Position numbers and translations under genes: made by a program
Shown here: positions 1 through 46,866 of the stretch, piece after piece
Layout: every line of letters begins with the position of its first letter
Position numbering within the stretch: the stretch's first letter is position 1
Assembly: GCA_964616615.1 (NCBI GenBank)
Contig: CAZTRJ010000003.1
Coordinates: forward strand, 1-46,866
Origin: an uncultured Dehalococcoidales bacterium
Lineage (GTDB): Bacteria; Chloroflexota; Dehalococcoidia; Dehalococcoidales; DAOVUZ01
Length of the DNA stretch: 46,866 nucleotides
Direction: 5' to 3'
Notes under the pieces: model-generated
What the model was told of the DNA's origin: nothing
Databases searched by the model: none
What the model saw: only the letters and a program-made list of their open reading frames with translations

Positions 1-1
1 C

Positions 2-1102
2 CCCTTATGTTATAAACTTCAATACATTGACGGGCTAAAACCAAAGGATAAGTGGTATTTTAGCTTTGGCTTAACCATGCACAGCTGTGCCGAACACTTG
101 TTTAAGGTAAATGTACCTCCACCACCATCACTGGAGGAGTTGCTGGAGTTTTATGAGCGAAACTGGCTTGGTGTGGGGTATGAATCAGCAGAGGAAGAAG
201 CAAAATATAAGGCTTACGGTAAGGAAATACTGTCCAAGTTCTGGGAGATTCACACTACCGATTTCAGGATGCCAGTTGCTGTTGAGCGAAGGTTCTATAT
301 TGATATTGAAGGAGTAAAACTCACCGGCTATATTGACCGGGTAGATAAGCTGGATAGCGGGGGGTTATCCATTATCGACTATAAGACGAGTAAAGAACTA
401 TTTACCACCGACGATTTAGACCATGACCTCCAGTTGACCCTATATCAATTGGCAGCAGAGCAGACCTGGCATCTTCCTGTAGACCGGCTCACCCTCTATC
501 ACTTCAGGTCAAACACGCCTTTTAGTTGTCAATCAAGGCATAAGGCGCAACTTGAGCAGGCAAGACAGCTGGTGTTAAAGATAGCTGATGATATTGCTGA
601 AGAAAGATTCCCCGCTACCGAGAACCAGTATTGTCCCTGTGACTTCCCTGAGCACTGTCCATATTATAAGCATAAATATGCCGAAATTGTGGCTGAGCCC
701 AGGGAGACTGGTATCGGGCACGGGATGGCAGTAGGCGATGCTGTTGAGCAGTATGTCTCATTACAGAGTCAGATAAAAGAGCTCCAGTTGAAGTTGGAAG
801 AGATAAAGCAGATGGTTATTGATTTCTGCCAGACTGAGGGATTAAACCGGGTTTATGGCAGGGAGCATGCTATTACCTGTAAGCTGGTGGAGAGGACAGG
901 CTTTAGCGAGGACGAGGTCAGGGCACTACTTGAGCCTGAGGGGCTATGGGAGCAGGTGTTGAGCCTTGACCAATCCAGGCTCAACCAGCTCGTTACCAAT
1001 ATGGAGGTAGCTAAGGATATTAGAGATAAGCTGGAAGCCTTGAGGCAGGTTACTTCCGCTTCACCCCGGCTGTGGGTCAGAAGGCTTATTGAAGAAGAGT
1101 AA
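2..1102 (+). CDS. PD-(D/E)XK (RecB/AddB/Cas4-like) nuclease domain protein, 5' end cut by window edge
   Basis: The frame of ORF 77..1102 stays open back to nt 2 (PLCYKLQYIDGLKPKDKWYFSFGLT-MHS...), so the ATG at 77 is probably internal. Nuclease-type motifs GYIDRVD and LSIIDYKTS. One upstream Cys plus C-terminal CPCDFPEHC gives the 1+3 Cys pattern of Fe-S-bearing AddB/Cas4-type nucleases. Confidence 0.6.
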   Translation, partial: PLCYKLQYIDGLKPKDKWYFSFGLTMHSCAEHLFKVNVPPPPSLEELLEFYERNWLGVGYESAEEEAKYKAYGKEILSKFWEIHTTDFRMPVAVERRFYIDIEGVKLTGYIDRVDKLDSGGLSIIDYKTSKELFTTDDLDHDLQLTLYQLAAEQTWHLPVDRLTLYHFRSNTPFSCQSRHKAQLEQARQLVLKIADDIAEERFPATENQYCPCDFPEHCPYYKHKYAEIVAEPRETGIGHGMAVGDAVEQYVSLQSQIKELQLKLEEIKQMVIDFCQTEGLNRVYGREHAITCKLVERTGFSEDEVRALLEPEGLWEQVLSLDQSRLNQLVTNMEVAKDIRDKLEALRQVTSASPRLWVRRLIEEE

Positions 1103-1157
1103 ACTTGCTTTTTTCTCCAATTCCCTGTATTATATGTAAGCAAAATTGAACAGGTAA

Positions 1158-1281
1158 CCTGGAGGAGTCTGAACTGAGTTCAGGCATAATCGGGGAGCAA
1201 GTCGGTGCAAATCCGACACAGTACCGCCTGCTGTGACTGGTAGTTACATTCTATCAGAAGTCAGAACACCGACCTCCAGTA
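1158..1281 (+). promoter_or_regulatory. cobalamin riboswitch aptamer (copy 1)
   Basis: P1 pairing CTGGAGG (1160-1166) with CCTCCAG (1273-1279). Conserved core GGTGCAAATCC, ACCGCCTGCTGT and a B12-box-like AGTCAGAACACCGACC. Lies directly upstream of btuF. Confidence 0.75.
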
Positions 1282-1340
1282 GCCTTAAACCTCCGCGGAG
1301 CAAGGGGGTGGGGTTTATTTATTGACTAAAACAGTGCGTA

Positions 1341-1379
1341 AAAACCCCCCTGTTCCCAGGAGCAAGGGGTTTTCTTTTC
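1341..1379 (+). terminator. intrinsic terminator / riboswitch-1 expression platform
   Basis: AAAACCCC ... GGGGTTTT hairpin followed by TTTTCTTTT. The motif GGAGCAAGGGG occurs twice (about 1297 and 1359), giving two alternative partners for the C-run, as expected for an antiterminator/terminator switch. Confidence 0.5.
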
Positions 1380-1480
1380 CAGAGGTGGTAGCCTGGAGTT
1401 AAATTCTGAGGTAAAGAATTCAAACTAATTAGCCCGACTTCTGAGTGCGATGTATCCGAAATAACTGGAGGTGATTTTTA

Positions 1481-2428
1481 ATGCAACAATATATTCGGTG
1501 GTGTATTTCAGTTTTACTGATGGCAGCATTACTACTCCCGGCTACGGCTTGCACACTAGCTACCGACGAGGCGGCATCCTTTCTAATAGAAGTGACAGAC
1601 CAGACAGGCAGGGTAGTCAAATTAGAGGAAGTGCCGGAAACGATTATCTCACTGGCACCGAGTAATACCGAAATCCTTTATGCCCTGGGTCTTGAGGCTA
1701 AAGTGGTCGGGGTGACCGAGTATTGTGATTATCCTCCAGAGGCTCAAGATAAGCCGAAAATAGGTGGCTTCAGCACTGTTGACATAGAGAAAGTGGTTGA
1801 AATTCAGCCCGACCTGATATTAGCCGCTAACAAGCACGAGGAGAACGACACTACTAAAGCACTGGAGGGGTTTGAGTTAACTGTCTTTACCCTGGACCCC
1901 AAAACCCTGGATGAGGTGCTGGAAGCCATCACCCTGGTTGGAGAGATTACTGGTGAAGAAGAGGCTACCTCCCTGTTAGTGACCGAGATGAGTAACCGGA
2001 TTGAGGCGGTAACCAACGAGACGGATAATCTGCCCGAAGCTCAACGACCGAGAGTGTTTTACGTTACCTGGCACGACCCCTTGATGACGGTGGGCTCGGG
2101 AGCCCTCCATAACGAGCTAATTCAACAGGCAGGTGGCACCAACATTTTCCAGAACCTAGATGAGGACTATCCGAAAATCAGCTTAGAGGCAGTCATTGAA
2201 GCCAATCCTCAGGTGATAATCACCGGTATCAGCATGGGCTCAGGGGAGGACTTACCTTTTCAGTTTATCAGCACTGAGCCGAGATTGGAAGATGTGGATG
2301 CCCGAATTAACAACCGCATATATGCGATAACCAATGACCTGGTGAGCCGCTCCGGACCCAGGACCGTAGAGGCACTGGAACTGTTAGCCAAGATGATACA
2401 CCCGGAGATATTCGGTGAAGTCGAGTAG
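1481..2428 (+). CDS. btuF: corrinoid ABC transporter substrate-binding lipoprotein (BtuF-like)
   Basis: Signal/lipobox-like N-terminus (LLLPATAC). Periplasmic-binding-protein pattern IISLAPSNTEILYALGL, VVGVTEYCDYP, PDLILA. RBS GGAGGTGA upstream. First gene after a B12 riboswitch. Confidence 0.8.
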   Translation: MQQYIRWCISVLLMAALLLPATACTLATDEAASFLIEVTDQTGRVVKLEEVPETIISLAPSNTEILYALGLEAKVVGVTEYCDYPPEAQDKPKIGGFSTVDIEKVVEIQPDLILAANKHEENDTTKALEGFELTVFTLDPKTLDEVLEAITLVGEITGEEEATSLLVTEMSNRIEAVTNETDNLPEAQRPRVFYVTWHDPLMTVGSGALHNELIQQAGGTNIFQNLDEDYPKISLEAVIEANPQVIITGISMGSGEDLPFQFISTEPRLEDVDARINNRIYAITNDLVSRSGPRTVEALELLAKMIHPEIFGEVE

Positions 2429-2464
2429 AGATGAAAGGGTAAAACCTGAAGTCATCAGGATTTT

Positions 2465-3562
2465 TTGATTATGCCTTCGCAGCAAACTAAACTATCCCAC
2501 GCCAGCCAAGCGGGGGCAGTAGCCCTTTACCCTCGCCGGCGGGGGCGTATCTATGCCATTTTCGGGCTGTTGCTCCTATTGGGGGTGGTAGTAGCATTTG
2601 CCGTCACTATTGGGAGCGCTCAAATTCCCTTGTCGACTACAATCAGCATCCTGCTTTCTAAGCTGCCTCTAGTTGATATAACCCCCGACTGGGCAAGTAG
2701 CTTGGAGACCATAATTCTGGAGATACGCTTGCCCCGGGTTATTCTGGTGGGGCTGGTCGGCGCTGCCCTGGCGATAGCCGGGGCTACTTATCAGGGACTG
2801 TTTCGCAACCCGTTAGCTGACCCTTACCTTATCGGCGTGGCTCAGGGAGCAGCACTGGGGGCTGTTATCGGCTTCTTGTTTCCGGTCAACTGGCTGGGTA
2901 TAGGTGTCGGCACTGTCCCCCTGCTCGCCTTTGCCGGGGCGCTGCTTAGTATCGCCATTGTCTACAATTTGGCCCGGGTAGGTAGGACACTGCCAGTAAC
3001 CACCCTTATCCTGGCCGGTGTCGCTCTGGGTGCCCTCTTGGCAGCCATCGTTTCCTACCTAATAATTACCAGCGGGGATCAGATACACGGAATCATGTTT
3101 TGGATTATGGGTAGTTTTGCCTTAAGCCAGTGGTCGGAGGTAGCTTTTGTTCTTCCCTATATGGTGGTGGGGGTAACCATACTGCTAATTTATGCCCGCT
3201 CACTTAATGTAATGCAACTTAATGAGGAGCAAGCTCAACAGCTGGGAGTCAATGTAGAAAAGACCAAGCTCATTCTTCTGGGTGCGGCTACACTTATTAC
3301 TGCTGCCGCTGTTTCTTTCGTCGGCATCATCGGGTTTGTTGGCATCATCATCCCGCACGCTGTGCGCCTGATTTGGGGACCGGATTACCGTTTCTTATTA
3401 CCTTTATCCATCCTCGTCGGCGCCATTTTCCTTACCCTTGCCGATATCGTTGCCCGCACCGTGATGGCGCCTTCCGAGATACCAATAGGGGTGATTACTG
3501 CTTTCTGTGGAGCACCCTTCTTCCTCTATTTACTACGGCGGCGGGCAAAAGCACTCTTTTGA
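2465..3562 (+). CDS. btuC: corrinoid ABC transporter permease (FecCD/BtuC family)
   Basis: Polytopic membrane protein with RLPRVILVGLVGAALAIAGATYQGLFRNPLADPYLIGV and GFVGIIIPHAVRL signatures. The start may be the ATG at 2471 rather than the TTG at 2465. Confidence 0.85.
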   Translation: MIMPSQQTKLSHASQAGAVALYPRRRGRIYAIFGLLLLLGVVVAFAVTIGSAQIPLSTTISILLSKLPLVDITPDWASSLETIILEIRLPRVILVGLVGAALAIAGATYQGLFRNPLADPYLIGVAQGAALGAVIGFLFPVNWLGIGVGTVPLLAFAGALLSIAIVYNLARVGRTLPVTTLILAGVALGALLAAIVSYLIITSGDQIHGIMFWIMGSFALSQWSEVAFVLPYMVVGVTILLIYARSLNVMQLNEEQAQQLGVNVEKTKLILLGAATLITAAAVSFVGIIGFVGIIIPHAVRLIWGPDYRFLLPLSILVGAIFLTLADIVARTVMAPSEIPIGVITAFCGAPFFLYLLRRRAKALF

Positions 3563-3570
3563 GGAAAAAA

Positions 3571-4398
3571 ATGATTAAACTGGAAATGCAAAATGTCACT
3601 CTTGCCTACGGGCCTAAAGTAGTGGTGAAGGACATAAACTTTCAGATGATGCCTGGCGAAATGGTGGGGCTGGTCGGACCCAATGGCTGTGGTAAGTCAA
3701 CCATCATTAAAGCCTTAAGCCGTGTTATCGCCCCATATTCGGGCAGGATACTTGTAAACGGGAAGGATATATCCCGGATATCACGCAAGGATTTAGCTTG
3801 CATGCTTGGCGTAGTCCCTCAGATGTCGCTCCTGCCCAGTGTCTTTACCGCCTTTGAGATAGTGCTCATGGGCAGGAATCCCCACCTTGGTCTGTTTCAA
3901 TACGAAGGTCCAAGGGATATGGATATTGCCTGGCAAGCTATGGAAAGGGCATCAACACAGCATCTGGCTCACCGAAGGATAAACGAGCTTTCCGGTGGCG
4001 AGATACAGGGTGTAGTCATTGCTCGTGTCCTCGCCCAGGAGACAGAAGCGATTCTTCTAGATGAGCCGACGTCAAATCTGGATATCGGTCGTCAGATTGA
4101 AATCCTGGATTTAATCAAGAGCCTGTGCCGGGAAAATAATATGACGGTGGTGGCTGCTCTTCATGACCTAAACCTTGCCTCCCAATACTGTGACCAATTA
4201 GTCCTGATAAATAACGAGCGGATTCACGCTGAGGGTACGCCAGCAATGGTCATCAATCCGGAAAACATTGAGGAGGTCTACGGCGGCGGGAGCTATGTCC
4301 ACACTCACCCGCTAAGTGGCCTGCCGGCGGTGCTCCCCCATGCCGGCAATAGTAAACATGCTAAGCCCAGAGATGTGATAGAAGGAGACGCAGTTTAA
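3571..4398 (+). CDS. btuD: corrinoid ABC transporter ATPase (BtuD/FepC-like)
   Basis: Walker A GPNGCGKST, signature LSGGE, Walker B ILLDEPTSNLD. The start is set at ATG 3571 (MIKLEMQNV), just after the btuC stop. The 3373 start of the ORF track overlaps btuC. Confidence 0.85.
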   Translation: MIKLEMQNVTLAYGPKVVVKDINFQMMPGEMVGLVGPNGCGKSTIIKALSRVIAPYSGRILVNGKDISRISRKDLACMLGVVPQMSLLPSVFTAFEIVLMGRNPHLGLFQYEGPRDMDIAWQAMERASTQHLAHRRINELSGGEIQGVVIARVLAQETEAILLDEPTSNLDIGRQIEILDLIKSLCRENNMTVVAALHDLNLASQYCDQLVLINNERIHAEGTPAMVINPENIEEVYGGGSYVHTHPLSGLPAVLPHAGNSKHAKPRDVIEGDAV

Positions 4399-4403
4399 GA
4401 ATT

Positions 4404-5135
4404 ATGAAACATGCCGTTTTCAAGGAAGGAGACCTCGTAGTATGTCTTGGTGGAGGCTATTTCGGGACCAAAGCAGCCAGGCTGGGCAGGGAATGTAATG
4501 CCAGGACACTGATAATAGATACCAATCCAGATTGCGCCGCCAGGGACATAGCCGATGTTGTATTGACCGAACCAGGGACTATAAAAGCGGGACAAGTATC
4601 GCTCATCGTTGGTGATGCCATGGAAATCCTGTTCGGCATCCTGGAAGGAGAAGTGCCGCAGTGGATTATCCCGGCTGTCCCCGGGCATTCACTGGGTAAA
4701 TTCATCAACAGTTGGTTAAGGGCAAAGGGGCTTAAAGTGGCTAGCGGTGGAGATTTGTTGATTGAGGTTCTAGCCAGTTTACCTCGCAGATTGGTCCTGA
4801 GCGTAGATGAGAAGTCCGGGATTATTATATCTAGTTATATGGCGAAGGAGCTAAGGTGCGATACCAACTGTGCTCAACCCAGAATATGCCCGGTGACCAA
4901 GCACAAGAAGCCAGCTCCCATGTATGAACTTCTTGAATTCTCGGTCTCCGGGGCAGTGGATTACTATAAGATATTTGTCAGTCATCAATTTGATGGGGCG
5001 GGAGGAGTAGTGGGGGCAGAGGTGAAAAAGACATTAAACTATCTGGCAAGCCTCACCCCACCCTACTCATTAGCCATTGGCGTTTCGTGCCGATGCCATG
5101 GTATATTGAGCCTGCTTAAAGTGGAAGGGAATTAG
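4404..5135 (+). CDS. uncharacterised protein with N-terminal Rossmann/pre-ATP-grasp-like domain and Cys motif
   Basis: N-terminus LVVCLGGGYFGTKAARLGRECNARTLIIDTNPDCAA (GxGxxG followed by an acidic beta2 end). It resembles the N-terminus of the PylC in this window (RLGLVGGRLQGIEAAYLAREAGYQVTVIDRDPEAPA). Later motif CDTNCAQPRICP. Sits between btuD and cbiB. Confidence 0.4.
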   Translation: MKHAVFKEGDLVVCLGGGYFGTKAARLGRECNARTLIIDTNPDCAARDIADVVLTEPGTIKAGQVSLIVGDAMEILFGILEGEVPQWIIPAVPGHSLGKFINSWLRAKGLKVASGGDLLIEVLASLPRRLVLSVDEKSGIIISSYMAKELRCDTNCAQPRICPVTKHKKPAPMYELLEFSVSGAVDYYKIFVSHQFDGAGGVVGAEVKKTLNYLASLTPPYSLAIGVSCRCHGILSLLKVEGN

Positions 5136-5173
5136 ATTAGCAACATTATTGGCAGGTTCAGGATTAAACGGGC

Positions 5174-6106
5174 ATGGATATTTTGATAATACTGGCTCTG
5201 GCACTGGCTATTGACTTGGTCCTGGGTGAACCGCCCCGCGCCATCCACCCTGTGGTATGGATGGGGAAGGTCATTGCCTTTCTGGGGAGGGGTGGTGTTA
5301 ACCACCGTCCGCGGGTTCAGTTTATCTATGGGGTTGGGATAACCTTGGTCGCCACCGGATTATTTGTCGCTCCGACCTATTTTATACTCTTCTATCTAAA
5401 AAACCTTAACTTTGTCGCCTATGTAATTATGGGGGGAGTGCTCCTCAAATCCACCTTTAGTTTAAGGGAACTGCGACAAGCGGCGCTTAAGGTCAAGGGG
5501 CTTCTAATGAATGATGAGCTGAATGAAGCACGCTTTGCCCTGCGCTCATTAGTCAGTCGTGATACCAAGAATTTGCCCCAGCCACTATTAGTGTCGGCTG
5601 CCGTGGAATCAGTGGCTGAGAGCACCTGTGACAGCTTTGTGGCTCCCCTATTTTACTTTCTTCTCCTCGGGGTGCCTGGAGCTATAGCCTACAGGATAGT
5701 AAATACTGCTGACACCATGATAGGTTACCATGGGCAATGGGAATATGTAGGTAAGTTTGCCGCCAGGCTGGATGATGTGATTAGTTTTATCCCGGCAAGG
5801 CTCACCGCCTTAATGATAGTTATCGCCGCCGGGCTATGCCAAAAGGACATATCAGGGGCGTGGCGAGTTATGCTTCGTGACCACAATAAGACACAAAGCC
5901 CCAATGCCGGCTGGGCAATGAGCGCTGCTGCCGGCAGCCTGGGGGTGCAGCTAGAAAAGATAGGACACTACAAATTAGGTGATAACCACTACCCACTGTC
6001 ACCGGAGACAATTGGCGCTTCGCTTCAGGTGATGGTGGTAGTGGCTTTGCTGTGGAGCCTGACATGTATCTCAGTGGGGGTGATTCGCTTTGTCGTTACT
6101 ACCTAA
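5174..6106 (+). CDS. cbiB: adenosylcobinamide-phosphate synthase (CbiB/CobD family)
   Basis: Family-typical N-terminus ILALALAIDLVLGEPPRAIHPVVWMGK, membrane profile, and the SPNAGW motif. Confidence 0.85.
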   Translation: MDILIILALALAIDLVLGEPPRAIHPVVWMGKVIAFLGRGGVNHRPRVQFIYGVGITLVATGLFVAPTYFILFYLKNLNFVAYVIMGGVLLKSTFSLRELRQAALKVKGLLMNDELNEARFALRSLVSRDTKNLPQPLLVSAAVESVAESTCDSFVAPLFYFLLLGVPGAIAYRIVNTADTMIGYHGQWEYVGKFAARLDDVISFIPARLTALMIVIAAGLCQKDISGAWRVMLRDHNKTQSPNAGWAMSAAAGSLGVQLEKIGHYKLGDNHYPLSPETIGASLQVMVVVALLWSLTCISVGVIRFVVTT

Positions 6107-7208
6107 ACCTAAACCCGAAGTAGAAAATCTGAAAGTTTGTCCTCATGGCGGACCAAATTGGGCTGAGCTTGAGACTATGGGGCTTACTCCCGAGGAAGTT
6201 ATTGATTTTAGTGTCAACTCCAACCCCTTCCCACCCCCGTCGGGGATAAAGGAGATTTTTGACACCGTTGTCATTGACCGTTACCCTGACTCTGAGTCAA
6301 CCGAGCTTAAGCATTGCCTCTCAGAAAAACTAGGGGTAGCTCCCGATAATATCCTGGCCGGAAGCGGCTCCATGGAACTCATCAGGCTCATTGCTACCAC
6401 TTACTTTAGACGTGGCGATTCAGTATTAATCCTGGAGCCAACCTTCGGTGAATATGAGATTGCCTGCCAGGTGGTCGGCGCCAAGATTCTCAAGCAATGG
6501 GGAAAAGCTGAAGACTACTTTGCTTTGAGGATGGAGGAGACAGTAAGCACCATCAGGCGACGCCACCCCAGAGGAATTTTTATCTGTAATCCCAATAACC
6601 CCACTGGTCAATACCTTTCTCAGCCACAGGTCGAGATGGTCTTAGATTCCAGCAGGGATAGTTTGCTCATCCTGGATGAGGCATACATTGCTTTTACTGA
6701 GGGAAGCTGGCTCTCCACCGACCTGATTTCCCGAGGCAATGTGATTATTCTGCGTTCTATGACTAAGGACTATGCTTTAGCTGGACTGCGTTTGGGCTAC
6801 GCCATCGCCAGTCAGGAGATTATCCAGAATCTACGTAAGGTCTGTTCCCCGTGGAATGTCAATGTAGTGGCTCAAAAGGCAGGGGTTATCGCGCTAAAGA
6901 ATACCGAGCATCTCAAGCGGTGTGAGTCCAAGATTAGGCAGGCAAAGCAGTTCCTCACCGACGAGCTCTGCCGACTCGGCTTCACTGTAGTTCCATCAAA
7001 GACAAATTTCTTCCTGGTAGAAGTAGCCAATGCCAAAGCTTTTCACACCGCCTTGCTCCGACAGGGCATGCTGGTTCGCGATTGCACTTCTTTTGGCTTG
7101 CCCCAGTATATACGTATTGCGCCGCGGACCATGCCTGAGTGCCAGAAGCTCATCGCTACCATAGAAGCGTTGAAGAGCAAGGGAGAACTAGGTGCCACTA
7201 CTGGTTGA
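6090..7208 (+). CDS. cobD: L-threonine-O-3-phosphate decarboxylase (class I/II aminotransferase fold; HisC-like alternative not excluded)
   Basis: NPNNPTG motif, PLP-lysine context SMTKDYALAGLRLGY, TTG start overlapping the cbiB end. Assignment rests on the cbiB-adjacent operon context. Confidence 0.7.
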   Translation: MSLLPKPKPEVENLKVCPHGGPNWAELETMGLTPEEVIDFSVNSNPFPPPSGIKEIFDTVVIDRYPDSESTELKHCLSEKLGVAPDNILAGSGSMELIRLIATTYFRRGDSVLILEPTFGEYEIACQVVGAKILKQWGKAEDYFALRMEETVSTIRRRHPRGIFICNPNNPTGQYLSQPQVEMVLDSSRDSLLILDEAYIAFTEGSWLSTDLISRGNVIILRSMTKDYALAGLRLGYAIASQEIIQNLRKVCSPWNVNVVAQKAGVIALKNTEHLKRCESKIRQAKQFLTDELCRLGFTVVPSKTNFFLVEVANAKAFHTALLRQGMLVRDCTSFGLPQYIRIAPRTMPECQKLIATIEALKSKGELGATTG

Positions 7209-7233
7209 CAAATTCTAAATTATTTGATAAACT
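7205..7233 (+). promoter_or_regulatory. sigma70-like promoter for the second cob operon
   Basis: TTGACA (7205-7210, overlapping the cobD stop), a 17-nt spacer, then TAAACT (7228-7233). Confidence 0.5.
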
Positions 7234-7255
7234 ATATTGACTCTTTAACAAGAGC

Positions 7256-7429
7256 ACTTGTCGGTGCTTTGAAATAGAAGCTTAAAAGGGAAACCCGTGA
7301 AAGTCGGGTGCGGTCCCGCCGCTGTGATTAGGGACGAAACTTGATACAGTGCCACTGTTTTGCTTGAGCAAAACGGGAAGGCGTCAAGGAGTAGGATGAT
7401 CTAAGAGCCAGAAGACCTGCCAACAAGTT
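7256..7429 (+). promoter_or_regulatory. cobalamin riboswitch aptamer (copy 2)
   Basis: Near-consensus elements: AAAAGGGAAACCCGTGAAAGTCGGGTGCGGTCCCGCCGCTGTGA, GCCACTG, GGGAAGGC and B12 box AGAGCCAGAAGACCTGCC. P1 pairs ACTTGTCGG with CCAACAAGT. Confidence 0.9.
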
Positions 7430-7469
7430 GATTAAGCCTCGGGGAAAAGGGCTAAGGGAGATGGCAAAT

Positions 7470-7499
7470 CCCTAAGCCGAGTTTGGTTTAGGGGTTTTT
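7470..7499 (+). terminator. intrinsic terminator 1 after riboswitch 2
   Basis: CCCTAA(G)...TTAGGG(G) hairpin followed by TTTTT. Upstream CTAAGGGA (7451-7458) can pair with TCCCTAAG (7468-7475) as an alternative helix. Confidence 0.6.
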
Positions 7500-7515
7500 C
7501 TATTATTGGATGAAA

Positions 7516-7548
7516 ATCCCTAAGCTAAATCTAGTTTAGGGATTTTTT
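7516..7548 (+). terminator. intrinsic terminator 2 (near-duplicate of terminator 1)
   Basis: ATCCCTAA ... TTAGGGAT hairpin followed by TTTTTT. It shares the AATCCCTAAGC stem sequence with terminator 1. Confidence 0.55.
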
Positions 7549-7570
7549 GTATTTACTGGAGGGACAGCTT

Positions 7571-8608
7571 ATGAAGGCAGCTATCTTGAAAGCCCCCGGG
7601 CACCTGATGCTAGACGAAGTGGCAACGCCACTATGCCCCGATGGTGGTCTTGTGGTGAAAACTCAGGCATGTTCTATCTGCACTACCGATGTAAAGATGT
7701 TCCAGCGCGGTCACCGGGATGCGAACTACCCCCGCATACTGGGACATGAAGTCACGGGGGTGGTGGTTGAGAGCCGCGCCCAGGGTGACATGTTCCAAGC
7801 CGGTGATAAGGTACAGATTTTCCCTGGCATATGCTGTGGCCACTGCCCATTCTGTCGGCGGGGTATCGACAACCAGTGTGAGCACATCGGAATTATTGGT
7901 TTTAATCATGACGGCGGTTTTGCCGAGTTCCTGCTAGTGCCGCCGCAGAGTGTTGCTGGTAACGGAGTGAACCTTATACCTGGGGGAGTTAGCTATGAAG
8001 AGGCAGCCTTGACCGAGCCGTTAGCCAGTTGCCTAAATGGACAGCAACTAGCCGGTGTCGCTGAGGGTGATACCGTGCTCATCTTAGGTGCCGGGCCAAT
8101 AGGTCTGCTTCACGCCATGCTGGCTCGGGCCAGGGGAGCCTCACGAGTGCTGGTTGCTGAACGCTTACCGACTCGCCTTTCAATGACCGGGCGGGCAGAC
8201 ATTGACCGAAAGATTGACATAAATGGGGAGAGTATCAAGGCAGTAGTTAACGAGGAGACCGGAGGCCGAGGGGTTGATGTCATCCTCATCGCCAGTTCCG
8301 AGGTTATGGTCGCTTCCTTACCCGAGCTTTTAGCCCCCAGGGGACGGCTCTGTCTCTTTTCAGGATTGCCCCCGGAGACAGCTCAAATTCCTCTAGATAC
8401 CAACCTGATGCACTATAGGGAACTCACCATCGTTGGTGCTTACGGCTCTACTGCCGCCCAGAACACAGCGGCGCTCAGATTGATAGCTTCGGGCAAGGTG
8501 CCGGTTGCCTGGCTTATCACCAAGCGACTACCGCTGGATGAAATAGAGGAGGGCATGGAATATGTGGCAAATCGGGAAGGACTGAAAGCCGTCATCACAT
8601 TCTTTTAA
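7571..8608 (+). CDS. Zn-dependent medium-chain dehydrogenase (L-threonine 3-dehydrogenase / sorbitol dehydrogenase-like)
   Basis: Catalytic Zn ligand context CSICTTD and GHEVTGVV. Structural Zn cluster CGHCPFCRRGIDNQC. NAD fold ILGAGPIGLL. The start is set at ATG 7571 (MKAAILK) behind GGAGGG. Confidence 0.8.
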   Translation: MKAAILKAPGHLMLDEVATPLCPDGGLVVKTQACSICTTDVKMFQRGHRDANYPRILGHEVTGVVVESRAQGDMFQAGDKVQIFPGICCGHCPFCRRGIDNQCEHIGIIGFNHDGGFAEFLLVPPQSVAGNGVNLIPGGVSYEEAALTEPLASCLNGQQLAGVAEGDTVLILGAGPIGLLHAMLARARGASRVLVAERLPTRLSMTGRADIDRKIDINGESIKAVVNEETGGRGVDVILIASSEVMVASLPELLAPRGRLCLFSGLPPETAQIPLDTNLMHYRELTIVGAYGSTAAQNTAALRLIASGKVPVAWLITKRLPLDEIEEGMEYVANREGLKAVITFF

Positions 8609-8622
8609 GAAAGGAGGCTAAA

Positions 8623-9756
8623 ATGTTGGACGACAAGCTAAAGGTTTTTGGCACCAGGGTGGCTGCTATCGTCACTGGAAAAGACCTTGCCCGTGGAGAG
8701 GCGAAGGACATGTTTCGCCAGGTGCTCTTAAACGAGCAGCCAGATTTGCAGCAAGGGGCTTTCCTGATAGCACTCACCGCCAAGGGGGAGACGGCTGAGG
8801 AAATTGCCGGCGCCTGGGAGGCTATCTATGAGCTTGATACCGAAAAGGTTTCACCGATAGTGCCCGGACCTCTGGTTGAAAACTGCGGCACCGGTATGGA
8901 TTCGTTCAAGACTTTTAATATCAGCACCGCCGCTGCCATTGTTGCCGCTGCTGGCGGCGTTTACCTGGCCAAGCACGGCGCCAGAGCGCTTACCTCTACC
9001 TGCGGCGCCATTGACATCCTGGAAGCGGTAGGGGTTGATGTTGAGTGTGACCTTGACATTGTTAAGCAGAGCATTGAAAAGGTGGGAATTGGTATCTTCA
9101 ATGGCATGAGTCCTAAAGTCCATCCCCAGGCGCTGTTCCGTATCCTGTCCCAGATTCACTTTGGCACCACCCTGAATATCGCCGGTTCCCTGGCTAATCC
9201 AGCTCTACCCCGCTACGGGGTAAGAGGTGTATACTCCCAAGACCTGGTCGAGCCAGTGGCTCAAGCAATGAGGGAAATCGGCTATATAAAAGCCCTGGTG
9301 GTTCACGGTGGCAACGGGGATGGAATAAAGGGTATGGATGAAATCTCAACCTTGGGGGAGACGGTTATCGCTGAACTGACTGAGAGCGGGGAGATTACAA
9401 CCTACACTATCAGGCCGGAAGACTTCAGTATTCAACGCTCCAGCGGGCATGCCATTCATCCCTTCGCCGACCGGAAGAAGGAAGCATTAGAATTCCTGAG
9501 AATATTAACCGGTTACGACCGCGGCTCAAGGCACGAAATTACCTGCCTTAATGCTGCTCCCATTTTTTACCTGATGGGACAGGCTAAAGGTCTCAGGGAA
9601 GGCTTCATCCTGGCACAAGAGATAATCCAATCAGGTCGGGCTATCACCAAGCTGAGGGAATGGGTAATGGCTCAAAATTCCGACCCCGAGGGTGGACTGA
9701 GGAAACTGGACTGCCTTCTGGAAGAAATCGACGCAGTGAGGAGGCGAGAAGCGTAG
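8623..9756 (+). CDS. glycosyltransferase family 3 protein (anthranilate phosphoribosyltransferase TrpD paralog)
   Basis: TrpD-like core TFNISTAAAIVAAAGGVYLAKHGARALTSTCGAIDILEAVG and NIAGSLANP. The canonical GTGGDG PRPP loop reads GTGMDS. No other trp genes are nearby. Confidence 0.7.
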   Translation: MLDDKLKVFGTRVAAIVTGKDLARGEAKDMFRQVLLNEQPDLQQGAFLIALTAKGETAEEIAGAWEAIYELDTEKVSPIVPGPLVENCGTGMDSFKTFNISTAAAIVAAAGGVYLAKHGARALTSTCGAIDILEAVGVDVECDLDIVKQSIEKVGIGIFNGMSPKVHPQALFRILSQIHFGTTLNIAGSLANPALPRYGVRGVYSQDLVEPVAQAMREIGYIKALVVHGGNGDGIKGMDEISTLGETVIAELTESGEITTYTIRPEDFSIQRSSGHAIHPFADRKKEALEFLRILTGYDRGSRHEITCLNAAPIFYLMGQAKGLREGFILAQEIIQSGRAITKLREWVMAQNSDPEGGLRKLDCLLEEIDAVRRREA

Positions 9757-9836
9757 AGATGTAGGGCTATTGTCTGATATAATAGAAAACTGGACAGTGA
9801 TACTTGAACAATACAAGACTATAAAGGAGGAAGAGG

Positions 9837-10901
9837 ATGTCAGAACTTCTGTCCAATACAATCGGAATGATAAAACCTCTGGATAAAGAGGTAATGGCTC
9901 AGGCTCAAGCCCGGCAGGACATGCTGACCAAACCGCAAGGCAGCCTGGGCAGGCTGGAAGAACTATCTATCCAACTGGCTGGTATTCAAGGTAAGCCTCT
10001 ACCTCAAATCAGGCACAAAGCCATTATTACTATGGCTGGTGACCATGGGGTGGTGGCAGAGAAGGTCGGTAACTGGCCGCAGGAGGTTACCGCCCAGATG
10101 GTTTATAATTTCCTCGGTGGTGGAGCCGGGATAAATGTGATTTCCCACCAGGTTGGCACCAGAATTATTGTGGTTGATATGGGGGTGGCATCCGAGCTGG
10201 CACCCGACCCTCATCTGTTATCCAGAAAGGTTGCCCCTGGCACCCGGAATATAGCTACTGGTGCGGCGATGACTGAGGAGCAGGCGGTAACGGCGATAGA
10301 GACTGGAATTGAAATAGTAAAAGACGAGGTGGCTAAGGGTCTGGATATAGTCGGCACTGGCGATATGGGCATCGGTAATACTACCCCCAGTGCCGCTATC
10401 TGTGCCGTCATCACGGGAAAACCAGTGGCCGCGGTGACTGGTAGAGGCACTGGCATAACTGATGAACAGTTGACGCATAAGGTAGAAGTAATAACCAGGG
10501 CTCTGGCGGTAAATCACCCTGACCCCAAACAGCCTTTAACCGTGCTCGCCAAGATAGGTGGCTTTGAGATTGGCGGCTTAGCCGGAGTGATGCTGGGAGC
10601 GGGGGCTCACCGCATTCCGGTAGTTATTGATGGCTTTATATCAGGAGCCGCCGCTCTCATTGCCACTGCGCTAGCACCAGGGTTAAAGGACTACCTCATT
10701 GCCGCCCACCTTTCGGCGGAGTCAGGTCATCGGTTACTACTGGAACATCTTGGGCTCAAGCCCTTGCTCAGTCTGGACATGCGCCTGGGTGAGGGCACCG
10801 GCGCCGCCCTGGGAATATTTCTGGCTGAGACTTCAGCCCGGCTGCTGGCTGAGATGTCCACCTTTGCTGAGGCTGAGGTATCAGAGAAGGAAGAGCAGTA
10901 A
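9837..10901 (+). CDS. cobT: nicotinate-nucleotide:dimethylbenzimidazole phosphoribosyltransferase
   Basis: Family motifs LTKPQGSLGRLEEL, GDMGIGNTT, LGEGTGA. Confidence 0.9.
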   Translation: MSELLSNTIGMIKPLDKEVMAQAQARQDMLTKPQGSLGRLEELSIQLAGIQGKPLPQIRHKAIITMAGDHGVVAEKVGNWPQEVTAQMVYNFLGGGAGINVISHQVGTRIIVVDMGVASELAPDPHLLSRKVAPGTRNIATGAAMTEEQAVTAIETGIEIVKDEVAKGLDIVGTGDMGIGNTTPSAAICAVITGKPVAAVTGRGTGITDEQLTHKVEVITRALAVNHPDPKQPLTVLAKIGGFEIGGLAGVMLGAGAHRIPVVIDGFISGAAALIATALAPGLKDYLIAAHLSAESGHRLLLEHLGLKPLLSLDMRLGEGTGAALGIFLAETSARLLAEMSTFAEAEVSEKEEQ

Positions 10902-10903
10902 AG

Positions 10904-11683
10904 TTGGCGTTACTGGCCGCAATTCGGTTTCTAACCAGTATACCATTGCCCTGGGGGCGTGACGCTAGTCAGGAGGAATTTGTCCGCTCCGTGGGTTATT
11001 ACCCCGTGGTCGGCTTGGTTATTGGTCTAATTCTAGCCGGGCTCAGTTGGCTTTTGAGGCTTATTTTACCTTCGGCGGTAGTTAATGTGGTGCTGATTGT
11101 TTATCTAGTGATAATTAGTGGCGCATTGCACCTAGATGGCTTCGTTGATACCTGTGACGGGATAGGTGGTCACAAGACTCCTGAAGAAAGATGGCAGGTA
11201 ATGCGTGACAGTCGGGTTGGCGGTTTTGGTGTTATTGGCGCCTGCTGCCTAATCCTGGCTAAATATATCTCACTGAATAGTGTGCCCGAGCCTTTACTAA
11301 TGTCGACTCTGGTGCTTATGCCGGTAATAAGTCGCTGGGCAATGGTCTATGCTATTTGTGCCTATCCTTCGGCCAGCCCATCAGGTTTAGGGAAGGAGCG
11401 TAAGCAGGCTTCTGACTGGACAAGGTTTACCATGGCTACATTCATAACCCTGACAATAGCTATCGGTCTGGCTTGGCTGGCAAACATAAACTACTTCTAT
11501 CTGGTAGAACCTGCTATAATAGTTAGCATCTGGGTCATAGTGATAATCATGGGAGCCTATTTCAAGCGTAAGTTTTCTGGTCTTACTGGTGACACCTACG
11601 GGGCTATAAATGAGGTAGCCGAGGTCTGCGTCCTAATTATTGTAGTCCTGCTGGCTCACAACCAGTGGTTGGGATTAACCTAG
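10904..11683 (+). CDS. cobS: adenosylcobinamide-GDP ribazoletransferase (cobalamin synthase)
   Basis: Membrane protein with FLTSIPLP and HLDGFVDTCDG motifs. TTG start 2 nt after the cobT stop. Confidence 0.85.
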   Translation: MALLAAIRFLTSIPLPWGRDASQEEFVRSVGYYPVVGLVIGLILAGLSWLLRLILPSAVVNVVLIVYLVIISGALHLDGFVDTCDGIGGHKTPEERWQVMRDSRVGGFGVIGACCLILAKYISLNSVPEPLLMSTLVLMPVISRWAMVYAICAYPSASPSGLGKERKQASDWTRFTMATFITLTIAIGLAWLANINYFYLVEPAIIVSIWVIVIIMGAYFKRKFSGLTGDTYGAINEVAEVCVLIIVVLLAHNQWLGLT

Positions 11684-11696
11684 TTCGGAGGTATAA

Positions 11697-12302
11697 TTGT
11701 CTAGACTATTTCTGGTAAGACACGGTGATACCGAAGCAGGCAGTGGTCTAAGGTACTGGGGGCAGAGTGATGTTAAGCTGAGCGCCCTCGGACTCAGGCA
11801 GGCTGAGAGCTTGCGCCACCGACTGGCAACACAGAAGATTGATGCTATCTATACCAGTAACCTGATGCGGGCTTCAGTAACGGCTAAGACCATTGCCTCC
11901 GAGCACCAGCTGGATGTTACCACCTGTGCCGAGCTGAACGAAGTTAACTTCGGCAAGGTTGAGGGGCTGACATTTGACGAGGTTAGCCAGCTTTACCCCG
12001 AGGTAGCTCAAACCTGGGCTAGCCGGAGCCTCAGTCTTTCGTTTCCCGATGGCGAAAACTTTGATAGGTTTAATAACCGGGTAAGTAAATTCTTAAGCCG
12101 ACTGGAGAAACATACTCCGGAGGAAGCGATACTTATTGTGGCTCACGCCGGACCGCTGCGACTGCTGTTATGCCATATTCTAGGCCTGGAGTTATGTCAC
12201 TGGCGGCAGTTTCGTCTTGATTTAGCTTCGCTCAGTATAGTGGAAACCCATTCCCAGGGAGCAATAGTGAGCCTATTAAACGATGTTTCCCATTTAACAT
12301 AG
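11697..12302 (+). CDS. cobC: alpha-ribazole phosphatase (histidine phosphatase family)
   Basis: LVRHGDT catalytic motif, VAHAGPLR second His motif, position after cobS. Confidence 0.8.
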   Translation: MSRLFLVRHGDTEAGSGLRYWGQSDVKLSALGLRQAESLRHRLATQKIDAIYTSNLMRASVTAKTIASEHQLDVTTCAELNEVNFGKVEGLTFDEVSQLYPEVAQTWASRSLSLSFPDGENFDRFNNRVSKFLSRLEKHTPEEAILIVAHAGPLRLLLCHILGLELCHWRQFRLDLASLSIVETHSQGAIVSLLNDVSHLT

Positions 12303-12327
12303 AAAGGTCAATACTATAGGGAGTAAG

Positions 12328-13014
12328 GTGAGTAATATGAATCAGGTTTTTACCTCGTGGAGCGGGGGCAAAGATAGCTGCTTTGCCTGTTACCGAGCAA
12401 CTATCAACGGTCTAAAAGTTCGCTACCTGGCAAATATGATAACTGATGACGGTAAGCGGTCATGGAGCCACGGACAATCTCCCGAATTACTACAGGTGCA
12501 GTCACAGGCTATAGGAATTCCACTGGTTCAGCATCGGGCTACCAGAGACAACTATGAAGCCGAGTTTAAAAATATGCTCCGCGCCTTCAAGCAGGAGGGG
12601 GTTGACGGGGGTGTCTTTGGCGATATTGACTTTAATGAACACCGAGAATGGATTGAAAGAGTATGCCAGGCAGTAGATATTACCCCCCATTTACCCTTAT
12701 GGGGAGAGAACCAGGAAAAAATACTGAGAGACTTCATAAATTTGGGGTTTGAGACAATTATAGTTGTGACCAAGTCAGACCTGCTTGGTGAAGAGTGGCT
12801 GGGGCGGAAGGTTGACCTGGATTTCTTAAAACATTTAGATGAACTAAGAGAAACAAAGAACATTACTCCCTGCGGTGAATCCGGGGAGTATCATACCTTT
12901 GTTACCGATGGTCCTCTATTTAAGCAGCGGATAGAAATCCTGGAAACGAGAAAGGTTTTTAGAGACGAACACTGGTTTCTAGAGATTTTGGACACTGATT
13001 TGAGAGCCAAGTGA
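12328..13014 (+). CDS. PP-loop ATP pyrophosphatase, Dph6/MJ0570 (diphthine-ammonia ligase-like) family
   Basis: N-terminal SWSGGKDS PP-loop and about 225 aa length typical of the MJ0570-type domain. The start could be ATG 12337. Confidence 0.6.
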   Translation: MSNMNQVFTSWSGGKDSCFACYRATINGLKVRYLANMITDDGKRSWSHGQSPELLQVQSQAIGIPLVQHRATRDNYEAEFKNMLRAFKQEGVDGGVFGDIDFNEHREWIERVCQAVDITPHLPLWGENQEKILRDFINLGFETIIVVTKSDLLGEEWLGRKVDLDFLKHLDELRETKNITPCGESGEYHTFVTDGPLFKQRIEILETRKVFRDEHWFLEILDTDLRAK

Positions 13015-13043
13015 AGAAGGAAAGCTTGAAGGGGGTGAGGTAG

Positions 13044-13607
13044 ATAAACACTCTAATAATTGGTGGCGCCCGCAGTGGCAAAAGCCATTTTGCCCAGGAG
13101 CTTGCCCTGAAGTCAGGACAATCAGTGCTTTTTGTAGCTACCGCTGAGGCTGGTGATGAAGAAATGCGACAACGCATCGAGCAACACCAGAAGTCAAGAC
13201 CAGCAGCTTGGAGCACCCTTGAAGCTACCACACATATAGGCAGCCAGATTCCCCAGAGACTCGGTGGGGCTAAGGTGGTAATTATAGATTGTATCACCCT
13301 TCTGGTGAATAATACTTTTGGTCAGTATAGCCACCAGAGCGGTGAGCAAATTGATGCCCCCCTTATTGAGGAAAACCTTACTGCTGAGATTAATGAGCTG
13401 GTAGAGTGTATTGACCAGGTTGATGCCAGCTTCATTATCGTTACCAACGAGGTTGGTCTGGGCTTGGTGCCGGCTAATACAGTGGGCAGGCTTTATCGCG
13501 ATTTACTGGGCAGGGCAAACCAAGCCCTGGCACAGCGGGCTGACGAGATTTACCTCATGGTTGCTGGCTTACCGGTGTTGATAAAACCAGCCCAGTATAA
13601 TCTCTAA
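13044..13607 (+). CDS. cobU: adenosylcobinamide kinase / adenosylcobinamide-phosphate guanylyltransferase
   Basis: P-loop IIGGARSGKS is encoded at 13056-13085. This is upstream of the first canonical start (GTG 13125) and downstream of the in-frame TAG at 13041. VTNEVGLGLVP motif. The start is provisionally ATA 13044, behind SD GGGGGTGAGG. Confidence 0.7.
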   Translation: MNTLIIGGARSGKSHFAQELALKSGQSVLFVATAEAGDEEMRQRIEQHQKSRPAAWSTLEATTHIGSQIPQRLGGAKVVIIDCITLLVNNTFGQYSHQSGEQIDAPLIEENLTAEINELVECIDQVDASFIIVTNEVGLGLVPANTVGRLYRDLLGRANQALAQRADEIYLMVAGLPVLIKPAQYNL

Positions 13608-13656
13608 CCTCTTTCAAACAACAGGGCAAAGTCCCACCGGAACATGAATATTTCCG

Positions 13657-13673
13657 ATAGGGCTTCGCCCTAT
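13657..13673. terminator. short hairpin between convergent cobU and a methyltransferase gene
   Basis: ATAGGGC-TTC-GCCCTAT, a 7-bp stem. The flanking U/A tracts are weak. Confidence 0.25.
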
Positions 13674-13696
13674 AAGTAGCATAGTTTTGATTAACT

Positions 13697-14701
13697 TTAA
13701 TGATGCTTGGCGACATCCACCATAGCCAGAAGGTTTTCCTCTGGTGTGCCCGGGGCTATAGCGCAGCCCGGAGCCAACATCTGGATACCCAGCCCTATAG
13801 ACTTTTCGGCTTCCGCTCTTACCGTTTCTGCATTTTGCATAAACAGTGTATTCTTCACATCCACCCCGCCCATAAGTATCATATCCGGTCCACATTTTTC
13901 CCTGGCTAACTTGACATCAGCATCAGGTTCTATGCTCAAGATGTCAGCACCGGTCTGCCCCATCCACTCTACAATGGCATCCACCTTACCGCAGATATGA
14001 AGTATCTTGGGAACTCTTATGGCGGCGAACTGCTTTTTCTGGTATCCAAGCTCCAAGTCCCGGTAACTCTTGGGTATTATGAGGTCGGGAGAAGCAGTCA
14101 TATCCTCATTGACAATGATGTCGGCGCCGGCATCAATAAGGGCGTTGGCCAGCATGGTTCCCGCCTTTTCGCTTACTTCCAAGAAGGGGGGAATCTTCTC
14201 CGGTTGCTTAAAGCTGGCTTTCAGTATTACTGTCGTGTCTAAGAGAGAACCAGCAATGGTCCAGGGACCGATAATCCCGGCGACAATAGCTACCTCATCC
14301 CCCACTTCCTTCTTGAGGATTTTAACCGCCTTGAGCAGTTCCGGTATCCTACCTCGTGACAGAAAGTCATCGGGAAACACCGGGGTATCATCCAGTGTAT
14401 AGGCGGTTGGTGGATGGTCAATACCAGGGATACCCTTGGTTTTGCCGGACTTTACCTTACAACCAAGAGCCTCAGCCTCAAAGGTCTGGCAGAATGGCAC
14501 CCTTACCGCATCAAAGCCGAGAATAGTATAGGCCCCCAGCGCCTGTTTAGCCATCAGTTCCCCATTTTCATGCGCTTCAGGCCAAAAGGCCTGAACCTTT
14601 TCCATCTGTTCGTAGGTTACGGTGGAGTTGGCACCAAAGCAGGGCATCCTATCCGGCTTTTGATGGTTCAGTACTGCCATTATACGTTCTTTACCTGTCA
14701 T
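13697..14701 (-). CDS. URO-D/MtaA-CmuA family corrinoid methyltransferase
   Basis: N-terminus ERIMAVLNHQKPDRMPCF, ILHICGK motif, C-terminal LAPGCAIAPGTPEENLLAMV typical of the uroporphyrinogen-decarboxylase-fold methylcobamide methyltransferases. Confidence 0.8.
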   Translation of the reverse strand: MTGKERIMAVLNHQKPDRMPCFGANSTVTYEQMEKVQAFWPEAHENGELMAKQALGAYTILGFDAVRVPFCQTFEAEALGCKVKSGKTKGIPGIDHPPTAYTLDDTPVFPDDFLSRGRIPELLKAVKILKKEVGDEVAIVAGIIGPWTIAGSLLDTTVILKASFKQPEKIPPFLEVSEKAGTMLANALIDAGADIIVNEDMTASPDLIIPKSYRDLELGYQKKQFAAIRVPKILHICGKVDAIVEWMGQTGADILSIEPDADVKLAREKCGPDMILMGGVDVKNTLFMQNAETVRAEAEKSIGLGIQMLAPGCAIAPGTPEENLLAMVDVAKHH

Positions 14702-14860
14702 TTTAGTCCTCCTTCCTTACTATTAAATATTTACAAACTCTGGCTCTGACTATAATACAATTTTCACCCCCTTCCCCAGTGAACAGTTACCGCTCTCTCG
14801 TTGGCTTGGGAAGGATATAAACACCGGAGATATCACTTCCCGCCTTGAGCCTACTGCTGG

Positions 14861-15442
14861 CTAAAATTCAATTCCTGGCTGTGCCCTAATGCCCTGGTGA
14901 AAGGGATGCTTCACCTCCCGCATCTCAGTCACCAGGTCGGCAAAATCAATGCACTCTTGGGGAATATCCCGCCCGGTAACGATTACATGGATTTCCTTGG
15001 GACGATGCCTTAACACCTCAAGCACTTCCTCCGCAGATAGCCAACCGTATTTAAGGGGATAGCTGAGTTCATCTAGAATCACTATATCATAAGACCCGGA
15101 GTTAATTCTCTCTCTGGCCAAGTCCCATAGCTTGATGGCTTGACACTTGCCTTCCGGGACAGATTTGTCAAAAGGAGGCACATCGGCTCGGAATATCTCA
15201 ACTCCCATCTGCTGTGCTGCCCGGTGCTCACCCCAGTCGCTCCTCGAAGTCTTTATGAACTGGAACATGACCACCTTCATCTGCCGACCCCAGGCTCTGA
15301 GGAGCACGCCCAGAGCTGCTGTTGTCTTACCCTTCCCTCTGCCGGTATTGACAATTACCAGGCCAGTAGTCTCTCTTGTACCTTTGGCATCACCCACCTT
15401 AGCCTCCTTGCCCTGATGATGTGCACCGAGGTCAGTCGACAA
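14861..15442 (-). CDS. cobO: cob(I)yrinic acid a,c-diamide / cob(I)alamin adenosyltransferase (CobA/CobO/BtuR type)
   Basis: NTGRGKGKTTAALG P-loop, QFIK, ILDELSYPLKYGWL, VTGR motifs. Confidence 0.8.
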   Translation of the reverse strand: MSTDLGAHHQGKEAKVGDAKGTRETTGLVIVNTGRGKGKTTAALGVLLRAWGRQMKVVMFQFIKTSRSDWGEHRAAQQMGVEIFRADVPPFDKSVPEGKCQAIKLWDLARERINSGSYDIVILDELSYPLKYGWLSAEEVLEVLRHRPKEIHVIVTGRDIPQECIDFADLVTEMREVKHPFHQGIRAQPGIEF

Positions 15443-16061
15443 GGACCATGCCTACCCAGCTCCTGCCTTCATCCTGACCGAAGCTCAGGAAAAGCCCCGC
15501 CTTTTGAACAGTAGCCACCACATCTATGCCCATAGCCTCCATTGCTGGTCTTGCTTTGAGAGGGTGACGACAAGGTAATCCAGAGCTGATGCCAACGCAT
15601 TCCTCACATAAGCAGCAAGTACCCCCTAGAAGGCCAGCGGCGAAACGGTATCCTGCGGCAAAACAGAGAGCTTCTATGCGGTTAACTACCCCGTGAAGCT
15701 TCTTCTGGGCATCGTCGATGATGGTCATCTCCTCCGGCGTTGGTGCTCCCGGCGTCTCTTCCCTTTCCTCTCCACTGTCCCTGGACAGACCAGGCAATGG
15801 AATAACCATCTTTATCAGAATAGCGCTGTGATAGCAGCTAAGTATCTCCCTGAATTTCGATATCGGCGGCAGGTTAGGGGGGCACATTAGGTTGCCATAG
15901 TCGGGGCAGACGGGCACCAGACACTTTAGCCTTGTCCTCTCATCCAGTACTACATCGTCAACTGACAAGGCTACTGCCTGGGATGCTCCCAGGGCTTCTG
16001 CCTTCCGGCACATGGATGCTATGAAAGAGCCAAGATTCCTTTGTGACATATCAAACGCCAT
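15432..16061 (-). CDS. Cys-rich predicted metal-binding protein (DUF2284-like)
   Basis: CLVPVCPDYGNLMCPP and CCLCEEC Cys clusters, as recalled for DUF2284 proteins that accompany corrinoid methyltransferase genes. Overlaps the cobO start by 11 nt. Confidence 0.55.
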   Translation of the reverse strand: MAFDMSQRNLGSFIASMCRKAEALGASQAVALSVDDVVLDERTRLKCLVPVCPDYGNLMCPPNLPPISKFREILSCYHSAILIKMVIPLPGLSRDSGEEREETPGAPTPEEMTIIDDAQKKLHGVVNRIEALCFAAGYRFAAGLLGGTCCLCEECVGISSGLPCRHPLKARPAMEAMGIDVVATVQKAGLFLSFGQDEGRSWVGMVLVD

Positions 16062-16124
16062 ACAAACTCCATATGAATAAAAGTGCTAGCCGCAGCTACA
16101 GTTGTCAGCAAACCTCAGCGACTA

Positions 16125-17192
16125 TCACCCCAGCTTTCCATATTTTATCGTCGCTGCCACCAGCGCCTCCATGTTCTCTTTAGGTGCAGTCGGCCAGAGG
16201 TCACATCCGGGCCATACCGCATTGACCCCCTCGGCGATAGCCTGCTTCACAGCACTGTCAACATTCTCAGGCTTGCCTTCCACCATCACTTTGGAAGTGT
16301 CAATATTCCCAAAGATGAGCACATCAGGTCCCACCTTCTGCCGAGATTCGGCTATATGGTTTTTTTGCTCTACGCTGATGGCATCAGCCCCACAGATTGC
16401 CATCTGGTCAACAATGCCATCGGTATCACCACACATATGCAGAACCTTGGGCGACGGCAGAGCGGCAATGATTCGTTCCAGATGAGGCCGGACTACACTT
16501 CCAAACATACGCGGGCTTAATATGTCTCCTCCGGCTGCCATTTCATGGACAGTTATATAATCGGCGCCGGCTTCTTTATAAATCCTGGCGGTCTCGATTT
16601 CAACCTCATCCAGAATGTCCAGCAACTTACAGACTATATCTGGCTTCTTAAATGCCACCTTAGCCATGTGCCCGGGGTCGGTGACCTGACCGGCTAAGGT
16701 ATAGGATCCTAGAATTATGGCTCCTACTGCTACTTGCTCGCCTACTTCCTCTTTTAACAGGCGAATCGCTTCGGTTACTACAGGTATCCTTCCCGCCTTG
16801 GCTAAATCCGAGGGGACATTGACAGTCACATCCTCTATATGCTCAGCTAGATTCTGTTTTATGGTGGGGTAGATAACACCTTCAAAATGAGGGTAGAAAT
16901 TAACCTCGCAGCCCAAGGCCTCGGGTTCAATCCCGAAGTCAAAAGGAACTGTGGCACACTCAAAACCAAATAACTGGAATGTAGATGCAGCCGCACTCGC
17001 CATCTTGTGCGCATCACTATGAACATCTGTGAATCTACAGCCACATTTATTAAGTCCATCTACTGTTACGTTCCCCAGACCACTGAAAACAGGAATGCGG
17101 TCTATTTTGTCCCCTCTAAAAAGTCTGAGCACTCGTTCCCTGGAACTAAGTTCTGTGTTCATACTGTTCCTTTCCTGCATACCGTATTTCAA
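16125..17192 (-). CDS. URO-D/MtaA-CmuA family corrinoid methyltransferase
   Basis: RERVLRLFRGDKIDRIPVFSGLGN, VLHMCGD, WPGCDLWPTAPKENMEALV. Confidence 0.8.
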   Translation of the reverse strand: MKYGMQERNSMNTELSSRERVLRLFRGDKIDRIPVFSGLGNVTVDGLNKCGCRFTDVHSDAHKMASAAASTFQLFGFECATVPFDFGIEPEALGCEVNFYPHFEGVIYPTIKQNLAEHIEDVTVNVPSDLAKAGRIPVVTEAIRLLKEEVGEQVAVGAIILGSYTLAGQVTDPGHMAKVAFKKPDIVCKLLDILDEVEIETARIYKEAGADYITVHEMAAGGDILSPRMFGSVVRPHLERIIAALPSPKVLHMCGDTDGIVDQMAICGADAISVEQKNHIAESRQKVGPDVLIFGNIDTSKVMVEGKPENVDSAVKQAIAEGVNAVWPGCDLWPTAPKENMEALVAATIKYGKLG

Positions 17193-17380
17193 ACATGCGG
17201 TTCAGCATATTTGAGAGCAATATAGTTAAACCACTGCTGGCAAATTTTACCAGCTATTACCCAAGATTTACATGCTTTATTTTGCTACTGCCGCCAGTGC
17301 CTCTATGTCCTCCGTGGACACAATCATCAGATATTACACCCCGACCATAACGGTAGTGACAGCCTCGACAATAGTCGTCT

Positions 17381-18460
17381 TCACTTAGCCCAGAGAGTCC
17401 CCGGGACCGGGTTCTCGGCGTCGCTGTATTTCTTGGCAGCTTCCACCATCGCTTTTATGTTCTTCACCGGCGCCTCTGGCCAAATATCACAGGCGGGCCA
17501 TACCGCATCAACGCCTTCCCCAATAGCTGCCTTCACTTGCTGGTCAATCTCTTCCGGTGTTGACATCGCCAGCAATTGGTAAACATCCAAGTTCCCCATG
17601 AGGCGAACACCACTACCCTCCATTTTCTCCCTTGATTGACGGATATGATTCTTCTGCTCTACGGAGATAAAATCAGCCCCGGTTTTAATCATGTATATTA
17701 TATCGTCATCCGTGTCACCACAGGTATGCAGAATCCTGGGGTGGTCTATTTGGGAGAACAAGTCCTGCAAATGAGGCAATATCAGGTCCTCGTACGTCTT
17801 CGGGCTTAATAGCTCAGTGGCGCATGTCATCTCACGGACGCACACATAGTCAGCACCAGCCTCTCGGTAAAGTTTAACCTCCTGAGCAAGGTAGTCAGTC
17901 AGAACCTTCAGTAGCTGGTGCACCATGTCTCTATTCTTCAGTACCATCTTAGATAGGTCAACAACAGTATCTACCGCTCCCGCCACGCCGTAGGGACCCA
18001 GAATGTAAGCGCCGATTGCTACCTGGCCACCCACCTCCTTTTTCAAAAGGCGAAGCGCCTCTTCTACCACAGGTATTCTGCCTGCCCCAGATGGCTTTTT
18101 CTTCTTTAGCGCCTCAAGGTCCAGATCCACCAGTTTCTCCGTCAATTCATGCTTCATAGTGGGGTAGATGATTCTTTCTTTCTTCGCCTCGTAAAACTCA
18201 GGTACGGAGCCTAATGATTCAGCCTCTAGGTGGTAATCATAGGGAACTACGGCACACTCAAACCCAGTGGCTGGGTATGTGGCCGCTGCCGCCATTGCCA
18301 TTTTATAAGCATCTCGGTGCAGGTCTCCAAAAAGCAAGCCAAGGCGCTCTACCTCTTCTACCAGCACATTCCCCATACCAGTGAAACAGGGAATGCGGTC
18401 TACCTTTTCCTTCTTGAGAAATCGAATCACTCGTTCTCTAGAATTAAGTTCTGTTGCCAT
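17381..18460 (-). CDS. URO-D/MtaA-CmuA family corrinoid methyltransferase
   Basis: Paralog of 16125..17192 (RERVIRFLKKEKVDRIPCFTGMGN, ILHTCGD, WPACDIWPEAPVKNIKAMV). Confidence 0.8.
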   Translation of the reverse strand: MATELNSRERVIRFLKKEKVDRIPCFTGMGNVLVEEVERLGLLFGDLHRDAYKMAMAAAATYPATGFECAVVPYDYHLEAESLGSVPEFYEAKKERIIYPTMKHELTEKLVDLDLEALKKKKPSGAGRIPVVEEALRLLKKEVGGQVAIGAYILGPYGVAGAVDTVVDLSKMVLKNRDMVHQLLKVLTDYLAQEVKLYREAGADYVCVREMTCATELLSPKTYEDLILPHLQDLFSQIDHPRILHTCGDTDDDIIYMIKTGADFISVEQKNHIRQSREKMEGSGVRLMGNLDVYQLLAMSTPEEIDQQVKAAIGEGVDAVWPACDIWPEAPVKNIKAMVEAAKKYSDAENPVPGTLWAK

Positions 18461-18461
18461 A

Positions 18462-19415
18462 TTATTTTTCCTCCTCCTTTCCTAATAATTGCTCTACTAC
18501 CTTAGGGAACAGTAGGTTCAAAGGATGACCCTCAGTGGGTAAGGGTGCGCCCTCAGCATAGGCCCTGGCAGCCAGCATGCTACTAGCTGTTGCCACCGCG
18601 GGGTAGATTCGCTCCAGAGCAGTCATAGGACCAGGCAATATCCAGTCGCTTTCTATAGCAGTTATTGCCTGCATAGCAGCATCCACAGCCGGAAACTTGC
18701 TGGCACCCTCCTCACCCACAGACTTCTTCCACATATAGGTGCCGTTGGACGGAGCACAGCCCACCGGTAGCCCAAATTTCTCCTTGACCAGACGATTACC
18801 TATCAAGGAGAAGGCGGTGAGCGGTAAGCCCATCACCGCTGTGTCTACCAGGATGCTCTCGAAATTCCCTTTCTCCACCAGGGGTAGCAGCTTCTGGAGC
18901 GCCGAGACTCGTCCATTGGGTCCCATATCCTCCACATCAAACGCCTGAACGACCACATGCTTTACACCCAATTCCTTGAGTTCCGCTACCTGACCTTCAA
19001 TATCCTCATCCCAGGGAGTAATGCTATTATAAAGAAAGCGGTCCATCAGTCCTAGCTCAGCTATATAACGCGTTGCCGCAATTCTCGTCTTTGCCACCCA
19101 GATGTCGACACCGAAGGGTAAGTCGGTCACACTGGTGTAAAAATCAACCCACACCTTCATCTCATCCGTCTTGTTAGCTACCATAACCACCATACCGGGC
19201 ACGCCTGTCTCCTGAGACAGACGCTCCATCTCGTGGATACGTTCTGTAGCCTTCGCTCTGTCAAACTTACGCTCCTTTCTACTCTCAAGGAGCACATCCC
19301 CCTTCTGGAACATATTCCAAAATAAAACCGGGGGATTCTGTCCCGGTTGCCCACCCACTTTGATGCCACCAATGTTAAAAACCTTCTGTTCCAAGTTATA
19401 TTTAAGCATCACCAA
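18462..19415 (-). CDS. MtrH-family methyltransferase (methyl-corrinoid:tetrahydropterin methyltransferase-like)
   Basis: Alignable by eye to archaeal MtrH: FNIGGIKVGGQPGQNP, LYNSI, GLPVGCAPSN, GHPLN. Ends 1 nt before the next methyltransferase start. Confidence 0.75.
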   Translation of the reverse strand: MVMLKYNLEQKVFNIGGIKVGGQPGQNPPVLFWNMFQKGDVLLESRKERKFDRAKATERIHEMERLSQETGVPGMVVMVANKTDEMKVWVDFYTSVTDLPFGVDIWVAKTRIAATRYIAELGLMDRFLYNSITPWDEDIEGQVAELKELGVKHVVVQAFDVEDMGPNGRVSALQKLLPLVEKGNFESILVDTAVMGLPLTAFSLIGNRLVKEKFGLPVGCAPSNGTYMWKKSVGEEGASKFPAVDAAMQAITAIESDWILPGPMTALERIYPAVATASSMLAARAYAEGAPLPTEGHPLNLLFPKVVEQLLGKEEEK

Positions 19416-19434
19416 TATACCTCCTTTCTGGAGT

Positions 19435-21426
19435 TTATTTCTCTGCTCTCTGACTAAGAATGTCCTCTAAGTGAGGGAACTTATCCTTCATATGGGGCAA
19501 CCACATAGCCTGACCAAAAATCTTGTCAAAATCCGTCTCCACAGTCAACTCCACATATTCCACCATCCTAGCGATTTTGTCGGCTTCATCCCTCTGGTCT
19601 TTATCCATAAGGGCAACGCGGGCGCCATCACCGGCAGCATTACCCACGGAATAGACATTCTCCATATCACAACCGGGGAACATTCCCAGAACCGCCGCCG
19701 ATACCTTGTCAATAAAACTGCCGAAGGCTCCCGCCAGAACGACCTTATCAATTTTTTCAATGCCCAAGCGACGCATCATTATCTTGGCACCGGAATACAT
19801 CGCCCCCTTGCCTAGCTGGATAGCCCTCACATCAGCCTGGTTAACTGTGATGTCCTGCCCGATGGAGGTTTCTTTTGCCCAGGCAATTACATACTCGGCC
19901 TGCTCCTTCTCGTCAAGGCGTATACGAGGATTGTCTGACTCCTTGGTAAGAACACCATTCGTGGCTACCAGACCCGCCAGCCACAACTGAGGCACAACAT
20001 CAATTATTGCCGAGCCGCAGATACCGTTAGCTCCTAGATTTTCCTCCGCTTCTGTATTCCACTCCTCCCTGCCGATAACCTTGAAGTCAGCCTCTTTGGT
20101 AACCGGGTCTATCTTTATCTTCTCAATAGCCCCCGGAGCGGCACGACACCCGAACTTCATCTCGGCTCCTTCAAACGCCGGCCCAGTGGCACAGGAGGAA
20201 GAAATGAGCTTTTCCCGGTTGCCCAAAACCAGCTCGCCATTAGTGCCGATGTCGATGATGAGCTCCATACTATCCTGCTCATAAGGCTTCTCGCAGAGGA
20301 GCACGCCGACATTATCCGCCCCGACAAAGCCAGCCTCAATAGGAAGAACATGGACATAAGCCCCCGGGGCTATCTTGAGTCCCAGGTCTCTAGCCTTGTA
20401 ATTTACCGAGTGGTGTCTCGCTGCCGGGAAAGGAGCCATGCCGATATACTCGGTATCAACACCCATAAACAGGTGGTGCATACAAGTATTGCCGACTGCG
20501 GTCATGTCAATGATATCCCGCCGCTTGATGCCTGCCTTAAGGGCAGCTCTCCCACAGATTTCATTCAGACCCTTAACGATGGTATCCTGCATTGTCGACG
20601 CGCCGTCCTCGTGGGTCATATTATAGGTAATACGCGCCATCACATCTTCACCGTAAATTGTCTGCGGGTTCATCATGGATTCGGTGGCTACTACCTCGCC
20701 AGTGGACAGGTCACACAGGTAACCAACTACCGTGGTGGTGCCGATATCAAAAGCTATACCATAAGCCTTTTCCACATTTCCCGGCTCTATCAAGATAATT
20801 TCTTTATCCATCCATACCGATACGGTTACCTCCCACTTTTCGGCATATTTCCCACCAATCTTTCGCACCCTGTCCTGCATAGTCTTCAGTACCTGATAGT
20901 CAAGGTCGAGTTGCTTCGATACTCCATACTGCTCATTAAGCGCGTTACATATCCGCTCAAAGTCAGGGAGGGGGTCATAAAATGTCGCTGCCGGCAGTAC
21001 CAAATGGTATTTCTTCACCGCTGGGTTTACCTCAAGCCATGGTATCTCCCTGGCTGCCTTGCGCACAATCTGCTTGGCCAGCCGGCTCTCCTCAGGGACG
21101 AAGACCATAACATCACCGTGGATACAAGCCTGGCAAGCCAGCCGGTAACCTTCCTTCGCCTCCCTATCACTGATAAACTTCTCCTTCTCCGTTTCGTTTA
21201 TTGGACTGAGATGACTCCCGCTTGAGTCAATATGGTATTTCTCAAAGAACCCCTCTTCTATCCTGACCTTACACTTGCCGCAGGTACCCTTTTGAGAGCA
21301 AGTGCCTTCAATACCTACCCCCAGTTTCTCCGAAGCCTCCTTGAGGTTCACTCCGTCTTCGATATCGCCTCTACGACCCGATGGAGTAAAGATAACCTTG
21401 TGCATTTGGTTCCCCTGTTCCGTCAT
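19435..21426 (-). CDS. RACo-type reductive activator of corrinoid proteins ([2Fe-2S] ferredoxin + ASKHA ATPase)
   Basis: N-terminal plant-type ferredoxin Cys pattern (GTCSQKGTCGKCKV ... LACQ). Large ASKHA/DUF4445-like body (AFDIGTTTV, IDIGTNGE, CGSAI). Confidence 0.8.
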   Translation of the reverse strand: MTEQGNQMHKVIFTPSGRRGDIEDGVNLKEASEKLGVGIEGTCSQKGTCGKCKVRIEEGFFEKYHIDSSGSHLSPINETEKEKFISDREAKEGYRLACQACIHGDVMVFVPEESRLAKQIVRKAAREIPWLEVNPAVKKYHLVLPAATFYDPLPDFERICNALNEQYGVSKQLDLDYQVLKTMQDRVRKIGGKYAEKWEVTVSVWMDKEIILIEPGNVEKAYGIAFDIGTTTVVGYLCDLSTGEVVATESMMNPQTIYGEDVMARITYNMTHEDGASTMQDTIVKGLNEICGRAALKAGIKRRDIIDMTAVGNTCMHHLFMGVDTEYIGMAPFPAARHHSVNYKARDLGLKIAPGAYVHVLPIEAGFVGADNVGVLLCEKPYEQDSMELIIDIGTNGELVLGNREKLISSSCATGPAFEGAEMKFGCRAAPGAIEKIKIDPVTKEADFKVIGREEWNTEAEENLGANGICGSAIIDVVPQLWLAGLVATNGVLTKESDNPRIRLDEKEQAEYVIAWAKETSIGQDITVNQADVRAIQLGKGAMYSGAKIMMRRLGIEKIDKVVLAGAFGSFIDKVSAAVLGMFPGCDMENVYSVGNAAGDGARVALMDKDQRDEADKIARMVEYVELTVETDFDKIFGQAMWLPHMKDKFPHLEDILSQRAEK

Positions 21427-21472
21427 CGTTCCCTTCCTTTCTATTTGTATTTTTTATATTTTTGATGGCACA

Positions 21473-21793
21473 CTACTTATGCATAATATCGAATATCACC
21501 ACCACATCACGAGGTAGAGCTAGCTCAGCCTCAGCCTCGATTGCCTTAAGGACAGCCATGGGAACGGGGCAGGTAGTATGCAACTTACACCTTGAAGCAG
21601 CTTTATAAACTTCAGTGTCTACGTGCCGTTTAAGTACCTCTCCCTCGTCTATCTCTGTCAGTGATTCGCCCAGCTCAGTTACCATTTCACAGCCGCTGGT
21701 AATTACGACCTTAAAGCTCTCATCGTCAACTCTGTCAACCTCTACAGTGCTGATAAAACCACAGATACCCGACTTAACGATTACCCTGGTCAT
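21473..21793 (-). CDS. small conserved-looking Cys-containing protein, unknown function
   Basis: 106-aa ORF with an RBS (AGAGGAA), placed just upstream of the activator gene. Four Cys (GICGF, SGCEM, SRCKLHTTCP). No family recognised. Confidence 0.4.
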   Translation of the reverse strand: MTRVIVKSGICGFISTVEVDRVDDESFKVVITSGCEMVTELGESLTEIDEGEVLKRHVDTEVYKAASRCKLHTTCPVPMAVLKAIEAEAELALPRDVVVIFDIMHK

Positions 21794-21815
21794 CCATATT
21801 CCTCTATTCTAACCC

Positions 21816-22126
21816 CTACTGATGGACGGCAAAACCGCCTAAACCTCTGCCTACCCTGTCCATCTGCCGAACATCATACAAACTCCCCCTCGGTAGCATT
21901 TCGCCGCCTGGTTCTAGTGTAAAACCCGGTTTGTGCTTCTTCCCAATCTCAATGGCTTTTCAGCAACTTTCCTAGACATCAGCAGCCGTGCCTACCTGAA
22001 AAACCGCTGGCTCAACGTTCCCGTAGAGAATGTCATTGGGAAAAAGCTTGCTAAAACTCTCAAAAGGTGTTGGACAGTTAAGAGCCCGATAACCACCGAT
22101 GTACCCGGCGCCAAAATTAACTATGC
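21816..22126 (-). pseudogene. decayed C-terminal relic of a URO-D/MtaA-family methyltransferase
   Basis: The - strand translation reads WRIVNFGAGYIGGYRALNCPTPFESFSKLFPNDILYGNVEPAVFQVGTAADV*ESC*KAIEIGKKHKPGFTLEPGGEMLPRGSLYDVRQM. This parallels the C-terminus of the intact paralogs (ILGNVESKVVLTHGTAEEVRAVARKALEAG..MLEPSCG..MPLNNIKVLV). It has in-frame TAG and TGA codons, and the N-terminal ~240 aa are missing. Confidence 0.4.
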
Positions 22127-22231
22127 GCCACTACCCCTTTCCTATTAATAGAAGCGTCAACTACTTTCAGCAGGTAGCGAGCTACTTTATACGCCATTCC
22201 CTCTTGTCTTATTTCCCCTCTCTTTTGTGGG

Positions 22232-22918
22232 CTATTTCTTAGCTGCTGCCTCTTCTTCCTTCAGCATTGCAATCAGCTTCATCGCTTCATCAACCGCCGT
22301 CCCAGCACTTTCTGCATATCCATCAGCATCATATTTTTTAGCTACATCTGGGTTTATCGGAGCACCGCCTATCATAATACGGCACTTGGGATTTTTCTCC
22401 CTTATCTTCTTTATCACCACCGGCATGCCCAGCATGCTAGTCGTCATCATAGCTGAGAGAGCCACAATCTCAGAATTAGTCTTAAGCTGCTCCTCGACAA
22501 ACTTTTCCAGTGGCACATCCCTTCCCAGGTCATAGACGCTCCAGCCAGCAACATCAAACATCATCTTGATCAGGTTCTTGCCGATGTCGTGAACATCGCC
22601 CTCAACCACACCAATGACTACTGTCCCCGCCACTTTTGATTTTCTTCCTGAGGCAATGATGGCCGGCTTTAAGATGTCCAAGCCAGCATACAGCGCATCG
22701 GCACACATCAGGAGTTCCGGGACAAAGTACTCCTTTTTGTTGTACAGGTCGCCTACCGCTACCATCCCATTAGCCAGACCGTCCATTGTGGCGACGAAGG
22801 GGTCTACGCCTTCGTCTATAGCAGCGTGGCTAAGCTCCACCACCTTGTCCTCATCAAAAGCCACCACCGCGTCATGAAGCCCTTTTAGTATTTCCTTAGT
22901 TCTCTCCTCTGAAGCCAA
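22232..22918 (-). CDS. corrinoid (B12-binding) protein of MtaC/MtbC/MttC type
   Basis: B12-binding DxHxxG motif (GDVHDIGKN), SAMMTTSM and GGAP motifs, N-terminal helical cap. TTG start behind AGGAGG. Stop codon is TAG. Confidence 0.85.
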   Translation of the reverse strand: MASEERTKEILKGLHDAVVAFDEDKVVELSHAAIDEGVDPFVATMDGLANGMVAVGDLYNKKEYFVPELLMCADALYAGLDILKPAIIASGRKSKVAGTVVIGVVEGDVHDIGKNLIKMMFDVAGWSVYDLGRDVPLEKFVEEQLKTNSEIVALSAMMTTSMLGMPVVIKKIREKNPKCRIMIGGAPINPDVAKKYDADGYAESAGTAVDEAMKLIAMLKEEEAAAKK

Positions 22919-23117
22919 TTTTCTCCTCCTTTTTTGATTAAAATAACACCTAAATCAGGTGGATAGTCGTTCCTCTTTTTAAGTTTTTTTACCTAGCTGC
23001 CATCACCTCTCTTTCCATCACTTGGCTCTATTGCCCAGCCAGCAAGCGTTTATGCAAGCCAACTTCACTGCCCATACCAAACAATATGAACACCAAGCAC
23101 CTCTATCTACCAGGTAG

Positions 23118-23147
23118 AATATACAACAGGCATATTCTTATTGTCAA
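23118..23147 (-). promoter_or_regulatory. sigma70-like promoter for the corrinoid-protein operon
   Basis: On the - strand: TTGACA (23147-23142), an 18-nt spacer, then TATATT (23123-23118). A small palindrome ACAGTTTAACACTGT sits just upstream. Confidence 0.45.
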
Positions 23148-23207
23148 GAACACAGTTTAACACTGTTTAGCAATTCTGCCCAGATAGCTCTAGCTGAAAA
23201 CTCAGAG

Positions 23208-24233
23208 TCACTCCTTAAGTTTAAAGTTTCTAGCCTCTTCGACAAGGACTTTTATGTTATTGAGCGGCATTAATGCTTCAAGACCACAGCTAGGCTCGAG
23301 CATAGTAACACCAGCCTCAAGCGCTTTCCTAGCTACGGCTCTCACCTCTTCAGCGGTACCATGGGTTAGCACCACTTTGGATTCAACATTACCCAAGATT
23401 TTAACGTCACCTACGATTGGCTTTATCCGGGCGATGTCAACACTTTGCTTAACGCTTATAACGTCAAAACCAATGTCAGCGATGTCTGGTATAAATGGTT
23501 CGACATCCCCACACAGATGTAGGATTCTTATTCCACCCAGATTGTCGGCGATTTTTTTCAGGGCGGGCTTAATATATTCTCTAAAAGTCTTGAGACCCAT
23601 TATGTCAGGCGTTCCCAGAGGCTCGCCAAGTGAGATTACATCAGAGCCAGCACGATATTGTGCCTTGCCATACTCTATGATGGCTTCCACGGCAAAATCA
23701 ATGAACTTTTTGGCACTTTCCGGATTCTTTACTGCCCACATCAAGAATCTCGTTGGCTCGGCTAACTCACCAGCTAGTGAATAAGGACCAAAGACAAAAC
23801 TTGTTACCGGGAGAAAATCTCCCACCTTTCTCCTCGCCAAACGAATGGCTTCCATTACGGCTGGAATTCTACCTCTTTTCAGAAAATCATCTGGCATCTT
23901 CAGGTCCTCGGCTTTATCAAAGGCATGATGTAGCATTGCTGGTTTAAGTTCATGACGGTCATAGAACTGAATTTCACAGCCCAAAACCTCAGGCAATATA
24001 CTGAATTCGTACCCAATGTTCACATTTCCCAGTCCAGTTATCTCCTGGCTAGCAATAGCCAGATTTGCCATCTTTTCCGGGTCTTGAAAGGCTTCAGGCC
24101 AGTATATTCCAGCCGCTTTTTGAATCTCTACGGTAACACTTCCTCCACAAGCCCCGATGCAGGTTGCCGGTACCTCATCAACTTTCCCTCCCAATAAAGC
24201 AGTCAACACCCTTCGTTTTGGAGTGAATTTCAA
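23208..24233 (-). CDS. URO-D/MtaA-CmuA family corrinoid methyltransferase
   Basis: RRVLTALLGGKVDEVP, ILHLCGD, MLEPSCGLEALMPLNNIKVLV. Confidence 0.8.
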   Translation of the reverse strand: MKFTPKRRVLTALLGGKVDEVPATCIGACGGSVTVEIQKAAGIYWPEAFQDPEKMANLAIASQEITGLGNVNIGYEFSILPEVLGCEIQFYDRHELKPAMLHHAFDKAEDLKMPDDFLKRGRIPAVMEAIRLARRKVGDFLPVTSFVFGPYSLAGELAEPTRFLMWAVKNPESAKKFIDFAVEAIIEYGKAQYRAGSDVISLGEPLGTPDIMGLKTFREYIKPALKKIADNLGGIRILHLCGDVEPFIPDIADIGFDVISVKQSVDIARIKPIVGDVKILGNVESKVVLTHGTAEEVRAVARKALEAGVTMLEPSCGLEALMPLNNIKVLVEEARNFKLKE

Positions 24234-24316
24234 TATTTTTATACCTCCTCTTAAAGGTTGATTTACCCCAGTTTAAGCTTTACCAGCCAGTGATAAGAAT
24301 GATAAATAATTTGTCC

Positions 24317-25360
24317 CTACTTTTCCTCAAATTTCACACCATATCTCGGGGCAACTTGTTGAATGGTACCAATTATCATACTATATAGAAGGTCCTCGGG
24401 TAACTTGCTGGCTATGGCGTCAACCACGAGCCTGCCACCACTCAGAGTATCCATATCACCAGTGAAATCGACTTCTTGGTCCAAGCTCACTAAACTGGCT
24501 TTAAGGAAGAAGCTCTCATCGCTGATAATCGCCTTTATATGGTTAATATCTCCTTCCATGCCGAGCACCTTTTCGGCTATCCCCACTAACAGGTAACGCA
24601 GGAAGTCCTTCAGCTCAGATTGGCTAAGAGTGCGCTCGACCTCAATGGCGTACCGCTCCCCCCGCTCCCCTATCTCAGTCACCGACCTAGCAAAAGTCTT
24701 AAACACGGTCATGGTAGCAACGGGAACAACTTCATGCCTTCCCCGAAGCACTATACCTGATAATTCATCTAAACCCGTCCCCGTTTTCGCCGACATCATA
24801 AGTAATCTTGCCCTGGGATTAATGTGCTGAATGATGGCTTGTATCGCTGGGAGCTGGTCCGGCGCCACCAGGTCCATCTTGTTTATCACCACTACCTCCG
24901 CATCCTCTATTTGACGGGACTCAATAAAGGGTAACTTCTCAGTATCTCCCTGATAGGATAAGAGTCGCAGCGCATCAACCAGTATTATTACCGGCGCCAA
25001 GTCCACTGTCTCACCAAACTTTCTCTGGAACGCCTCATACAGTTTTGAGGGCAGGAAATAAGCTACTGGCTCAATGAACATCACATCTGGGATAAACCTC
25101 TCGGTTATGGTATCAATGATGTAACCAAGATGGTCGAGGTAAAAGCAAATGCATCCTCCCGTGATTTCCCCAGCCTCGAACCCAAGACGCTTGGTCATCT
25201 CCCCATCGACATTGATTGCCCCTTTGTCATTAGATACTACCGCCACCCGCTTCCCCTCCCCACTCAGTTTTTTCCCCAGTTCCATAATGGCAGTAGTCTT
25301 GCCGACGGCGTAAAAGCCACCTATGCTGGCAACCCTTACTTTCTCCATTGTTATGCTCAT
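24317..25360 (-). CDS. G3E-family P-loop GTPase (CobW/MeaB/HypB-like) with C-terminal domain
   Basis: G1 GGFYAVGKTT, CobW-like GGCICF (degenerate CxCC), switch IEPVA, NKMDL (NKxD), and a ~130-aa C-terminal extension. Confidence 0.65.
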   Translation of the reverse strand: MSITMEKVRVASIGGFYAVGKTTAIMELGKKLSGEGKRVAVVSNDKGAINVDGEMTKRLGFEAGEITGGCICFYLDHLGYIIDTITERFIPDVMFIEPVAYFLPSKLYEAFQRKFGETVDLAPVIILVDALRLLSYQGDTEKLPFIESRQIEDAEVVVINKMDLVAPDQLPAIQAIIQHINPRARLLMMSAKTGTGLDELSGIVLRGRHEVVPVATMTVFKTFARSVTEIGERGERYAIEVERTLSQSELKDFLRYLLVGIAEKVLGMEGDINHIKAIISDESFFLKASLVSLDQEVDFTGDMDTLSGGRLVVDAIASKLPEDLLYSMIIGTIQQVAPRYGVKFEEK

Positions 25361-25417
25361 AATTAAAAACTATCTGGGGCTACTCTAACTTTTGTCAACA
25401 GGCAAATAACTTCCCGT

Positions 25418-26008
25418 CTACAATTTAACCCCAATGAGAATAGTCCCCTGACCCCGCACATCAACCCCGTTAAAATAGCCATTTTTCAAGAATAAATCAC
25501 AAGGTGTGGTGGGACTAGCATAAATAATGGAACGACATGAAAAATCGCTCCCCTCCAGGATACACCATTCGGCGAGGAGGCTCGGGGTCTCAAAACAGCA
25601 GACATCCTTGGCGATATCCTGAGGAAAAGATATCCTGTCCTTATAAATAACAAAATTATCCAGCATAAACCAGACATTTTCCTTTTTTTTCATCCTGGCA
25701 ATGGCTTCCTCATCCTCAATTTCTTCACCCACCACCTCCTCTCCTTTCTTTAAAATCAGGGAAGGAGAGCCCCACTCAAACTCTCTGTCAGTCAGGCCAA
25801 CATAGACCAAATCACAAGTTAGCACCTCCCTTATCCCGGTGTTGGCGACCCTACCCAGACCCATCAGGGAGTGCTTTTCGGCCTCATCCTCGATGCTCAA
25901 CACCTGCTGACTATCTTTTTCAGAAAAAGGGCAGATGTCTACGAGCCCCTTCACCTTTTTCAAGGCCGCTATCATCACCGCATCTGCCTTCGTCCGGTCT
26001 ATGGTCAT
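25418..26008 (-). CDS. hypothetical Cys-rich protein
   Basis: 196-aa ORF whose ATG overlaps the stop of the RamA-like gene (ATGA). Acidic linker and several Cys (DICPF, DVCCF, EWC, FSC, TPC). No family recognised. Confidence 0.4.
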   Translation of the reverse strand: MTIDRTKADAVMIAALKKVKGLVDICPFSEKDSQQVLSIEDEAEKHSLMGLGRVANTGIREVLTCDLVYVGLTDREFEWGSPSLILKKGEEVVGEEIEDEEAIARMKKKENVWFMLDNFVIYKDRISFPQDIAKDVCCFETPSLLAEWCILEGSDFSCRSIIYASPTTPCDLFLKNGYFNGVDVRGQGTILIGVKL

Positions 26009-27678
26009 TTCTCCTCTCCCGCTGAAGAGCTACTTTGCCGACCTTTAACTCCTGAAGTAATTAGTTTATTCAGGTTGAACACCTTTTCGCTACATATCCT
26101 TTCACATCTCATACAGGCTACCCCATTACACAGGGCTAGGTTAATAACGATGGCAGGCTTCTCCCCCTGTTCATCCAGGGAAAGAGCTCCCTCGGGGCAT
26201 TCCTCGACGCACTTCTGGCAGCTGATGCACCCCTCAAAAGCCATCTCTTTTAGTTCCCCGATGTCGGGAATAATCTTTAGCCCCATAACCCCCAAATCTG
26301 GTATGTCCCTCTCCACCGTCTTAATAACCTCTGGAAGCTCACCGACCTCGTGGAGGGGAGGGTAGCCATATCTTTCCAGAAATTGTTGATACATCTTCAA
26401 GGGCATACCCTGAGTCCATAAGGAAAGTTCAAGGACATAGACCTTCTCAAAAACCTCGGACTCGGCAAACATGCAGTGGTGTTGCCGCATCTCATTGGCT
26501 ATTTTTTGCATGTTCCACAGTTCATCCTCGCTTTTGACCATATCCCGGGACATAGCCAGGGAGGTGTTCCCTACCTGGAAGACCCTCTTTACAGTTGACG
26601 GTACCATGCCTATTTGCTGGGCCTTGAGGGCATCGACATAGGTTCCAGAGGCGCCGGACATATAAGCCGTTCCTATTTGGGTCATATCTATACCCGCCGC
26701 CTGACAAAGGGTGACATGCCCCGCCCTGACCGCGCCAATAGCCTTACCCGCCTCCTCGACATCGTGTTCGGTAAACTTGATACCGCTGGCAAGTTTGATT
26801 TTACTATCGGATGTTTTGATTTTGGGAAGTTTAATCAGACCGGTGTTTATTCCCTGGCTGAGTAAGGCAATCACTCCGGTACCAGTAATGCCTACCGCCT
26901 TTAAACTCCCTTTATCCAGGACTTTGCCCGAATCAGGGTCCACTAGGTCTCCTTTTTGGGCATACATATCCTGGTCAAGGACAAAACACTGAAGTCCGCC
27001 ATCCTGGGAATTGACATCAGAGATGGCTCCGGGGAGGGCTAATAGGCCATCCTCAATCTGTTGCCCTTCCAGGGCAGGCCCAGCAGCCGTAGAGCCAGTG
27101 TAAACGACTCCCCCTACTATGAGGGCCATTTCATTGTTAGTGCCGTAATCGGTGACAATGGCGATTTCTTCCCTTTCCAGCACACCTGCCTGAATCATCA
27201 TAGCCAGGGCGTCGGCTCCAATCTCGTGGCGAACCGCCGGTGGCACCAACACATCTGCTTCAGTCGGCAGGTCAAGACCTCTGACATCCCGTGCCTTAAC
27301 TATTTGGGCATCTCTTTTCGGGGGGACTACCCCCAGACTTTCCAGCTTGCTTTTCCCAGCATAGGCCAGGTCTCTTATCTCCATTTCCCTGAAAATAGAG
27401 AGCTGAATAGGATTGCCGCAGACAGCCAATCGCACCACATCATCTTTTTCGATTCTAAGATTGTCAATAACCCGATTGACAGCATTAACAGCCACATCAT
27501 GGGCGTTTGCTACCCCAACCTCCAGGGCAAAATGCAGGTGGTCCATTACATTAGCCCCTGGCATGGGGTGGCGGGTAGTAATAGCGGTAGAGATTATTTT
27601 GTTCCCATTGTCCAGGTCAATGGCTTGCCCCCTGAAGCCACTGGTTCCCAAATCAAAGGCAATACCTAGTTTCCCCAT
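26005..27678 (-). CDS. ramA: RamA-type reductive activase (ASKHA ATPase + C-terminal 2x[4Fe-4S] ferredoxin domain)
   Basis: N-terminal ASKHA motifs (GIAFDLGTSG, TDYGTNNE). C-terminal CISCQKCVEECP and CNGVACMRCERIC clusters. This is the domain order described for Methanosarcina RamA. Confidence 0.7.
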   Translation of the reverse strand: MGKLGIAFDLGTSGFRGQAIDLDNGNKIISTAITTRHPMPGANVMDHLHFALEVGVANAHDVAVNAVNRVIDNLRIEKDDVVRLAVCGNPIQLSIFREMEIRDLAYAGKSKLESLGVVPPKRDAQIVKARDVRGLDLPTEADVLVPPAVRHEIGADALAMMIQAGVLEREEIAIVTDYGTNNEMALIVGGVVYTGSTAAGPALEGQQIEDGLLALPGAISDVNSQDGGLQCFVLDQDMYAQKGDLVDPDSGKVLDKGSLKAVGITGTGVIALLSQGINTGLIKLPKIKTSDSKIKLASGIKFTEHDVEEAGKAIGAVRAGHVTLCQAAGIDMTQIGTAYMSGASGTYVDALKAQQIGMVPSTVKRVFQVGNTSLAMSRDMVKSEDELWNMQKIANEMRQHHCMFAESEVFEKVYVLELSLWTQGMPLKMYQQFLERYGYPPLHEVGELPEVIKTVERDIPDLGVMGLKIIPDIGELKEMAFEGCISCQKCVEECPEGALSLDEQGEKPAIVINLALCNGVACMRCERICSEKVFNLNKLITSGVKGRQSSSSAGEEK

Positions 27679-27752
27679 AACTCCCTCCTCGCAAGAATCA
27701 ATCTTTTACTTTGGTAGCATTAATTGTTCAAGACCTCCTGCGGTGCCACCTA

Positions 27753-28565
27753 TCAGGCTAATGCCTGAACTGCCATGGCAGCGACACCCAGTTGCAGGGG
27801 GTCATGGATAAGTTGAACCATATCTGACTCAGGTTCGTCAATGCCCAGAGGTACGCCCGGCGCTGCCAGGAACAGCCGACATTTCAGCTCCCCGACCCTG
27901 ATAATGTTAGAAGAGGTGGTGGCATCCAGCACCAGGTTGGTCTCACTTAAAATCTCACCCACACTACCCGCCCCTCTTATGCCTGCCCTCCCCGCCAGAA
28001 AATCAGACTGCCGCCTCTGGTCCTTATCATAAACGATGAGCCGGGCCCCGTGCGAGTGAAGCCAGCCCACTGCCGCCTGCCCTACCGGCCCTAATCCCAG
28101 GACAGCCACCGGGCGTCCAGCGACACCTCCGGCAGCAGCAGCCAGGGCGGCAGCATAAACCTCACCCGTAGCCAGTGTATTATCTACCAGTCGGCGGGAA
28201 CGCAAGTTCAATGCCAGAAAGGCGGCATCGTCGGCAAGTAGTATAATTTCTGAACCACCGACCACAGCCTCGCCCAATCCAGCCACATCCTGCCCTCTGG
28301 TAACTTTACAAGGCAGCCCCAGAAAACAGCCTATGTCAGCTACCTGTTCCGAAAAACCAGGAATGATGCCCTGACCGGTAGTGATAGGAATAACCGCCAC
28401 CCAGGACAGAGCTGCCACCCCGGTTCTGTATTGTTCCAGTGTCATATCTGTTGTCTCAAGAGCCAGTTCCAGCAGTCCCATACCAGTTGCAGCCTGCAGC
28501 CTCTGCTCGTATGCTTTCAAATCGATAGGTCCCTGCTTCAGGTCATCTGTGGTCAACCGCGTCAT
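27753..28565 (-). CDS. pylD: pyrrolysine biosynthesis dehydrogenase PylD
   Basis: By-eye alignment with Methanosarcina PylD: LTTDDL, IPITTGQGIIPGFSEQV, GSEIILLADDAAFLALNL, VLGLGPVG Rossmann loop. Overlaps the pylC end by 23 nt. Confidence 0.85.
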   Translation of the reverse strand: MTRLTTDDLKQGPIDLKAYEQRLQAATGMGLLELALETTDMTLEQYRTGVAALSWVAVIPITTGQGIIPGFSEQVADIGCFLGLPCKVTRGQDVAGLGEAVVGGSEIILLADDAAFLALNLRSRRLVDNTLATGEVYAAALAAAAGGVAGRPVAVLGLGPVGQAAVGWLHSHGARLIVYDKDQRRQSDFLAGRAGIRGAGSVGEILSETNLVLDATTSSNIIRVGELKCRLFLAAPGVPLGIDEPESDMVQLIHDPLQLGVAAMAVQALA

Positions 28566-29781
28566 GATTCCCTCCGAGTTGCGGCACTTGGTAAGTAGGG
28601 TCGATAAAATCTTTCAGGTTCAATGCCGAGGCTATGCGCTCCAGGCACCTTTGCCGCTTTTCAGCAACTGATGCCCAGTCAACTCCAGTAAAAATGAGGG
28701 TGCTCTTGAAAGCCGACTTCCCTTCCTGATAGTTAGTCAGGGCTACGGTGGCTCCGAAAAATTCACCATTGGGCCACACCCGGAGTCCGCTCCAGGGTAG
28801 CAAACGCGTCTCGCCAATAGCCTCCAGACAGGAGTTACCTACTGACCAGTGTTCCAGCCAGGCACACCCGGGCCCAGCTACCGCCGGGCGGAGGGGCTGA
28901 CCACATCCATGAGCCTTTACCCATTCCTCCAGCAGGTTGATACCGGAGGCATGATAAACAGCCATGGGCGTCTGACTGGGAAAGCGAGCATCAATCTCCA
29001 GAACAACAACCTCCCCCCTTCGGGGGTCAGCCATGACCTCAACATCCATAAGCCCATTAAGCTTCAGGTGGCGGGCAATGTCAAGGCAGATGGTTTCAAA
29101 CCTCTGATTGAGACTGTGGGGCAATCTCGACGGAGCATAAACCCGCTTGCAATCCAGTTTAGCATCAAATTCCAATTCGGTGACCAGATAGCCGACGCCT
29201 GCCCCTTGCCGGGCAATTACCTCCAAAGAAAGGGAAGGACCGCTATGATAGGCTTCCACCACCATCTCTCCATAACGGGTAGTGAGTTCCGGCAAAACAG
29301 CGTCCAAGGCGGTCCGACTCAACACTACCTGAAGACCATGACTCCCACTGGACGTGGACGGTTTGACTATAACCGGGAAGCGGCAATGAGGCCACTTTTC
29401 CGGGACAGGGATTCCGTGGTCGGCAAAAAAGCGGTTACTGCGTATTTTGGATGATGATACGGCATAGGCTGCAGTATCATGCAAAAATGTCACCCCGGCT
29501 TCCTCACAGGTCTCCGCCAAAAAATCCAGGGTTCCCTTCTCTTCAGTTGCCGGTAGAATCGCATCCATATCCGGCAGCAGACGGCGAAACCGGTGGGGCT
29601 CTTCCTGGATGTCAAAAACGCAGGCTTGATGAGCCAGTGCCAGAGCTGGCGCCTCCGGGTCACGGTCGATAACCGTAACCTGATATCCAGCTTCCCGTGC
29701 CAGGTAGGCGGCTTCAATCCCCTGTAGACGCCCCCCGACAAGTCCAAGGCGAAAGGAATAAGCATGTGGTTTAGGGTTCAT
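28543..29781 (-). CDS. pylC: 3-methylornithine--L-lysine ligase PylC (ATP-grasp)
   Basis: Pre-ATP-grasp N-terminus LGLVGGRLQGIEAAYLAREAGYQVTVID. ATP-grasp body (VIVKPSTSSGSHG, LEIDARFPSQTP). The start is set at ATG 29781 (MNPKPH) rather than the upstream alternative start at 29796. Confidence 0.8.
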   Translation of the reverse strand: MNPKPHAYSFRLGLVGGRLQGIEAAYLAREAGYQVTVIDRDPEAPALALAHQACVFDIQEEPHRFRRLLPDMDAILPATEEKGTLDFLAETCEEAGVTFLHDTAAYAVSSSKIRSNRFFADHGIPVPEKWPHCRFPVIVKPSTSSGSHGLQVVLSRTALDAVLPELTTRYGEMVVEAYHSGPSLSLEVIARQGAGVGYLVTELEFDAKLDCKRVYAPSRLPHSLNQRFETICLDIARHLKLNGLMDVEVMADPRRGEVVVLEIDARFPSQTPMAVYHASGINLLEEWVKAHGCGQPLRPAVAGPGCAWLEHWSVGNSCLEAIGETRLLPWSGLRVWPNGEFFGATVALTNYQEGKSAFKSTLIFTGVDWASVAEKRQRCLERIASALNLKDFIDPTYQVPQLGGNHDAVDHR

Positions 29782-29801
29782 AGCCACCAGTCTCACATAA
29801 T

Positions 29802-29838
29802 GGGGTGAGCTTCGCTAAGGAGTCACTAAGCTCACCCC
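29802..29838 (-). promoter_or_regulatory. leader hairpin upstream of pylC
   Basis: Perfect 11-bp stem GGGGTGAGCTT / AAGCTCACCCC with a 15-nt loop. It lies between the promoter and the pylC start, with no trailing U-run. Confidence 0.5.
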
Positions 29839-29849
29839 AAGCAGTGAAA

Positions 29850-29878
29850 ATTATAAGCCCAGCCTAAATTCTTGTCAA
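29850..29878 (-). promoter_or_regulatory. consensus sigma70 promoter for pylC-pylD
   Basis: On the - strand: TTGACA (29878-29873), a 17-nt spacer, then TATAAT (29855-29850). Both hexamers are perfect. Confidence 0.65.
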
Positions 29879-30003
29879 CAGCTTGTACTCTTCTTGTTCC
29901 AGAAACTTGAGTGGTGTCAGGTAGTTAAGGGCTTGGTGAGAACAGGAGGACAGCAGTAACTAGCTTTAATAAGGCAAGAGGTCATGGTTTTGGCACAGCC
30001 TGT

Positions 30004-30834
30004 TTAGATGTTGAGCCGTGCCCCATCCAGATAGATTAGGCTTCTACCGACACGGTGTATATTCCCATTGCCGGTAACTAACATAGCCACCCGCTCCAGC
30101 CCTACACCCAGTCCGGCCCAGGATTCGCTGATGTTCCAGTTGCCATCCAGAGGATGGGGGCCGGTAGCGCCCGAAGCCACCTCCACCCCATCACAGACCA
30201 CATCCAGGGTAAAGCCATAAACCTGAGAGGACTCTTTCACCAAATCATAGGAAAGACCAAATGTGCCCATGACCAGGTCTGCTATCTCAACCAACCGTTC
30301 TTGTGGCTCACCTTGACAACCCAATTCCACCAGGTTCAGCATAGTGAACTCTTCCATGTGGTGGGAGCCTTTGGACTCCTTGCGCCAGCAGGAGCCTATC
30401 TCAAAAAGGCAGATTGGGCGCGGCCACAGACGCTGCAAGTGTCCCAACAGAAAATAGAGGTTGGGCGCCAACATAGGGCGAAGGCAACGCTCTTCATCAA
30501 TCCAGAAAATCTGCTTCCACAGGGGGTCATCCTCAAAAATGTTCATTTTTTTGAGTAATCCCCGGGCTAAAAAGGCGGGGGTAGTCACCTCCACGAACCC
30601 GGCCTGCACCAAGGTTTCGGCTATCTGCGCCGCTATTCTAACCGGGGCAGGACGACGCAGAGTAGTGCGGAGTCTGGTCAAGATTTCCAGGTTTCTTTCC
30701 GACAACTCTTTGGCCAGATGATTGAAGCAGGCGTTACGCTCCGATTCGGAGGCAAAGCTCAGTGCCAGTGCCTCAGGTTCCGCATCCAGTTCAACGAGCC
30801 GCTGTTTTTGAGTACTTGAAAAGGTAACCTTCAT
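30004..30834 (-). CDS. pylS: pyrrolysyl-tRNA synthetase, catalytic subunit (PylSc)
   Basis: By-eye alignment with Desulfitobacterium PylSc and the Methanosarcina PylRS C-domain: CLRPMLAPNLY, ICLFEIGSCWRKES, EEFTMLN, VYGFTLDV, ASGATGPHPLD, GLGVGLERV, SLIYLDGARLNI. The start is set at ATG 30834 behind AAGGAAGG. Confidence 0.9.
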   Translation of the reverse strand: MKVTFSSTQKQRLVELDAEPEALALSFASESERNACFNHLAKELSERNLEILTRLRTTLRRPAPVRIAAQIAETLVQAGFVEVTTPAFLARGLLKKMNIFEDDPLWKQIFWIDEERCLRPMLAPNLYFLLGHLQRLWPRPICLFEIGSCWRKESKGSHHMEEFTMLNLVELGCQGEPQERLVEIADLVMGTFGLSYDLVKESSQVYGFTLDVVCDGVEVASGATGPHPLDGNWNISESWAGLGVGLERVAMLVTGNGNIHRVGRSLIYLDGARLNI

Positions 30835-31174
30835 GTCCGCCTTCCTTGACAAAGGAGGTCCGAGAGTATTTTTCCAGCTTCCACGCCGGCACCCGACAAC
30901 TCTGACAGGGCTTTTCGTACCATTTATTCCTGAGCCACCGTGCCAGGCGACTATTACTGGAACACTTGACACAGACCCTCTGGTTGCAGTGGGTGATTAT
31001 GGTCATCACATTACCCCGGCACTTTACGGAACGAACACCATGGAGGATTCCCTTATGTGACGGCAAAAGCTTAATCCGATTTATGAGGTAATATAAGTCT
31101 TCGCCCTTCCTGAAGACCTTCTTCTTTTTCCGCTTTCCGCCAACCTCAGCGGTAACGGGACTTTGTGGTTCCAT
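30791..31174 (-). CDS. pylSn: pyrrolysyl-tRNA synthetase N-terminal tRNA-binding subunit (PylSn)
   Basis: Matches the PylRS N-domain by eye: LINRIKLLPSHKGILHGV...THCNQRVCVKCSSNSRLARWLRNKWYEKPCQSCRV against M. mazei LISATGLWMSRTGTIHKI...[34 protein letters not shown]. The H/C/C/C Zn ligands are conserved. Its 3' end overlaps pylSc by 44 nt in another frame. Confidence 0.8.
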   Translation of the reverse strand: MEPQSPVTAEVGGKRKKKKVFRKGEDLYYLINRIKLLPSHKGILHGVRSVKCRGNVMTIITHCNQRVCVKCSSNSRLARWLRNKWYEKPCQSCRVPAWKLEKYSRTSFVKEGGHEGYLFKYSKTAAR

Positions 31175-31206
31175 AACACTTCCCCCGGGCTATAGACGGC
31201 AAACAC

Positions 31207-31278
31207 TGGCGGAGAGTTCGGGAGTTTAACCCGACTACATGGATTTAGAGTCCACGCGGTCCTGCCGACCAACCCTCC
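31207..31278 (-). tRNA. pylT: tRNA-Pyl (anticodon CUA), CCA encoded
   Basis: The - strand reads GGAGGGT-T-GGTC-GGCAG-GACC-G-CGTGGA-CTCTAAA-TCCATG-TAG-TCGGG-TTAAACT-CCCGA-ACTCTCC-G-CCA. Features: 7-bp acceptor stem, one linker nt, 5-nt D loop, 6-bp anticodon stem, CUA anticodon, 3-nt variable loop, T loop lacking the TPsiC consensus, and G discriminator. Close to the M. barkeri tRNA-Pyl core GGACTCTAAATCC. Confidence 0.92.
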
Positions 31279-31400
31279 ATAAAGGCTGAGAACACTTGCT
31301 TTCTGGGACACTTAGCCCATCGTGTCCCCCATCTCTAATATCCAACCGAAGAGCTATTACATTGGCTCCAGTAGTATGCAAGTCACCAGCCAGCTTGTTG

Positions 31401-32090
31401 TTATTTCGGCTTTTGAATGGCTCTCAGCGCTCGGCGCAACATATCCAGCCAGGGTTCTACCGTTTCGGCTCTAAACCGTTCGTAGTCCCTTGCCAACGAT
31501 GCATCTGCCACCGTCAGATAGACCCTAGCCACTTCCGGGCTCTCAAATTCCCCGCTGAGCTTATCCCCTAAAACTTTTTTTAAAGAAGGGTAAAGCTCCT
31601 GGTACGGTTCTAAAAATCCCATAATTTCGAAAACACTGCCTTCCATTTCCTCCAGACACGGAAATTCCTCCAGACACGGAAAGGGTTTACTCAAAATCCT
31701 CTCTAAACAGCGACAACGCTCAGACAATGAATCCAGCCCACCCTGCAAGTAAGCACTGACTGCCTCCGAATCAACACTGATATAATCCATAACAGCCAGT
31801 TGGCAGTCGTCAATGGCATAAATGCTGCAACCTTCGTCGCTAACTTTTAATTCCAGCTCATTTTTCACGAAACTGTAGAGAGCCTCTCCCGTGAGCCTGG
31901 AAGACATCTTCCCAATTATCCGTACCACCTCCCCCATGGATTCCAGTGGAAGTTCAGCAGGAGCCTTCAAGCAGTATAGTTCGCCGAAAAAATGGCACCG
32001 CACGCTTAAAGGCCGGGCTAAGCTCCCAAACGTACCAGGGTCCCAAACCTTTAACAGCAGCATGTCACCCGGCGAGCTTTCGCTGGTCAT
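31401..32090 (-). CDS. hypothetical protein, third gene of the AAA+/VWA module
   Basis: 229-aa ORF whose start overlaps the VWA gene stop by 4 nt. No recognisable motif. Contains the internal PCLEEF/PCLEEM duplication. Confidence 0.45.
   Translation of the reverse strand: MTSESSPGDMLLLKVWDPGTFGSLARPLSVRCHFFGELYCLKAPAELPLESMGEVVRIIGKMSSRLTGEALYSFVKNELELKVSDEGCSIYAIDDCQLAVMDYISVDSEAVSAYLQGGLDSLSERCRCLERILSKPFPCLEEFPCLEEMEGSVFEIMGFLEPYQELYPSLKKVLGDKLSGEFESPEVARVYLTVADASLARDYERFRAETVEPWLDMLRRALRAIQKPK
31647..31682. repeat. 18-nt perfect tandem duplication inside the hypothetical CDS
   Basis: TTCCTCCAGACACGGAAA x2 (31647-31664 and 31665-31682), encoding FPCLEE twice. Confidence 0.9.
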
Positions 32091-33325
32091 TGTTCATACC
32101 CCTGTAACCGGATGACCCTTCCAAATGGCGGCTCACGGTAAGAATTCATAACCCAGATGACATCAAAGGGTTGATTCGAGTCCGGATATTTCCCATCTCC
32201 GTCCGTCAGGTAAACCAGCACTTCAGGCGGGTCATCATCTATCTTGCTAAAAACAGGACGGAAGTCGGTACCACCACTACCACTGAGACACTTCAGGAAA
32301 GACTCAAAATCTGAATCATGCACCGCCATCATATCAGCATGAACGGCGGCATCGCAAGCCAAAAGCCTGGCCCGGAACGAACTGAAGGACTGGAGGATGT
32401 TTCTGATTTCCGCCAAAAACTCGTCAAGCTGCTCATCACTCACGCTTCCCGAGGTGTCCACCGCCACCGCTATTTTTAACAGCTCAGACTTAGAAGATGG
32501 ATAGTATATCCCATATTGAAGCAATCGCCTATCGGGTTTCATCCAATCATAATCATCACTAGAGCGCTGCTTAATATACTGATGCAAAAGCTGACGCCAA
32601 TTCAAACGAGGGTAAGCAAGTTCCCCAACTACCCGGGCAATGCCCAAGGGGAACATACCTTGATGCTTCGCCACCGCCGCCGCTTCAATCGCCCTCTGTT
32701 TCCACAACTCCTCATCTTTACTAGCTTCAGCAGACTTATCCAATGCCTCTTTACTAGCTTCAGCAGACTTATCCAATGCCTCTTTACTAGCTTCAGTGGG
32801 CTTATCCAATGTCTCCCTTGGCCCACTATCCTGTCGGTTGATGTCATGCCCGCCTTCTTCAGTGTTGTCCCACACACCGTGGTCATCAATAGTATCTCCT
32901 TCACCACCAGGCAGGCCTTCTTCATTCAATAGCTCATTGTAAATTTGCTCCGCGCTTTTGTTTTCAAACTCTTTTTCATACAATATCCCTTCAGGCAAAC
33001 GGAAGTGGTCTTTCAAAATAGCGTTAATCACATAGTCCGCCGCCATGTTCCAGAGCCTTTTTTCTCGAGAACCACGCCTCCAGATGTGCCCCAGCGCCAG
33101 ATGCATCACCTCGTGGGCAAAGACCCCCTCAATCTCCTCATCTTCCAGTCTATCTATCTTTTCCGGGAAATAGTACAGACAAATACCGTCGGTCCCGGTT
33201 GGATATTTGCTCTCATGCTCCCTCAGCTCGAGATAGTTGGCGAGATAGCCAAAAAAGGGGTTCTTCAGCAGTAGCTGAACCCTGGCTCTAATTACCCTCT
33301 TCCTGACGCTCGTAGAATCACTCAT
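32087..33325 (-). CDS. HExxH metallopeptidase-like + VWA-like domain protein (DUF2201-type partner of MoxR ATPases)
   Basis: N-terminal FAHEVMHLALGH (HExxH). Central low-complexity repeat linker. C-terminal VWA/MIDAS-like AVDTSGSVS. Overlaps the AAA+ gene stop by 4 nt. Confidence 0.65.
   Translation of the reverse strand: MSDSTSVRKRVIRARVQLLLKNPFFGYLANYLELREHESKYPTGTDGICLYYFPEKIDRLEDEEIEGVFAHEVMHLALGHIWRRGSREKRLWNMAADYVINAILKDHFRLPEGILYEKEFENKSAEQIYNELLNEEGLPGGEGDTIDDHGVWDNTEEGGHDINRQDSGPRETLDKPTEASKEALDKSAEASKEALDKSAEASKDEELWKQRAIEAAAVAKHQGMFPLGIARVVGELAYPRLNWRQLLHQYIKQRSSDDYDWMKPDRRLLQYGIYYPSSKSELLKIAVAVDTSGSVSDEQLDEFLAEIRNILQSFSSFRARLLACDAAVHADMMAVHDSDFESFLKCLSGSGGTDFRPVFSKIDDDPPEVLVYLTDGDGKYPDSNQPFDVIWVMNSYREPPFGRVIRLQGYEQ
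32715..32813. repeat. 33-nt tandem repeat x3 within the VWA protein linker
   Basis: Units at 32715-32747, 32748-32780 and 32781-32813 (TCTTTACTAGCTTCAGCAGACTTATCCAATGCC). The first two are identical and the third has a few changes. Encodes (EASKEALDKSA)n. Confidence 0.9.
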
Positions 33326-34326
33326 AGAATCAAATCTCGGTGCTTTTCGGCAAAATAAACAAATTCCTGCGTTTCTCTAACCGGTAACTCCGCTCTAATA
33401 GCATCCCTTACCAGCAACACGGAGAATTCCTCAGGTAAAAGGCAGGCGTATTCTATAACTCTGGCAGTTTTCCCCATGTCCTCGCGGGCATAACAAACCA
33501 GGGCCGACACCAGAGAGTAGAGCAGGTCCGGACTCTGTGGAACCAGGTCCTCTCCGTTGAGAATCATCTTTGCATCCGGAAGCCGCTCTGTTGCCCGCAG
33601 GTAAGCCAGGAATTCAGTCGCCGCACCCACGCCGATAGCACCGGCTACATCCGTTTTGCTCTCAAGCCCTATAGCCAAAATCTCGGAGACCCTCTCCCAA
33701 CTTCGAGGTGTGGGAAAAGCGTGTTCCATCTTCGCCGGGTCGAAGCGAAACAGCAGGTCAGGTTTGAAGCTTAAAAAACCTATTACCCTGGAGTCAATCT
33801 GATTGGCATACGCCCATTTTTTCCAGTCATCAAGATTGGTTTCAACTTCCCAATGGATGAACCGATTGGCTAACGGGGCTGGCATGGGCACGGTATAGGC
33901 TCTGTCGGTGGACTTATTTCCCGCCGCCACCACCATCCACCCATCCGGCAACACATACTCCCCGACTCTGCGGTCCAAAATAAGCTGATACGCAGCCGCC
34001 TGTACTGAATGAGGCGCCAGGTTCAGCTCGTCCAGGAACAAAATGCCCTTTCCGCTTTGCGGCAGGAAACAGGGTGGCGACCAACTGACCGTTCCCCCAT
34101 CAAACCTGGGCAGCCCCCTAAGGTCAACGGGGTCAAGCAAGGTCAACCGCAAATCCTCAAAATCTATTCCCTCTTCCTCACAGATTTGCTTGACAATGTC
34201 AGACTTCCCTATCCCAGTGGAGCCCCATAAAAAGACGGGCGGTGAGTTTATTCTTGCCCCCAGGCAAAAACTCACCATATGCCTGAGCACCTCCTTAACC
34301 TCGTTAATGCTTTTGGTAGCGAGCAT
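33322..34326 (-). CDS. MoxR/AAA_5-type AAA+ ATPase
   Basis: Walker A GSTGIGKS, Walker B ILFLDELN, sensor region VVAAGN, LANRF motif. The start lies 2 nt after the pylB stop. Confidence 0.8.
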   Translation of the reverse strand: MLATKSINEVKEVLRHMVSFCLGARINSPPVFLWGSTGIGKSDIVKQICEEEGIDFEDLRLTLLDPVDLRGLPRFDGGTVSWSPPCFLPQSGKGILFLDELNLAPHSVQAAAYQLILDRRVGEYVLPDGWMVVAAGNKSTDRAYTVPMPAPLANRFIHWEVETNLDDWKKWAYANQIDSRVIGFLSFKPDLLFRFDPAKMEHAFPTPRSWERVSEILAIGLESKTDVAGAIGVGAATEFLAYLRATERLPDAKMILNGEDLVPQSPDLLYSLVSALVCYAREDMGKTARVIEYACLLPEEFSVLLVRDAIRAELPVRETQEFVYFAEKHRDLIL

Positions 34327-34328
34327 CT

Positions 34329-35399
34329 TTATGAACTCTCCTTTTTATTCCGCCGCTTTTCCTTCTTAAGCCACTTTTGGTACCCTGATACCGGGGCTAC
34401 CCTCAAACCCGCCTGCTCAATCACCGGGGTCACCACCGACACCGTCCGCAGCCCGTCTTCAATACCTAGCTGAGACCTGGATACCCCCGCCAGTCCATAC
34501 CGCGGTGGTATCATCGAGGTCACCACATTGGCTCCGGCATCTAATCGAGCCTTAAGCCCCTCAACCCCATCCACATCCAGCGAGGCTGGTATCAGTCGGT
34601 CGGGAAAGCAAATACGAAATGTGGCAATAGTTCGTAATTCATTCAGTGAATCCGGCGCTTGCCAATCAGCCATCGGGGTGCCACGCTGAGGTCTGAAGGT
34701 CATCGCCCTCACCTGGCTGGCACAAAGGCTTTCTATGGCTTTTACCGCCAATGCCCCGTCAGCGGGGCTGTCTCCTACCCCCAGCAGCAGCCCCTCTTCA
34801 ATAAGCAATCCAGCCCGGCGGGCGTGCACCTTAGCTACCAGACGCCTATTAAAATCCTGCTGTATACGCAAGCGGGCAAAAAGACTTTCATTGAAAGTTT
34901 CCTGATAACAGGCATACCAATCCACCCCCAGGCGGGCAATTTCAACCAAAATCCCCGGTGTTAAAACGCCAGGGGAAACCATAACTGATAGCGGGACAGC
35001 CTCGCGCACCTCATCCACCAATTCCAGAAGCCTCCCCCCACCCCCCTCCAGGTAGTAAGGGTCCTCCCCCATAGTCAAATCCAGCAGGTGAACCCCATCG
35101 GCGGCTAATGCCCGGGCGACATCAAGTATGACCTTTATGCTTTTGCGATAGCGAGGCGAGGCGCTGTTGCCACACCGATAAAGACAAAAATTGCAGTGGT
35201 TTCGGCAGTAGGTGGATAAATAGACAAAACCGTAAAGAAAAACCTCCTCGCCGAAGACACGCTCCCTCAGTGTCCGGGCAGTGGCAAAGAGGCTATCCAG
35301 GGGTTTGCCCGGCGGTGTGGCTAAAAGCGAAGCCACCTCTACTTCATCCAGGGGCTGCCCGCACAAGGCCTTTTCCAAAATGGGTTCAATAGTCCTCAT
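34329..35399 (-). CDS. pylB: methylornithine synthase PylB (radical SAM)
   Basis: By-eye alignment with Methanosarcina PylB: VFLYGFVYLSTYCRNHCNFCLY (CxxxCxxC), DLTMGEDPYY, YQETFNESLF, RLIPASLDVDG, AGANVVTS. Confidence 0.88.
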   Translation of the reverse strand: MRTIEPILEKALCGQPLDEVEVASLLATPPGKPLDSLFATARTLRERVFGEEVFLYGFVYLSTYCRNHCNFCLYRCGNSASPRYRKSIKVILDVARALAADGVHLLDLTMGEDPYYLEGGGGRLLELVDEVREAVPLSVMVSPGVLTPGILVEIARLGVDWYACYQETFNESLFARLRIQQDFNRRLVAKVHARRAGLLIEEGLLLGVGDSPADGALAVKAIESLCASQVRAMTFRPQRGTPMADWQAPDSLNELRTIATFRICFPDRLIPASLDVDGVEGLKARLDAGANVVTSMIPPRYGLAGVSRSQLGIEDGLRTVSVVTPVIEQAGLRVAPVSGYQKWLKKEKRRNKKESS

Positions 35400-35508
35400 A
35401 GTTTGAGCACCTGCTCCAAACCAGCCCGAGTTTATGAATTACGACGCCGCTGAAATAATATTATTAACTCAATTAAGAGTTGAGTAATTCTCACTACTCC
35501 AAATATCC

Positions 35509-35537
35509 ATTATATCACTTAGCTGTATGGTTGAACA
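35509..35537 (-). promoter_or_regulatory. possible extended -10 promoter for pylB
   Basis: On the - strand: TGATATAAT (TGn + TATAAT) with a weak -35 (TGTTCA). An inverted repeat ACTCAA-N-TTGAGT (35464-35487) lies in the leader. Confidence 0.3.
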
Positions 35538-35607
35538 AAAATCTCACACATACGAGCCTGGCACATAAATAAACCAGGCAGTTAACCTAGTCATACTCCT
35601 AAACACA

Positions 35608-35641
35608 TTCGCCCACCGCCCCAGAAGGGACGGTGGGCGAA
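35608..35641 (-). terminator. hairpin terminator downstream of mtmB
   Basis: TTCGCCCACCG / CGGTGGGCGAA, an 11-bp GC-rich stem 23 nt after the mtmB stop. The trailing U tract is only moderate (TGTGTTT). Confidence 0.5.
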
Positions 35642-35663
35642 CCTCAAATCAAGAGCAAGCTTT

Positions 35664-37046
35664 TTATAGCTTAAGCTTGAACCCGCACCCCTCAAAGGTC
35701 TTTAAGGCTTTATCCATTACCTTGATATACTCATCCGTAGGCGACAGAGAAGCTACATCGTAGCACTCCTGGAAGGTCTTGCCCTTTGGTGCCGTCTTGA
35801 AGTTCTTCTCATAGAGAGACACCAGCTTGTCTAGAGCGACATTGACCTTTTCCAGAGGCTCCCCGGCGACGGCTCGGCTGGCATAAGCCATAAAGCGTGA
35901 TTCCATGGCAGTGGTGTAGTCCCGAGCAACACCTTTTGCCGAGGCATTACCACTAATAATCTCACGCCCGGCGGCAGTATCCGTAACCGCCTGAGCCGCT
36001 GCCTCCAGCAAGCACATCTCAGTGCATGGACCAGCTGAAGTATAGTACTGGTTACCCAAAAGCAGATGGGTATTGCGATCCAGAGCCCGACCACAGTAGC
36101 CGGCAACCATCAACACCTCCCTGGCTGTTGTGTTGCCCCAGCGCACATGAATCGGTCCGTCCAGATGCCAGTCAGCTCCCACTAATAGGAAAGCTCCCAA
36201 ACTGGTGGCTACGTCAATGATGGTGGTCTCCTCGACCCCTCCTGCCCAGCCACCGAAGATGGGCATCTGCTCACTCATAACTATGCAACCGCCTAACTTG
36301 TAGTGGGCGGTGAAGGTAAGGGCATTAATGTCAATCTTGAGCTCATTAAGCTGACTTACCTCGTGGCTATCACTTGGCCGCATGCCGCCCTCAAAATCAG
36401 CAGCTAAAACGCCAGCCGCCGTCAGCGAAGTTTCATTCCCCTACATCGCCATCCCGGGACGACCAGCCCGCTGCTGTGCCATACGGATTCCGTATGCTTC
36501 CTGTTTGACAGCAGCTATCTCATACGGGGAGCCAGGCTTGGGTTCGTGCCCGTTCCAGGTAGCCACAACACCGTCAACGATGGAATCTACCAAGGGCTCC
36601 CGGGCATACGCCTCCATCATCGGGATAAAGATGTTCTCCGATACCGGAGCCCCGGTCGGACCACCCTGATTAATGGGTGGGCGGGGGTCATCAAATGTCC
36701 GTGACTTCATCTGCTCCGAATCCTTACCCTCACCTAGCGTGAGGCAGTCAGGAGCCGCCGCTGCCCCCATCATAACCTCGTCCTCGGTGTACTTGCAGAC
36801 ACGACAGGTATCCATGTTGAAATAGCCCTGTGTTACGAGCATTTCAACACCGGCACGGAACAAACGGTCACAGAGGTCATTGTCAGTCGGGACTATCTTG
36901 CTCCTGTCAAATTGAAGCTTATACTTCTCCTTCAATGCATGTGCCGTTTTGAAGGTGAGTACTTCATCCCACTCTTTCTCTGTCACCCTGGGGCCGGTGC
37001 GCATTCGGTCGTAGGTCTCAAACACGCCGACCTTTTCCCTAAACAT
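35664..37046 (-). CDS. mtmB: monomethylamine:corrinoid methyltransferase MtmB with in-frame UAG (pyrrolysine) at codon 202
   Basis: ORFs 36441..37046 and 35664..36383 are in the same frame. They are joined through TAG (36443-36441) plus 19 codons. The read-through gives GRPGMAM-O-GNETSLTAAGVLAADFEGGMRPSDSHEVSQLNELKIDINAL, which matches M. barkeri MtmB GRPGMGV-O-GPETSLSAQGNISADCTGGMTCTDSHEVSQLNELKIDLDAI. 460 aa in total. AGGAGG RBS. Confidence 0.92.
36441..36443 (-). other. recoded amber codon (Pyl) inside mtmB
   Basis: + strand CTA equals TAG on the - strand, at the position homologous to the pyrrolysine codon of archaeal mtmB. Confidence 0.9.
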
Positions 37047-37129
37047 TTATTTTCCTCCTTTTAATCTTTCGGGCTGGCCACGCCGCAAAAGCCGTTTGCT
37101 TTCCCTCCTCTCAGTTTATTATCTGGTTA

Positions 37130-37768
37130 TTATCCCAGTAGTTTCCTGGCTACCGTCACCGCCTCGGCCCCATTCTCGGCCCATCCGTCAGCGCCAATCT
37201 CTTTTATCCACTCCGGAGTCGTTGGTGCCCCACCAAACATGGTCTTGAATTTGTCGCGAACACCTCGTTCCTTAAGGGCGGCAACAATCTCCCGCTGGGA
37301 AAACATGGTCGTGCTCATAAGAGCTGAGCCAGTAATCATGTCAACCTTCTCCTCCTCAGCCACATCACACACGTGCTCTATGGGAACATCACGACCCAGG
37401 TCCACCGTCTCAAATCCGCTGGCAGTCAACAGGATTTTCACGATATTTTTGCCAATATCATGGATATCCCCTTCCACGGTATGACAGATGATCTTGCCTT
37501 TGGCTTTGTAGCCTCCCTTAATAAGGGGCTTCAGGATTTCCACCGCTTCGGTAAAGGCTTCGGCTGAGATAATAATCTGGGGAACAAAGACCTCCGCCTT
37601 ATCAAACAAATCGCTGATAACATTCATACCTGCCCCCAACCCCTCGTCAATGCACTTCATAAGGTCCAGATTCTCAGCCGCAGCCTCTTTGGCGGCTGCC
37701 TTAGCCCCATCCACATCCTGCTCAACAATAGCCTTCTTTAACTTTTCCAGAATTTCCTTCTCGGCCAT
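37130..37768 (-). CDS. mtmC: monomethylamine corrinoid protein (B12-binding)
   Basis: DxHxxG motif GDIHDIGKN, SALMSTTM, GGAP. Lies immediately upstream of mtmB, as in the archaeal mtmCB arrangement. Confidence 0.85.
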   Translation of the reverse strand: MAEKEILEKLKKAIVEQDVDGAKAAAKEAAAENLDLMKCIDEGLGAGMNVISDLFDKAEVFVPQIIISAEAFTEAVEILKPLIKGGYKAKGKIICHTVEGDIHDIGKNIVKILLTASGFETVDLGRDVPIEHVCDVAEEEKVDMITGSALMSTTMFSQREIVAALKERGVRDKFKTMFGGAPTTPEWIKEIGADGWAENGAEAVTVARKLLG

Positions 37769-37805
37769 CTCTATCTCGTCTCCTTTCGTTACTTTGGGTA
37801 CTATT

Positions 37806-37835
37806 TAGAAACTAAAGTTACTACTAGAAACTAAA
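37806..37835. promoter_or_regulatory. 11-bp direct repeat pair upstream of mtmC (candidate regulator site)
   Basis: TAGAAACTAAA at 37806-37816 and 37825-37835 (19-bp period), 38-67 nt upstream of the mtmC ATG. Confidence 0.4.
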
Positions 37836-37886
37836 CTGACAGAGCACCTCCTTTCCTCTTTAAGCCCCCTGCTCAGGGGCCCTAAC

Positions 37887-37920
37887 GTCCTTTTTGCTTC
37901 ATTCAGCCAGCAAAAAGGAC
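37887..37920 (-). terminator. hairpin terminator after the Amt gene
   Basis: GTCCTTTTTGC / GCAAAAAGGAC, an 11-bp stem directly after the amt stop. A second GC hairpin GCCCC-N7-GGGGC lies at 37864-37880. Confidence 0.5.
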
Positions 37921-37934
37921 TAAAAATTTATTTA

Positions 37935-39116
37935 TTAATACGGTTCCTGCCTGCCGGGCTCCAAATCGAAGATCTCGGAATCGTCCACATCCAGCGCTGG
38001 TCTCGGACTGCGGCACAGAACTCCAGTGATAACACCGACTACTATCATAATCACTATAGCGCCGAGCAAAGCCCAGACCTGCACCACACCAGCAAACAAG
38101 ACGGCACATATCAGAGCACCAAAAATACCACCGACCCCGTGCAGGTTCTGCACCCCCATCATATCTTTCACACCAAAGATTCTTTCGCTAGCGGGCTGCC
38201 AGTACTTAAAGCATAAGACTGATATGGCACCTGCTGCCACACCAATGATAAGCCCTGCCCATGGTCCGACCAGGTCACATGTTGAACCAATAGCAACCAT
38301 GCCGCACAGCATAGCATAGGTGTAAATCAGGGGGTCAACCTTTTTATCTATCATCCAATTCACTACATAGGCAGCAACTGCCGCACCAAAACCAGACATG
38401 TAGGTGACTATGGCTACGTCAACCACTTGACCCGGTGCCAGCAGGACTGTCACGAAGGATGGCCACAGTATAAACAGCAACATCGACGCCAGCCAGACGA
38501 AGCTCACACTGTGGGTAGTAATATCCATCGGCGCCGTTAGAGCTGACTTACTCCGAATCCCATGAATCATCCCAAAGCCAAAGGCCCATGCCGCCGCATG
38601 AACCACAATGGACCCGCCAGCGTCAAGAACGCCTACCAGGAACTCAAACATAAACCACTCCATGAGTAGAAAAGCGAAGGGGAAGGTTATCCCCATGATA
38701 ACATAGTGACCATGTTTTACCTGCCCCAAACACACCCCGATGGCTATCACCAGCGTTATCGACATAACGATGCCCATTGCCAGGAAGTCAACAGTCCACC
38801 CTGTTGGCATTACCGAAAACTGGTTGGCAAAGACAACAGTCTTGAGAAAAGCATACACCGGTAAACTAATACACAGCGTCAGCATAGTTGCGAGGCAGAC
38901 TATCCACTCCATCCTCTTAACAAACAACATCAAAAAGGCAACTAGCATGTACATAAAGAAGATATTCTGCGTCCTTTGCCACATTAAGTTGTCTATTATC
39001 TCTACATCTAGAATTTCCTGAGCAAAAACAGTAACTGGCTGGACTATCAGCGCTACCACTGTTGCCGCTACTAACAATCCAAGCCATATCACCTTCCGTG
39101 ATTTCAACACTTTCAT
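37935..39116 (-). CDS. Amt/MEP-family ammonium (methylammonium) channel
   Basis: Signal-like N-terminus and about 11 hydrophobic segments. LDAGGSIVVH corresponds to the DFAGGTVVH signature, and the second His context is NLHGVGGIFGAL. Confidence 0.7.
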   Translation of the reverse strand: MKVLKSRKVIWLGLLVAATVVALIVQPVTVFAQEILDVEIIDNLMWQRTQNIFFMYMLVAFLMLFVKRMEWIVCLATMLTLCISLPVYAFLKTVVFANQFSVMPTGWTVDFLAMGIVMSITLVIAIGVCLGQVKHGHYVIMGITFPFAFLLMEWFMFEFLVGVLDAGGSIVVHAAAWAFGFGMIHGIRSKSALTAPMDITTHSVSFVWLASMLLFILWPSFVTVLLAPGQVVDVAIVTYMSGFGAAVAAYVVNWMIDKKVDPLIYTYAMLCGMVAIGSTCDLVGPWAGLIIGVAAGAISVLCFKYWQPASERIFGVKDMMGVQNLHGVGGIFGALICAVLFAGVVQVWALLGAIVIMIVVGVITGVLCRSPRPALDVDDSEIFDLEPGRQEPY

Positions 39117-39271
39117 ATCACCTCCGTCTCTTGTCTATAGATTTTGACTCCGGCGATCCAGCTAACTATATAAATTTCATAATCACCTCCTCCCTCATAA
39201 ATTTCGAGGAGTTTCACCGGGTTATCGCGAGGTTTTCAAATTGGCAAATAGATATAAAACAACTTTCCATC

Positions 39272-39300
39272 ATCCTAGAATAAATCAGAAACTTTGTCAA
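39272..39300 (-). promoter_or_regulatory. promoter-like element upstream of amt (P1)
   Basis: On the - strand: TTGACA, a 17-nt spacer, then TAGGAT. Embedded in the motif TACTTGACAAA. Confidence 0.35.
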
Positions 39301-39400
39301 GTAACTCCTAGGTTATGTTCAATAGATTTCACATCACTCTCTCTTGCCCATAGACTCCAGCGAGTTATCGACTTTTTAAGTAAATATGAGGTAAAAAAGT

Positions 39401-39429
39401 ATTTTAAAACAAATCAACAATTTTGTCAA
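39401..39429 (-). promoter_or_regulatory. promoter-like element upstream of amt (P2)
   Basis: On the - strand: TTGACA, a 17-nt spacer, then TAAAAT. Carries the same TACTTGACAAA motif as P1. Confidence 0.4.
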
Positions 39430-39510
39430 GTAGGAGAGGGTTTTTCAGATAACCCCAGCCTCTTTAGTCCACAGGCATTTTCTGCCCCACAGCTAAGCCA
39501 AAGGCAATTG

Positions 39511-39540
39511 TTGTTAAATAGCCCCTTTTATTGCTATAAT
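39511..39540 (+). promoter_or_regulatory. promoter for tRNA-Ala
   Basis: TTGTTA, an 18-nt spacer, then TATAAT (39535-39540). The tRNA starts 14 nt downstream. Confidence 0.55.
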
Positions 39541-39553
39541 ATTTTTGGTAAAT

Positions 39554-39629
39554 GGGGCTGTAGCTTAGCTGGGAGAGCGCCTCCCTTGCACGGAGGAGGT
39601 CGGGGGTTCGAGTCCCCCCAGCTCCACCA
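39554..39629 (+). tRNA. tRNA-Ala (anticodon UGC), CCA encoded
   Basis: GGGGCTGTAGCTTAGCTGGGAGAGCGCCTCCCTTGCACGGAGGAGGTCGGGGGTTCGAGTCCCCCCAGCTCCACCA. It has the G3:U70 alanine identity pair, anticodon loop CTTGCAC and T loop TTCGAGT. Confidence 0.95.
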
Positions 39630-39646
39630 AGACTTAGCCTCTTCCT

Positions 39647-42600
39647 TCAGGTTTGAGAGGCAGAAGCCCCTTTGTCAAGCCGGTTCCTGTGTTCGCAGCA
39701 CTGATGGTAAAATGCCTCAAGCCTTATCTCCTGCCCCGGGTCCCTATTACCATCAACGATAAGGTTGAACACGGGGAGTCCATGTTTGCTGCGAAATTGG
39801 TGTAAGAGAACGCTGGCAACAGTGCCGGGCATACAGCCGAAGGGTATAACATTGACCACACCGTTAAAACCATGTTCAGCATATTCCACAGCGCGTCCCA
39901 AACTTAGAATCGCCTCACCCCCCGTTCCGTCGATTAGATAGGTGTTGCCCCGAGCCACAATCTCTGATGCCGGTAGTTCACGGCCAAAATGCTCCAGAGC
40001 CCCATCAAACTGCCGCCTCAATTGCTCAACCGCCCTTTCCTGGACCAACTCGGCTAACTTCTGCTTGGCATATCTCTTCCACTGCCAATTAAAGCGATAC
40101 TCAAGTCTTCGTTCATAATCAATGTAATCTAGCCACTCCTCAAACGGCGGCAGTGAACATTCGGCACCAAGGGCTTCCAGCTTGCGAACAATAAAATCAT
40201 TGGCGAATTCATTATCACGAGTGAAGATTTCTCCAACCAGACCGATGCGCGGCTTACGAACACTTTTATCAACTTCTATCGCGTCAAAGGCATTCCTGAT
40301 GCGTCTAGCCAAGAGCTCCAAACCACCACCGCCCTCCTCAACAATTCCCACCAGCGACTGCATCCCCTCCTGGTAAACGGCATCGGCTTCCCCTTGGTTA
40401 ACTTCATAGGGACGCCTTTCAAGAAGCATCTTCTGCATTAAGTCCATAATGATAAGCCCTCGCCAGGCAAGCAGTTTGAAGCCCGAACCTACACGGGTAA
40501 CATGCTGCTGATAATTCCTGCTCTGGTCAAGGACAAGGATTGGAACTTCCTCCAAGCCAAGCTCATCAAGGACAATTCTATGGAGTCGGTTATATTGCCC
40601 GAAGCGGCATGGTCCGCGGGCGTCAGCCATAAAGAAGGCAGCCCGGTGGGGGTCAAAATCAGAGGAAAGGGCTTTTTTAACCATATCACCAGTGGTGATG
40701 ATGGCAGGGTAGCACTCTTTGCCACTGGTATATTTCCTGCCGAGTTCCAGGGTGAGTGTGTCTGCCATAGGTAGTGGTTCAGCAACAACCCGGTAGTATC
40801 GCATCGCCGCCGCTACAACGTATCCATGGTCTAACATATACGGGACGTATACTGTTCTACCATTGGCATAGCTGGGAACAAAGCTAGGTACTATGATAGG
40901 CTTCCTTATACCTCGAGTTCTAGCATTGCGTATAGTATCAAGGAATGCCTCACAGCGGGTAATAATACCAACATCAGCCGAGTGCTCGTCAATTTCTATG
41001 GTAAGAAAAGGCTTGCCCTCAGTCTCCTTGGTGAAAAACTTCAGTAGATAAGAATCAGGACCACAGCTAAAGTTAGTCACGTAGAGTCCAAACAGCCGCC
41101 GGTCGGCGGCAATCATTCTGGCAGCAGCCAGAATTTTCTGCCCTGACTTCCAATACATATTGGGATGGACTGAAGTAACCTCCCTGGCATAGGCCTTCAG
41201 GGGTAGAAAATCCAGGGGAATCGCCAGCACGCCAAGTTCACGAAGCTTTTCCGGCAAATTCAGCATCACTCCCGGGTCACAGGTATTATAAGGTCGCCCA
41301 ATGATAACGATAGCCTTTTCGTCAGGCTTTAACTGCGCCAGCACCTCCTGACCACGCCTTTGCTGCCATTGGTTAAATGAATCAAGGGCGGCAAAGCCAG
41401 CATCAACAGCTTCCCCCAGCAACCTTCGGTTGGTAATGCCCATCTCACGCCCCAATCGGAACAATGCCTTACGCATCCACCGGTGACCCCGGTCAAGATA
41501 AAACACAGGACTGAGCACCCTTGGTCCGCCATCACGGGATGCCCCTCCAATCTGGATAGAACTGCGAATGGTAAACGGAAGACCCTGGGTCAGCGGACAG
41601 TTCCATGACCTATCAAAATCTTCACTCAGTTTCTCCATGGAGCATTGAGCGGGCAAGAAAAGGAAATCAGCGCCTTTTTCCAGCAGGTTTAGCACATGTC
41701 CGTGGGCAACTTTTATCGGGAAGCACGGCTCCTCGACAACATTCTCCACACCCTGACGGATAATGTTGCGATTGGTCGCGTCAGATACGACCACCTGAAA
41801 GCCAAGTTCGGTGAAAAATGCCTTCCACAGCGGGAACAGCTCGTGGAAGAATAAGGCTCTAACGATTCCAACTGTCTTACCATTAGGAGAATCCGGGCTA
41901 TCCTTGGGATAGGCGCCCATCAAGGCTTGGTGCCGCTCATCAAAAAGCCGCGGGATTGTTGATGACTGGCACTGTTGCTTCTTTTTCGGGCTATCATATT
42001 TACCGCAGCGCGAACCATAAAAGAGCGGCGCCTCATCGCCAAAAATAACCTGGTGAATCTCGCACCGATTGGGACAGCCCTGGCACTCAAACGATGAAAG
42101 CTCGTATTTTCTATCCCTGAGGTCGAAGCCCCGGAAGCCTGTCCTGCCCCCGCTCCTGTCCATTTCCTCCATCGCCAGCATCGCCACCCCGATAGCCCCG
42201 AGGATGTCATGATGGGGGGGAACCAAAACCTTCTCGCCGAGCACGCTTTCAAAGGCTGCCTTGACTGCCCGGTTGAACGCCACCCCCCCCTGAAAAAGTA
42301 TGTGATTGCCGATGCGATGGTCTTCTACCACCTTACTGAGGTAGTTCTTGACAATAGAATAAGAAAGACCACCGAGCAAGTCTTCCTTTGCCGCCCCTTT
42401 CTGTTTGTAGAAATTAAGCTGGGACTCCATAAAGACGGTGCAGCGCTGACCTAAGTCCAGAGGTCGTTTTGAAGCCAGCGCCCTGGCGCCAAATTCCTCA
42501 TCGATATTGATGGCTAATTTTTCCGCCTGCTCCTCAAGGAAGGAGCCAGTCCCGGCAGCACATACCTTGTTCATAGTAAAATCAACAATGGTACCATTCT

Positions 42601-43912
42601 CAAGGCTAATGTATTTGGCGTCCTGCCCCCCGATTTCAAAGATAGTATCCACCTCAGGGCACACGAACGCCGCCGCCTTGGCATGGCTGGTAATCTCATT
42701 CCGAACCACATCGGCACCAAAAAACTCCCCCGTCATATAGCGACCGGAACCGGTGGAACCAGCACCCTTGATTACCACGCTATCACCCAATTCCTGAGCC
42801 ACCTCGTAAAGCCCTTTCTTGACTGCTTCAATTGGTCTGCCCGCAGTCATCAGGTAACGCCGTGCCAGAACATTCACATTTCTATCTATCACCACCACAT
42901 TGGTGCTTATTGAACCAATATCCACACCCAGATAGGCTTCAATTTTCTCCGCGGTAGCACGTTTGACCGTCTCGATGCATAGGGGGTAATTATCGCCTTT
43001 GAGCGGAGGTAGGCTGAGGAAATCACACTGGCGCTGGGCAAGGTATTGGCGCATCCGACTAAGGTCGGGAATTTGAGGTAAAGTGGGCTGGCTGGCTGCT
43101 GTTTGTGCTCTCTCCTGTGCCTTCTCACCGGCAACAAGCACGGCACCAATCGCCCCCAGCACCGCAAAATGCTCAGGCACGATGAGCTCATTCTCGCTCA
43201 GATGCATCAAATCGCGGATAGCCCACCTTATGCCTTTGTTGGCGGCAACACCACCCTGAAAGCAAACTGGTTTGCTTAACTTCCGACCTCGAACAATATT
43301 GCCGATAAAGTTGTGCACCATGGCGAAGCATAAGCCGGCAACAATGTCGTGGACCGGGGTGCCAACCTGTTGCAGGTGAATCATATCGGTCTTGGCAAAG
43401 ACACTGCAGCGTCCGGCGATGCGTGGTGGATGAACTGATTTAAACGCCACATCGCCGAACTGCTCAATGGGAATACCCATCCGGGATGCTTGCTGGTCAA
43501 GAAAGGAGCCAGTTCCAGCGGCGCAGGCGCCGTTAAGTGAAAAATCAATAACCCTCGGTGGTCCGCCCTGACCCTCGCTACCAAGCAAGGTCAGCTTAGA
43601 ATCCTCACCCCCAATTTCAATAATCGTTCTGGCTTCAGGATGAAAGCACACCGTGCCCGCTGCCTGGGCAACGATTTCATTTACAAACTGTGCCCCCAGA
43701 AGTTCAGCAATGAGTTTCCCGCCGGTGCCAGTAGCAGCCATAAGCTCAAATCCATCCGTTTCGTATCTCGGCAACACCTCTTCCAGGATGGCAAGAACCG
43801 TCTCCACCGGCTGCCCTTTGGTGCGGACATAGTGCCACTCAATAACACTATCAGCTTCGCCCAGAACCACAACCTTAGCACTAACCGAGCCAACATCAAT
43901 CCCCAGTTTCAT
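39647..43912 (-). CDS. large fusion protein: two BcrAD/BadFG-type (2-hydroxyacyl-CoA dehydratase activase-like) ATPase domains + dehydratase-component-like C-terminal region
   Basis: Two ASKHA repeats (LGIDVGSVSAKVV..EIGGEDSK..CAAGTGSFLD and LGVDIGSISTNVV..EIGGQDAK..CAAGTGSFLE). A Cys cluster CQGCPNRC. A long C-terminal part resembling activase-associated dehydratase-like domains. The start is ATG 43912 or TTG 43924. Confidence 0.7.
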   Translation of the reverse strand: MKLGIDVGSVSAKVVVLGEADSVIEWHYVRTKGQPVETVLAILEEVLPRYETDGFELMAATGTGGKLIAELLGAQFVNEIVAQAAGTVCFHPEARTIIEIGGEDSKLTLLGSEGQGGPPRVIDFSLNGACAAGTGSFLDQQASRMGIPIEQFGDVAFKSVHPPRIAGRCSVFAKTDMIHLQQVGTPVHDIVAGLCFAMVHNFIGNIVRGRKLSKPVCFQGGVAANKGIRWAIRDLMHLSENELIVPEHFAVLGAIGAVLVAGEKAQERAQTAASQPTLPQIPDLSRMRQYLAQRQCDFLSLPPLKGDNYPLCIETVKRATAEKIEAYLGVDIGSISTNVVVIDRNVNVLARRYLMTAGRPIEAVKKGLYEVAQELGDSVVIKGAGSTGSGRYMTGEFFGADVVRNEITSHAKAAAFVCPEVDTIFEIGGQDAKYISLENGTIVDFTMNKVCAAGTGSFLEEQAEKLAINIDEEFGARALASKRPLDLGQRCTVFMESQLNFYKQKGAAKEDLLGGLSYSIVKNYLSKVVEDHRIGNHILFQGGVAFNRAVKAAFESVLGEKVLVPPHHDILGAIGVAMLAMEEMDRSGGRTGFRGFDLRDRKYELSSFECQGCPNRCEIHQVIFGDEAPLFYGSRCGKYDSPKKKQQCQSSTIPRLFDERHQALMGAYPKDSPDSPNGKTVGIVRALFFHELFPLWKAFFTELGFQVVVSDATNRNIIRQGVENVVEEPCFPIKVAHGHVLNLLEKGADFLFLPAQCSMEKLSEDFDRSWNCPLTQGLPFTIRSSIQIGGASRDGGPRVLSPVFYLDRGHRWMRKALFRLGREMGITNRRLLGEAVDAGFAALDSFNQWQQRRGQEVLAQLKPDEKAIVIIGRPYNTCDPGVMLNLPEKLRELGVLAIPLDFLPLKAYAREVTSVHPNMYWKSGQKILAAARMIAADRRLFGLYVTNFSCGPDSYLLKFFTKETEGKPFLTIEIDEHSADVGIITRCEAFLDTIRNARTRGIRKPIIVPSFVPSYANGRTVYVPYMLDHGYVVAAAMRYYRVVAEPLPMADTLTLELGRKYTSGKECYPAIITTGDMVKKALSSDFDPHRAAFFMADARGPCRFGQYNRLHRIVLDELGLEEVPILVLDQSRNYQQHVTRVGSGFKLLAWRGLIIMDLMQKMLLERRPYEVNQGEADAVYQEGMQSLVGIVEEGGGGLELLARRIRNAFDAIEVDKSVRKPRIGLVGEIFTRDNEFANDFIVRKLEALGAECSLPPFEEWLDYIDYERRLEYRFNWQWKRYAKQKLAELVQERAVEQLRRQFDGALEHFGRELPASEIVARGNTYLIDGTGGEAILSLGRAVEYAEHGFNGVVNVIPFGCMPGTVASVLLHQFRSKHGLPVFNLIVDGNRDPGQEIRLEAFYHQCCEHRNRLDKGASASQT

Positions 43913-44075
43913 TGGAAGTCCCAAATAAGCATATTATTCCCCAGATTCTATATTCTTGATTAGCCACCGCCAGCCATCCATCCCCGCTAAAGAATATATA
44001 TTCTTAGCCCCCGACTGTCAAGGCAGGAGTGCTTACCAACCCCCCACCCTTTCAACCCCATTATTACAACTTGGC

Positions 44076-44798
44076 TTAATCCTGCACCTTGATGTGAACA
44101 TAAAGGTCTCCCGGCTGACCATCTAATTTTAATCGGGCTCCCCGGTATCTTACTTTTTGACCGGTCTTAACCCCACGAGGTATGCTTATCCCAATCTTTC
44201 CCTTTCCCCTCTTATACTCCATTCTAAGTCCTTGCTTGGCTTTTTGAGAAGAAATGGCTAGTTGCTCATGTATATCATTGCTACCTTTAGCGGTTCGCCT
44301 AAAAGCTTGCTCGAAAGGCACACCAGCATACTCCCTATAAGCTCCAGGTTCAGCCTCAAATAAACCAGCCAGCACATCTTCTAACGGGGCGCGACCGTGA
44401 AAGGTTTTTCCGTCAGGTCGCTGAGCCCTAAATTCAACTCTGCCCTGTTTACTGGAGAATTCAAAACCATCAAAGATATTTCTAAGAAAGTCAAAACCCA
44501 GCCCGCCTTTACCAAAATCCCTCATTACCCCCTCAAAACCAGCCCGGGTAAAGGGACTGCCAAAAATATCGCCGGTGCCAACCGTACCAACCATATCATA
44601 TTGCTTCCTCTTTTCCGGGTCGCCCAAGACCTCGTAAGCCTCATTTATTTGTTTAAATTTTTCGTTTGCCTCTTTTTCCTTTCCCGGATTGCGGTCAGGG
44701 TGATACTTCATAGCTAGTTTTCGGTAAGCTTTCTTTATTTCAGCCTCGGTAGCATTCTTAGCTACCCCCAGTATCCCATAATAATCTTTTTGGTTCAT
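44076..44798 (-). CDS. J-domain co-chaperone (DnaJ/CbpA-like, no Zn finger)
   Basis: DYYGILGV...[18 protein letters not shown] with the HPD tripeptide. C-terminal [12 protein letters not shown] resembles the DnaJ C-terminal domain. No CxxCxGxG repeats. Confidence 0.8.
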
Positions 44799-45072
44799 CC
44801 TGAATCCCCCTCTGCCTACATCTTGAAAGTACGCCTATACCGGTGAAGGTTAGCCAGCATCCGCTGACCCTGGTCACGGATTACGACCAGCGGTTCCATC
44901 CGCTCCATAATTTTAACCTCTTGTTGCCTCTGGAGCAAGCAGGGAATCCCCCAATGCCAAACAGCCAAACTAAAATCTAACAACAGGGTTGGGCAAATAG
45001 TGTCGGCTAGTGGTATAATGCCCAAGGGATATAACTTTCTGAATATAAAGACTCTATAGGAGGTATGTAGTA

Positions 45073-45402
45073 ATGAGAGTAATTAAGTATCTTGATGTTG
45101 AACCCACTCAGGAGACACCGGGGGTAGCCAAGCGTGAGGTTATTACTGCTGATGATGGGGCACCAAATTTCTGTATGCGTGTCTTTGATGTCAGGTCAGG
45201 TAGCTCCACCCCGTCTCATTCACACGAGTGGGAACACGAGATATTCATCCTTTCCGGTCAGGGGGTAGCGGTAGGTGAACAGGGAGCAACACCGATAGGC
45301 AAAGAAAATGTTATCTTCATTGCCCCTAATGAGACCCACTGCCTGGTTAATACCGGTAATGAACCCCTCCGCTTTATCTGTCTTATTCCGCTACATCAAT
45401 AG
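45073..45402 (+). CDS. cupin-domain protein
   Basis: Cupin motifs PSHSHEWEHEIFILSGQG and the second motif FIAPNETHCLVNTG. RBS TAGGAGGT. Confidence 0.75.
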   Translation: MRVIKYLDVEPTQETPGVAKREVITADDGAPNFCMRVFDVRSGSSTPSHSHEWEHEIFILSGQGVAVGEQGATPIGKENVIFIAPNETHCLVNTGNEPLRFICLIPLHQ

Positions 45403-45440
45403 AATTTGAGAGCCAGACTATATTGGGGGGGCATATCTCT

Positions 45441-46580
45441 ATGATAACCACATTTCACCTGCCAACGAAAATCATTTTTGGCACGGGAAGCCTTGCCCAG
45501 CTCGGGGTAGAGGCAAGGAGAACAGGACACAAGGCTATCGTGGTCACCGGCTCCAGTAGTATGCACCAAACCGGGGTTCTGGACAGGGTTATCCACGACT
45601 TAAAGGCTAATGGGGTGGATACCGTGACTTTTGATAAAGTGGAGCCTAATCCTCGTGCCTCAACCGTAGATGAGGGAGCCAGGATAGCCAGGGACAGCGG
45701 GATTGACCTGGTTATCGGTCTCGGCGGGGGCAGTGCTATGGATGCTGCTAAAGGAATAGTACTAGCCAGCACCGGCACTGAACCAATCTGGCACTATATT
45801 GAAGCCGAGGTTGAGACAATGGGGAGTGTGCCATCACTTATTCTGGTGCCAACGGTGGCTGCTAGCGGCTCTGAGGCAAATAGTGGAGCAGTAATTACTA
45901 ACTGGGAAACCCATGAGAAGAGCGTGTTAATCAGCCCTCATCTTTTTGCTAAGGTTTCTATTGTTGACCCTGAGCTTACCCTTACCCTGCCGGAAAAGCC
46001 TACGGCGCAGGGAGGGGTAGACATCTTTTGCCATTTAGTAGAGTGTTACCTTACTACCGGAAAACCGTCTCCCCTGACTGATGGCATTATGGAGACAGCG
46101 ATGAGGCTGGTAATAGCATCCTTGCCTCAAGTATTAACCAGGCGGGATGACATTGAAGCTCGCACCCAGCTTTCCTGGACAAGCACCATTGCCTGTTCGC
46201 AATTTGCTACGCTGGGTGGGGGAAACGGTTCTATGACCCTCCACGGCATTGAGCACCCGTTAAGCGGATACTACGACATTGCTCATGGCGATGGCCTGGC
46301 AGCCCTCCTTCCGGCCTGGATGAGGTTCACACTTCCGGTAAAGCAGGAGAGGTTTCAGTCTCTGGGCAGGAATGTCTTTGGTGAAACAGATGGGCTACTG
46401 GCTACGGAGAAGTGGCTGGAAAGGGTGGGAATGAAGCTCCGACTGCGAAATCTTGGCGTTGAGCCCGGGCGTATGGAACAAATGGCAAATTGTGCGGTAA
46501 AAACAGCCGACTGGCTTGAAGAACACCCTAGATTGCTTGATGCCGCACATACCGCCCAAATTTACCAGGATTCTTACTAG
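45441..46580 (+). CDS. iron-containing (group III) alcohol dehydrogenase
   Basis: Fe-ADH pattern: IVVTGSSS, GLGGGSAMDAAK, metal-binding His context (HGIEHPLS, AHGDG). The start is set at ATG 45441 (MITTFHLPTKIIFG). Confidence 0.8.
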   Translation: MITTFHLPTKIIFGTGSLAQLGVEARRTGHKAIVVTGSSSMHQTGVLDRVIHDLKANGVDTVTFDKVEPNPRASTVDEGARIARDSGIDLVIGLGGGSAMDAAKGIVLASTGTEPIWHYIEAEVETMGSVPSLILVPTVAASGSEANSGAVITNWETHEKSVLISPHLFAKVSIVDPELTLTLPEKPTAQGGVDIFCHLVECYLTTGKPSPLTDGIMETAMRLVIASLPQVLTRRDDIEARTQLSWTSTIACSQFATLGGGNGSMTLHGIEHPLSGYYDIAHGDGLAALLPAWMRFTLPVKQERFQSLGRNVFGETDGLLATEKWLERVGMKLRLRNLGVEPGRMEQMANCAVKTADWLEEHPRLLDAAHTAQIYQDSY

Positions 46581-46635
46581 CCTGGAAATAGTAGGCTACT
46601 TATTAAACAGAATTATCAACTTTAGGGTAAAAGGC

Positions 46636-46666
46636 TTGACAAACTTACCAAAGTGTGGTGTAATAT
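46636..46666 (+). promoter_or_regulatory. promoter upstream of 23S rRNA
   Basis: TTGACA (46636-46641) followed, after 17-19 nt, by TGTAAT/TAATAT. Confidence 0.5.
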
Positions 46667-46725
46667 ATCTAGACATGAAGATGGTTGATACATAAATGAA
46701 GTAATGGTGATGTGATAACCAAGCG

Positions 46726-46753
46726 ACGGCTTGGTGGTAAGTCACCAAGCCGT
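46726..46753 (+). promoter_or_regulatory. strong hairpin in the 23S leader
   Basis: ACGGCTTGGTG-GTAAGT-CACCAAGCCGT, a perfect 11-bp stem followed by TTTTGTT. Upstream CCAAGC (46719-46724) can alternatively pair with GCTTGG. Confidence 0.45.
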
Positions 46754-46813
46754 TTTGTTATGTCTACAGCACCTTAACAATTGAATATGAGGACTAATAT
46801 CAAATCTGAAGCA

Positions 46814-46866
46814 GGTCAAGCGGTGAAGGCACATGGTGGATGCCTTGGCATCAAGGGCCGATGAAG
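46814..46866 (+). rRNA. rrl: 23S rRNA, 5' end (partial, runs off the window)
   Basis: GGTCAAGCGGTGAAGGCACATGGTGGATGCCTTGGCATCAAGGGCCGATGAAG matches the universally conserved bacterial 23S 5' start (GGTYAAG...GGTGGATGCCTTGGC...GCCGATGAAGGACG). Confidence 0.85.

Follow-up and report, generated by a model that had tools for sequence, protein, structure and literature searches.

Gene finding breaks a methyltransferase gene in two on the minus strand of the window (the whole 46,866-nucleotide stretch of DNA analyzed here), which raises the question of whether this DNA carries a dead gene, a pair of genes, or one gene whose in-frame UAG is read as pyrrolysine (Pyl), the 22nd amino acid. The archetype of the last arrangement is M. 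barkeri MtmB1, the Pyl-containing monomethylamine methyltransferase that first revealed pyrrolysine. The initial annotation had proposed a single mtmB gene with a UAG at the conserved Pyl position, a proposal that is supported by an alignment placing X202 on X202 of the archaeal enzyme, by 75 of 75 relatives, and by the adjoining set of pyl genes. From the sequence, we put at about 0.9 the probability that mtmB is one functional gene encoding a Pyl-containing monomethylamine:corrinoid methyltransferase in an uncultured bacterium, probably a member of the Dehalococcoidales.

The mtmB reading frame and its conserved UAG

The ORF listing and direct translation define an mtmB frame of 460 codons (37046..35664, minus strand) that ends in a TAA at 35664-35666. 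Its sole interruption is a TAG at 36441-36443, which is codon 202 of the 460-residue product, as had been claimed; neither a frameshift nor a second stop occurs across the frame. The N-terminal ORF (37046..36441, minus strand, 201 aa) ends at this TAG, and the C-terminal ORF (36383..35664, minus strand, 239 aa) continues in the identical frame, with only the TAG and 19 sense codons (GNETSLTAAGVLAADFEGG) between them, just as the initial annotation had described. The read-through peptide quoted there, GRPGMAM-O-GNETSLTAAG...SDSHEVSQLNELKID, was found in exactly that form, and the predicted peptide spanning codon 202 is AGRPGMAM-O-GNETSLTAAGVLAADFEGGMR. The ATG at 37046 is the earliest start past the upstream stop and has a strong Shine-Dalgarno sequence (AGGAGG) 8 nt upstream. 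The internal ATG at 36383 is preceded at 5 nt by GAGG, a weak Shine-Dalgarno-like sequence that is absent in the closest relative, the locus L001 described below. A six-frame scan with TAG treated as sense found no gene in the window besides mtmB with an internal TAG and long coding sequence on both sides.

The read-through protein matches the Pfam MtmB family (PF05369) with 668.5 bits over residues 7-455, corresponding to profile positions 2-449 of 450, and M. barkeri MtmB1 (PDB 1L2Q/1NTH/1TV2) with an E value of 3e-157. The collinearity with archaeal MtmB that had been asserted around the UAG extends over 455 residues at ∼53% identity with one single-residue gap, and the two proteins are of similar length (460 versus 458 residues). 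In this alignment to the characterized enzyme, for which structures are available (PDB 1L2Q, 1NTH, and 1TV2-4), query X202, placed at the TAG, pairs with X202 of the 1L2Q/1NTH chain, which is pyrrolysine; the TAG thus falls on the Pyl column at an equal residue number. The flanking motif is likewise kept (GRPGM..O-G.ETS), reading AGRPGMAM-X-GNETS in the window and AGRPGMGV-X-GPETS in 1L2Q.

We then compared the gene with its relatives, scanning at one genome per species, which gave 354 relatives and 75 loci that were kept. All 75, bacterial and archaeal, contain exactly one in-frame stop, which is always TAG and always lies in the same motif and column, and 29 of 29 representative sequences aligned with MAFFT share the TAG column. 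In the same alignment, 27 of 28 comparisons show a higher identity for the part that follows the TAG than for the part that precedes it: 60% versus 43% against Methanosarcina, for example, and 81% versus 75% against a Desulfobacteraceae metagenome-assembled genome (MAG). The one exception is the closest relative (92% after versus 94% before), whose MtmB is 93% identical and against which dN/dS is 0.42 for the upstream part and 0.31 for the downstream part. The 19 codons from the TAG to the internal ATG are kept as protein (GNETSLTAAGVLAADFEGG versus GPETSLSAQGNISADCTGG in M. barkeri). The TAG is not an assembly error, since it recurs in L001 and in short contigs of three separate sequencing runs (SRR24302412, SRR24302413, and SRR24302423; Logan).

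The initial annotation also held that standard annotation would report two halves. This was true of the Logan assemblies with identical sequence, where a 201-aa call is followed by a second call beginning 58 nt on, but Pyl-aware pipelines need not mis-annotate the gene. The annotation here must show a single Pyl-containing gene instead of two fragments.

Downstream of the mtmB stop lie a GC-rich 9-bp stem (35641-35612, minus strand) and a second, terminator-like hairpin with a T-rich tail (35592-35572, minus strand). Both are contained (35572-35641) in the 264-nt spacer between mtmB and pylB, suggesting that mtmCB and the pyl genes may form separate transcription units.

Pyrrolysine and methylamine genes around mtmB

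The genes pylB, tRNA-Pyl(CUA), pylSn/pylSc, pylC, and pylD are all present on the same strand as mtmB, within 9 kb, in the order pylB-(three genes)-pylT-pylSn-pylSc-pylC-pylD-ramA, with pylB detached from the others and adjoining mtmB. The three biosynthesis genes are those of methylornithine synthase, a radical SAM enzyme (pylB, 34329..35399, minus strand; TIGR03910 equivalog, 421.4 bits, cut-off 348.2), 3-methylornithine--L-lysine ligase (pylC, 28543..29796, minus strand, start codon uncertain; TIGR03909, 323.7 bits, cut-off 248.3), and 3-methylornithyl-N6-L-lysine dehydrogenase (pylD, 27753..28565, minus strand; TIGR03911, 197 bits, cut-off 150.05, and Pfam PylD_N). All three are intact, with no internal stops, and score above their NCBIfam equivalog cut-offs.

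The tRNA gene pylT (31207..31278, minus strand, anticodon CUA) was found by ARAGORN and is missed by the general Rfam tRNA model. Its cloverleaf has the unusual architecture typical of tRNA-Pyl: a single base separates the acceptor stem from the D stem, the D and variable loops are 5 and 3 nt long, respectively, and the anticodon stem comprises 6 bp. The pyrrolysyl-tRNA synthetase is split. Its small tRNA-binding subunit is encoded by pylSn (30791..31174, minus strand; TIGR03912, 99.3 bits, cut-off 51.15), the product of which matches the N-domain of M. mazei PylRS (5UD5), and its catalytic subunit by pylSc (30004..30834, minus strand; TIGR02367, 277.8 bits, cut-off 178.15), whose best solved relative is D. 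hafniense (Desulfitobacterium hafniense) PylSc (3DSQ/2ZNI, E 2e-77). The pylSc frame is open from 30972, 46 codons above its likely start at ATG 30834. The two synthetase genes overlap by 44 nt (30791-30834, minus strand), with pylSc in the +1 frame, an arrangement shared by L001. A perfect sigma-70 consensus, TTGACA-17-TATAAT, is found between pylSc and pylC (29850-29878, minus strand).

The three genes inserted between pylB and pylT (31401..34326, minus strand) encode an AAA_5 (MoxR-like) ATPase, a putative metallopeptidase (DUF2201) that also carries a VWA-like domain, and a protein of 229 aa that matched no family, including in Pfam at relaxed thresholds. Among the 75 related loci, only L001 has these three genes at the pylB-pylT position.

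The partners expected of a methylamine pathway flank this set. Directly upstream of mtmB is an mtmC-like gene for a cognate B12-binding corrinoid protein (37130..37768, minus strand; TIGR02370, 229.7 bits, cut-off 215.3) with the His-ligand motif DIHDIG (DxHxxG) at residue 101. Upstream of mtmC is a gene for a divergent Amt-family membrane protein (37935..39116, minus strand), which matches PF00909 with 93 bits and TIGR00836 with 74.8 bits, the latter far under the cut-off. Archaeal loci, among them those of Methanolobus and Methanomassiliicoccus, encode homologues of this protein (41-48% identity) not more than 10 kb from mtmB, and we regard the window protein as a candidate methylammonium/ammonium transporter. 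Directly following pylD is ramA (26005..27678, minus strand), whose product, the reductive activase of the methylamine methyltransferase corrinoid protein (TIGR04270, 788.8 bits, cut-off 500), consists of a RACo ASKHA domain and a C-terminal 2x[4Fe-4S] domain. Farther along is a gene for an MtrH-family methyltransferase (18462..19415, minus strand; PF02007, 164 bits; NF002142, 286.9 bits, just under the cut-off of 287) that also matches, more weakly, the model of the MtgA THF methyltransferase; its product is a candidate for the transfer of methyl groups from methyl-corrinoid to tetrahydrofolate.

Decoding of the UAG and alternative explanations

The 41 genes defined by ORFs in the window, which are a small sample from a single stretch of DNA, end in TAG (11 genes, 27%), TAA (16), or TGA (14). 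TAG is therefore neither rare nor absent as a terminator in this window (11/41), as it would be under genome-wide reassignment of UAG, and read-through of the other TAG stops would lengthen the proteins concerned by 1-54 codons. Since efficient suppression would extend other proteins, read-through in mtmB may be partial or conditional, and since UAG is still a stop, the mtmB UAG must be decoded in competition with termination.

We used single-sequence folding against dinucleotide shuffles to look for a PYLIS-like fold 3' of the mtmB UAG. None was found in the 113 nt from the UAG (z = +0.19), and the corresponding 113-nt span of L001 also lacks excess stability over its shuffles (z = +0.52). 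In contrast, the same span in methanogen controls gave z values of -2.71 (Methanosarcina), -1.92 (Methanolobus), and -2.13 (Methanomassiliicoccales), and these control spans show the long-range helix described for methanogen mtmB (PMC12626013). The enhancer known in methanogens thus appears to be absent from the window mtmB (z = +0.19 versus -1.9 to -2.7), in agreement with the published opinion that Pyl insertion does not strictly require a cis element (PMC12626013). With UAG serving as an ordinary stop in this region and no stabilizing RNA structure, decoding is probably set by competition and pyl expression rather than by a cis element, and we infer that read-through is governed by the level of charged tRNA-Pyl, via expression of the adjacent pyl genes.

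These components suggest a scheme in which PylB, PylC, and PylD would build pyrrolysine from two lysines, and the split PylSn+PylSc would charge tRNA-Pyl(CUA) with it. The charged tRNA would compete with release factor 1 at UAG codon 202 and decode it, yielding the 460-residue MtmB with a predicted pyrrolysine at that codon. MtmB would then move the methyl group of its presumed substrate, monomethylamine, onto the Co(I) corrinoid of MtmC, which RamA would re-reduce after oxidation. A second methyltransferase, for which the candidates are the MtrH-family protein and one of four MtaA/CmuA-family proteins, would transfer the methyl group to an acceptor, most likely tetrahydrofolate, while the Amt-like protein probably carries methylammonium or ammonium across the membrane.

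A different role for a full-length protein is the alternative that fares best, although we consider it quite improbable: the gene might encode an MtmB homologue whose substrate is not monomethylamine, or its read-through product might be made conditionally or at a low level and have a regulatory role. The function of bacterial MtmB homologues has been described as unclear (PMC3941956), identity to the characterized enzyme is only 53%, the PYLIS-like fold is missing, and TAG is not depleted, all of which would agree with such a role. It is opposed by the full-length collinear similarity with its one single-residue gap, by the retained motifs flanking Pyl, and by the methylamine-pathway neighbors MtmC, RamA, and the Amt-like protein, the last of which is also found beside archaeal mtmB.

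It is less probable still that translation stops at the UAG and restarts at ATG 36383, the two halves then assembling into an enzyme without pyrrolysine. An ATG does lie 19 codons past the TAG with GAGG 5 nt upstream, but the GAGG is lost in L001 and the methionine of this ATG is a conserved internal residue of the family. The 19 intervening codons must be translated, because they are conserved as protein between the window (GNETSLTAAGVLAADFEGG) and M. barkeri (GPETSLSAQGNISADCTGG). Furthermore, pyrrolysine is an active-site residue of the MtmB enzyme family (PMC12626013, PMC3941956), and the neighboring Pyl cassette would be purposeless. We rejected a stop and restart because the codons that separate the TAG from the internal ATG are conserved and L001 lacks the GAGG.

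Finally, the notion that a nonsense mutation cut a former mtmB into two dead halves, for which the two fragments from ordinary ORF finding and from public-assembly gene calls and the frequent use of TAG as a stop in the window could be cited, has a negligible probability and was excluded by the conservation of the TAG in the one column where every MtmB carries it (75/75), the better conservation of the downstream half, and a dN/dS of 0.31-0.42 across both halves, besides which no further stop or frameshift occurs in 460 codons and a complete Pyl cassette adjoins the gene.

Beyond the reading of mtmB as a single Pyl-containing gene, a more far-reaching one would combine a truly ambiguous amber codon, a rebuilt Pyl cassette, and the three inserted genes as a lineage-specific Pyl/methylamine accessory module. 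Taken jointly, these propositions are unlikely to hold, but the module could, for example, act in maturation or quality control. If the combination were true, methyl groups from methylamines would enter a pathway other than methanogenesis in a group of bacteria that is abundant in the subsurface.

Relatives, known systems and neighboring genes

The closest relative, L001, is a contig labeled as an uncultured Dehalococcoidales MAG (CAZQRE010000001.1) that is syntenic with positions 39491..27401 of the window at a nucleotide identity of 88-91%. The gene order from the Amt-like gene to pylD, the TAG, and the three inserted genes are all as in the window, and the two tRNA-Pyl copies differ by 1 nt. 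L001, unlike the window, has a 1.9 kb insertion between pylSc and pylC (13539-15484), which contains an NYN-domain gene and a DUF2283-like ORF and lies at the same spot as the sigma-70 consensus of the window (29850-29878). Synteny ends at a tRNA-Ala(UGC) gene (39554-39629, plus strand, in the window; 3915-3990 in L001), past which L001 has ORFs unrelated to those of the window, where a 1425-aa protein is a fusion of a BcrAD/BadFG double ATPase with DUF2229.

A tree of MtmB sequences places those of the window and L001 as the sister group of sequences from Desulfobacterota (identity 71-78%), apart from five other Dehalococcoidales MAGs (identity 59-64%). The corrinoid protein, RamA, and one MtaA-like protein are likewise 67-70% identical to Desulfobacterales loci. 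The grouping of MtmB with Desulfobacterota suggests lateral transfer, in which the whole methylotrophy block may have moved between phyla, or, less likely, a binning problem. There is no sign of a compositional island, as GC content is even (0.46-0.54) across the window. The split PylRS and the 93%-identical, syntenic Dehalococcoidales MAG point to a bacterial and not an archaeal host, archaeal MtmB serving here as the comparator; the placement in the Dehalococcoidales follows the label of the L001 MAG.

The locus resembles the M. barkeri system in that it encodes a protein of the same family, with the corrinoid-protein gene directly upstream and RamA and the pyl genes nearby. It differs from that system in its bacterial host, in the division of PylRS into PylSn and PylSc, and in its methyl acceptor, which is probably tetrahydrofolate rather than coenzyme M. 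The split synthetase is the bacterial arrangement (PMC3941956, PMC5424206), and a 2024 review put the number of split-type PylRS sequences at 204 (PMC11363022). Pyl-containing MtmB proteins are on record from the bacteria Acetohalobium arabaticum and Desulfotomaculum acetoxidans; the pyl clusters of bacteria are arranged as pylTScBCDSn or pylSnScBCD, some of them interrupted by other genes (PMC3941956). The window shares with the Acetohalobium and Desulfotomaculum clusters an amber mtmB, split pylSn/pylSc, and an interrupted pyl cluster linked to methyltransferase genes (PMC3941956); it differs in that pylB is detached beside mtmB and in its lineage, which by MAG label is Chloroflexota/Dehalococcoidales rather than Firmicutes.

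Chloroflexi-type pylSc/pylSn and a Dehalococcoid lineage with PylRS have been reported in metagenomes (Mukai et al. 2017, PMC5424206), and the window agrees with those genes in its phylum-level host and in the type of its split PylRS (PMC5424206). That report dealt with synthetase genes and their co-occurrence with SepRS (PMC5424206). The window contains no SepRS; it adds a contiguous UAG-mtmB, all pyl genes, ramA, and B12 salvage genes. Pyl-MtmB in bacteria and Chloroflexi-type pyl genes are thus already published, and the window is a further example, with the local peculiarities that pylB is detached next to mtmB and that three unrelated genes lie between pylB and pylT. An mtmB beside pyl genes is what a specialist would expect, and the locus leaves the understanding of pyrrolysine decoding unchanged. 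Its value lies in presenting a compact and complete locus for methylamine use (transporter, mtmCB, pylB, pylT, pylSnSc, pylCD, and ramA) in an uncultured, probably Dehalococcoidales bacterium. It is further evidence of competition for methylamines by non-methanogenic bacteria in anoxic habitats, and it supplies one more split-type PylRS/tRNA-Pyl pair for genetic-code-expansion work.

The window also contains two cobalamin riboswitches (Rfam RF00174; 1146-1291 and 7245-7438, both plus strand; 48.9 and 114.3 bits, respectively). One precedes a btuF/FecCD/ABC uptake operon and the other a cobT, cobS, cobC-like, and cobU block for nucleotide-loop assembly, so that B12 salvage is encoded beside the corrinoid-dependent methyltransferases.

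A 196-aa ORF (25418-26008) and a gene for a cobW-like GTPase (24317-25360, minus strand) share one frame across a gap (25360-25418). We considered them as a second recoded unit and rejected this as an intergenic coincidence, since three TAGs occur within 17 codons. The 196-aa protein had no family match in Pfam at relaxed thresholds, and the cobW-like protein has a sub-threshold match to a 'CobW-related selenoprotein' model.

A second corrinoid methyltransferase cluster occupies 16125-24233 and also 13697-14701, both on the minus strand. It encodes the four MtaA/CmuA-family proteins, a corrinoid protein (DVHDIG), a DUF6951 protein, and the MtrH-family methyltransferase, together with an activase of the AcsV/RACo type with a 2Fe-2S domain, and presumably resembles bacterial O-demethylase or Mto-type systems.
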